The translations under genes and the position numbers were made by a program. From Squalus acanthias (lineage: Eukaryota): 64,000 bases of DNA. How positions within the stretch are numbered: the first letter of the stretch is position 1; every line of letters begins with the position of its first letter. Below are positions 1 through 64,000 of this stretch, piece by piece. The stretch covers positions 63,118,001 through 63,182,000 of the forward strand of contig CM059432.1 in NCBI GenBank assembly GCA_030390025.1, in the 5' to 3' direction. Below the pieces are notes generated by a model. That model ran no database searches, had not been told where the DNA came from, and saw nothing but the letters and a program-made list of their open reading frames with translations.

Positions 1-588
1 CAATGCAGCGCCCCTCACAACAACAATGCTGATCTGACACAGGCGCTGCTCCCCTTAAATGCCAAACCTTCTCTCCCCCCTCTGGAGACTGACAGGCCCA
101 CTCCACATCACCAGCATCCCCGGCTGGACAGAAAATGGAGAAGGTAGCTAAGATCTGAAGCTACCCAAGGCAATGTTCAGACGAGAGGGCTGAGAAGTGT
201 TCAAATGAGAAACGAGATGCAGACCTGAAATTCCCCGGATGCTTTTAAAAGGGATGAAGTGTGGTAGGGAGGGTCTTCCACCTGCAAATTTACTCTGCTG
301 TTGGCCTCATCCCAAATTGTAGGTACAGAGTCATTTGGATAACTGAGGCGATGGCCCACGTCTGAGGTGGGGCAGCGAAAGCACCCAGCCCAATGAGGTA
401 GCAAAACTTAGAGTGGTGCTCAAGGCCCTTATTAAGCCAAAGATGAAATAAGCAAAAAAGGAACTTTATTCCTCACAGGGTGGCAGGCTTAGGTAATCGA
501 TCTCTTTGGGATTGATTACCTATGAGGTCTTTAGTGTTCGACTTCCGTAAGCCCAAAACAGAACCCATATCTGTCCTCAGCAGACGTA

Positions 589-1158
589 GGGCTGGATTTT
601 GATACTGGGGCGGGTTGGGGTCGTGTTATCCACTTTTCGTGTTATCAACCCGACTGCAATTGGATGTGGGAGATTGATGCGATTTTCACCTAATTGGGCA
701 ATTGAGTTCCAGCATGTGGGAACCCATGACCCAAGGACCTGAAGGCAAAATGAGCAGCAGCAGCCCTAAGTCTGCTCCCAGATATTTTTGTACCACCACC
801 ACCCCCAACACCACCACCACCACGCAGTAATAGTGGACCTGATAGTCAGCTATCGAAATGTGCTCCCGCCAGGTTTCACATTCGTGGTTCAGAACAGGCG
901 TGCTTCACGTAGAAAAAGGTTAAAATCACAAAGGCCTTTCAAAATGGCATTATAGAGCCAATTTAGTGCTTGTTAAGGGCCTTAACAGCCTATCCCGCCT
1001 CTTAGAGGCGGGACGGAATCGAGACCAGCAGACACGATTTAATGAAAATTGCGTGGAGGCGGGATGGAGGCGGGCTTGTGCCCGCCTGCCAGTTTTCGCA
1101 ATTTTAACCCCCCACACGCCTCCAAACCCACCTCCACGGGTCAATGAAAATTCTGCCC
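589..1158. mobile_element. Non-autonomous PIF/Harbinger-type MITE (family A, copy 1)
   Basis: Termini GGGCTGGATTTT...AAAATTCTGCCC, 3-bp TSD GTA (586-588, 1159-1161); homologous in inverted orientation to 23105-24271. Confidence 0.8.
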
Positions 1159-1499
1159 GTAGTGTCCACTGGTCATTCCAGGGCGAACTGGGCAGAATTC
1201 TTGGGATCACCTGGCAACACACCAAGACACACTCTTGAAGTCAGTGCTAAATGTAAAGGGAGCAGGTTTAAGAAGAGCTCGCTCCTCTGGTGTCCTGAGA
1301 AACTTGCATGGGGCAGAAACCTGGTAGATTCGGCTCCCACTGCAAATTGTAAACCCCCAGGATGGCATTCTCCTGTTACAGCCCCTTGAATTTTGGCTGA
1401 CAGATGATCTGCAACATTATCTAACAATCACTGCATTGATATTCCTCTCTGTTTGTTTTGCTCCTTCCCCTTTTCCTGATGTTAATAATATACTTGTTC

Positions 1500-1635
1500 A
1501 TTTTTCAGTTCTGAAGAAAGGCCCAGCCCGAATCATTGACTGTTCTCTTCACAGTTATTGACACACCTGCTGTGTGTTTACAGCTTTTTCTGCTTTTGTT
1601 TCAGATTTCCAGCATTTGCAGTATTTTACTTTTTA
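1500..1635 (+). mobile_element. Degenerate Penelope-like pseudo-LTR remnant
   Basis: Resembles 13290-13426 (agttctga.gaa...; ttcagatttccagcat.tgcagtatttt). Confidence 0.6.
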
Positions 1636-2329
1636 TCCACATATTATCGCTGAGATGAACCATAGAACCACAGAAGGAGGCCATTCGGTTCATCAAATCT
1701 CTGCCAGCTCTTTGGTAGGACAATCCTAAACTTATCCCAAACTCAACTACTGCTCCATTGATCCAAGCTTCTGTAGGATTACTGCTGGTACTGATGGATT
1801 TTGTAGCTACTGCTATTGGGGAGAATTCTAATGCACTATCCTTTTGCAACATCTATGAGATTAAATAGCTGACTGAACTGAGCTCAGTGTGAGGAAGTAG
1901 CAAATGGGACCTTGTGTTTGCAAACTGGTTGCTAAATCTACCTGCATAACAGCAGTTCATAGTTATATGTAAGTGCTTTGAGATGTGTTAAGGAGCTAAA
2001 TAAATGCAAGTCTTTCCTTACCAACATGGCAATGTTTTATTTGCCTGAATTGCATCAATTGTTATTATACAGTTAGGAAACACTTTAAAATGACAATGCT
2101 TTCAACATCCATTCTTGTTAGACATGTTTTAGCAGGGGAATCTGTTGATAGTCAGTCATTTTATGTTAATATTCCTTAGGCAGGTGGTCTCACTGTGAGT
2201 CATCAATTATCCCTTTTAAATGTTTACTATGTCAGTAACCTTTAAACCTCTCAGATGAATATACATTTTCCGGAAAGAAGACCAATTCTGCATACCAATA
2301 GCTTCTATAGGCAAAAGGATTAAATTGCG

Positions 2330-4915
2330 AAGAAAGACTAGAAAATCTGGGTTACTTTAGTTTTGAGAGGAAGCAATGGAGAGGGCACCTGCTGGAAGTA
2401 TACGAGATATTAAATGGCATGGACAAGGTAAACCTAGTGCATTACTTTAAGGTATGACAGGATACTAAAACAAGGGTAAAACTGGTGAAAGGATAATTTT
2501 GGACAGATGTCAGGATGAACCTCCTCATGCAGAGTTGAAATAGTCTGCTGGGTATAGTGGTGAAGGTGAATAGTCTGCTGGGTTTAGTGGTGAAGGTGAA
2601 TGGTCTGCTGGGTTTAGTGGTGAAGGTGAATAGCCTGCTGGGTTTCGTGGTGAAGGTGAATGGTCTGCTGGGTTTAGTGGTGAAGGTGAATAGTCTGCTA
2701 GGTTTAGTGGTGAAGGTGAATAGTCTGCTGGGTATCGTGGTGAAGGTGAATAGTCTGCTGGGTTTAGTGGTGAAGGTGAATGGTCTGCTGGGTTTAGTGG
2801 TGAAGGTGAATAGTCTGCTGGGTATAGTGGTGAAGGTGAATAGTCTGCTGGGTTTAGTGGTGAAGGTGAATAGTCTGCTGGATTTAGTGGTGAAGGTGAA
2901 TAGTCTGCTGGGTATCGTGGTGAAGGTGAATAGTCTGCTGGGTATCGTGGTGAAGGTGAATGGTCTGCTGGATTTAGTGGTGAAGGTGAATAGTCTGCTG
3001 AGTTTAGTGGTGAAGGTGAATAGTCTGCTGGGTATCGTGGTGAAGGTGAATAGTCTGCTGGGTATCGTGGTGAAGGTGAATAGTCTGCTGGATTTAGTGG
3101 TGAAGGTGAATAGTCTGCTGGGTATCGTGGTGAAGGTGAACAGTCTGCTGGATTTAGTGGTGAAGGTGAATAGTCTGCTGGGTATCGTGGTGAAGGTGAA
3201 TGGTCTGCTGGGTTTAGTGGTGAAGGTGAATGGTCTGCTGGATTTAGTGGTGAAGGTGAATAGTCTGCTGGGTATAGTGGTGAAGGTGAACAGTCTGCTG
3301 GGTATAGTGGTGAAGGTGAATGGTCTGCTGGGTTTAGTGGTGAAGGTGAATAGTCTGCTGGGTATCGTGGTGAAGGTGAATAGTCTGCTGGGTATAGTGG
3401 TGAAGGTGAATAGTCTGCTGGGTTTAGTGGTGAAGGTGAATGGTCTGCTGGGTTTAGTGGTGAAGGTGAATGGTCTGCTGGGTATAGTGGTGAAGGTGAA
3501 TAGCCTGCTGGGTATAGTGGTGAAGGTGAATAGTCTGCTGGATTTAGTGGTGAAGGTGAATTGTCTGCTGGGTATCGTGGTGAAGGTGAATAGTCTGCTG
3601 GGTATAGTGGTGAAGGTGAATAGTCTGCTGGGTTTAGTGGTGAAGGTGAATGGTCTGCTGGGTTTAGTGGTGAAGGTGAATGGTCTGCTGGGTATAGTGG
3701 TGAAGGTGAATAGCCTGCTGGGTATAGTGGTGAAGGTGAATAGTCTGCTGGATTTAGTGGTGAAGGTGAATGGTCTGCTGGATTTAGTGGTGAAGGTGAA
3801 TAGCCTGCTGGGTATAGTGGTGAAGGTGAATTGTCTGCTGGGTTTAGTGGTGAAGGTGAATTGTCTGCTGGGTTTAGTGGTGAAGGTGAACAGTCTGCTG
3901 GGTATAGTGGTGAAGGTGAATGGTCTGCTGGGTTTAGTGGTGAAGGTGAATAGCCTGCTGGGTATAGTGGTGAAGGTGAACAGTCTGCTGGGTATAGTGG
4001 TGAAGGTGAATTGTCTGCTGGGTATAGTGGTGAAGGTGAATTGTCTGCTGGGTTTAGTGGTGAAGGTGAATTGTCTGCTGGGTTTAGTGGTGAAGGTGAA
4101 CAGTCTGCTGGGTATAGTGGTGAAGGTGAATGGTCTGCTGGGTTTAGTGGTGAAGGTGAATTGTCTGCTGGGTTTAGTGGTGAAGGTGAACAGTCTGCTG
4201 GGTATAGTGGTGAAGGTGAATGGTCTGCTGGGTTTAGTGGTGAAGGTGAATTGTCTGCTGGGTTTAGTGGTGAAGGTGAACAGTCTGCTGGGTATAGTGG
4301 TGAAGGTGAATGGTCTGCTGGGTTTAGTGGTGAAGGTGAATAGCCTGCTGGGTTTAGTGGTGAAGGTGAACAGTCTGCTGGGTATAGTGGTGAAGGTGAA
4401 TGGTCTGCTGGGTTTAGTGGTGAAGGTGAATTGTCTGCTGGGTTTAGTGGTGAAGGTGAATAGCCTGCTGGGTTTAGTGGAGAAGGTAAACAGTCTGCTG
4501 GGTATAGTGGTGAAGGTGAACGGTCTGCTGGGTTTAGTGGAGAAGGTGAACAGTCTGCTGGGTATAGTGGTGAAGGTGAACGGTCTGCTGGGTATAGTGG
4601 TGAAGGTGAATGGTCTGCTGGGTATAGTGGTGAAGGTAAATGGTCTGCTGGGTTTAGTGGTGAAGGTGAATAGTCTGCTGGGTATAGTGGTGAAGGTGAA
4701 CAGTCTGCTGGGTATAGTGGTGAAGGTGAACGGTCTGCTGGGTATAGTGGTGAAGGTGAATGGTCTGCTGGGTATAGTGGTGAAGGTAAATGGTCTGCTG
4801 GGTATCATGGTGAAGGTGAATAGTCTGCTGGGTTTAGTGGTGAAGGTGAATAGTCTGCTGGGTGTACTGGTGAAGGTGAAAACTTTAGACTTAATCAAGA
4901 GATAGTTAGATGACA
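2330..4915 (+). mobile_element. Old CR1 ORF2 3' fragment, interrupted by a minisatellite derived from it
   Basis: Left flank resembles ERLE.LG.FS.E...RG.L.EVY.IL.GMDKV; right flank reads KTLDLIKR*LD, matching CR1 GTLTTLKKQLD at 22460-23032. Confidence 0.7.
2541..4880. repeat. 30-bp minisatellite, 78 units, consensus TAGTCTGCTGGGT(A/T)TAGTGGTGAAGGTGAA
   Basis: Exact 30-bp periodicity without indels over 2340 bp. Confidence 0.99.
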
Positions 4916-5600
4916 TGGCAAAGGCAATGCATTTATTAAAATTCTGAATTGATGAGCTAAGACGCACTGAATGACCTTACTCAACTATATCTATCTTGTG
5001 ATTATATGATACGTTGTAATTAAACTTTGCCAGATGACTAATGCAGCATTGTTTAAAGGGAATATTTGGAGCAGTTTCTTCCTGGCTATTTCAGCATGTG
5101 AGTTTATGTGGAACCTATCAGTACCATGACAGTGCCTATTTAAATGTATCAATTAATTTTAATTTCTTAGTCAATTGTTTGTACATATGTATATTAAATA
5201 AATTAAAAGCAAGACTATTTAAGTGAAATTCCCAAACAGTTTTCTATATGCACCTGTTATATTAACTTTAAAAAAAAAAATTTCTACAACAAATTCCACC
5301 ACTTTCCATGTTACACATTTTACCAGACATTCTCATCACTTTATTGGGGGCATGTGCTTTGGACAGGCCTCTGTGGGTAATGATTGAGACAGCTAATCCG
5401 GGAAAAATAATTGCTAGAAGAAGCATTACCAGTACTGGGCCGCTCCAGACTAGATCTCAGGCCGTTCCAAAATGCTGACTCCCATTAATGTGAATGGAGC
5501 TCTTCTGAGGCAGTCCCAGTAATCTACACCCCCAGAGTGGTTTTGAAGCATACATACCAACAATCAGCATTTCAGACTGACACTCAGTGTTTTACATTAA

Positions 5601-5968
5601 ATAGAATTACATAGTATTTACAGCACAGAAACAGGCCATTCAGTCTAACAGGTCTATGCCAGTACTTATGCTCCACATGAGACTCCTCACACCTTACTTC
5701 ATCTCATCCCATCAACATATCCTTCTATTCCTTTCTCCCTCATGTAGCTATCTAGCGTTCCCTTAAATGCATCTATGTTATTCATCTCAACTACACCATG
5801 TGATAGTAAGTTCCACATTCTAACCACTCTCTGGGTAAAGGAGTTTCTCCTGAATTCCTTATTGAATTTATTAGTGATTATCTTATATTTATGACCCTTA
5901 GTTTTGGTCTCCCCCACAAATGGAAACATCTTCTCTACGTTTACCCTATAGAACCCCTTCTTAATTTT
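5601..5968 (-). mobile_element. CR1 LINE 3' fragment
   Basis: ORF 5699-5929 (GETKTKGHKYKI...FTQRVVRMWN) plus CR1-type 3' tail. Confidence 0.85.
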
Positions 5969-6220
5969 AGGGGCCCAGAAACAGGAACCCTCATCTACAG
6001 TAGGCAGTAACTAGAATTACTTCCATAAGCATTAGGACTCAGGGAAGAGTGGCACTGAGGGGAAGAGGAAAAGGGAGAGAGTGGAATGGATGGTAATGAA
6101 GGGGAGAGGGAAGGAAGGACAAAGTGGGAGCTGCGCTTTGGCAGAAATGATGGAAGATAGAAGTGGCGCTTTAGGTCGGGGAGAAAGGAGAGTGGGATGA
6201 GTAAGGTTTTGCCATAGTGG

Positions 6221-6991
6221 TGTAAGATTTGGATCACAGGTCACACACAGATTACCCAAAGGGTCTTAGGGGTCATAGGTCGCTTTATTAAGGAGCGGCA
6301 GTTTAAGTTAAGTACAACACGCAATCAGGATAGACATAGTAGATATACAACCCGTAAGCGATGAGAACAGGTTTACCGGCCCCGGAACGGACAGACGGGC
6401 AGACGGACGGAGGTTGAGGCAGAACAGTGGTCTCGGATCCCTGCAGCCTGCGGCAGCGGTCTCTTCCTCTTTGGTTGTCTCCCGAGGCTGGCGGAGGTGT
6501 TAGGCCGAAGCCAGCATGTTATCCACCCCAGGGAAGCTCTTCCCCTCTCTGCCTGTTTTTCCCTTTCGGCTGCCCGCTTATATACCTTATTTCGGGGGGC
6601 CGGTGGATACCTCGCGTCAATCATTTGTTACCCATTCAATTGTCCAATTACAGGGGAATAGATACCTATGACAGCCCCTGCCTGTCCCCATGAGATCATC
6701 CCTCCACTTATCTCTTGTTTGGACATATTGTACTTTCTCCTAGACAGTTTGTTTATCATAAGGCTCCTTACTTGACCTCTTATCAGGCTAGCTATGCCTA
6801 CATGAAGGCCTGTTTCTGTGTTATGCCCTTGTAAGCGACCTCAGCTCTTTGTGCAACTCCTTATCTGATATGATTAGTTTCTTCTGTGTCATCAGCCTAT
6901 CCTGGCTTCTGAGCTAGGCAAACCCATTTCTTTTATAAAACCATTATTTCTTTTACAATTCATAATTTCTTCCAATTCATGATTTCTTACA
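6221..6991 (-). mobile_element. Solo LTR (ERV- or Gypsy-type), 771 bp
   Basis: TGTAAGA...TCTTACA termini, 4-bp TSD GTGG (6217-6220, 6992-6995), minus-strand TATATAA (6578-6584) upstream of AATAAA (6284-6289). Confidence 0.8.
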
Positions 6992-7224
6992 GTGGTGGCT
7001 GTATCTTCTTAGTGCTGGAACTGGATTCTGGAAGCTGAGAACCTCTGACATCACTTCAGTGTTGCTGGAGGGCTTTACTCAAAAGCAGAGTACAATCGAG
7101 TGAGTGGCATCTTCACCAGCCATCTACAGCGGAGTCCCAAAGCACAGAGGGAGCAAACAAGGCACAGAGTTCTTTCAATCTCTGACTGGCACCACTGTGA
7201 CCTTGGACACCCAGTTACAGGAAT

Positions 7225-7960
7225 CTGTCACTACTGGATTTGATACACTGGGTGATTGATTGGAAAGAGTGTGGCATGCTTCACCGCATCGTAAATGTAC
7301 CATTGACTGCTCTCATGTAGACCCTGCCAAAAGTGTGGCATGGGAAGAGTCCCACCAGGTGCTCTCCTCTCAAGGAGACCACACAAATTCCCTCTCCAGC
7401 CAGGCTTCTCATAGGATTGAGGAGTTGCCAGAAAGTAGGTAGGCACTGGTGGCCATTGTGCTGATGCATGAGGCTCTGGCTGTTACAGGGACATTACATC
7501 ATCTTGTATGCAGAATAGCCAATCCATGACCATTCCAATAGCATCACAGCTCCCCGCACTAACCCACCCCATCAAGCTCCCACATCAACATGTTACCACA
7601 ATTGCCCTTCCTTGAGGTTCTCATATGGAGATGTGATGGTCACTTTCTTTATCAACAAAGTCCTACAGTTGTGGAAACCCTGCCAGCCTCGAGATAATGG
7701 GTTCTTTCCACTTGGAAAGTAGTTGTGTCCCCTGGCAAATTGCCACGAGGCACTTGCTTCTTTCGCCTGTGTACAGCTGACTGGCTGATGTTATCTGCAT
7801 TGGCCTGGAAGGATCCTGTGATATAGAAACCTTTGCAGCTGCAGGAAGTGCTGTAGCATTCTTGGTGGTGGTCTAAACTTCAGCCTGCAGCACGTCGTCA
7901 CTGTTTCTCTGGTGAAGCACAGGCACTGAAGGCGGTCTCCTCGGGCAACCCCAAGTATGG
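7225..7960 (-). pseudogene. Decayed Harbinger (HARBI1-like) DDE transposase
   Basis: Minus-strand translation gives CLCFTRETV and GFYITGSFQANADNISQSAVHR, resembling the Harbinger FYATGSFQ...ISQSAVHR motif; frameshifted. Confidence 0.7.
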
Positions 7961-8402
7961 CTGGTATGATCTGTTTACTCGGTCCCTGGGATACTGGCGA
8001 GAATGCACACAGCCTCTGAGGTGCATTTGATTTGAAGGTGGTGTGCCCTCATGAATTTCTCCTCCTCATTCAGGCCATGCACCGTGAATGGAACTGCTAA
8101 AAGGATTCCCATCTTTTTACTTTGCTTGGCAGAATTTGGCACAACAGCAAACTACAAGCAATTGTGTCTTACAGATATTCCGACTTCATCCAAAATACCT
8201 AAAAGTGGAGCATTCATACAACGTGCAAGATGTCCTGGATAGCAATTAAATATTCAGCCAAGAAAATAATCTTTCTGAAATTGTTACAGACAAAACAGCA
8301 ATAAGGCAGCTTTAAAAGAAGCCTCAAAACAGGCCAGGCCAGTTTTGAATAGATGTACCTATTTTACATGGGCGAGCGACTCATTGTGGGTGGAGGCTCG
8401 CC

Positions 8403-8545
8403 TGAAGTGGGAGTACCTTCACCACATGGACTGCAGCGGGTGAAGAAAAAGGCTCACCACCACCTTTTCAAGGGCAACGAGGGATGGGCAATAAATGTTG
8501 GCCTTGCTAACGATCCCTATATACTGAGAATGAATGAAAAAAAAT
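8403..8545 (+). mobile_element. LINE family B (CR1/L2 group) 3' end
   Basis: Matches the 3' ends of 33861-35836 and 25890-26540; A-rich tail. Confidence 0.75.
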
Positions 8546-10089
8546 CTAGATTTTTATCTTTTTCCCATAATTGCAATATGGAATTAAGGGTTAGCAAGAC
8601 CTACTATTTGCCAGAAAGAATGGCTCTTGGTAAATCAGGCCGGGCGTGATAGTGGTGTGGAAGGTCAGAGGCTGCAAGCTGCTAGCAAGGCTCCGTGCCA
8701 TGTGTGTAGCCTCAGTGCATGCACCCTTTATTCTCAGAAGCAACCTCTCATTGGCCAAGCTTAGAAGCAAGCTTCAATGCAACTCTTTTGAGAAGAGTTG
8801 TCCAGTGTAGTGCTACAACTGTCTTATATACTGACTTCACCTTTGGAGGCCAGAGTTGGAATTCAGCCAATGGATGCATGAGTTTCTATGATGTTCTTTA
8901 AAGGTCATAAATAAAAAATCTTTTTTTTGTTTATTCTCTTGTGGGCATTACTATATGGCATAGAATTGCCACAGGTCAGACATCCGATCAGACTGCAGTG
9001 ATTAACTTCATCAGATGATTTAATACACTGGGTGAGCTGCTATATTATCTACTGCAACACATTCCCTCATGCATTATCATTGACTGATGATGGGAAAACG
9101 AAAGGCAGGAAAAATGCATCTTCCCTGGTAAATATGCATTTGCACACACATTCACATTTCTACTGTTTTCAACAAGAGAGCAAAATGCTGACACAAGCCA
9201 TTGCTATAACTGCATCAACAAACATAGTAATGAGTATTCATGGTAAAAAAAATCTAAAACTAAACTAAACCACACTAAAGAAACACATATTTATTAAAAA
9301 ATATCATTGACTGAGTTGATATTTTGGAACTTGCATGTGTTGTGAAAATAAAAAAGATCTACATATATAAATAAAAAATTAAACACCTTTTTCTAGTTCA
9401 AATCTACTAAAATATATTCCTGAGTCTCTCCAGTAAACACTACTGATACAAAGTGGCTCTGTTGTAATATTTATTAATTTCTTGCCTCTGCCCCCACCCC
9501 AGACATTTTGGGTGGGGAATAGTTTAAGAGAGTGCTCATAGTCAGCAAAGCAGAGAATTATGGATATTATGCTATGGGTGAAAAGCCTTTGTAATCCAGA
9601 TAGGGTTAGGCATGTGTTGAGAAATAGTGCAGTATGTTAAGTGTATGACATAATTTGCATCTTATTTTCAGTCTGGTTCTCACACTTGGTTTGCTTGGAT
9701 TTAAATACATGCAACCTGCCAAGTCAAATTGCAGTCAATGCATCATTTCCAAAGTGCTGAGTGTAAGCACATGAAATGGACAAAAAGTTAAAATATCTTT
9801 AATTTATACACGGTACCCTTCACCTGAAGTCTAGTGCCTTGTCTGAAGCTGTTCAAGCTGTCTTGGTAGATTTTTTGGGCTACATTCAGTTTGTCCTGGC
9901 AGTACCTTGACCAAAATGGTCTTATTCTGAGGGATGTGACAAAAGGACCTGGCTTCTGTAAACAATGGAAATGAAAGTGACACATCTTGAGTTCAGTTCC
10001 TTTTTCAGTTTTCTGTTCCGAATTTATTACTTGGCTTTTTTTTTTGAAGGTATGTTTGCTAAATAGTTTTTTTTGCAGCAAATATAACA

Positions 10090-10205
10090 TTTAACAAAAT
10101 AACTGCTGGAAATGTGAAATATAAACAAAAAATATTGGAAATACGGAAGCACCTGTGGGGAAAATAGACCAGTTAATATTTTAGGTGTAGGTCTTTCGTC
10201 AGAAT
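10090..10205 (-). mobile_element. Degenerate Penelope-like pseudo-LTR remnant
   Basis: Reverse complement resembles ttctgacgaa...ttaact...tttccagc of 13296-13410. Confidence 0.5.
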
Positions 10206-11104
10206 GGAAAACTGAAAGATAAGCCAACTCCTTTGTAAGGATGGGGAAAAGGGAGGGGCAGCAACAAACTATTTTGCAACTTACTTCAGACTCAGTGCTG
10301 CCACATTCATCTCCATTGTCAAGCTCTCCAGCTGCCTTCATAGTAACTGGACCTGATTTTCAAACTATATTTGTGGCAGGACAAATGTCTCTTGCAAACT
10401 TTTATTGTAACAGGACATTTATCCCACATGTATAATTTTCAAAAATGATTCTTTTTGCAATTGGGCAAAAGGAATTACATCTGTTTGGAATTTCTCAAAA
10501 TCTACTGTAAATCATAGGGTGAGGTGGCAGAAAGATTGTGGCCTCAATTTCCTTTTAGATTGTGTTGCTGTACCGAAGGCTCTTGTAAAATGTTGTTTCA
10601 TCACTAAACTGCTGTAGAAATATATCCAATCTTAATCATCTCAGATGATTAGTGGTTAGGATAGAAATTCTTACAATTTTTTTTTAGAATTACTCTATGT
10701 GAACCATCCTACCCAACTGCCAAATGCTCCAGTAATGCATCGAGGACTTGAAGATGGTGTGTGGTAAAATGTAATTTTTCATATTTTTTTTTGGTTTCCG
10801 TGGAATCCACAATGTGCGACATATGTAACATGTTCCGTGACATTAATAGTGACACAAGCAGCATTCGGCAGCCTCAGACCCTTGAATTTGTGTTTAATTA
10901 AATATTAATGTGCTGCATGCTTGCTGCTTTCATAGGGTCAACATAATGCTGCTGAATATAGTAGCACTAGACCATTGAATAAAACCAGTGCAGTCTGCAT
11001 ATTCAAGTTGCACAGTATACTGTGTGATTCCTTTTACCCTATCCTCCCCATCGCAGGAATGTCTCACCAGGCCGCTCTTTAATAATTACCACCGTATGAA
11101 AACA

Positions 11105-11294
11105 TCAGATGGGAAAAGACCAGCTGGTCCATCTAGCCTGTCCCACACAGTTGTCATACCTTATGCATCACGTCAAGACGCTCCTTACCCCCTAGGTGCC
11201 ATGTCATCTCCAGAGAGTGGCAAAAAACCAGCACAAAACCCCAAGGCCAATTAGGGGAAAAAATCTGGAAAATTCCTCCCCGATCCCTCGAAGC
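11105..11294 (-). mobile_element. Old CR1-like 3' UTR split by the hAT element; resumes at about 20115-20270
   Basis: Similar to the reverse complement of 58430-58615. Confidence 0.6.
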
Positions 11295-11669
11295 CAGAGG
11301 TTCCCAAACTGGGGGGGCTGACAAAGATATCAGGGGGTCGCAAGGAGGACCGGCTGGACAAGGAGAGCCACCGATGCAACCTAGCATAGTCAGGGAAGGT
11401 GTATCAAAAGTGTAAATTTTTTTAACTTTTAAAGAAACTAAGCAGATTTAAGTTTAAATTCAAAGATAAAGTACACACTGATGCAAGCTGACATAGGCCG
11501 ATGTCAGCACAGTGCGGATTGTTTGAATTCCTGCTGATTTCTAAAGCTGGATCAATTATATCTGCTTCTGGTGCACTGTAATCGGTAATATGTTGTGATG
11601 TATTATCACACGGTTGGACACATGGTTTGGTATGAGCATGCTTAGTTCGCTCTGGCCTAGTAAAACAAG

Positions 11670-11845
11670 ATGCGGAAATGCCGGTGTTGGACTGGGGTGG
11701 ACAAAATTGAGAGGTCGCACAACACCAGGTTATAGTCCAACAGTTTTATTTGAAATCACAAGCTTTCGGAGCTTACTACTCCTTCGTCGACCCGACGAAG
11801 GAGTAGTAAGCTCCGAAAGCTTGTGATTTCAAATAAAACTGTTGG
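11670..11845. mobile_element. Fold-back Penelope-type mini-insertion (copy 1)
   Basis: 54-bp inverted arms 11736-11789 / 11793-11846; TSD AGTAAAACAAG (11659-11669, 11846-11856). Confidence 0.8.
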
Positions 11846-11880
11846 AGTAAAACAAGCACATGGACTAGCAACTCATCGTG

Positions 11881-13426
11881 CCTTTTCGTGGGATATGTGG
11901 AACACTCTTTGTTCCAGTCCTACTCGGGTCCCCTCCCTCACCTCTTTTTGCGGTACATTGATGACTGTATCGGTGCCATTTCCTGCTCTCGCCCTGAACT
12001 AGACAATTTCATTCACTTTGCCTCCAATTTCCACCCTTCCCTCACCTTCACATGGTCCATCTCCGACTTTTCCCTTCCCTTCCTCGACTTCTCCGTCTCC
12101 ATCTCTGGGGATAGGTTATTGACCAACATTCACTACAAGCCCACTGACTCCCACAGCTACCTGGACTACACTTCCTCCCACCCCGCCTCCTGTAAGGACT
12201 CTATTCCCTTCTCCCAGTTTCTCCGTCTCCGCCGCATCTGCTCCGACGATGCCACCTTCCATACCAGTGCTTCCGACATGTCTTCCTTTTTCCTCAACCG
12301 AGGATTCCCCTCTACCGTGGTTGACACAGCCCTCGACCGGGTCCGTTCTATCTCCTGCACTTCTGCCCTCACCCCTGCCCCTCCCTCCCGAACCACGATA
12401 GAGTTCCCCTTGGCCTCACCTTTCACCCCACCAGCCTCCACATTCAACGGATCATCCTCCACCATTTCCGCCACCTCCAGCGTGATCCCACCACCAAACG
12501 TATCTTCCCCTCACCTCCCCTTTCAGCATTCCGTAGGGACTGCTCCCTCCGAGACACCCTAGTCCACTCCTCTATCACCCCCAGCACCCCTTCCCCTTTG
12601 CCCGGCACCTTCCCGTGCAAGCGCAGGAGATGCAACACCTGCCCTTATACCTCCCCCCTTCCCACTGTCCAGGGCCCCAAACACCCCTTCCAGGTGAAAC
12701 AGTGATTTACTTGTACTTCTTGCAATTTAGTATACTGTATTCGCTGCTCACGATGTGGTCTCCTCTACACTGGGGAGACCAAACGCAGATTGGGTGACCG
12801 CTTTGCGGAACACCTCCGTTCAGTCCATAAGGGGGACCCCGAGCTCCTGGTGGCTTGTCATTTTAATTCACCGCTCCACGCCCACTCAGACCTCACCGTC
12901 CTCGGCCTCTTGCATTGTTCCACGGAGGCTCAGCGTAAGCTCGAGGAACAGCACCTCATCTTCGATTAGGCACTCTACAGCCCTCTGGACTCAACATAGA
13001 GTTCAACAATTTCAGATCATAACCTCGGCCCCTATCATTTTTATCCCCCCTTTTGGTTTGTGCCTTTTCCCTTTTTTTTCTCTCTCTCCCACACGGCAGC
13101 TGTCTTTCATCCTGCCAGCGCATTTCACACTTCTGAGCCATCTTTTGTTTCTTAACCTGTCCTGTTACCATCTCGTCTTGCCTTGAGCATCTCTTAATGT
13201 CTCTACTTATCACAGACCTCCCCTTTTGTTCTTTTATTCCCTCCCCCAGCCTCCAAACTTGCTTTTTCATCTGTTTCATTTCCTGCTTTTTTCTCAGTTC
13301 TGACGAAGGGTCTTTGACCTGAAATGTTAACTCTGTTTCTCTCTCCACGGATGTTGCCTGGCCTGCTGAGTTTTTCCAGCGCTTTCTGTTGTTATTTCAG
13401 TTTTCCAGCATCCGCAGTATTTTGCT
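11881..13426 (+). mobile_element. 5'-truncated, frameshifted Penelope-like (Neptune-type) element in the Gypsy 5' LTR
   Basis: RYIDD RT motif, highly similar to 61490-63010; TSD ATCGTG (11875-11880, 13427-13432). Confidence 0.92.
13296..13332 (+). ncRNA. Minimal hammerhead-ribozyme-like motif in Penelope pLTR
   Basis: AGTT-CTGACGA-A-GGGTC TTT GACCT-GAAA-TGTT-AACT. Confidence 0.6.
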
Positions 13427-13728
13427 ATCGTGTCTCTGTCCTTCATTTGTTCTACCCACATATATTACATTTTTGGTGATGATAATGGGATCCCAAAGCC
13501 ATTTTTAGGGATCATGGAAGGACACAGTGTTCAACCTTCGAGTGGAAAAGTTTAAGGTGAATTTGTGACACCTAAACTGAATTTTTTTGCAATGTTTTAC
13601 TGTTAATGCTGATGCAGAATTGTCTGTGCTTCACCTTCGCATGTATGTATACACAGCAGCAGCGGTGTTGATTCTCACAGGTACACGGGTAGTGTGCTGA
13701 GTCACTGTTCAACGGGATCGAGACAATC

Positions 13729-16700
13729 ATGGCCGCGTCTATGGGATTCATCGGAATGCTCGGCATGTATGACCAAGCTCGCGAACCATTCAGTTCTTAC
13801 ATTGAGCAGATGGAGATGTATTTTAAGGCCAATAACATTATTGAGATCGAAGGTGCAGATGAGAATGTTCAAGCTCAAAATAAAGTAACTCGTGAATGTA
13901 AAAAGCAATTTTTCTAATGGAGATCGGGCCAGATGTCTACGGAATGTTGACAAACCTACTCACGCCAGGGAAAGCAAAGGATGTGTAGTTTTGAAAACAT
14001 TGTCGAGAAACTCGAGGACCATTTCGACCCTTCTCTTCTTAAGCCATTAGAAATAGCAGAGAGCTATAAGTTTGGTACCAGAAACCAAAAACAAAGTGAA
14101 ACCATCAAGGAGTACATTGTAGCTCTTAAGAATCCACTTTGGTAGAAAAAACAGAAAGGCAGAGTATTTCCTAAATGGTGAAAGATTGGGGAATGCAGAT
14201 GCTCAAAGGGACCTGGGTGTCCTTGTACATGAGTCACTGAAAGTGAATGTGCAGGTGCAGCAAACCATTAGGAAGGCAAATGGTATGCTGGCCTTCATTA
14301 CAAGAGGATTTGAGTACAGGAGTAAAGAAATCTTACTTCAATTATATAGGGCCTTGGTGAGACCACACCTGGAGTACTGTGTACAATTTTGGTCTCCTTA
14401 CATAAGGAAGGATATACTTGCCATAGAGGGAGTGCAACAAAGGTTCATGAGATTGATTCCTGGGATGGCGGGACTGTCGTATGAGAAGAGATTGAGTAAA
14501 CAAGGCCTGTATTCTCTTGAATTCAGAAGAATGAGAGGGGATCTCATTGAAGCATACAAAATTATTACAGGGCTTGATAGGGTGGATGCTGGGAGAATGT
14601 TTCCCTTGGCTGGGTAGTCTAGAACCAGGGGCCACAGCCTCAGGATAAAGGGTAGGCCATTCAGGACTGAGATGAGAAGAAATTTCTTCACACAGAGGAA
14701 GGTGAATCTTTGGAATTCTCTATCTCAGAGGGCTGTGGAGGCTCAGTCATTGGGTATATTCAAAACTGAAGTCGATAGATTTCTGACTAGTAAGAGCATC
14801 AAGGGATATGGCGATAGGGCCGGTGAATAGAGTTGAGGCAGAAGATCAGCCATGATCTCATTGAATGGCGGAGCAGGCTCGAAGGGCCGAATGGCCTACT
14901 CCTGCTCCTATTTCTTATGTTCTTATGTTCTTAACCTGTCTTTGCATTGTAACTTCGGCACATTTTTGGATCGTGTGTTGCAAGCTACGTTTATGTGTGG
15001 ACTAGTGGATGAGCGCACACAGTCCAAATTACTGAACACTCCGAACCTAACGTTAGACATAGCATGCAAAATTGCCCCATCTATGGATTGGTGTCTAAGA
15101 ATGCAAGGGAGCTTTGTCCAACTCAAGTGACTAGTGCAACTGAGGTCTACAGTCACAAAAACCACCGCCGAACCTAAAACTGTGAGACTGGGTCAAAAGC
15201 ATGTCGGTGAGAGCAGTTCAGTGAATTGTTATCGCTGCAATGGAAATCACTCACCACAGTTCTACCGATATAGAAATGCGAAGTGTTTTCACTGCTAGAA
15301 GCAAGGCCATATTTCAACAGTTTGCAGAGCTAGACCAAAAGCAGGAAGTAAGAACCATTCTAGTGGCAATGCAAAGCAGCGACAACAAAAGGGAAGAATT
15401 CACAATATTGAAGAACGGGGCACCTACAGTATCTATGCCACTAGCGGCAACATCAGCAGTCATGAGAAAGACTTCCGTACAAAACTTTTGATCAATGATC
15501 AATATATTGATATGTGTATCGACACAGTGGTGGACTGCTTTATCATGAGTAAGGACACATATGAGAGTAAGTTGAATCAAGCACCACTTACAAAGAGAAC
15601 CGCAGAGTTAAAAACCTACTCCGGAGAAATCCTAGAGACATGTGGACAAATGGAATGTACAGTTCAGTACAATGGCCAGTCAGTAAAGCTGCCTATTATT
15701 GTAGCGAGCTACAACAACAGGCCAACCCTCATGGGCAAAGACTAGTTGAGAAAGTTAAAACTAGACTGGAAAAACATCTTCAGTGTAGATGCTTCAAAGA
15801 AGCGACTCGACACAATGCTGAACAAGTATAAAAGCATGTTCTCAGACAGTTATGAGGGCATCACTGGGTATGACGCACATATCCGCATCAAGTCCAACGC
15901 GAAGCCTGTCTATTGTAAGGTAAGGCCGGTCCCCTATGCGTTGAAAAATCAGGTGAAGGAAGAGCTAGAGAAACTGAGAGAGAACAGAGTGCTAGTAAAA
16001 ACTGAGAAAAGTGAATGGGCTACCCCGATTGTGGTAGTCCCCAAAGCAGACAAAACTGTATGCTTGTGCGGTGACTACAAAGTTACTATCAACTAAGCAG
16101 TTGACGATGAGCAGTACCTGTTACCTACATCACAAGATTTGTATGCAGCACTCTCTGGGATGAAAGTTTTCTCCAAGCTTGACCTGTCGCACGCTTACGC
16201 TCAGCTGAATGCTGACAAAGAGAGTCAACAGTATCACCATCAACACACACAAGGGACTGTATTCATACACCAAGCTGCCATATGGTGTAAAGTCCTCCCC
16301 CAAAATCTTCTAGGCTACAATGGATAAGATTTTGCAAGGAATTCCAAATTGCTTATGCAATCAAGATGATGTACTGATCGCAACAAGCAGTGAGGAAGAA
16401 GATCTAGAAGAGTTAGATATAGTGCTTCAGAGGTTGAATTCCCACAATGCCAAATTGAAAAGGAGCAAATGTGCTTTTGTGCAGCCTAAGGTTGTGTACC
16501 TTGGTCTGAAAGTTGATGCAAATGGCTTGCAACCAGTTAAGGAAAAGGTTGATGCTGTCATCAATGCTCCAAAGCCACAGAACGTGTATGAGTTAAGATC
16601 TTTCCTTGGAATGGTCCAGTACTATGCACGTTTCTTACCTGAGTTAGCGACCAGGTTAGCTCCATTGCACGAGCTCCTCAAGAAGGATGTCCAGTGGAAG

Positions 16701-17537
16701 TGGACAAAAACACAACAGGAAGCTTACGACGCTCGTAAGAGAAGTCTCTCTAGCGATGCTCTACTTGTGCACTAGGACACAAAGCGTAACTTAAGTTAGT
16801 GTGTGATACTTCTAGCAATGGTGTGGGAGCTATCATAAGCCATGTAATGAATGATGGCCAAGAGAAACCAATCGTGTTTGCATCACGAACCCTCACAAAG
16901 AGCGAAAGAAACTACGTGCAAATTGAAAAGGAGGCACTCGCCAGTGTTTGGAATCAAGAAATTCCAACAGTTCCTGATAGGTAGAAAGTTTACTCTGATA
17001 ACCGATCACAAACTGCTCCTAGCAATATTGGGGCCCAAATCTGCCATCCCTGCAATGGCCGCAGCAAGAATGCAACATTGGGCAGTGTTGTTGTCACAAT
17101 ATAACTACATGATTGAATATCACACTTCAAAGCAAAACGCAATCGCAGATGCCTTGTCCAGGTTGCCACATGAGGACTCGTGTGTTGGGAGTGAAGGTGA
17201 GATTTTCACACTAGATGCAGTTGACAAAGACTTTCCCGTGAATACAACTGAGATTGCAAATGAGACTCAAAAGGACTCAGTACTGAAAAGAGTGTATGAA
17301 AACACCTTGAATGGATGGACTGATCAGTGTCTGGACACAGAGTTAAAACCATTCCATAACCGTCGTACTGAATTGTCTAGTGAGCAAAGTTGTATCAAGT
17401 GGGGAAACAGAGTGGTGGTACCTACTTCTTTGAGTTCGGAACAAAAAAAAAACAGCCCGAAAACTGGTTCAACACCAAAACCATCAGTAAGAAGATCAAG
17501 AAGGCTCTGCAAACCTGTTATTAAACTGGATTTGTAG
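13729..17537 (+). pseudogene. Gypsy gag-pol pseudogene (gag, protease, RT, RNase H)
   Basis: SEWATPIVVVPK..LCGDYK, FSKLDLSHAY, NQDDVLI, LRSFLGMVQYY, CDTSSNGVGA, FTLITDHK, ADALSRLP; many stops and frameshifts. Confidence 0.9.
14131..14932 (+). mobile_element. CR1 3' fragment inserted in Gypsy gag
   Basis: ORF 14186-14617 (RDLGV...LVRPHLEYCVQFWSP), TTCTTATG-repeat tail; gag reads through ALK|NLSLHCNFG across it. Confidence 0.92.
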
Positions 17538-18220
17538 TTCATTTGTAGGATTTGTAGTTCATTTAAAAGAAAAAAGCCAGGAGTTTTTGTTATGTGATAC
17601 ATGTAATGCTGGGAAAAGTGTGACCATAGTTTTGTTGTATTTGAGAGGGGAATATGTACATTTTTTTAAAGGGGAAAGCAGTGTAATATATTATCACATG
17701 GTTTGTTACATGATTTAGTATGAGCATGTTCAGTTCATTTTGGCTTAGTAAAGCAAGCTCATGAACTAGCAACTCATCCTGTCTGTCCTTCATTTGTTCA
17801 ACCCATATATATTACATCTGTTGTTTGTGCCGAAGTTCTTGCTCAAGATAGCATGAAACCAAACAAACTAAAATGCCACTTGGAGACCAAATATCCTGCC
17901 CTCAAAGATAAACCACAATATTTCAACTGAAAGGACAGATGAAGGTAATCGAAGAAGTTTGAATACTGTTTTGTAGTAAATTTTGGCAAGAATCTGTGAA
18001 TTCAGGGAGGAGCGCCGTATGTTTTTGATCGACTCTGTATCACTACTTCACCATCATTTCCTCAACCAATGCTTCCAGCTTTTACTGGACTCTTTGGCTG
18101 ACAAATTTAACAAGCTCAAAGAACTTACCCTTTCTTTGCAAGGTAAGAACTATAACCTTTTCATCAGGCACAAAGAACTACAGAGCTTTGCCAAACCTAG
18201 CTATGTGCTGCAAGACAATA

Positions 18221-18970
18221 GGCCACATCTTCCTGGACAAATAATGGCGCATGCCGTTATTAATGTGCAAATCGGCCAGCAAGTTCAGGTGGTTTGGAGA
18301 TATGCCGTGAGTTGCAAATCTCCACAACTTGCTGGTCGATTACACCACTCCACCATTTGTCTCGTGCAAAGGACATCTTGCCCTAGCCTCCCTGTTATTT
18401 TTAAGAGTTTGCTGGATTTGCACATTAATTGCCCATTAAACTCGCCGCAGGAAGTTAGGGCTCATAATTAAAGCATAAGGACATTTTAATGACATGATAA
18501 TTGTTAATGGAATGCCAATCAATCTCTCTGGCCCAGAAAGGGAACAATTTAAACTGTTGAGTCTCATTCCTGAATGTAGTAAATTATTATTAGAGATTAT
18601 AAAAAAAATTATATTTAAATCTTTTTTACTTACTTTTCATTTCTGTCTCTTTTCTCTCTCTCTCTTAATCCAATCTTTCTTTCCCTCCCTTTCTATACCC
18701 AATTTGACTCTAATTCACCCACTCTAATTCACCCTCCTTCTCCGTCATTCCACTGTTTCTTTCTCAATCCTTCAATCTCATTGGTTAAGGAGATACACTG
18801 TTGGTTCCGTCGTTCACTAAGGTCCCAGATGCCCCATTGCCCTCCCCGCGCGTTATCATCTCGCACTTCCAGCAAGTTACGGCGCAAATTATGTTCAAGT
18901 TGAAGGATGCAGGAAAAAGTCTAACTCACGGCGTACAGCGCAAGATGTCCCGCACCAGCATGATTTGGCC
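18221..18970. mobile_element. MITE, probably Harbinger-type, inside the hAT transposase
   Basis: GGCCACATC...GATTTGGCC termini interrupting collinear transposase sequence. Confidence 0.6.
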
Positions 18971-19351
18971 TAACGTTACTACATTTCCAACATTGTATTC
19001 TGTTATTACGGACTGAGCAATGTCGGTCCTGGAAGTTAAAGATGTAATTCCAGAGCATTTCACTCTCAGCTTTTCACAAAATTCAATAAATATATTCCAA
19101 AAGAGATGAATTGAATGAATGATTTCACTTGGGTTCAAAATCCATTTTCAGAGGATTTCGTTACAAAGGCCAAGATTGCTATGAGTCCAAAAGAAAAGTT
19201 GATCAATGGTGCTGGTGTTTTGGGAGACAATTTTAAAGCCATGCCACTTGATCAGATGTCCCTAAGAGCCATTAAAATACTTGTCCACGTTGTCTCAACA
19301 TATCTGCGGGAATTGGGATCTTCTTCACTTATTTACATCAAAAACCTGTAT

Positions 19352-19591
19352 AGTGGTGAACCTGTGGAATTCTCTACCACAGAAGGCAGTAGAGGCCAAT
19401 TCATTAAATATATTCAAGAAGGAGTTGGATATATTTCTTAAGGCTAAAGGGATCAAGGGATATGGGGAGAAAGCAGGGACAGGGTTCTGAATTTGGATGA
19501 GCAGCCATGATCGCATTGAATGGCAGAGCAGGCTAGAGGGGCCGAATGGCCTACTCCTGCTCCTATCTTCTATGTTTCTATGTTTCTATGT
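19352..19591 (+). mobile_element. CR1 3' tail
   Basis: VVNLWNSLPQKAVEA; TTCTATG-repeat tail. Confidence 0.9.
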
Positions 19592-19844
19592 AGAAGCAGC
19601 TTGAATGTAGAGACTCATTTGTGTTTGAAACTCTCCAATATCAAACCAAGATTCCACAAATTGTATAGTTGCAAACAAGCTCAATCAACTCACTGAGATA
19701 AGGGTGAGTCATCAAGTGTTCTTTTACCTTCAAGTTTATTCAGTTTTATAGTACTGGTACTGTGCTATTTATTTTGCTTTCTGTCTCAAGCAATATGTTA
19801 TGTTAGCCAAGAAAATAAAATCCTCTTGTTCTATGCAAAAATGC

Positions 19845-20031
19845 GGGGGAAGAAATTGGTCTTCTCCAGTAGCACGAAACGGGTTCATGGCAAATTGGAG
19901 GCCTATTTTGCACCACATTCAATTTCCTTTTTTATTGACTTCAATGGAAATGAAAATCATGCCTGGTGTAAAACGAGCTGCTGATTCACTATTGCCTGTT
20001 TCGCACTTCTGGCGAAGACTAATTTCACCCC
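19845..20031. mobile_element. Short MITE; related sequence at ~39030-39127 and ~40690-40868
   Basis: GGGGGAAGAAATT...AATTTCACCCCC termini; shared core ATTGACTTCAATGGAAA. Confidence 0.55.
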
Positions 20032-20344
20032 CATTCTTTCTTAAAAATAGGGGGCGCGTATGGGGAGCCTCATCTCCCAAGGGGAGCTCAGCATAAAAAG
20101 TTTGGGAACCTTTTCTCCAGGCGATTGAAACTAGTTTAAGAGACCACATTGACCATGACTTATATTATTTGGTACCTACCTGTTGTATGATGCAATCTCT
20201 AACCCAGCCAGGAAACAGTCCAGCTATTTCTTGAAGATGTATACTGAATCAGCACTCACCACTTGCCGTCATGTATGGATTTGATAATATTATTGAAAAG
20301 CCCATCCCTTGTTCATCATGTGCTTAATTTATTTAATGAATTTA

Positions 20345-22086
20345 TGGCCAATTCGTTTCTTAGGGGAATTTTTCAGGTGGGAAAATTGTTTTTTGACAGC
20401 GGTTAGGGAACCCACTGTCAACCTGCCTCCACACGAGTCTCCCAGATTTTGGGTCTGTCAGCGCTGAACAGACCCTTCACCATGTGGCGGGGGAGGCAAT
20501 TTAGATCAGTAAGAGATTGTTAAGAGGCACTTAAATATAATTTTAAGCTTACCTTTCCATTTTACGCGTTCTCCCACGGGTTATACGCTGCTCGGGGATC
20601 ACATTAGCTCAGCAGGTCGTGAGTGGATTCAGCATTGAATTATCTGATTAATTGACAGCTGCAAAAGTGGTATAAAAGCTCCCATCTCACAGCTGTTCAC
20701 TTTCCAAGCTCAGAATCTGTTGCTTACTGCATTTGGAAGACAGATTGAGCTTTATGCAGCTTGCAAGTGTTTGGAGCCAACTCTCTATCCAGTGCCACAT
20801 CATTGGAACAACCTCTCTGACCATTGACAGATTTGCTTCTGTCATCTCAACTTCACCTGCCATCTATTACATCAGTATTGGTGGCCTTGAAACAATTTCA
20901 CCTTGGTCCTCAGAATCCCACCATGATCAGCCCCAACACCAGCAGCACCAGGCACACCAGCAGCACCGACAACAACACCAACCTTCTCCGCATTCAACTG
21001 ATGCTGTACAGGACACAGGGCATCAGCACCCGACCACATTGCTGTCCGGGGCACCAGGGATGGCCTTACCATGTCCAGATTTACTTCACTTGACGCTGTA
21101 CACCCTGGCAGCCACATGATGCGCCAGGTTGGCACCACCCCACACCAAAACCATAAAGCATCCCTACAATGCCCAAGCCATTCCTTTCTCACTCATTGTC
21201 ATTGCGGGGGGTACCGTTCTGTCTCACCATTCACTGCAACTCACTAGGCCACTTTCAAAGGTGCACACAAATCTGTCCAAGAACGCAAAGTGTTGAAAAT
21301 AAAGATTTCAATGTTTGACACCACATTAACAGAAACTTCACATGAACATTGGCTAAAACACTCAAATGCCTACCCTTGTGTGTTGTTAGTTGGTATAATT
21401 GCACTAGGATGAGGCTGAGTGTGAGGGGGAAGTACTAATGTAGATAGAGAGGGATGGGTGGAGGTGCAAGGTAAGTTGGTGTGAGTAAGGATGTGCAGGA
21501 GTAGGGTAGGGAAGGCAGAGTGATGGGGTTGTGATGGGTGGCACAGCAGAGTGAGTTTGAGTGTGGCTTTGCAGTAACGTTTTGTGATCTACTGAGATCA
21601 TTGAAAGGTTGGCACCACTGCAGCCAGGGACTCCTGACAACATCCCTGCTTGTGTCCTCTTGTGCAATGTGCAACCAGGCTGTGTTGATCTCCTGGGGAG
21701 GTCCCTTCTGCCCATGGGAAGGAAAGAGAACCTCCCTGCATACTGTGACTCCCTCCATAAACATATGGAGGGAGTCATGGGAGAGCCTGGGTGCAGCCGT
21801 GCACCTCTGTGCAGTGCTTGTCAGTGTTTGCAGCACCTCAATGCTGTAGAACACTGACAGCACAAATGTCAAAATAATTTGCGCATGGTCCCTTTAAGGA
21901 AACCGGCTGATGACGCGTCATCAAATGACGTCATCAGACCCGCTTCCTTCAATTGGCCAGCAAACGTGCTGGGCAGGCTTAACAAGCCCAATCAATGTAA
22001 GATCACTCTACAGAGCGGACTGGAGCCAGCAGCGGGGTCGCACCCCGGCCGCTCTGGACCCGCCTCGGTAGGCGAAATCGCAACCT
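20345..22086. mobile_element. Internally deleted Harbinger element (family C)
   Basis: Contains a Myb-like remnant; homologous in inverted orientation to 56875-57975 and 63407-64000; left boundary approximate. Confidence 0.7.
21585..21830 (-). pseudogene. Harbinger Myb/SANT-like accessory protein remnant
   Basis: APRLSHDSLHMFMEGV...EVLFPSHG...AWLHIAQE...WLQWCQPFNDL trihelix-like pattern. Confidence 0.75.
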
Positions 22087-22394
22087 TAGTTTCTGAGGAC
22101 TTTCTCTTTTCATTCCATATTTTCCTTATTGAAAACTGCATTATTTGTGTTTACCTCAGATACATTCTTTGAATATGTGGTTTGTGATAAATTGGATCCT
22201 GAAAACCATTTTCACATAACTTTGATCCCAGAAGAGAGTTTGTAGATGTGTGGGAACTTAATAAGCTGCAATTTTCACTGCCCAACTATTTAAAGTATGC
22301 AGTGGTGGACAAAAATCCAAATAATTAAACTTTTAATAAATAAAATATTAAACTGAAAATCCCTTAAGAACTTACTGGTGAGCTAAATAACAAT

Positions 22395-23104
22395 AGGATC
22401 AGAGGGACCTTGGCCTGCATGTACATAGATCCCTGAAGGCAGCAGGACAGGTAGATAAGGTGGTTAAGAAGGCATATGGGATACTTGCCTTTATTAGCCG
22501 AGGCATAGAATATAAGAGCAGGGAGGTTATGATGGAGCTGAACAAAACGCTAGTTCGGCCACGGCTGGAATACTGTGTGCAGTTCTGGTCGCCACACTAT
22601 AGGAAGGATGTGATTGCATTGGAGAGGGTGCAGAGGAGATTCACCAGGATGTTACCTGGGCTGGAGAGCTTCAGCTATGAAGAAAGATTGGACAGGCTGG
22701 GGTTGTTTTCCTTAGAGCAGAGAAGGCTGAGGGGGGACCTGATTGAGGTGTACAAAATTATGAGGGGCATAGATAGGGTAGATAGAAAGGAACTTTTCCC
22801 CTTAGTAGAGGGGTCAATAACCAGGGGGCATAGTTTCAAGGTAAGTGGCAGGAGGTTTAGAGGGGATTTGAGGAAAAACTTTTTCACCCAGAGGGTGGTT
22901 GGAATCTGGAACTCACTGCCTGAAAGGGTGGTAGAGGCAGGAACCCTCACAACATTAAAGAAGCAGTTAGATGAGCACTTGAAACGCCATAGCATACAAG
23001 GCTACGGACCAAGTGCTGGAAAATGGGATTAGAATAGACAGGGCTTGATGGCCGGCGCAGACACGATGGGCCGAAGGGCCTCTTTCTGTGCTGTATAACT
23101 CTAT
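22395..23104 (+). mobile_element. CR1 3' fragment
   Basis: ORF 22460-23032 LVRPRLEYCVQFWSPHY...RRLRGDLIEVYK. Confidence 0.93.
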
Positions 23105-24271
23105 GGGCTGGATTTTCATTGACCCGTGGAGGTGGATTTGGAGGCGTGTGAGGGGTTAAAATTGCGAAAACTGGCGGGTGGGCACAAGCCCGCCTCCATC
23201 CCGCCTCCACGCAATTTTCATTAAATCGTGTCTGCTGGTCTCGACTCCGTCCCGCCTCTTAACAAGCACTAAATTGCCTCTATAATGCCATTTTGAAAGG
23301 CCTTTGTGATTTTAACCCTTTTTCTATGTGAAGCACGCCTGTTCTGAACCATGAATGTGAAACCTGGCGGGAGCACATTTCGATAGCAGGCAGGCAGGCA
23401 GGCAGGCAGGCTGGCTGGATGGATGGATGGATGAGGAGGAGACATATCTGGGAGTGGTGGTGCAAAAATATCTGGGAGCAGACTTAGGGCTGCTGCTGCT
23501 CATTTTGCATCCAGGTCCTCTCACAGCAAAGGCCAGGCAGTCTTTGCAGACCTTCATTGCAGCAACAATGATGACATCATCAGAGGTGACTTTCAGACTG
23601 AAAACACTAATTGGTTCATGGGTTCCCACATGCTGGAACTCAATTGCCCAATTAGGTGAAAATCGCATCAATCTCCCACATCCAATTGCAGTCGGGTGGA
23701 TAAAGGGGCTGGCAGGTGGGTGGCTTTGTGGGTTTTACTGTAGCTGGCCGGGTTTCTCAGGCCTCGGGAAACCCGATAGCTGCAGCGAGGTGAGTGCAGC
23801 CTCCGGGAGCACTCCTCGTGAGTTGAGAGGAGCAGGAGTTCGTCCCCCACAGGCCCCCCCGCTACCCCACCATCAGATCCCATCCCCCCCATAGAAACCT
23901 GACCGACCCCCCACCCCGCCCCCCCCAACTCCGGCCTGGGATCAGACTCCCCAGGGTCGGTGGTTAGACTCCCTTGGAATCGGACCCTCCCCCTGGCTCG
24001 GGATCAGACACCCTTGGGATTGGACCCCCTGGGGTCAGTGATCGTACCCCCCTTGGGATTGGACACCCCCATTCCTGGTCCTGCGGCCTCCTCTGGAGTG
24101 CTCCCTGCCAGTCAATCAGACTGACTTCCGGGCGGAGAACCTGTCAGGACCAAGAGTCGCACGCTATGGAGTTAAATATCTACAGCATGTGAGGAAACCC
24201 AGACTTCCAGGTTTCCCATCCAAAATTCCACTCCCCCACCTACGAAACATGCCCCAGTAAATATCCAGCCC
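23105..24271. mobile_element. Harbinger-type MITE (family A, longer copy 2)
   Basis: GGGCTGGATTTT...ATATCCAGCCC; homologous to 589-1158; internal (GCAG)n(GGAT)n and C-rich tandem repeats. Confidence 0.8.
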
Positions 24272-24436
24272 ATTATATTGGTAATGGTGCTTTATTGCGT
24301 TTATTTCACAAGCAGCACAGCCGTAAGTGAATTTCAGAGGCTCTTATGAGTGACAGCAGCATCTATTCTTGGGTTGGTTGCTGATTGTTCTCACTACATT
24401 GCTGGAATGCTCTGCTTTGAAACAAGTTGAGCTAGG

Positions 24437-24930
24437 GCCCTCCAGACAGCTCAGTTGGTAAGTTGTCCACCTGATGTGGAATTGTACCATACAATCGAGG
24501 AAGCTCCAAAGTTCAATTGCTGGTCTGTTCTGAGATCTCAGTTTTTTTGTAATTCATTCTTGGGATGTGGTTGTAGCTGGCAATTTGGGCATTTAATGCC
24601 CATCCCTAGTTGTCCTGAGAAGGTGGTGGTGGGCCTGCTTCTTGAAAGTGGTTTGATATAATTGAGAGGCTAGTTAGACCACTTCAGAAGTCAACCACAC
24701 TGGAGTCACATATAGCCTAGACTGGGTAAGGACAGCATGTTTCCTTCCCTAAAGTGACCCAGTTGGGTTTTTGTGACAATCTGACAGCTTTGTGGTCACT
24801 TTTACAGATTGTTTTTAAACTGAATTCAAATTCGCAAACTGCCATGGTGGGACTTGAACTCATGTTTCCTGGAGTTTTAGTCCAGGCCGCTGGATTACTA
24901 GTCGAGTAACATAACCCTACATTACTGTAT
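24437..24930. mobile_element. Old SINE/LINE-tail fragments
   Basis: tRNA-like A box AGCTCAGTTGGTA and B-like GTTCAATT; 24545-24650 resembles the LINE-B 3' end on the minus strand. Confidence 0.45.
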
Positions 24931-25889
24931 CCAGGCAGTGATAGGTATACTACATTTGACCTGAGTGCACATGGGCTAGGGAGGGATAAAATTAACCAAG
25001 AAGTAATTGCTGATTGTTATTCAATAACCGCTGCTGAAAAGTGTACGCGTGTGATGCCTTACATGACAAAGTAGCTTGCCAACATTCACTGTCTTTGCTC
25101 ACTCACGAAGAATACTATTTGGGCAAGGTACTGGAGGGCGGCTGTTTGAACTCTAACTCAACACAGTTTTGCCATCTTAGAGCCATTTCAGTCCCAAACA
25201 GATGGCACTTGCTTCTCCCACCTCCCCCCACTCTGGAACATTCAATGATTCTAAAATGAAGTGATTTAAGAGAAAACCAGATAGCTGGAAACATCATTAT
25301 GAAAGAAGGCCATCCAGTGACATATAGAACCATATAACTGTACAGTAATTATATGAGCCTAGAAATTCCTATTGACAGTAAGCCTAATGCTGGCTCTATT
25401 TGAATCTAATAAACATTCAAACTGAGAGCAGGGAGTAGTATACATTTCCCAACAATTTATACTTGATTCTAACTTGCTCTTGTGGTGAAGAGGCTGATGT
25501 GTGCAGAAGTGCAGAACTGGTGAATAAAGGTAGTTTAGTCTGTTACAGCTGACATCATTGCTCATTAAAGGAAGGATTCCTACCGCCCATGTGAATCAGA
25601 TGGTGCTCCTCAGTCAGCCTATCACTTGTGGGGATTGAAAAGGAAACTGCTGGAGTTTCAGGATACACTAAAGCTGAAATTTCTGGGCCCTGGAGCATAT
25701 ATACTTGAGCCCTTTGCCGCCAGATAATGCTATTATCTGGGCAAGTGAAGCAGAATTTGGCACGAGAGCTGGTTATGTTGATCGTCTCCACTGAAGCGAG
25801 TGCCACAAAGAGGTGGGACTGGGAAGATGACATCATCTGTCAAAATTCCCAGCAGTTCCAAATCATTTGCCCCATTGCAATGTATGCCA

Positions 25890-26540
25890 CCGAAACTTAA
25901 CTGGACCAGCCACTTAAATACTGTGGCAACAAGAGCAGGTCAGAGGCTGGGTATTCTGCAGCGAGTGTCTCACCTCCTGACTCCCCAAAGCCTTTCCACT
26001 ATCTACAAGGTACAAGTAAGGAGTGTGATGGAATACTCGCCACTTGCCTGGATGAGTGCAGCTCCAACAACACTCAAGAAGCTCGACACCATCCAGGACA
26101 AAGCAGCCCACTTGATTGGCACCCCATCCACCACCTTAAACATTCACTCCCTCCACCACCGGCGTATCGTGGCTGCAGTGTGTACCATCTACAAGATGCA
26201 CTGCAGCAACTCGCCAAGGCTTCTTCGGCAGAACCTCTGAAATCAGTGACCTCCACCACCCAGAAGTACAAGGGCAGCAGGTGCATGGGAGCACCATCAC
26301 CTCCAAGTTCCTCTCTAAGTCACACACCATCCCGACTTGTACATGTATCGCCTTTCCTTCATTGCCGCTCATCACATTCCTGGAACTCCCTACCTAACAG
26401 CACTGTGTGAGTACCTTCACCACGCAGACAGCAGCAGTTCAAGAAGAAGACCCACCACAACTTTGTCAAGGGCAACCAGGGATTGTCAGTAAATGCTGGC
26501 ATTACCAGTGATGTCCATATTCCAAGAAAGAAAAAAAAAG
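25890..26540 (+). mobile_element. LINE family B 3' fragment
   Basis: KLNWTSHLNTVATRAGQRLG...VRSVMEYSPLAW, as in 33924-35300. Confidence 0.9.
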
Positions 26541-26732
26541 CGTTTCTGCCGAAATTCCGCCAATGTTATGATGGCAGAGTGGGTGAAAACGTGAGGAAAT
26601 TCATGGCAATAAAGATGATGATACTTTAAAGGGGAATCATGAGCTGCACTTCATGTTGCAAAACTGAATCATTTCTTCATGCCACTGTGCACTGTAGTGC
26701 ATTCTCTAGCACCACTGGTGAATGATGAATTT

Positions 26733-27277
26733 TGCCTCTAGATTTGACTATTCCAACGCACTCCTGGCCAGTCTCCCACTTTCTATCCTCCGTAAACTTG
26801 AGGTCATCCAAAACTCTGCTGCCCATGTCTTAACTCACACCAAGTCCCAGTCACCCATCACCCCTGTGCTCACTGACCTACATTGGCTCCCGGTAAAGCA
26901 ATGCTTCAATTTTAAAATTCTCATGCTTGTTTTCAAATCCCTCCATGGCTCCATCCCCTGAGATATCTGCACTCCTTCAATTCTGGCCTCTTGCGTATCC
27001 CTAATTTTAATCACTCCACCATTGACTGCCGTGCCTTCAGCTGCCTGGGTCCTAAGCTCTAGAATTCCCTCCCTAATCCTCTCCACCTCTCTACCTCTCT
27101 CTCCTCCTTTAAGGCGCTTTATAAAACCTATCTTTTTGACCAAACTTTTGGTCACACGTCCTAATAGCTCTTATGTGGCTCGATGTCAAATTTTGTTTGA
27201 TAACACTCCTGTGAAGCGCCTTGGGACGTTTTACTACATTAAAGGCGCTATATAAATACAAGTTGTTGTTGCTGTTG
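26733..27277 (+). mobile_element. L2 LINE 3' fragment
   Basis: SRFDYSNALLA...IQNSAAH...ITPVLTDLHWLPV; (TTG)n tail. Confidence 0.9.
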
Positions 27278-28863
27278 TGAATTCTCTATCACCACTGGTA
27301 CGTGGCAGTGTGTTCTCTATCACCACTGGTGCCAGCATGCATTGGAATAAATAAATTTCAGCCCATGATGTCAGTGAACATGAAACAAATTGCTCACCAT
27401 TACCCTTTAATCCAGCTGCAACCTTTGTGGAGGAAAAGAAGATTGTGTAGAAACAATAAAGAACTCTTTGGATACACAAACAACTTGATGGAGAAGACTC
27501 AGAGGTCCTGTTAAACCACCAGTGTCAAACAGTCCACATGAATTAATTTTGACTGACACCTGAGTAAAGTGAATCATATTATTTTTAAACTGTTGCCAAG
27601 TTGTTTAATGTTCAAAGCTGAAACCATCCCATGTTCTGACTGAACTGTTTTTTGTAACAGAGTTCCGCAGCATTTAACACTGCAGAAAGGAAGGGAACTG
27701 GGGACCATTTTCCACTCGAGCTCAAGCTGCTGCTCACAGCAGGCAACTAAGGAGAATTATGAAATTTAGAAATAAAATTTAAATTTCTTGTTTTTTTTTA
27801 ATGAAGAGCAGCTATCACCCTGGCACTTCATCAAGCCAAACCATCGTCATAATTTATGAACTTTCCATTAGGCTCCAACAACAGTTGAAGAAAATTTACA
27901 AACCTCCATCTAATCACTGGAGATTTACCAACAGTATTTCACCCTGGGATTTATTCCAGGAAACTTTCCCAATTGCACGGAGTTTCTCATAACCTTAAGC
28001 CATTTCATAGCTCAACCAATTTAGGAAAGCCTCCAACAACACAAGTTTACACAACAGTATGTGTTGTACAGAGCCTAATGGGATCCATGTTATTGACTAA
28101 TGCAGTGTTCATTATAACACCCTCTTTCTTAGCAGTAAATTCCTCATTTAAGTCTCATTTTCCTGTGGAATGTGCAGCATATTACACTGACCCTGCATTA
28201 AGAGTAATTTCATAATCACTGGCATTACTTAAATGCGTGATAGCTGTTACCAAGCAGTAAAAAAAAATAGTAAGTGGCTTAACATTTCCTGTCAGCAGTG
28301 AGATTCTTAACATAATAATAATGGTGTTTATGGTTGAGATTACTTGCTTAGAACATTTAGTTATTATAAATAAATCTGTTTAAAGTCTCAATTTTCACAT
28401 ATTAATCAAATAGAATAATGAATAATGGAGTGATTACGAGGCTGTAATCTATTCGAGGGGTTCAGCCAGCAAAGTAACAGTTAAGCTCACATAATTTATT
28501 TTTAATGCTTTTATGATTTTGATCAGGTGAGGGTTGTTCAATGGAAGAATTTAAATTTTGTATGGTATCAGCATCAAACAGGTCAAGTATATAATAGATG
28601 CAGATCATGGCTCCTTCTGCTCTCTCCCAACAATTCGCCTTGGCTTCAACATCAGGAGAGCAATGCCTATTGCACAATTTTCCATTCCTCACAGTCAGCC
28701 TGAGTACGATTGACAATTTAGTGGCAGTTAGCACACAATCAGGAGCCATTCTGAGGTCTGGATTGTGACTCTCACTTGTATAGAACCCTTTCAGCCAGCA
28801 GACAGATGAGAGTTTAATGGCATCATTCAGGCCTGGTTTTGAACCCAGGTCCCAGAAATAAAA

Positions 28864-29183
28864 ATGAGAAGTCGCACAACACCAGGTTATAGTCCAACAG
28901 ATTTATTTAATTTTACAAGCTTTCGGAGCGGTTCGCTCCTTCCTCAGGTAAGTTAGCAGTGAGAGAATCTCCCAGAATTCACAATTTAAACACAGACAAA
29001 ATCTTTTGTCTGTGTTTAAATTATGAATTCTGGGAGATTCTCTCACTGCTAACTTACCTGAGGAAGGAGCGAACCGCTCCGAAAGCTTGTAAAATTAAAT
29101 AAATCTGTTGGACTATAACCTGGTGTTGTGCGACTTCTCATTTTTGTCCACCCCAGTCCAACGCCGGCATCTCCACATCATGA
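28864..29183. mobile_element. Fold-back Penelope-type mini-insertion (copy 2)
   Basis: 142-bp inverted arms 28860-29001 / 29004-29145 with one mismatch; TSD CCAGAAATAAAA (28852-28863, 29184-29195). Confidence 0.85.
29054..29092 (+). ncRNA. Minimal hammerhead-like motif, mirrored on the minus strand in the other arm
   Basis: TTAC-CTGAGGA-A-GGAGC GAACC GCTCC-GAAA-GCTT-GTAA. Confidence 0.6.
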
Positions 29184-29267
29184 CCAGAAATAAAAGGCTA
29201 GCCTCTGGGTGGCTTATAATCATGAATCTAAACACTTATTATTGATAGAACATGCACTTTGTGTTAG

Positions 29268-29725
29268 TTGTGGCTCCGTTGGTAGCTCTCTCGCCTGAGT
29301 CAGAAGGTTGTGCGTTCAAGTCCCACTCCAGAGACTTGAGCACAAATATCTAGGAAGATGCTCCAGTGTAGTGCTGAGGGAGTGCTGCATTGTCAGAGGT
29401 GCCATCTTTCGGATGAAACGTTAAACTGAGGCCCCATCTGTTCTCTCAGGTGAACGTAAAAGATCCTATGGCACTATTTCGAAGAAGAGCAAGGGAGTTA
29501 TCCCCAGTGTCCTGGCCAATATTTATCCCTCAATCAAAATCTAAAACAGATAATCTGGTCATTTTCACATTGCTGTTTGTGGGAGCTTGCTGTGCACAGA
29601 TTGGTTGTGGCATTTCCTACATTACAACAGTGACTGCACTTCAAAAAGTACTTCATTGGCTGTAAAGCACTTTGGGACATCCAGTGTTCATGAAAGGCGC
29701 TATATAAATGTAAGTCTTTCTTTCC
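29268..29725 (+). mobile_element. Full-length tRNA-derived SINE, Deu-domain/SacSINE1-like
   Basis: A box TGGCTCCGTTGG, B box GTTCAAGTC, central Deu-like domain, 3' end AAGGCGCTATATAAAT shared with the L2 at 27240. Confidence 0.75.
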
Positions 29726-30796
29726 TTCCTATCTCCTGTGGCATAGCTCACAGTAAGCCTATATTATAAGAACAGGAGCATTAAAGAGGTAATCTTTCAA
29801 ATTCAAGTGGCCAGCAGGTAACTTTGGAAATTTTGGGGTGTAGTGCACATAATTTCTTAACCACTAACTTAAATGGTTATGTAACCATGAGCAGCACCTT
29901 TCCTGAATTTCCAATATGTGCTCCCAACAGGTGAGACTTACTGCTGGCAGCACAATATTGGAAAATTGCTCCTATAACATGTAATGCATTATTTTCTGGT
30001 AAGGTGGAGCTGTGTGCAACCTCACCATTGGTGTAAAAAAGCATATCCTGAGGTTAATTGGAGAGTAATCTTTGTAGATTAACAGCTGCTTGTAAATCTC
30101 TAACTCCTCCCTCAGGTCAGAAAAATACAGCGGGAAATGATGCTGAGTTGGAGGATATGCTGCTTTAAAGCAATAGAGGCGTTTACGTCGTGTAGGGCAT
30201 CACATCAGGGTCACTGATTTATAATGACAGAATAAATTAAAATCCATTTTATTATATGCCATTCTGAGATTTAAACCAATGCTTTGGAGATCGAATTCTA
30301 CGACTCTGTTCATTCTTCTTTGAAAACCATAAAGTTACCTGTATGTATTTAACTTTTAGCCTGTATCAGTTTTAAAACTGAAGATAGATGGTATGCAAGA
30401 TGTACCAGATGGAGGTAGGTATGGGGTGGGGGGAGGGTGAATTTTTGAGGGGGTTCTTCTGCTCATTGGCTGTAACATTGGCAGAAGTGTTGTGGAAACC
30501 CTAGAAGAATGGCGTAAACACCATTTATGCTGTTTTTCTGGGGTTTTTGTGCCTCTTCTGCCGAACTTACGGCAGATGAGTGAGAGTACCTCTGCAGAAG
30601 TTCACCCCCTCACTAGGTGTTTAGCCGTACTGGGGAGCGGGGGTGGAGCTTAGCTGCACTGGAGGGCAGTCAAGGGCTTTGTTAGCAATGGGGTCATGTT
30701 TTTGGTATTTCTCAGTATTGGGGTCGGGGTTCTGCAGTTGGCAACACTGGGGTGGGAGTGCTGAGATTTTGACAACATGTGTGATCAATTACTTTA

Positions 30797-31575
30797 ATCG
30801 TAGAATCATAGAATAGTACAGCACAGAGGAAGGCCATTTGGCCCATCGAGTCTGCGCCGGCTCTTTCAAAGAGCAATCCAGTTAGTCCCACTCCCCCGCT
30901 CTTTCCCCATATCTGTGCAATTTTTTCTCCTTCAAGTATTTATCCAATTCCCTTTTGAAGGCTGCTATTGAATCTGTATCCACCACCCTATCAGGCGGTG
31001 CATTCCAAAACCTAAACCCTCATTGCGTAAAAAGGTGTTTCCTCATGTCACCTCTGGTTCTTTTGCCATTCACCTTAAATCTCTGTCCTCTGGTTATTGG
31101 CCCCTCAGCTATTGGAAACAGTTTTTCTTTATTTACTTTGTCTAGACCCCTCATGATTTTGAACACCTCTATCAAATCTCCTCTCAACCTTCTCTCCTCG
31201 AAGGAGAACAACCCCAGCTTCTCCAGTCTATCCACGTAACTGAAATCCCTCATCCCTGGAACCATTCTTGTAAATCTTTTCTGTACCCGCTCCAAAACCT
31301 TCACGTCCTTCCTAAAGTGCGGTGCCCAGAATTGGACACAATACTCCAGCTGGGGCCGAACTAGTGTTTTATAAAGGTTTAGCATAACTTCTTGGCTTTT
31401 GTACTCTCTGCCTCTATTTATAAAGCCCAGGATCCCATATGCTTTATTAACTGCTTTGTTAACCTGTCCTGCCACCTTCAAAGATTTGTGTACAAACATC
31501 CCCGGGTCTCTCTGTTCTTGCACCCCCTTTCAAATTGTACCATTTAGTGTGCATGGTCTTTCCCTATTCTTCTTG
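30797..31575 (-). mobile_element. CR1 3' fragment
   Basis: ORF 31020-31523 LVRPQLEYCVQFWAPHF. Confidence 0.92.
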
Positions 31576-32074
31576 GCAAGTTCTGGAACCTTCCCAAAGG
31601 CCTCAACAGAATTCTTGCCAGCTCTCAATGTGCAGGAGTTCCATTGAGGAACTACAAGAGTGTAATGGATGGAATTCCTGGGGGTGCTCAAGAACTCCCG
31701 CAGACACACCCTGTTGTCATGGGATGGGGTTGGGAACAGGAGTTGCCAGCTCCCCCGACCGGAATTTATGTTACTTCTTGCACAGAAGCAAAAACAGTGT
31801 GAAGATTTACTTGAATTATTTGATTGTTTGGTTTTATGGTATTTGCTAGTTAATGAATTGTAGTTTGGAAAAAAAGATTGGAGGGTTTTGATCGTTTTGT
31901 GTTCTCCTGGTTACTCATTTTTCATTGGCATTTCTTGATTCATTCACACGTCGATATTCCATTGGCAATGACAGATAAGTAATTATTTGTGCACTTATGA
32001 TTTTCTTTGTCCCCCAGAAGTGTGGCCTCTGAGATCACATTTCACAAAGTCACAAAGATAAAAAAGATAAATAC

Positions 32075-32620
32075 AGATGAGAGGCCATTCAGCCCATCGA
32101 GCTGATCCTTCCATTGAAATCTATGCTTCCCTTCAATGCAGCATTTAACAACCTCCTGAATTACTCCAGAATTTTGCCTTCGCTATGCTGCTCAGAAAAC
32201 ATTCCAGGTATTAATCACTCTGTGTCTAAAAAGGTGCTTCTTCACAACAGTCCTGAGCTTGTCTTTTGTACTTTTATTTCCTTGTCCTGTGGTTGTGGTT
32301 TAACTTTCTAACTTGGCATCTCATGCACTTCAATAAGGTCCCCTCTTATTAGCCTCCTTTCAAAGCCGAAGGGTCCGAGTTTTCTAATCTTCCCTCGTAA
32401 CTCATTCCTCTGACACTAGGGACCACCCTCAAGGCCCTGACCAGAACTGATTGCAGTGTTCAAGTTGCAGCCTAACCAGATTATTCTACGGCTTCAGCAG
32501 GACAACTTCAAAACTCTAAGCCTTTGGCAATCGAGCTCAGAAATTTGTTTTGTTAACTGCTGCTCTGCAATGATTGGCTATGGTCAGAGCTGAATCTATT
32601 ACCAATCCCAGATCTCGTAA
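32075..32620 (-). mobile_element. Highly diverged CR1-like fragment
   Basis: GGCCATTCAGCCCATCGAG tail motif and degenerate RRL.GDLIE coding remnant. Confidence 0.55.
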
Positions 32621-33860
32621 TTACATACATTGTGATTTTTAAAATTATTTTTCTTTTCTTTTGCATTGCCCCTCCCTACCCCAGATTTTCCCTGTTCCTC
32701 TTCTGGAGGGCACACAGTTCCATGAGCTCTGGCAGGTTATTTAACCGTAAGGGAGCTTCACAGTTGAGCTTGTTCCTGTCTTTACCCAATGTCCATATAT
32801 ACGCACAAGTGCAGACACACAAACACACGTGTAATCAGGAGGGGAGCCCTGGTTGATTGGCTGATTTTTTTCTCCCATAGCCCAGTAGGACTCAGGGCAC
32901 TTGTAGCAGCCCTACCCCTGCTCCGGCTGAGATCAGCTAACTCAGCACAGAACCGGAACTTGACCTAGACCGTCTGATTTGTATGGCTCAGTTGGGGTGG
33001 GTATTATATTTCACATGGCCCGATCAGTTCATTTGTATATGACACAAGAGGTAACGTAGCAAATCTATACCTGGATCTGTGATCAATAACTTAAGGTAAA
33101 CGTTTTAATGTATTTCAGAACATAAAATCATGAGGGCTGATTTTAATCCCCATGCCAGAAGAGAATGGAAGTTCTGGTGGGGTTTATAATAGAGGTAGCA
33201 TCCTGACCTCCAGCTTGAAGCCACACTTATGCTGGACGGTATTTTAACTCCCAGGTTGCAGGAGATGTGTAAGGTCCTTGTTTCAGGCAGGTGAGGGCCT
33301 CTTTAAAATGCAAACGCTGGGGTCTGATTACGTAATTTAGGTCCCATGCCATTTTAACGTGGTCCCACGTTCGGCACCAGTGGAACATCGGAAGAAACAT
33401 AGGGACAGGAGTAGGCCATCCACCACTCAAACCTGTTCCACCTCACCAGAATCACTGAGTGCCAAGGAGCAGCTTTAATTTTTAAAGGTTTCCCTGTGGG
33501 CCAGGAGGTGCAGGAGTCCAATATATCATAGTTTCTGCTCTTTTAGGGTGAAGTCATGCAATGCACACAAGAGATGAATGCCAGAGGGGAGTTGAGAGTA
33601 ACTGTTCTTGACATCAAGGCAGCATTTGACCGAGTATGGCACCAGGGAGCACTAATGAAACAGAGGTCACTGGGAATCAAGGGGTAATTCTTCCAATGGT
33701 TGCAGTTAATACTTACACAAAGGAATACGTTTGTGGGCGTCCCCTAGGCCCGCTGCTCCTTAGTGCTCAGTGGTTCTGGTGAGGTGGAACAGGCTCGAGG
33801 GGTGAATGGCCTACTCCTGTTCCTGTGTTTCTTCCTATGTTCCCCCGGCCACCGAACGTG

Positions 33861-35836
33861 TTTTTTTAAATTCGTGTATGGGATGTGGGCGTTGCTGGCA
33901 AGGCCAGCATTTATTACCCCTCCCTAATTGCCCTTGAGAAGGTGGTGGTGAGCCACCTTCTTGAACTGCTGCAGTCCGTGTGGTGAAGGTACTCCCACAG
34001 TGCTGTTAGGTAGGGAGTTCCAGGATTTTGACCCAGCGACGATGAAGGATCGGGGATCTACTTCTAAGTCAGGATGGTGTGTGACTTGGAGGGGAACTTG
34101 GAGGTGATGGTGTTCCCATGCACCTGCTGTCCTTGTCCTTCTAGGTGGAAGAGGTCGCGGGTTTGGGAGGTGCTGCCAAAGAAGCCTTGCCGAGTTGCTG
34201 CAGTACATCTTGTAGATGGTACACACTGCAGTCACGGTACACCGGTGGTGGAGGGAGTGAATGTTTAAGGTGGTGGATGGGGTGCCAATCAAGCAGGCTG
34301 CTTTGTCCTGGATGGTGTCGAGCTTCTTGAGTGTTGTTGGAGCTGCACTCATCCAGTCAAGTGGAGAGTATTCCATCACACTCCTTACTTGCGCCTTGTA
34401 GATGGTGGAACGGCTTTGGGGAGTCAGGAGGTGAGACACTCGCCACAGGATACCCAGCCTCTGACCTGCTCTTGTTGCCACAGTATCTATGTGGCTGCTC
34501 CAGTTAAGTTTCTGGTCAATGGTGACCCCCAGGATGTTGATGGTGGGGGATTCGGCGATGGTAATGCCGTTGAATGTCAAGGGGCGGTGGTTAGACTCTC
34601 GCTTGTTGGAGATTGCCATTGCCTGGCACTTCTGTGGCGCGAATGTTACTTGCCACTTATCAGCCCAAGCCTGAAAGTCGTCCAGGTCTTGTTGCATGTG
34701 GGCATGGACTTCTTCATTTTCTGAGGAGTTATGAATGGCGCTGAACACTGTGCAGTCATCAGCGAACATTCCCATTTCTGACCTTATGTTGGAGGGAAGG
34801 TCATTGATGAAGCAGCTGAAGTTGGTTGGGCCTAGGACACTGCCCTGAGGAACTCCTGCAATGATGTCCCGGGGCTGTGATGATTGACCTTCAACCACCA
34901 CAACCATCTTCCTTTGTGCTAGGTATGATTCCAGCCAGTGGAGCGTTTTCCCCCCGATTCCCATTGACTTCAGTTTTACTAGGGCTCCTTGATGCCACAC
35001 TCGGTCAAATGCTGCCTTGATGTCAAGGGCAGTCACTCTCACCTCACCTCTGGAATTCAACTCTTTTGTCCATGTTTGGACCAAGGCAGTTATGAGGTCA
35101 GGAGCCGAGTGGTCTTGGCAGAACCCAAACTGGGCATCAGTGAGCAGGTTATTGGTGAGTAAGTGCCACTTGATACCACTGTCGATGACACCTTCCATCA
35201 CTTTGCTGATGATTGAGAGTAGACTGATGGGCCGGTAATTGGCTGGGTTGGATTTGTCCTGCTTTTTGTGGACAGGACATACCTGGGCAGTTTTCCACAT
35301 TGTCGGGTAGGTGCCAGTGTTATAGCTGTACTGGAACAGTTTGGCTAGAGGCGTGGCCAGTTCTGGAGCACAGATTCTTCAGCACGACAACCGGGATGTT
35401 GTTGGGGCCCATAGCCTTTGCTGTATCCAGTGCACTCAGCCTTTTCTTGATATCACGTGGAGTGAATTGAATTGGCTGAAGACTGGCTTCTGTGATGGTG
35501 GGGACCTCAGGAAGAGTCCGAGATGGGTCATCCACTCGGCACTTCTGGCTGAAGATGTTTGCGAACGCTTCAGCCTTGTCTTTTGCACTCATGTGCTGGG
35601 ATCCGCCATCACTGAGGATTGGGATGTTCATGGAACTTCCTCCTCCCATTAGTTGTTTAATTGTCCAACATCATTCAGGACTGCAGAGTTTTGATCTGAC
35701 CCGTTGGTTGTTGGATCGCTTAGCTCTGTCTATAGCATGCTGCTTCCGCTGTTTAGCACGTATGTAGACCTGTGTTGTAGCTTCACCAGGTTGGCACTTC
35801 AATTTTAGGTGTGCCTGGTGATTCTCCTGGCATGCT
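33861..35836 (-). mobile_element. LINE family B (CR1/L2 group), 5'-truncated, with RT
   Basis: 458-aa ORF 33924-35300: NYRPISLLS, LDIKAAFDRV, GVPQGSVLGP, FADD. Confidence 0.93.
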
Positions 35837-35837
35837 C

Positions 35838-36303
35838 AATGGTTCCAGGGATGAGGGTATACAGTTTCGTGGATAGACAAGAGAAGCTGGGATTTTTCTC
35901 CTTGGAGTAGAGAAGGTTAAGAGGAGATTTGATAGAGGTGTTTAAAATCATGAAGGATTTAGATAAAGTAACTAAATAGAAACTGTTTCCAATGTCTGAA
36001 GGGTCGATAACGAGAGCCACAAATTTAAGGTGATTGGCAAAAGAACCAGAGACGACATGAGGAAAAACTTTTTTACGCAACGAGGGGTTAGGATTTGGAA
36101 TGCACTGCCTGATAGGATGGTGGATACAGATTCAATAGTATCCTTCAAAAGGGAATTGGATAATCACTTGAAAGAGAAAAAATTGCATGGATATGGAGAA
36201 TGAGCCAGGGAGTGGGACTAACTTGATTGCTCTTCAAAAAAGCCGGCACAGACTCGATGGGCCAAATGGCCTCCTTCTGTGCTGTACTATTCTATGATTC
36301 TGT
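35838..36303 (+). mobile_element. CR1 3' fragment
   Basis: Similar to 30797-31270; TTCTATGATTCT tail. Confidence 0.88.
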
Positions 36304-36307
36304 GAGT

Positions 36308-37890
36308 TCACAGTGTTCTGCTCCATTCACAACTATTTCAATAATGAAACAGAACATACCAGCCTACATCAGGACTTGGACAACGTCCAGGCTTGTCGCT
36401 GACCAGTGGCAACTAACATAAGTGCCAGGCAATGAGTATCTCCCCAACAAAAAAAGGCTCATCCACCTCACACTGACATTTAACCTCATCATCAGTTCCC
36501 CAGCATCAGCATCATTGGGGTCACAATAGACCAGGGCCTGGAGTTTCCGCTCAATTACGCTGGTTTTTGGCACAATTCCCCCAATATCGGCATAACCGGC
36601 GCAAAAGCTCGCGGAATTTTAATCGCAAATTGCGTTCAGCGTAACCCGAGTTTCCGCAATCTTTAGCGCTAGTTTTATAAACATTGCACTGGAAGCAGGC
36701 CCCGCCCACAAAACTGGCCACGCCCCACAGAGTGAATTAATCACCATTGGGAGTTTCTGCTAATTGCGCTCGTTTGCAGGTCTTCGAGAAGCCTCCAAAA
36801 ATTAAGCTGGATCTTTTGGGCGCAAGCACACTAATAGCTACAGTTTGAAAGGCTTTGAATGAATTTTTTTTTAAATTTACTATGGAACTGACTACTGTAC
36901 CCCAATCTAACTAGAAAATAGTTTTGTATATTTTTAAAAGTCATTTTCAGTAATTTATAATTGTGTTAATCACAGGGGGTGGATTGCCACTGTAATTTAA
37001 ATTGCTTATTTTTTGTAATAAACATTTTCAGCTGCATTAGTCAAACTTTACCAAGTTACCACTCTTAAATATATCAAGGAATATTTATTAAAGCAATTTT
37101 TTTTGAAATTACGTTTTAAAACGCTGCCTGATTACGCTGGTTCATGGCAGATTTTGTATTCAGTGATATGCAAATGAATTTGAATGGAAACTCGGGGGAA
37201 AAAACACTTTTGAGAATGGGCCCAATTTTGGATGCAAGTTGCGCTGAAATCGTCGATTGCGCCCAAAGCGGAAACGTTACCCCCAGATGCTTAACTGGAC
37301 CAACTGTATCAACAATATTGTTACATAACATAACAGAGACTGGGCACTCTGCGATAAATGGTTCACCTCTTGACCCCTCAAAGCTGCTCCACCATCAAGT
37401 TAGGAGTGTGATGTAATAGTCACCACTCGCCTGGATGGGTGTAGCCGCAACACCACTCAAGAAGCTTAATGCCATCCAGAACATAGTCATTTGCTTCATT
37501 GGCACCCAACCACTGGACTCAATATCTACTCACTCCACCATTGGTGCACTGTGGCTGCAGTATGTACGATCTACAGGATGCAGTGCAGCAACTCTACAAG
37601 TTTACTTCAACAGCTTCTAGCCCCGTGACCTCTACGACTGAGAAGGACAAGAGTTGTGGGACCATCATAAAGTCGCACACCACCCTGACTTGGACGTATG
37701 TCGCAGTTCCTTCAGTATTGCTGGATCAAAATCTTGTCATTCCCTACCCAATACCATTGTGGAAATACTATCAGCAGAAGGACTGCAGCAGTTCAGGGAT
37801 AAAGCCCACCACCAATTTTTCAGAGCAATTAGAGTTGGGCAATAACTACAACTTTGCCAGTATCACTCACATCCTGAGAATAAATAATAA
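36308..37890 (+). mobile_element. Older LINE-B copy split by a MITE; upstream piece at 33545-33735
   Basis: Collinear degenerate similarity to the LINE-B RT and 3' region. Confidence 0.7.
36535..37283. mobile_element. Harbinger-type MITE
   Basis: GGCCTGGAGTTTCCGC...GCGGAAACGTTACCCC, TSD CAG (36532-36534, 37284-37286). Confidence 0.72.
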
Positions 37891-38619
37891 AACAAAATTA
37901 ACTCAAGTAAAAATGGTATACGAGTCATATTGGGCTGCAGAGTTAAATAAATGAAAAGGATAACACATAATACTTAAAGACCCAAGGACACACAACAGCA
38001 AAGAACTTAGCTCATATCACAGAAAATGCACAATTGGAGCTCTCCAGGCAAGATCACTTTAGTTTTATATTTCCAAACAGTGAGAAGTAACTTCCTCACC
38101 TGGAGGGCTTCAATTATGAGAGAGCCTACATACACCTTCTTAGACCTGACTGTCCCAATATTTAGATTTACTGGGAATTTAAATGTAGTTCCTGAATCTT
38201 TTGCTTCACTTCTTAAAAAGCAATTTATAAAAATAACCAAAATATGGCTTCATGCCTATGATTTCCCAGGCAGTCATTCCTCAATCTCAGCTGTGCCGTC
38301 CGGGAAGAGAGGCCAGATGATTCTGCACAGAGAGGACGGGAAGTAAGAGGTCGAGTCACCCTGAAATAATATTAAGCATAAGCCAAGAGTCAATTACAGA
38401 TAACAGATTTCCTCATAGACTTGCATTCAGGGGTTGGAATGCATCTTACAGAAGCATAACAGAAAATACCTTCAAGAGGCACCAAAGATACTGAGTGGGT
38501 AATTGCAAAGCCTATTGTGGGACTGAGCCATACCAGGTCAAGAAGGTGATAGATTTAATACCCGTCTATGTTGAGTTAGTTGATCTCAACATGGGTGGTA
38601 GTAGAGGCACTACTATTAG

Positions 38620-39015
38620 ATAGGATAACTGTAGTAGTGAAGAAATTGGTGGAACTTAAAAGTGAAATAGGCACTGGGCCTTGATGGCATTCGCTGTAGA
38701 ATGCTGAGTGAAGTCAGAAAGGAATAACAAAGCCTCTCACCACAATCTTTCAAAGATCCTGGGATATGCAAGCTGTGCTAGTGGATTGGAAGTTTGCCAA
38801 TGTAACACCTCTGTTTCAAAATGAAGAAAGGGATAAACCAGATAACTGTAGACATGTCAGCCCAACATCGGTAGTGGGTAAGCGTTTAGAGGACATAATA
38901 CGGCATAAAATGAATACTTACTTTGAAAATCATGGATTAATTACGGACAGCTGCCATAGATTTGTAAAAGACAAGTCTTGACTGACAAATTTAATTTGAG
39001 GAAATAATGGAGTGT
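38620..39015 (+). mobile_element. Old CR1 RT fragment
   Basis: DWKFANVTPLF...DKPDNCRHVSPTSVVGK. Confidence 0.8.
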
Positions 39016-39201
39016 TGAAGTCTATTGAAGACTGAAGTCAATAGAAAGGAGAATCGGGCGGGGTGTGAATTGGGCAGTTGATCCGCTACTGCCAGTTTCC
39101 ACCCCCACCCAAGTTGAAAATGACCCCTATTTTGTACTAACAATTGTGGAAGGCTGCTTGTGATCATCAGCTCAAACACTGTGCTGCTGCGGCTCTCTTA
39201 T

Positions 39202-39221
39202 CACACACACACACACACACA
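39202..39221. repeat. (CA)n microsatellite
   Basis: Directly visible. Confidence 0.95.
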
Positions 39222-42200
39222 CCTATTAGCACAAAGTACCAGCTCCCAGTGCCTTACAGCTGACTTATGACTCCTTCACTAAGGTGGATGACTTGAATGT
39301 GATATCTTATGACGTGGGGAGAATGCAGGAGACCGGAGGGACAGTGCATGGTACATGCTATACTGGTGCAGTGCTGCTCTTGGACACTTTTGGCTGTTTG
39401 GCAATAGAACTGGGAATCAGTGCCACACTATCTGACCTGTGTGGGTAATTCCTCTGTTCATAAAGCACAGGTTTCCAACTGTAGTTACATCATCCTCATA
39501 CATTTGAGATGTACAAGGAAGATAAAATGTACAGGATAAGTGATGCCAAAGAGTGAGTACGTTACAAAGCCAAACCAAGAGGCTTTGAAGGGGCTTTGAT
39601 TGCATACCAAGTTGTAACTGCACCTTTTACTGATTTCTTCATGTTATCTTGACTCTGATTTTTTTTAATTTGATATAATTGATCTAGATGAAGAAATTGG
39701 AAATTGAGAAAAGTTGAGCAGTAATGAAAGGAAATTAAGTTAAACAGTAAAACACATGTGTGATTCACTATCACCCGATTCATACTGAATTGAGATGAAG
39801 TTTTGTTTGGCTTTTAGAGAATATGATTTGTTTGTATTACAAAACCATTCTACAACATTTTTATAATATCATTTATACATTATAAATCTTGCTGCAAAAT
39901 GTTAGTTTACAAATCATAGTCTGGTGTAATATATTTTCTTATTTTCTCTATTCTTGTCAATTTTCTCCCCTCCCCACCCGAAGGTGTTGACCCCTTGCAT
40001 TGTGCAGTTCCAAGGACACTGGCCATCCCCCTGTACCTTGTCCAAAGGGCCATAATTCATGTGTGAGCCTTGACAGTGTCAGCCAGGGATATCACAGCCA
40101 AGTGCTATCCTGGCCCACTCATGTCAGGTAGATTACTTCAGTTGTAAAGTCCTGTTGAGTGAATGCTCTTTAAATACAGATTACTCATCTTACCATTTTT
40201 ACAGCCCAAATTATATGCAGTCACCATCCGTATAAACTGCACGATTTCTATTATTACTGCAATTTACTGGATTATAGAAAATTCAACATAATGAAGATAT
40301 AGAACAGTATAGATTTTGGAAAATATTACACTACATAATAAGCTATGTAAGAAATTGTACCGCAGAAAAGTCCTACTGGTATTTTAGTTTGAGTTCCAAA
40401 TAAGTGAATAACATGTAGTTGAGAAAGATTATTTATTTGACAGGCTTGGACAAATAACTCAATGTCCAGAGGTCATTCGCAAACCTCTAGCTGCTTATGA
40501 CATCATCTAAACCCCATGTTTCAATTGCAGCCTTGAACTCCTTCCCGCACATCCATGAGTTTTTATATCACACAAGTGTGGGAACTAAGGAAATATTTTC
40601 ACACATACATGATCATCAGCTAAAGGGACTGAGCCTGATTTCCTACCAGTCCCTTGGTTACTATGACTACCATAGACCTGATAGTCAGTGAGACTGCGGA
40701 GATATGCAATATATTTGATGTAAAATAACTGTGTTAAATCTTGATACACCCCTCCTGATATTCCGCTCCATTGACTTCAATGGAAAGGAAAATCGGAAGG
40801 AGTGTTTAACAGGTGGTTGATCTTCTAGCTCTTGTTTTATTCCCTCGCCAAAGTTGAAAGTTCCGCCCAACGTCTGTAGTTGCATATTTTTCAGCAGAGG
40901 TCACTAGATAGCAATCAGGACCATGTACTGTTGCTTATTTGTTCCCATAAAGTCAATTATACCCCCCCCCCCACCTCTTGTTGCTTTGGCTGAGATCAGC
41001 TTATTCAACAAAAATCAGGGATCAAAGCTGGGGCTTTGCTGTTCTGTATGGCTCAGTATCCCACTCTGAACTGCACATAACCTACTGAGCCATCAGGGGC
41101 GCCCTAGGCCAAGGTATTATGATATTTCTGCGTGTGCCCAAAAGCAAATTTGTGGAATAAACTGATTGACCAGTCACTATGCATCCAGATTAAAATGATG
41201 AAAAGCTCTATCTGGGTATCAGTTAATGTATTGTTTGTAGTTAGAATACAACCACAGTCAAAATGCTATATTGCAACTAAAGTTACATCCCAAAGACCTT
41301 ATAAAGCCACCACTTGACAATTTCAACAACATTCCTCTGCTCCTGAGTTTACCCCCTTCATTTATGCCATCTTCATTAGGGAAAGGTCAGTAGATTCAAC
41401 CCTGCAGCTATATCCGTGTTGTAAGTGCTTGATTGAATTTGGGGAGGTGTGCTTACATGATATGGGGATCCCCTGGTGGTTTCCTTCCCCTTGCATTTGT
41501 AACCAAGGAAAGACTGTTGGAGCTTGGTATGACTTGCAGTGGACAGAGTACTGTCACCTTCAACAAAAGAGAACACGGTGGTGAAACTTACCTTGGGTTT
41601 GAATGCAGTTGAGACTGAGATTCTAGCTCAGATTTCCTGGTGAGGACTCCAGGTTCCAGCATTAGTTATTGGATCACTCAGGGTTCTCATTGTAAGAGCT
41701 GGATTTTAATGAACTGTAACATGGATTCTGTACAGCTCGTTTACAATGCAGGTTTCATCCTTCAGTGTATCTGGTCTGGACTCCACTCTTGGTAGCAAAA
41801 ATACTACACTGACAGACTTTGTCAGAATGCAAGGTGGATGCAAATAATTCCTGGGTATCTGTGCTTGGTTTCGTGCCCACATGGAGATGCCAACTGCATG
41901 TAACTAATCTTTGGAAATTGCCACTATAGATTCTATCACAAGGTGAGCCATTTTGATTGTCAAATTATGATAATTTGCAAAAATTGTTGTTAATCTTTAG
42001 AGAAAACTTTTATCGCTCAACTGAAAGAGAGAGGAGACTACCAGTGACCCAGATAGATCCTAGAAGCATAAGGCACCACATCAGTATTATTTGGGAGGGT
42101 CTGTAACATCTAAAAATCATACTCTATTTCCATCTTGGGAGCAATTCACACTGCTAACCAACCAAAATGCATACAAGGAAAGGCCAGCTTAGCTGTGCGC

Positions 42201-44019
42201 TTATACCATAAAGTATCCTTACTTAATAAACTCCTCCTTTCTGCCATCACCACTATGGCTGTTGTGTTAAAACAGAGAAAATGTGCATGAGTTGTGGTTC
42301 TGCTCTGTTGTGAAGGCTATGGGGACTGACACTGCTCTGATTAATTAAGATCCACTGTATCTACAGATATTGTTTTGGTTCCATCCAGACACCAATACAA
42401 ATTCATTGAACGTTCTTCAGCCTCCGAAGCACTTCACTGACTCTAGTAGATATTTCAGTTGGCTCCAGAACTGCTTCATTGGACTTTATTAATCACGTTC
42501 TAAATATGCTTAATTAATATTCCACTAGATGCATGTCTCTAAATCTAATCTGGTTTTTAGGGTTTTATGATGTTACAGAGGACAATATTTTAAAAATGAT
42601 GTAGGAATCTTCAGTCTGAAAAAAATCATATTGGCAGAATAAAACAAATTCTCTGCTAAAAACCATACCTCATGGAATAAAAAAAACCCTGAAGTACACA
42701 CGTAAGCATCCGAAGAGGGTAAATGTGCAAGGTGTCACCTGCGCTCAGGACAAATCCTCTATTTTTTCAGGAGACATTGTGAGTAAAATTCTTCTTCAGA
42801 GATACAGAGTAGGCAAAGGTTCAAGGCACGAATGATAATATTTTCCATGGATTCCACTCTATACAGTTACACATTGAGTGGGAATTTTTTTCTGTAACTG
42901 TAACTATCTGCTGCTTGGGTTTCAGTGTTATTCTATCCTATTTAGCAGCTCAAACACTCTAACTAGCTATATCATTTTCATATGCCAGAAATATTCTCAA
43001 AGCATATTTAAGAGAGGGAAAAATGGGCAGCTCTTGAAGGTTCAGCTTTCTACAGGCTGTGTTTTTGTGCAAGTTTTCCTTGGTGGCAGTGAACAAAGTG
43101 TTCCACTGTGGAGTAGGTTGTATGCCGGCAGACACAGTGTCTGTACAGGGAGTTCCTGTCCCTGGCCCAAACCCACAGACCCTCAGCAACGAAGGACAAG
43201 GTCATCCATTGCTTTTTCTGCTTCCCACTGGAGCCCACTTCTCTCTGCTCTGGTGGAATGTGCGAGTACATAAAGGGGCACTTTCACATCACAAGTGAAG
43301 AACTCCGATCCAAGACTCCACGAGACAAATAAAAGGTTTTATTTTTCTTCTTTCAGCAAAACATTTGTAAAACTAATTTCGAAATTTTCTGCTGCACGGT
43401 CAAATGCAACTTTCTTTTACGTTGAGAATTTGGGGTGACTGGTTTACTTATGTTTGAATCATTCCCTGTTTGCTCCTTTTCCTCAGGGGGTCATTAGTGC
43501 TGAAAAACTTCACATAATGATTGCTGCAGTGGGGTTATTTGGTGTTGAGTACAATTCCAAAGAGCTACTGAAAATAGCAAACAGTGTTCTTCCCTGTACT
43601 TCTATGTTCTAATAACATTTCGAAATGTCTTGATCAGTATGTAAAGCTCTTTAACTACATTACTGTGGTGCTATCTCACACTAGTTTACTATCAAGTAAA
43701 ATCTTAGTGCTGGAGCCTGCAGGGAAGTAAACAATGTTTAAGAAGCTCACACATTTGTGCTTAATTACTGGAGTGAATGTGACTCCAAACAGGATATAAT
43801 AACACTGCATCTCATTGCAAGTGCTTACTTCTACAACTTTATTTATCCTGTCAAGGCTCCTGGCTACCACATACAGATTCCCTGTCTCACAAGTCTGCCC
43901 CTCTACTGCACAGCTAGTGGAGATTTCAAGGATTTCAGAATATAACTGGCAATAATTTATCCCAAATTTGCACTTGCAATAATTGATAAAAGGTAGCTGA
44001 ACTGATTAACATAAAAAGA

Positions 44020-44106
44020 AAAAAATGCAAATACTGGAAATCTGAAATAAATGTATAAAATGCTAGAAATGCACAGCAGGTCAGTCAGCATCTGTAAAGA
44101 GATTAT
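44020..44106. mobile_element. Old inverted Penelope-pLTR remnant, left part; right part at 50101-50210
   Basis: Left part is roughly the reverse complement of the pLTR tail; right part has CTGATGAAGGGCACACGCCTGAAAC. Confidence 0.6.
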
Positions 44107-44856
44107 GATGGCCCGGAATTTACGGTCAGCGGCGAAACAAAGGCATTCGTTGCTGGCCCCTAAGTAAGCTTTGCACAAAGATCTCATGATCTCTGTGTTG
44201 AGAATTTCGGGTTTTCCGACGCGTATTTGATAGAATCATAGAATCACAGAATGGTTACAGCACAGTAGGAGGCCATTCGGCCCGTCGAGCCCGTGCCGGC
44301 TCTCTGCAAGAGCACTTCAGCTAGTCCCACTCCCCTGCCCTTTCCCCGTAGCCCTGCAATTTGTTTTCCTTCAGGTAATTATCCAATTCCCTTTTGAAAG
44401 CCATGATTGAATCTGCCTCCACCACCCTCTCAGGCAGTGCATTCCAGATCATAACCACTTGCTGTGTAAAAAAGATTTTCCTCATGTTGCTTTTGAGTCT
44501 TCTGCCAATCACCTTAAATCTGTGTCCTCTGGTTCTTGACCCTTCCGCCAATGGGAACAGTTTCTCTCTACTCTGTCTAGACTCCTCATGATTTTGAACA
44601 CATCTCTCAAATCTCCTCTCAACCTTCTCTGCTCTAAGGAGAACAAACCCAGCTTCTCCAGTCTATTCACGTATCTAAAGTCCCTCATCCCTGGAACCAT
44701 TCTTGTAAATCTTTTCTGCACCTTCTCTAAGGCCGTCACACTCTTCCTAAAGTGCAGTGCTGGGAATTGGATACAATACTCCATTGAGGCCGAACCAGTG
44801 TTTTATAAATGTTCATCATAACTTCCTTGCTTTTGTACTCTGCCTCTATTTATGAA

Positions 44857-45081
44857 ATTGAGAGGTCGCACAACACCAGGTTATAGTCCAACAGTTTTAT
44901 TTGAAATCACAAGCTTTCGGAGCTATCGATTGCCCCTTCCTCAGGTGAAGTAAATAGATACAGAATCGCCAAAGCTCCGAAAGCTTGTGATTTCAAATAA
45001 AACTGTTGGACTATAACCTGGTGTTGTGCGACCTCTCAATTTTGTCCACCCCAGTCCAACACCGGCATCTCCGCATCATGA
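44857..45081. mobile_element. Fold-back Penelope-type mini-insertion (copy 3)
   Basis: 70-bp arms 44855-44924 / 44973-45042; TSD CCTCTATTTATGAA (44843-44856, 45082-45095). Confidence 0.85.
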
Positions 45082-45550
45082 CCTCTATTTATGAAGCCCA
45101 GGATCCCACTTTCTCAACCTGCCCTGCCTCCTTCAACGATTTTTGCACATATACCCCCAGGTCTCTCTGTTCATGCACCCCCTTTAGAATTGTACCCTTT
45201 AGTTTATATTGCCTCTCCTCGTTCTTCCTACCAAAATGCATCACTTCGCACTTTTCTGCATTAAATTTCATATGCCACATGTCCGCCCATTCCACCAGCC
45301 TGTCTTTGTCCTCTTGAAGTCTATCACTATGCTCCTCACTGTTCACTATACTTTCAAGTTTTGTGTCATCTGCAAATTTTGAAATTGTGCCCTGTGCACC
45401 CAAGTCCAAGTCATTAATATATATCAAGAAAAACAGTGGTCCTAGTACCAACCCCTGGGGAACACCACTGTATACCTTCCTCCAGTCCGAAAAACAACCG
45501 TTCACCACTACTCTCTGTTTCCTGTCACTTAGCCAATTTCGTATCCATGC

Positions 45551-46271
45551 TTGACCCTGAAATAAGCTTCCGACCACATATCCACAGCATAACAAAGACC
45601 GCCTACTTCCACCTCCGTAACATCTACCGTCTCCGCCCTTGCCTCAGCTCATCCGCTGCTGAAACCCTCACCCATTTCTTTGTTACCTCGAGACTTGGCT
45701 ATTCCAACGCACTCCTGGCTGGCCTCCCACATTCAACCCTACGTAAACTTGAGATCATCCAAAACTCGGCTGCCCATGTCCTAACTCGCACCAAGTCCCG
45801 TTCGCCCATCACCCCTGTGCTCGCTGACCTACATTGGCTCCTGGTTAAGCAGCACCTCGATTTCAAAATTCTCATCTTTGTTTTCAAATCCCTCCATGGC
45901 CTCGCCCCTCCCTATCTCTGTAATCTCCTTCAGCCCCACAACTCCCCGAGATATCTGCGCTCCTCTAATTCTGCCCTCTTGAGGTTCCCTGATTATAATT
46001 GCTCAACCATTGGTGGCCGTGCCTTCTGATGCCTAGGCCCTAAGCTCTGGAATTCCCTGCCTAAACCTCTCCGCCTCTCTACCTCTCTTTCCTCCTTTAA
46101 GACGCTTCTTAAAACCTACCTCTTTGACCAAGCTTTTGGTCACCAACCCTAATTTATCCTTATGTGGCTCGGTGTCAAATTTTTGTCTTCTAATACTCCT
46201 GTGCAGCGCCTTGGGACGTTTTACTACGTTAAAGGCGCTACATAAATACAAGTTGTTGTTGTTGTTGTTGC
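45551..46271 (+). mobile_element. L2 3' fragment inserted in the CR1 RT
   Basis: AYFHLRNI...TSRLGYSNALLAG...LHWL; (TTG)n tail. Confidence 0.92.
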
Positions 46272-49200
46272 TGCCGCTGTCCCTTTTATTCCATGGGCTT
46301 CAACTTTGCTGACAAGCCTATTATGTGGCATTTTATCAAACGCCTTTTGGAAGTCCATGTACACCACATCAACAGCATTGCTCTCATCAACCCTCTCTGT
46401 TACCTCCACAAAAAACTCAATCAAGTTAGTTAAACCTGATTTGCCTTTGACAAATCCATGCAGGCTTTCCTTAATTAATCTACACTTATCCAAGTGACTG
46501 TTAATTTTGTCCCTGATAATCGTTTCTAAAAGCTTCCCCACTACCGAGGTTAAACTGACTGGTCTGTAGTTGCTGGGTTTATCCTTACACCCTTTTTTGA
46601 ACAAGGATGTAACATTCGCAATTCTCCAGTCCTCTGGTACCACCCCCGTATCTAAGGAGGATTGGAAGATTATGGCCAGTACCTCCGCAATTTCCACCCT
46701 TACCTCCCTCAGCATCCTAGGATGCATCCCATCTGGTCCTCGTGACTTATCTACTTTAAGTACAGCCAGCCTTTCCAGTACCTCCTCTTTATCAAATTTT
46801 ATCTGATCCAGTAACTCCACTACCTCCTCTTTCACTATGACTTTGGCAGCATCTTCTTCCTTGGTAAAGACAGATGCAAAGTACTCATTTAGTACCTCAG
46901 CCATGCCCTCTGCCTCCATGCTTAGGTCTCCTTTTTGGTCCCTAATCGGCCCCACCCCTCTTACTACCCGTTTATTATTTATATGCCTGTGGAAGACTTT
47001 TGGATTCCCTTTTATGTTAGCTGCCAGTCTATTCTCATACTCTCTCTTTGCCCCTCTATTTCCTTTTTCACTTCTCCTCTGAACTATCTAATTTCAACCT
47101 TGATCTCACTTGTATTCTCAACCTGACATCTGTCATATGCCCCCTTTTTCTGCTTCACTTTACTCTCAATCTCTTTCATCATCCAGGGAGCTCTGGCTTT
47201 AGTTGCTCTATCTTTCCCCCTCGTGCGAATGCACCTCGACTGTACCTGAACCATCCCCCTTTGAAGGCAGCCCATTGTTCGATTACAGTTTTGCCTGCAA
47301 ATCTTTGATTCCAGTTTACCTGGGCCAGATCCGTTCTCAACCCACTGAAATCGGCCTTCCTCCAATTAAGTATTTTTTTACTTTAGATTGCTCCCTGTCC
47401 TTTTCCATAGCTAATCGAAACCTTATGATACTATGATCACTTTTCCCTAAATGTTCCCTTACTGACACTTGCTCCACTTGACCCATCTCATTCCCCAGAA
47501 CCAGATCCAGCAATGCCTCCTTCCTCATTGGGCCAGAAACGTACTGATCCAGAAAGTTCTCCTGAACACACTTCAGAACTTTTTTCCCCTCTCTACCCTT
47601 TACACTATTACTATCCCAGTCTATATTAGGATAATTGAAGTCCCCCATTTTCACTACTCTATAGTTCTTGCACCTCTCTGTAATATCTCTGCAAATTTGC
47701 TCCTCTATATCCTTCCCACTAGTTGGTGGCCTATAGAATACACCTAGTAGTGTAATGGCACCTCTATTGTTTCTTAACTCTAACCAAATAGATTCTGTCC
47801 TTGACCCCTCCAGGACATCCTCTCTCTCCAGCACTGTAATATTCACCTTAATCAATACTGCCACCCCACCTCCTTTCTTTCCTTCCCTATCTTTCCTGAA
47901 CACCTTATATCCAGGAACATTTAGTACCCAATCCTGCCCTTTTTTGAGCCAGGCCTCCATTATCGCCACAACATCATATTCCCATGTGGCTATTTGCTCC
48001 TGCAGCTCACCAACCTTATTTACCACGCTTCGTGCGTTTGCACACATGCACTGTAAACCTATCTTAGACCTTCTTGTATTCTCTTTTAGTCTGCTCCCAC
48101 CTAATATCGTACTATTTCTTACTCTAGTGCTATCTGTCTCTCCCAATCCTTTGTGCACCTTGTTTCTCCTTTCTAATGCTAAATCCTGGTGCCCATCCCC
48201 CTGCCAAATTAGCTTAAACCCTCCCCAACAGCACTAGCAAACCTCCCCACGAGGATATTGGTCCCGGCTCTGTTGAGGTGCAACCCATTTGGCCTGTACA
48301 GGTCCCACCTCCCCCAGAACTGGTCCCAATGTCCCAGGAATCTAAAGCCCTCCCTCCTGCACCATCTCTCCAGCCACGCATTCATCTGCTCCATCCTCCT
48401 ATTTCTATATTCACCAGCTCATGGCACCGGGAGTAATCTGGAGATTACTACTCTAGAGGTCCTGCTTTTTAACCTCTTTCCTAGCTCCTTAAAAACTACC
48501 TGCAGGACCTCATCCCTCTTACTACCTGTGTCGTTGATACCGATATGGACCAAGACCTCTGGCTCTTCACCCTCCTCCCTCAGAATGTTCTGGAGCCGCT
48601 CAGTGACATCCTTGACCCTGGCACCAGGGAGGTAACATACCATCCTGGAGTCACGTCTACGGCCGCAGAAACGCCTGTCTGTTCCCCTAACTATTGAATC
48701 TCCTATCACTATTGCTTTCCCGATTTTCCTCCTCCCCCTTTGTACAGCTGAGCCAGCCGTGGTGCTGTGGACTTGGCTCTGGCTGTACTCCCCAGAGGAA
48801 CCATTGCCCTCACCCATATTCGGTACTGAATACCGGTTATAGAGTGAGGTGCACTCAAGAGACTCCTGCACTACTTGCCTGGTCCTCCTTGTCTGTCTGC
48901 TGGTCACCCATTCCCTCTCTGCCTGCACACTCTTACGCTGCGGGGTGACCACCTCCTGAAACGTAGCTCTCAGCCTCACGGATGCACCGCAGTGACGCCA
49001 GCTGCTGCTCAAGCTCCGAAACCTAGGCGCTTGAGCTTCTTCAGCCGACAGTACTTCCTGCACATGTGGTTGGCCAGGACACGGGAAGCCTACTGGAGTT
49101 CCCACATGGCACAAGATGTGCATTCCATGGGACTGAGGTGCCCTGCCATGCCTCTATTTAATAGACTATTAACTAACTTAACAGATATAAACTCAAGACT

Positions 49201-52200
49201 TAAAAAAAACAATCACCAGCTACTCACCAATTTTATTTTTTCTTTTCAGCTCCTTCCCTTGTGCTGATGTCACTTACCTTGCTCCCTGACGTTCGCGCTC
49301 CCTCCAAGCTCCGGGCTCTCCGGCCGCTCCTCTCACTCTCTCCTCCTTCCACCTCTGCTCCGAATTCCCACTCTCTCCAAATTCGCAACTCTCGCCCTCT
49401 GTTTAGAAGCACTCTGTTTAGGATCAGTCTGCGCAGACCACTCTCAAATCAATAGAAGTTAATGAGGATTCCCAACGAAGAGCTGCTGTGACATCAACAA
49501 GCTGTCTAAGCAGCCAATCAAAATGCAGAATTCTCACAGACAGCGAACCAGGAAGTAGATAAGGTCCTAAAATTCTAACATTTTAAAAATGTTAGAGAGA
49601 ACAAAACAAAGATTGGGGCTTTCACATGGGGAAAAGGCAAACCTGAAATAAAGATGGACAAACTTATTTTTTTTTTTAAGTTTCTTAAAAATTGTATTTT
49701 TTATTAAAATGAATAAATTTGACATTGCACAAAATTAAAATTAGTTTTTCAGGGCCCTAACCTTTGCTTTGCAGTCACTACACTGTTAAAACCCCAGTTA
49801 CACCTAATCCCTTTCGGTCTAACTTTTAATGAGGTATTTAACAGCGTAATTACTACAGAATAGCTGAAGTTTTCATCAGTTTCCATGATTTGAGAGATTA
49901 CACTGATTGCCGGCTCTGTAGGTTGGTGGGGGGGTGGGGGCACAGCCTGTGTCGGAGCAGTGAACGACAGACCGCAACTTCAGGATTTCAGCATTAGGCT
50001 GTGTATGCGCTAAATCCTGAAGTTGCCGTCAGTTTCAAAGGTGAAATGATGGTGAATGCTGCCAGTTCGCCATCATCTGGACCGCAAATTTTGGGCCGAT
50101 ATATCGGGCAAATCTGATGAAGGGCACACGCCTGAAACATGTCTTTTCTCTTTACAAATGCTTACTGGCTTGCAATGTATTACCAACAATTTCTATTTTT
50201 ACTTCAAATTTATGAACAGACATTGGTTCTAATAGTCATAATAGAATAATGCACGGACTCAAAAGTTTTCTCTCATATTGTAGGCATATTGCAGGTATAA
50301 TTTCACACCACTACCTCCTTTAGAGGTGTGCAAATGGGCAGCACTGAACTATATTCTCACCAAGTTATACTGCCTGCATGCACCACTCCCTGTTTAGAGG
50401 AAAGCAGAACTCTGCCCATGTGTGCTTTAACAGAGCTCTACCCACCAGCCCCTGATCGCTGGCGGATATGTCTAATATTTGAAAAGAGTTGATGGGTCTA
50501 CTAGTTACTTTCCAGATTAGAAAGTTAAAGGTGGACAGCTGTTGTTTTCAAGCATTAAAGCTCAAAAAATTGACTTTTGTGCATGTGTGAAGGAGCCATT
50601 TAAGTTATTTCAATGGAAAAATATTGTATTTTCAAATTGGATGAGTTTGAAGACTGGTGAAGTGATATGGAGTATCTTTGGGAGAAAGAAACTTTAACAG
50701 CTAAGTCCAAAGGCCTGGCCTGATCAAATCAGATAACCTCAAATTAGCCAGTTAATAGGCACCAGTAAACTTAATTTTATTAATTTATTTTCAATACAGC
50801 AGCAGTGGGAGCTGTGCGATGAGCCCAGCAGTGAAGAGGCATTAGATTAAGCAGCAACCTTCAGGAAAGCACTCATAGAATAACAAACATTAAACATTAA
50901 CAGATAACAATGATTAAACTATAATATAGATTAGACTCTTAATTCTGTGTAATTTTGCTTTCAAACTGCTAAATAATTCCTTGCTATATCTTCCTACATG
51001 AAAACAGTGACTGCACTGCAAAGTAATTCATTGTATGGAAAACACTTTGGGATATTTTTGAGAGACGTGATAAGGCCCAATATAAATGCACATTCTTTCT
51101 TTATTGTGAAACACTCATCAATGTTATCCTCCAGTTGGCTATGTCATAATCACAAAGAACCGTAACACTGGCCCCGAGGAGTCCTCCTCAATCACCCACC
51201 CCCTTCACCCATTACATCAAGTGAGTAATTTTTTTAAGAATGACAAAAAGCAGTTATATAATAGAAAATATAACATATAGCTAATGATTACTGGCAGAAT
51301 TTCAGGGTTCAAATGATATGCATAGCCACATAGATTGTGAACTCCTCAGGACACTACAAGTAGATTGCACTGGTTAGTTACTCTCAACCATTGATTATTC
51401 TACAGATAATACACAAATTTAATGAGCTACACGCACAAGCACATTTTTTCCTTTCTTCTTACACCAGTTATTTTCCTCTCCCCTTGTGCTCTCCTGAGGG
51501 CATTTCCAGCATGAGTTGATGCATTGTGATCAGGAGTGGGATCCCTGGCCGATTTTCTACACTTTTAACTCGGGGTCACTAAAGCCAATTGTCGTGGCCC
51601 TGCCTCAGCCCAGATTGAAATCAATCTGTACCGGGGATTCAACCTGGAATCTTCCTGGTCTGTATGACTCAGTTATCCCCTGCCTTAACCAGCTGAGTTA
51701 TCGGGGAGCTTGGACTAAAATATTTACATGCAGGATATTAGAGCCTAGTCCAATATGTCTGAGTACTGCTCTCTGGTCATAGATAACGTGATAGGGTTGA
51801 TTTTTCAAGTACATGCTACTGGCATGGAGCTTCACCCACTGGCTGCATATATTGTGAAATTATGAGCCCACTCCCCACAATGTTCATCCACTAAAAGAAC
51901 ACATGCAAAATTGTGGAGAGCACAACCTCGATTTCCCAATATGCATTCTTGGTAAGCGTTTGGAAGATCGCCCTAATATTTCAGAATGATATACCCCTCC
52001 AATTTATCTTTACGTTAAGAAACATTTGCATTTACAAAATCTATTTTGTCAAAATAAGAATATCTGCATAAATATGAAGCAAACAGCATGAACTATTTGA
52101 TGGCATAAGCTATTACAAGCTTATGCCATCAAATCACTTCTATATCTTATGCAGGAAATAAATATTTTGAGCATTTCAATAATCTCTGCATTACTACAAT

Positions 52201-55085
52201 TAAACCTCTGCTTTTTTAGAAGAAGAAAAGAATAGTGGAGCCTGAACATCGCATGATAAGGGGACTGCTGACTGCAGCTCAACAAGGCCGCAAATGCTTG
52301 ACAGCAAAAATAAAACATGAGTCAAGGAATTAATGCAACAAATCAAATTCTGATCAAATTCGGCAACAATATGTCCCTTATAAAAAAAAAATAATTTATG
52401 GTACTTCTAGAACATACAATTTGAGGAAAACCTTTATGTAAGTAATTTTTCTCATTCTGTGCGACTCATTTACTTGTCCATTTTTGAAAGGAAAGAAGAG
52501 TAAATAATTAGCAAATGGTAGAGCAAACTAAACTAACAGATACCTGGCAGATAAAGGTGGAATCCAGGCACAGAATTTTTACTTTTGATAAATCAATGTT
52601 TAAATCTCTGCTTTATTTTATATTACTGAATGCATTGTTTGATTCTTTACGAGTACTTTGGTTTTTTAAAATAATTTTCAAACCATGTTCAAGATATTCA
52701 GCAATATTTTCTGCTAACACTGATTCATTATCAACTCGGTTTATTCAGTAAATGCAAAAAAAAACCAGTAACTACTGAGCTTTCCTTACTTTATACAGAG
52801 GGGTGTTGAAGATGAACAATGGGACGTTCAAGCAGTCATGCAGTCACAAGCAAGCATGTGAGGCCAACAGCTTTTGAATGAAAGTCATTTTTCTCTAGTC
52901 TGCTGATTTGGAATAAAGACTCCATTGCTTAATATCAAAAATATATATAAGCAACAGCCCCAAATACAGCAACAAGGAGATGCTCTTTAAGAGATGCTGG
53001 TTGGCCATTATCCCTTTTTATGCTGGATTTTATTTATTTTTTGAGGATGACACTCCCTTTTTCTGAACTTCTTTCACCTCTACCTCTTTTCTGTATGTCC
53101 TGTGCCACATGTCATCCTTGGCCACATAACCTGCCCCCAGTCCTCCACCAATACTGCGCTAAAACCAGCCGCTAGGAGGTGCACGAGACTGGTCGCAATG
53201 TACACTTTAATGTACAATGTACACAGATTGCGGGTTAGCAGTAGAAACCACCCGATTTTCATACTGTTGATTTCAATAATTTTCAGATGACATTTGCCGA
53301 CTTTTGCTTTTTACTTAAATATTCTCTACACGTTCTGATACCAAAACAAGATTTAAAAAAATAAAGAATCAGAGAAAACACAAAAAACATAGAAGACCAA
53401 AAACCAGTGCTAAAAGCATATAGCACAAATAAAAAAAATACAAAGATCCTTTATCTCTTTAAGAACTCGATTATGCATGGAGCTCCCATTTTGCTTACTC
53501 CTGATGGTTGAGCAGAGCTCACAGTGCAATCCTATACTTAAAGGAGACAAATTACATTAGGGACCATTTCCATGTTTTGTGAAAATTTTATTATGAGTTA
53601 AGTGCTTGCATATTTTACATGAAGATTGTGTGCTGTCCTAATTGAATGGAGATTGTTGTTCCAAGTTTAGAGTCTTGCCTTGGATATTGTCTTAGGTTTG
53701 GGGGAACCGGTCCCTCCTGTAAGCTCTCTGAGCATCTTACATTTAGGGTGTTTCTGCACTGTCCACTATCTAACTATATGATAGCATAATCCAGGGGTGT
53801 AGCATTAATGTTCCCTTACATTCTGAACTGGATATTCATATCTTTCAACCATGTATGTCTTTAATCTCTTCAACATAGACGAGAAAACACTTGGTAAGAC
53901 ACAGCCTGATATACTAGATGTGCTTTATTTCACAGTGAGTGAGCATACAGTTCAACAATTATGGTTAGATTTACTTAGCTCAAATAGTACAGCTTGTCTT
54001 CATGTAATAATACAAAATGATGAATATGCTATGCGTCCCCATATCAATGGGTTATCTAGCTTAACAGAATGGCTTAGAAATTGAATCATGAAGCACCCGT
54101 TGTTCGCCTGAAGGTTGAATATGGTGTGTGCTGTGCGGCGCATGCCATATTGGTTAGGGCGCCCTGTAGTCATCCAGGGCACCCATCTGAAACTGGCGTT
54201 AGGCTCATTGCGTACGCAAATCGATGGCCTAATGCTTATTTCAGGCCCCTTTACAAAATTGGTTCTCGACTGACCGCAACATGCGGCGTGCAAACTGCAG
54301 TCAGTTTTCTCAGGTGAAAAGCAGCCAAACTAGCAGTCTTTAAAAGAACCACTGGTGGTTGCCAGCAAAACAGTAAGTAATGTTTTATTTACCTGAATGT
54401 GGAGCCAGGAGTAGCAGGAGTGCTTCTCCTGGCTCCATATTAAACCTGCGGGCCACTACTGGCCACTGCTCGTCCCTCCTCCCGATTTCCTTCCCCCCCT
54501 GGCCCGACACACCATAGGTCGGGTACCGGCATCCCCCCCCCCAGCTCTTCTTCATTTCTTCACGACTGACGCACTGCCATTTGAGGTACGACTGGTGTTC
54601 CCAGCATGCTAGTCGCACCCTAATGACACAAGAGGACCAATTTGGTTCTTCTGTCGGTCAGTTTCAGCGCGGTGGTTCACGGTTGTCATTGGGATTGTGC
54701 CGGTAACTTTTAACGACCTTCCAGCATTTTCCTTCTGAATCTGGCCAAAGCTTGCTCTCACAGCTTTCTGCTTAAAACTTAACTGACTTCACAGCCATTG
54801 CTGTACCTGACTGACTGTCTAGAGGGTATTTTAACACCCAGGTGGGGCGTGCAGGCTGCCCTCCCCCGCGGGAGCTGCAGTTGGAGGCCCAGTCCATTTA
54901 ACAGCCGAGCCTCATTAACATACCACTGGCCAGCTACCCGCTGAATGTGGGGTTTTTTGCCTCTCCCAGGAGATTACATGGTTCTGGGTAGGTAGGATGT
55001 GTTTGTATCATGATGCATAAGGCATCACAACTATATAGGACAGGCTAGATGGACCAGCTGGACTTTTCCTGTCCAACATTTTAAT

Positions 55086-55846
55086 GGCCCAGAAATTTGG
55101 CTCCCTGGCTTCCCGCGGGTGCAAGGATCCCGCGCGCACCTACCTACCGCGCCTGCCGTTGACCTCTGGGCCCACGGGGACTTCAGCTCATGGGCCTCCT
55201 GCAGCTGCCGGCGCGCAGTGCTTGTGTATCCCAGGGGCGTAGTTAGTGCGATGCGTCCCCTGGGATCACGTGGGCCATGGAGAGCCAATGGCAGCAGACC
55301 ATCTTTCATTCATAGATTTGACAGGAAGCTGTCAAATCTATGAATTGAAATCGGCCCCAAAACAACACCTAAACTTCAAATAAATTAAAAAAAACATCAC
55401 ATTTTTAAAATAACTATAAGTTAAATAAATTAACTACTTTAAACAAAAATTTTAATTTTTGAAAAAATTAAAATACTTTTTAACAATGCTAAAAATAAAC
55501 TTACCTTTCTTTAAAGTATCTAAAAAAAATAAACCTGTTGAAATTTTTTTTAAACTGTAATTAATTAACCGCTTACCTTGTTAAAAACGGGTCCTGCACC
55601 TCCTTTTTAAAAGCGCAGCTTCTTCCATTCTTACCTTCCCGGAGAAACCTGAAAAAAAACCTAAGTTCGCTGCGTGTGCGCAGCCTCTCCCACGCACGCG
55701 GTTCACCTCTAAACCCCTCCCTTCACGAGACCGGAAGTTCCGGTTTCCCGCGCATGCGCAGTGCATGCAGGAAACCGGCACTTCAGGAGGCCTTACGGGT
55801 GAGTACACAGCGCGTACTCACCCGGCAAGTGCCGAATTTTTGGCCC
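55086..55846. mobile_element. Harbinger-type MITE (family D)
   Basis: GGCCCAGAAATT...AATTTTTGGCCC, TSD AAT. Confidence 0.8.
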
Positions 55847-55904
55847 AATATATTTGGGATGAATTGCAGTGTGCAGTCTAATGTTGGTTTTGAACTTTAA
55901 TGAC

Positions 55905-56065
55905 CAAAAAGGGAATTGGATATATACTTGAAAAGGAAAAATTTGCAGGACTATAGGAAAAGAGTAGGGGAGTGGGACTAATTGGATAGCTCCTTCAAAG
56001 AGCCGGCACAGGCACAATGGGCTGAATGGCCTCCTTCTGTGCTGCAGTATTCTATAATTCTATGA
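55905..56065 (+). mobile_element. CR1 3' tail
   Basis: GGGAATTGGATA...GAATGGCCTCCTTCTGTGCTG...TTCTAT repeats. Confidence 0.85.
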
Positions 56066-56874
56066 TAATCAGTTTAAGGTCAAATATGTATATGTAATTC
56101 ATCTCTGACCATCTATTATTTGATTTACATTGTGTGATGTATATGCAGAGCGCTGAATACAGTGAGTTCTGAAAAAGCAAATAAGAATTCCCAATAATAC
56201 TTGTTTTTAACCGAAACTGCTCTTATTAGAATCCTGGGCATGTTTTGGTTGCTCCAAAAAAAAAATTGGCATTGAACTATCAGTTATGTTACACATAAAA
56301 ATGAAAAAGAAACGTTATTTTTCTATTTGGCAGGTAGATGATAGTGGGAAAACCCAGCACACAGCCAAATGAGTTAATGAGTTATGCTGATACACCAGCT
56401 TATTTTCAGCATTTAAGAATAAGCCACTGAACACATTCTGAGGTTTGTGTTATGGTTTGTAGTAGTCATTGTGTGTGAGGTAATTTATAATCTCTACAGA
56501 TATAAGCAACTAGGCAGACTTGTAATCAAGACAAGCTACATCTAACGGAAATAAAATGTGATTGAAATGATTTGGGGAAAAGTACATCCATCGAACAAAA
56601 TTTGACTTAAAGGAAAAGTCAGAAACATTTGAAAATCCATTATAGTGAACTAGAGCACTAAACCCTGAAAACCAGAGCATGGGATGCCAACAGTGTTGCC
56701 ACACTAAGATTTACTGCACTGTACGACGGGATGAACATTCACTCTAGCAGTTCCCCAAATAATTAAAAAAAGTGGGAATAGAAAGAGCCCACAGGGAAAC
56801 TTCATCCCTGTGTCATTATAACTCGGTTCTAGTTAGATGGCACTGTTCAGGAAAGGGAACAATATCTACATTAT

Positions 56875-57975
56875 CACTTCCCCATCTCACTAGCCACCCC
56901 TCACACTCACCCTCATCCTACTGCAAGCATACCAACTAATAACACACAAGGGTAGGCACTTGGGTGGTTTAGCCAATGTTCATGTGAAGTTTCTGGTAAT
57001 GTGCTGTCAAACATTGAAATCTTTATTTTCAACACTTTGCGTTCTTGGACAGATTTGTGCGCACCTTCGGAAGTGGCTTAGTGAGTTGCAGTGAATGGTG
57101 AGACAGAAGGGTACCCCCACACCCCCCACCCCCGCAATTGTGATGAGTGTGAAAGGAATGGCTTGGGCATTGTAAGGATGCATTATGGTGCTGGAGTAGG
57201 GTGGTGCCAACCTGGCAGCCACGGTGTACAACGTCAAGTGAAGTAAATCTGGACATGGTGAGGCCATCGCTGGCGTCTCGGGCAGCAATGTGCTCGGGTG
57301 CTGATGGCCTGTGTCCTGTGCAGCATCAGGTTATTGCGGAGAAGGTTGGTGGTGTTGTTGGTGCTGCTGGTGTGCCTGATGATGTTGGTGTTGGGGCTGA
57401 TCGTGGTGGGATTCTGAGGACCAAGGTGAGATTTTTTCAAGGGCACCGATGTTGCTGGAATAAATGGCAGTTGAAGTTGAGATGACAGAAGCGATCTGTC
57501 AATGGTGAGAGAGGTTGCTCCAAGGAGGTGACACTGGATAGAGAGTTTACTCCAAACACTTCCAAACTGCATACAGCTCAAAAGTGGGTGCCAAATCATG
57601 AAGGCTCCAGCTGTGAAATGGTAGGTTTTATCGCACTTTGCAGCTTTCACCTATTCACATCCATGGAGAGTCATTGAGAACTCGACATACTTACCTGACG
57701 TGATACCCGCTCTCCGGGAACCTCGTTAAAAACCTGGTAAAATGGTAAGTACATGGGAAAATGGTGCTTAACTACCTTTTAACAAGCTTTTAAGTATCTA
57801 AATTGGCTGACCCACCGCTTGGTGTTGGGTCTGTTCAGGGATGACAGACCCGACACTTGGGAAACTGGCAAGGAGGCGGGTTTACAGAGGGATACCGACC
57901 CGCTGTCAATCTTTGTGATTTTGACAGCGGACCTGCCTCCAAACCCACACTCTGAATGCCGGTAAAATTCCGGCC
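56875..57975. mobile_element. Harbinger family C partial copy
   Basis: Inverted homolog of ~20380-21430; ends AAAATTCCGGCC. Confidence 0.75.
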
Positions 57976-57989
57976 ACATTGTGAGGGGA

Positions 57990-58620
57990 AGATGGAGAAA
58001 ATAGAAACCCTGAAACAGGTGGCGAGGATGGCCACTAGATTAAGAGAATTGGAGTTTTTACTTTGAAAAAGCATGGACTTCGAGGAGATATAATTGAGGT
58101 CGTTAAAATAATGAAAAGATTTGACTTTGGATAGGCTAGTTGAGCTAGAAATGTTAGAAAGGACCATGGGATGTATGTATAAGTTATGAAAGGATAGAAC
58201 GAGGTTAAATGCTAGGAGGTACTTCTTTTTGTACTGTTGTTGACCTCTGGAATAAGTTGCCGGCATATGCAGTGATTGTGGATTCGCTGCAAACCTTCCA
58301 GAGGGAACTGGATGAGTTCCTGAGAGTGGCAAACATATCTACATATAGAAGGTAGATGGTTCATTCGGAAATGTGTCATCCAGTCACTATGCTGTCCTGT
58401 AACCTGCTTGTCTGCCTTCGTGGTGGAGGGAGATGAATTTCCCAGAATTATTTCCTAAATTGGCTTGTATTTTTTTCTCATTTTTTGCCTCTTCCAGGAG
58501 ATTGCATTGCTGTGTGTGTGAGTGGGGGGAATAAGGGACATGGTGAGATTGTGTGGAAGTGGCACCATGCCAGATGGGACAAGCTGTATGGGCCAGCTGG
58601 TCTTTTCCTGTCAATCTTGT
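57990..58620 (+). mobile_element. Old CR1-like 3' fragment with long 3' UTR
   Basis: Degenerate LRGD.IEV coding remnant; tail GGGCCAGCTGGTCTTTTCCTGTC. Confidence 0.6.
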
Positions 58621-60254
58621 ACATTCGTAACACACAGGATGGACTCCCAGTAAAATACTAAATGCGAAAACCCTAGAATAATTTAAGAACCAATTGGATG
58701 CTACAGTGGTGGGACTCATCTCAGTATTCTGGTGCTCATCTCTGAATTGCCTGTAGATGAAACTTGTGATGACCAGCAAAATAATTCTTCTTAACTGCGG
58801 CTGATCTTGTTGGGTTTTTAGTTAGTCTGTTGGCTAATAGTGGAATTTTTGCCACGGCAAGGAAAATAAAACTATGCTGGTTTGTTTCCAGCATATTATA
58901 ATAAGTGATTATTATAATTCTATGATACCACAAATCTTTATTAGTTCTTAGAATCACTTCAAGTAGAGTTTCCCAGTCACACTGGGAGTTGTATATATTG
59001 GCCTTTCCATCAAAGCTGCCAAGAAATACATCAGGGTCAATGGCAAAGTAATTCAATCCATCTCCCCCCACCCCCCATACATGATATTTTGCCAGCCCCC
59101 CTGTACTCTTGATGTATGACATTTTGACCCACCTTCCCCTTCCTGTCAGTAATCTCAGCAAAATTAAATAGGGAGGTTTTATCATTGGCGTGATAAGCTA
59201 TTTTACCAGTATTTTAGACAAGTGATACTTATTGAAGATAGAGAACACACAGCTCTCATCCTATGCTCATTACACAAATATAAAAATTAAAGCCCCAGCT
59301 TAGTTTTACAGAAAACAGGATAAATTACATACATTATTAGACTGCAAAAACGATATCAAATCTTTCTCACCACCATTCTATTGCTTTATTCAGATTTTAT
59401 CAGATTAACCAGCATCACCAGTATAATGTTGAACTCTCCAGGAGGATGTCCCATTCATCTCCTCGTGCAGCCTGATGGGTTTGTGAAAATACAGTCAGAA
59501 GCAATTGATTATGATAGGATTCATGAAACTTGTAACACATATTGTGATGAGTGGCCAAAAGAAAATGCTGAAAAAAATTAAAATAAAGGATTAGTAGTGT
59601 GGGCAAGAAACGTTTTCTCCACTTTAGACGTTTCTTAAGGAATCAGAAGCAATAAATGAAGACAATATTATTTGCAATTTTTTGTACCTATCACTACAGC
59701 TATAAATATGAGCCAGCTTGTACACAGATAATAAATGAGCAAAAACATCACAAATACTTACAGCTCTAAATGAATAAACGCAGAAATACTGTAGAAGCTG
59801 TGGGCTCATTACATTTATCAAATTCAATTTTATTGTTTGTTCTTTGCTGTGGGGGATTTTAAAACTGCCCGTATGTTTGTTATATATTGTAGACATTATA
59901 AACTCCACACATTTTCTTTATCTAAGCTGCTCTTTGAAGGCAGTTGATCCTGAACTGTAAACCCACTGATTTCTCAGTTTACAGCTGTTTTGGGATGGTT
60001 TCCAGTATATTAACATCATTTGCATGCAACTTACTGGCATGTAAATGACATTTGTCTGCAACATTTATAGAGGCCCAAACCAATGACATCAACTGAAATA
60101 CAATTTGACTGATTTATACACAAATGTTCCATGTAAATTCAACATGCGTACAAACAAGTTTCCCTAGGGACTACCCTAGTCTCTCTTCGTCCATGTTGAT
60201 CAATCTGTGGGTGGATTGATTTCCCAGTTTATAATACCTTAGCTGCCCAGATAG

Positions 60255-60560
60255 GCTTAAAGAGCTGGATATGTATATTTAGAGCAATGTAGACTCAAAG
60301 CCGATTTGCTCGAAGTTTACGAAATAATGACGAGTTTGTGTTTACATGGACAAATTATTTCAACTGGATAGGTTAGGGAGGACCAGGGGTCACACTCACA
60401 AGTTACGTAAGGGCAGAACCAGGTTGGATGTTAGGTGGCTCTTCTTTCCCCAGAGAATAGTAGACCTGTTGAACAGGTTGCTGGCTCGTGCGGTGAATAC
60501 TGATTCACTGCTTTACTACAAGCGAGAGCTGGACCAGTTTCTGGCTGTGGTGGAGATATT
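60255..60560 (+). mobile_element. Old CR1-like fragment
   Basis: RTRGHTHKLRK.RTRLDVR..FFPQRIVDL. Confidence 0.7.
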
Positions 60561-60963
60561 GGCCCAGAAATTGATCTCGCTCTGTTCCCGCGGGGGTAAG
60601 GCTTTCCCGCGATCTCTCACCTCGCTTGTGCTTTTTCAGATCCAGCTCGCACGAACTTCATGTTCTAGAGATCAGCTGGGCAGTGCTTGCGTATCCCAGC
60701 GGCGTAGTGAATTCGTGCGAGCTGTGGGATCACGTGACTCAGTTAGACCCAATGGCAGCACACCATCTTCCATTCATAAGTTTCACAGCACCCTGTGAAA
60801 TCTATGAATCTTACACCCCCCCAAAATAATAGCTAAACCTCAATTAAATTAAAAAAAACCATCACATTAATAAAATAAGTCTAGTTAATTAAATTAACCA
60901 TTTTAAATAAAAAATTAAATTTTTGAAAAAATTTAAAATCTTTTAAAAAGTTATCAAGCCACC

Positions 60964-62631
60964 GTGTCCAAGACTGTCACTGACCTCATCTCCTCTGGAG
61001 ATCTTCCCCCCACGGCCGCCAACCTCATAGTTCCCCAACCCCGCACAGCCCGCTTCTACCTCCTTCCCAAGATCCACAAACAGGACTGCCCCGGTAGACC
61101 CATCGTTTCAGCCTGTTCTTGCCCCACGGAACTTATCTCTTCCTATCTCGACTCTATTTTTTCTCCCCTTGTCCAGTCTCTTCCCACCTACATCCGCGAC
61201 TCTTCCGATGCCCTCCGCCATTTTAACAGTTTCCAGTTTCCCGGCCCCAACCGTCTCCTCTTCACTATGGACGTACAATCCCTCTACACCTCCATTCCCC
61301 ACCAGGATGGCCTGAGGGCGCTCCGCTTCTTCCTTGAACAGAGGCCCAACCAGTCCCCATCCACCACCACCCTCCTCCGCCTGGCTGAACTTGTTCTCAC
61401 ATTGAACAACTTCTCCTTTGACTCGACCCATTTCCTCCAAATTAAAGGTGTTGCTATGGGTACCCGCATGGGTCCTAGCTATGCCTGCCTTTTCGTGGGA
61501 TATGTGGAACACTCTTTGTTCCAGTCCTACTCAGGTCCCCTCCCTCACCTCTTTTTCCGGTACATTGATGACTGTATCGGTGCCGTCTCCTGCTCTCGCC
61601 CTGAACTAGAACATTTCATTCACTATGCTTCCAATTTCCACCCTTCCCTCACCTTCACATGGTCCATCTCCGACTCTTCCCTTCCCTTCCTCGACTTCTC
61701 CATCTCCATCTCTGGGGATAGGTTATTGACTAACATTCACTACAAGCCCACCGACTCCCACAGCTACCTGGACTACACTTCCTCCCACCCCGCCTCCTGT
61801 AAGGACTCTATTCCATTCTCCCAGTTTCTCCGTCTCCGCCGCATCTGCTCTGATGATGCCACCTTCCATACCAGTGCTTCCGACATGTCTTCCTTTTTCC
61901 TCAACCGAGGATTCCCCTCTACCGTGGTCGACACGGCCCTCGACCGTGTCCGTTCTATCTCCCGCACATCTGCCCTCACCCCTGCCCCTCCCTCCCGGAA
62001 CCACGATAGGGTTCCCCTTGTCCTCACCTTTCACCCCACCAGCCTCCACATTCAACGGATCATCCTCCGCCATTTCCGCCACCTCCAGCGTGATCCCACC
62101 ACCAAACACATCTTCCCCTCACCTCCCCTTTCAGCATTCCGTAGGGACCGCTCCCTCCGCGACACCCTAGTCCACTCCTCTACCACCCCCAGCACCCCTT
62201 CCCCTTCGCCCGGCACCTTCCCGTGCACGCGCAGGAGATGCAACACATGCCCTTATACCTCCCCTCTTCCCACTGTCCAGGGCCCCAAACACCCCTTCCA
62301 GGTGAAACAGCGATTTACTTGTACTTCCTGCAATTTAGTATACTGTATTCGCTGCTCACGATGTGGACTCCTCTACATTGGGGAGACCAAACGCAGATTG
62401 GGTGACCGCTTTGCGGAACACCTCCGTTCAGTCCGTAAGGGGGACCCCGAGCTCCCGGTGGCCTGTCACTTTAATTCACCGCTTCACTCCCACTCTGACC
62501 TCACCGTCCTCGGCCTATTACACTGTTCCACAGAAGCTCAGCGTAAGCTCGAGGAACAGCACCTCATCTTTCGTTTAGGCACGCTACAGCCCTCTGGACT
62601 CAATATCGAGTTCAACAATTTTAGATCATAA
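60964..62631 (+). CDS. Penelope-like RT + Cys-rich linker + GIY-YIG endonuclease (N-terminally truncated, uninterrupted, 555 aa)
   Basis: LPKIHK, GRPIVS, MDVQSLYTSI, GVAMG, RYIDD, CTRRRCNTC, VYCIRC..C...YIGET.R.L..RF.EH, P.GLN. Confidence 0.9.
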   Translation: MSKTVTDLISSGDLPPTAANLIVPQPRTARFYLLPKIHKQDCPGRPIVSACSCPTELISSYLDSIFSPLVQSLPTYIRDSSDALRHFNSFQFPGPNRLLFTMDVQSLYTSIPHQDGLRALRFFLEQRPNQSPSTTTLLRLAELVLTLNNFSFDSTHFLQIKGVAMGTRMGPSYACLFVGYVEHSLFQSYSGPLPHLFFRYIDDCIGAVSCSRPELEHFIHYASNFHPSLTFTWSISDSSLPFLDFSISISGDRLLTNIHYKPTDSHSYLDYTSSHPASCKDSIPFSQFLRLRRICSDDATFHTSASDMSSFFLNRGFPSTVVDTALDRVRSISRTSALTPAPPSRNHDRVPLVLTFHPTSLHIQRIILRHFRHLQRDPTTKHIFPSPPLSAFRRDRSLRDTLVHSSTTPSTPSPSPGTFPCTRRRCNTCPYTSPLPTVQGPKHPFQVKQRFTCTSCNLVYCIRCSRCGLLYIGETKRRLGDRFAEHLRSVRKGDPELPVACHFNSPLHSHSDLTVLGLLHCSTEAQRKLEEQHLIFRLGTLQPSGLNIEFNNFRS

Positions 62632-62909
62632 CCTCAGCTCCAATCACATTTATATTTTATTTTATCCACCCTTTTATTTGTCCCCCCCACCTTTTTTTTT
62701 TCCTCCTAGAAGCTGGCAGCTGTCCTTCATTCTGCCAGTGGATTTCACACTTCATTCAGCCTTAATCTGTCACATTAACACCACCTCTAGCCTTGCATAT
62801 CTCTTAATGTCTCTTAATGTCTCTTCATCTTCCCCTTTGTTCCTTTATCCCCTCCCCCTTTTCCCAGCTTTACCCTGGCCTTAAATCTATTTGATTTCCG
62901 GCTCTTCCC

Positions 62910-62946
62910 AGTTCTGATGAAAGGTCATCGACCTGAAACGTTAACT
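62910..62946 (+). ncRNA. Minimal hammerhead-ribozyme-like motif in Penelope pLTR
   Basis: AGTT-CTGATGA-A-AGGTC ATC GACCT-GAAA-CGTT-AACT. Confidence 0.7.
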
Positions 62947-63406
62947 CTCTTTCTCTCTCCACGGATGCTGCCTGGCCTGCTGAGTTTTTCCAGCGTTTTC
63001 TGTTGTTATATATAAAAATAAACTTACCTGTCTTTAAAGTCTCTAAAAAAGATATACCTGTAAAAAAAAATTCAAAAAAATACTTAATTCACTACTTACC
63101 TTCTTAAAAGCGGGTCTTACTCTTCCTTTTTACTTTTCCAAAATCTTCCGTACTTACCTGCGCGTCCAAAGCATGAAGTGCACAGCGTGCGCGCAGCCTG
63201 TAGCGCGCACGCGATGCACCGAGGACCCGCCCCCTTTTCAGAAGAGCAATTGCCGGTTTTCAGCGCATGCGCAGGGCATGCAGAAAACCGGCAATTGCAG
63301 TGGGAATAAGCGAGAGTACGCAGTGCGTACTCTCGCGTCCCGGGATCAATTTTCGGCCCATTGTCATGCAAGAGATAGTTACCCTGTAATATAAGTCAGG
63401 GTCAAT

Positions 63407-64000
63407 GGCCACAATTTCGCCTACCTATGCGGGTCCGGTGAGGCCGGGGTCGGTGGTGGGGTGCGACCCTGCTGCTGGCTCCATCCCGCTCTGTGAAATG
63501 AATTTTACGCTGATTGGGCTTGTTAAGCCCGCCCAGCACGTTTCCCGGCCAATTAGAGAGAGCGGGTCTGATGATGTCACTTGATGAAGCATCATCAGCC
63601 AGTTTCCTTAAAGGGACCATACACAAATTGATTTTGACAGGTCTGGTGTCAGTGTTCTACAGCATTGAGGTGCTGCAAACACTGACAAGCACTGCACAGA
63701 GGTGCACGGCTGCACCCAGGCTCTCCCAGGACTCACTCCATATGCTTATGGAGGGTGTCATAGCACGCAGGCAGGTCCTCTTCCCTTGCCATGGGCGGAA
63801 GAGACCTCCTCAGGAGATCAGCACAGCCTGGTTGCACATTGCACAGGAGGGCACAAGCAGGGATGTCATCAGGAGGATCAGGCTGCAGTGGCACAAACCT
63901 TTCAATGATCTCAGTAGATCACGAAACGTTACTGCAAAGCCACAGTCAATCTCATCCTGCTGTGCCACTCATCACATCTCCATCACTCTGCCTTCCCTAC
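63407..64000. mobile_element. Harbinger family C copy with Myb-like remnant; runs off the window
   Basis: Inverted homolog of ~21505-22086; begins GGCCACAATTTCGCC. Confidence 0.8.

Follow-up and report, generated by a model that had tools for sequence, protein, structure and literature searches.

Hairpin-shaped, hammerhead-bearing insertions in a Squalus acanthias contig are probable truncation products of a Penelope-like element

RESULTS

Three insertions share one layout

Three hairpin-shaped insertions in a 64-kb window (the whole stretch of Squalus acanthias DNA that was analyzed, 64,000 nucleotides) are most likely dead-on-arrival products of an autonomous Penelope-like element (PLE) rather than a separate ORF-less family. 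The insertions, called copies 1, 2, and 3 here, occupy 11670-11845, 28864-29183, and 44857-45081 and are 176, 320, and 225 nt long. We are confident of their identity as PLE truncation products and consider it likely, with somewhat less assurance, that each arose separately, as an extremely 5′-truncated insertion, through the RT and GIY-YIG protein encoded by an autonomous EN+ PLE of an elasmobranch. In the sense of the hammerhead, all three copies read TSD, antisense tail-less 5′-truncated arm, sense 5′-truncated arm, tail, TSD, so that in each an inverted 5′-truncated copy is joined head-to-head to a direct copy. The features are as follows.

11659..11669 (no strand): copy 1 TSD, 11 bp, tail side; empty paralogue at 17682-17784
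11670..11789 (minus): copy 1 direct arm and tail; tail 11670-11702, unpaired part 11670-11735; candidate hammerhead cut at core
11790..11845 (plus): copy 1 inverted arm without tail; takes in the 3-nt loop 11790-11792
11846..11856 (no strand): copy 1 TSD, inverted-arm side
28852..28863 (no strand): copy 2 left TSD, 12 bp; the last 4 nt fit the element too
28864..29003 (minus): copy 2 inverted tail-less 5′-truncated pLTR arm; loop 29002-29003 apparently its antisense continuation (loose ends before 29004)
28913..28951 (minus): copy 2 candidate minimal type I hammerhead, inverted arm
29004..29145 (plus): copy 2 direct 5′-truncated pLTR arm
29054..29092 (plus): copy 2 candidate minimal type I hammerhead, direct arm; predicted cut after 29088
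29146..29183 (plus): copy 2 tail, 38 nt, unpaired; its end lies over an ATG
29184..29195 (no strand): copy 2 right TSD; contig record 32 of run X7 aligns from exactly 29184
44843..44856 (no strand): copy 3 left TSD, 14 bp; empty paralogue at 31290-31548
44857..44974 (minus): copy 3 inverted tail-less arm; paired over 44855-44924, with ~48 nt of unpaired continuation and a possible 2-nt overlap with the direct arm
44907..44948 (minus): copy 3 candidate minimal type I hammerhead, inverted arm only
44973..45042 (plus): copy 3 direct arm; its start falls within hammerhead stem II
45043..45081 (plus): copy 3 unpaired 39-nt tail
45082..45095 (no strand): copy 3 right TSD

The arms pair over 54 bp in copy 1 (11736-11789/11793-11846, 3-nt loop), 142 bp in copy 2 (28860-29001/29004-29145, 2-nt loop), and 70 bp in copy 3 (44855-44924/44973-45042, 48-nt spacer). 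Within copies they are identical at 265 of 266 positions, the sole mismatch being at 28982 in copy 2. The spacer of copy 3 is a continuation of the inverted arm, and copy 3 is therefore asymmetric. Coding sequence is absent from all three. A 17-nt motif of the tail had three exact matches in the window and one further match with three mismatches, versus 0.12 expected by chance, and self-comparison of the window gave no fourth copy. These coordinates, the TSDs, the arm lengths, and the common tail all agree with an earlier note on this DNA. The tail is present at one end only. For the unpaired end, the figure of about 38 nt that the note gives for copies 2 and 3 is right for these two (38 and 39 nt) and does not extend to copy 1, in which a 33-nt tail lies within 66 unpaired nt and the inverted arm starts ~30 nt further in.

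Exact TSDs and empty sites mark real, young insertions

All three insertions are flanked by exact TSDs, at 11659-11669/11846-11856 (11 bp), 28852-28863/29184-29195 (12 bp), and 44843-44856/45082-45095 (14 bp), with an AT content of 71 to 75%. Among random end pairs, an 11-nt direct match was obtained in 94 of 3,000 trials. Two copies have an empty paralogue in which the flanks are joined over one TSD and match the repeat continuously: 17682-17784 for copy 1 (82%) and 31290-31548 for copy 3 (79%). No paralogous empty site of copy 2 was found within the window. For copy 2, a probable empty orthologous site was obtained. A 1,722-nt contig of another organism (run X7, record 32) matches 29184-29271 with 0 differences; its alignment ends exactly at the TSD, without taking in the tail, and ~1,600 nt of contig lie beyond. 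With the record in the orientation that we infer for it, this contig is probably the empty orthologous site of copy 2. That the insertions lie inside older repeats and yet have perfect TSDs and near-identical arms marks them as young.

An assembly artifact was ruled out by the intact TSDs, the empty sites, and an X1 contig (record 8) that crosses the tail-flank junction, X1 being possibly the same sample as the assembly. A MITE was ruled out because one end is an unpaired tail, so that the inverted repeats do not reach both ends, and because the TSDs vary in length and sequence.

The arms carry a candidate minimal hammerhead

A motif in the arms fits a minimal type I hammerhead of the PLE pLTR type, for which cleavage is predicted. 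It has a helix I of 4 bp, an intact core, one unpaired A, a helix II of 5 to 6 bp (6 in copy 2), and a palindromic AGCT in place of helix III. The earlier note had placed minimal hammerheads in these elements; the type is supported, but the complete motif is present in only three of the six arms: the two of copy 2 and the inverted one of copy 3. In copy 1 the truncation falls within the ribozyme, and each arm has a C where the core calls for U; the tail arm of copy 3 begins after the hammerhead core. Variants of stem II differ among all three copies and are the same in both arms of any one copy. Helix cells were paired in 39 of 39 cases with one two-sided change, and 174 of 500 shuffles did as well, so that covariation was not above shuffles. 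Rfam gave 0 matches in the window at the gathering threshold. In public contigs (see below), the sole substitutions listed in the CTGA-N-GA core box fell at the variable N, 29062.

Metazoan PLE minimal type I hammerheads, as described in passages of PMC4209133, likewise have a helix I of 4 bp, a base left unpaired ahead of helix II, a G-C closing pair, palindromic bases replacing helix III, and heterogeneity within a genome. The same passages report pairs of minimal hammerheads on opposite strands, 100 to 700 bp apart, in a paragraph that ascribes most such motifs to truncated PLEs; copy 2, with an opposite-strand pair ~100 bp apart, fits that description. Helix II is different, with 5 to 6 bp here versus 7 to 8 bp in schistosome families, and sharks are not named in those passages.

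The copies are predicted to form hairpins of −108 to −252 kcal/mol, and long dsRNA hairpins are predicted on read-through. If many copies are intronic, the family would be a source of long perfect dsRNA. A stem of the tail with the upstream arm was seen in minimum-energy folds but was not above shuffles (z of −0.16 to −0.86 for four tail-bearing stretches).

Ends recur while fold points differ

Counted from the predicted cut site, the tail arms have their 3′ ends at +95, +95, and +90 and the inverted arms at +53, +54, and +23 (copies 2, 3, and 1, in that order here and below). The inverted arms of copies 2 and 3 thus end within 1 nt of each other, in line with the common end point given in the earlier note; copy 1 has different ends from both on both arms. 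In the 5′ direction, the tail arms reach 85, 14, and 30 nt from the cut site and the inverted arms 87, 64, and 33 nt, and in every copy it is thus the tail-less arm that extends further 5′, although the number (n = 3) is too small for a rule. All three fold points are distinct, again as claimed earlier, and no center 31-mer recurs in the window. By the earlier note's own criterion, a separate fold point in every copy is half of what would make the copies ordinary truncated inversions, the other half being a match to a catalogued Penelope pLTR. The same length and the same center at independent loci, a feature of self-propagating ORF-less palindromic (SINE- or MITE-like) families, were not found in the three copies examined. 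The center of copy 1 has no obvious priming stem, and the loop of copy 3 has a 5-bp stem inside. All four testable junctions overlap the TSD by 1 to 4 nt (8 nt in total; P of about 0.001 to 0.012 under a simple model; tail ends of copies 2 and 3 left out of the score), whereas Frangieh et al. describe priming at a site without homology to the target.

Public contigs reveal an abundant family that continues upstream

Contigs from 4 of 24 candidate sequencing runs (X1, X5, X7, and X14) were aligned to one arm plus flank, 29002-29271; fold points are known from the three copies of the one window. In X1, 13,578 contigs aligned, and summed depth reached 5.9 million on the element versus 9 on the flank. 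Depth is not copy number, but, allowing for overlap of up to ~30-fold, these values suggest tens of thousands of copies or more. In three of the four runs, contigs leave the element for unlike AT-rich sequence mainly at two places ~40 nt apart. Loose ends lie behind 29140 in at least 70 contigs of X1 and at least 54 of X5 and behind 29138 in at least 30 of X7. At the second place, behind 29181/29182, the counts are at least 65 in X1, at least 60 and 46 in X5, at least 38 and 26 in X7, and at least 14 and 10 in X14. Loose ends do not tell an inverted from a direct arm for a tail-less end. The ends are not strictly two, because X5 has a further one at 29150 (at least 27 contigs) and because copy 1 uses other ends on both arms. 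In X14, guessed to be an RNA run, there was no cover past ~29190. Run X7 also contains, over 29057-29182, a diverged form of the element end from a different species; both 3′ ends recur there, and at 80% likeness there is no cover upstream of ~29056.

Upstream of 29004 the common sequence goes on in three X5 and eight X14 contigs (agreement of ~0.8, ~30 nt seen), and copy 2 is therefore truncated from a longer sequence. This continuation opens with two letters that are the reverse complement of the 2-nt loop of copy 2. At the other end, behind 29182, a loose consensus starts with GCT A after the tail ATG in three of the four runs; its agreement is 0.37 to 0.47, and ATG-GCT-A is a weak hint of a possible ORF start at the end of the tail.

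The abundance of the terminal 180 nt, for which an ORF link was not found, and the presence of three copies in 64 kb, all noncoding, would suit a distinct ORF-less palindromic family, in which a fold-back mini-element is transcribed and re-mobilized in trans by a PLE protein in the manner of a SINE or retrozyme. Non-autonomous PLE derivatives do exist (MRC1, in a passage of PMC8557442; retrozymes, in part of 10.64898/2026.07.22.740005), and pLTRs in cis suffice for mobilization in trans according to a section of PMC3846280. The copies themselves, however, make this very unlikely. None of the three centers recurs in the window, the sizes differ, and stem II varies from copy to copy yet is the same in both arms of any one copy. 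Other copies of the family have further sequence upstream of the center of copy 2, and no recurrent joint was present among those listed from the public contigs (palindromes are hard for unitigs to represent, and a single arm served as the reference). The predicted hairpin would moreover bury the ribozyme. The earlier note's suggestion of a distinct ORF-less mobile family is not supported by the fold points, stem II, and the upstream continuation.

We also give little credence to a linear non-autonomous parent, that is, a PLE derivative with pLTR and 3′ UTR but no ORF, which would be mobilized in trans and leave the same truncated inverted products. The missing ORF link and the mere ~30 nt of upstream continuation would allow for it, as would the tandem pLTR-derived retrozymes reported for one chondrichthyan in part of 10.64898/2026.07.22.740005. 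The GCT A after the ATG behind 29182, at the low agreement given above, argues against it, because it would be expected if the tail led into an ORF start, the arrangement of Pen2a (PMC3846280) and PAc (PMC11167929). Head-to-tail tandems were found in none of the three copies. Non-LTR retrozymes, which in the part of 10.64898/2026.07.22.740005 that describes them are, like the copies, noncoding, pLTR related, and hammerhead bearing, consist of units in head-to-tail tandem and have two or more ribozymes on the same strand. The copies were ruled out as such retrozymes because all three are head-to-head with at most one hammerhead per strand.

A two-primer mechanism is modestly favored

Four of six tested or testable features of PLE insertions are present: a head-to-head copy, a tail at one end, a TSD with an empty site, and a minimal hammerhead. 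The Penelope-type origin proposed in the earlier note is supported. For dead-on-arrival products of an autonomous PLE, we lean toward a mechanism with two primers. The PLE protein would cut both strands of AT-rich DNA 11 to 14 nt apart, and each 3′ end would prime cDNA in pLTR RNA, a distal start yielding the tail-bearing arm and a start ~40 nt upstream the tail-less arm. Both cDNAs would probably be copied from the same RNA or source; one template per event is suggested because the arms are identical within a copy while stem II differs between copies. Both cDNAs would stop early. The slightly longer tail-less cDNA would then fold onto itself, or anneal to the other cDNA via 0 to 2 nt of microhomology, and be extended, after which repair would leave, flanked by TSDs, a head-to-head palindrome that has a single tail.

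The idea of stereotyped snap-back products holds insofar as the ends are stereotyped. Simple snap-back of a tail-bearing cDNA does not fit, because it would lengthen the tail-bearing arm, the opposite of what was observed in all three copies. Turning back of the tail-less cDNA fits the short loops, with a second cDNA still needed for the tail. One observation sits poorly with two primers: truncation points no more than 2 to 3 nt apart in two of the three copies are a better fit to self-priming than to two independent stops. Left unaccounted for are the C that copy 1 has in the core of either arm and the lack of an obvious priming stem at its center.

Some weight goes to a single priming event in an insertion of the same identity, in which the palindrome would arise by self-priming on the antisense template (as proposed for such palindromes in a passage of PMC3846280) or by post-insertion fold-back or gene conversion. 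It would explain the near-perfect centers with 2- to 3-nt loops in copies 1 and 2, the near-complete arm identity, which extends to the atypical C in the core of each copy 1 arm, and the 5-bp stem within the loop of copy 3. We nevertheless regard it as a tentative second choice. A single hairpin alone does not restrict the tail to the shorter arm; an intact TSD adjoins each outer end with 1 to 4 nt of overlap, as would be the case for primed ends; and public contigs repeatedly end where the tail-less arm does. The copies are probably dead ends, because read-through RNA would lock the ribozyme and the proximal start site in a long hairpin.

The presumed autonomous partner is absent from the window

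The window has a PLE of its own at 60937-63010, with a 564-codon open frame (RT and GIY-YIG) and its own minimal hammerhead at 62910. The ORF (60937-62631) gave RT and GIY-YIG matches, both below curated cutoffs, and its closest named relatives are from Rhincodon, Chiloscyllium, Hypanus, and Stegostoma (65 to 71% identity), which points to a probable elasmobranch host. From its Cys-rich linker we take this element to be of the Neptune type. A passage of PMC8557442 is consistent with such a linker as a mark of the Neptune clade. The best local match of the fold-back element end to the Neptune-type pLTR is 13 nt, and the element was ruled out as the partner by its different hammerhead and different end. 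The earlier note had likewise found the two pLTRs unlike and the autonomous partner missing from the window, where an RT-GIY-YIG ORF with a matching pLTR is indeed absent. A truncated copy of the window PLE, 89% identical and with a hammerhead variant at 13296, lies at 11879-13395, 33 nt to the right of copy 1. Older fragments resembling the 3′ end of this PLE type (69 to 78% identical) lie at 1436-1630, 44019-44102, and 10104-10144.

DNA pattern scans gave 0 matches in viral contigs, one locus in bacterial genomes (a chance 24-nt match), and 78 loci in metagenome contigs, none beyond a short match. Fourteen of the metagenome contigs (L009, L013, L014, L022, L025, L029, L036, L043, L046, L047, L051, L053, L055, and L073) carry an unrelated short repeat with the 17-nt motif after CAT or TAT and have no match to the element beyond that motif. 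Protein searches for the partner with the open frames over the tail gave two candidates and with the antisense frames of the tail one candidate, none of them scored; a blank here is weak evidence. No match was obtained at an E value of 0.5 between 265 PLE-like proteins and the translated element sequence. It is from anatomy alone that we infer a link to a PLE ORF.

Comparison with known systems

The architecture is not new, and the insertions are real, young, and ordinary in kind. Passages of PMC8557442 give an inverted 5′-truncated copy and a 30- to 40-bp tail as typical of PLEs and treat the formation of these inverted repeats and tails as unresolved. For Pen2a_Av, a section of PMC3846280 describes palindromes at head-to-head junctions, a 31-bp tail, and TSDs of 8 to 10 bp. 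The copies share with these insertions the head-to-head 5′-truncated copy, the junction palindrome, the 30- to 40-nt tail at one end, and the TSD around the whole unit. They differ from them in that the whole unit is 176 to 320 nt and lacks both an ORF and a direct tandem pLTR, and in their TSDs of 11 to 14 bp versus 8 to 10 bp.

The PLE protein of PAc (Poseidon of Anolis carolinensis) is described in passages of PMC11167929 as cutting and extending both target strands, favoring AT-rich DNA, and being a predicted dimer; RT starts at two internal sites in vitro, the interval between them being the tail, and inverted products are not explained there. Like PAc, the copies have a pLTR hammerhead, two recurrent 3′ ends bounding an AC-rich tail, and AT-rich targets. 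In PAc, however, the ORF begins within the hammerhead and reverse transcription 111 to 118 nt into the ORF, according to the same passages, whereas the only candidate ATG here would lie at the tail end, ~92 nt past the cut site. No published account of this shark family was found in the literature outside subscription journals, supplements, Repbase, and Dfam.

In L1 inversions the parts come from a single poly(A)-ended RNA and do not overlap, whereas the inverted part here duplicates the same 3′ sequence. The copies share with L1 twin priming (5′ inversions, named in a passage of 10.1101/2024.12.14.628481) an inverted 5′ segment between TSDs and, under the proposed two-primer mechanism, the priming of cDNA by both target ends.

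In a broader interpretation that we consider unlikely, the mini-palindromes would be a record, made in vivo and on a genome scale, of the way in which PLEs form inverted ends. A dimer would use two start sites on a single RNA to prime two cDNAs, with the tail-less cDNA always longer and turning back and with priming via 1 to 4 nt of target microhomology; in its boldest form, some palindromes would by now be a self-propagating ORF-less family. If the record reading is true, it could be tested from sequence alone, given tens of thousands of short copies. In an abundant young family whose junctions are readable in one short stretch, arm asymmetry, fold points, and microhomology could be counted.

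Other features of the window

Several further repeats were observed. A broken LINE with RT and APE-type endonuclease frames lies on the minus strand at 45092-49153, and copy 3 lies in its 3′ part. A further RT frame was present at 33924-35378, and RT and RNase H-like frames at 16314-17537 are probably the remnant of an LTR retrotransposon. The element at 33366-33860 has inverted ends of ~109 bp that are 85% complementary and is possibly MITE-like. Short imperfect palindromes of 27 to 55 bp, unrelated to the element, lie at 52095-52134, 54396-54441, 55304-55350, and 63246-63336. A 30-bp tandem array at ~2390-4980 has open frames of 759 to 844 codons on both strands, one of which was scanned and gave no Pfam match.
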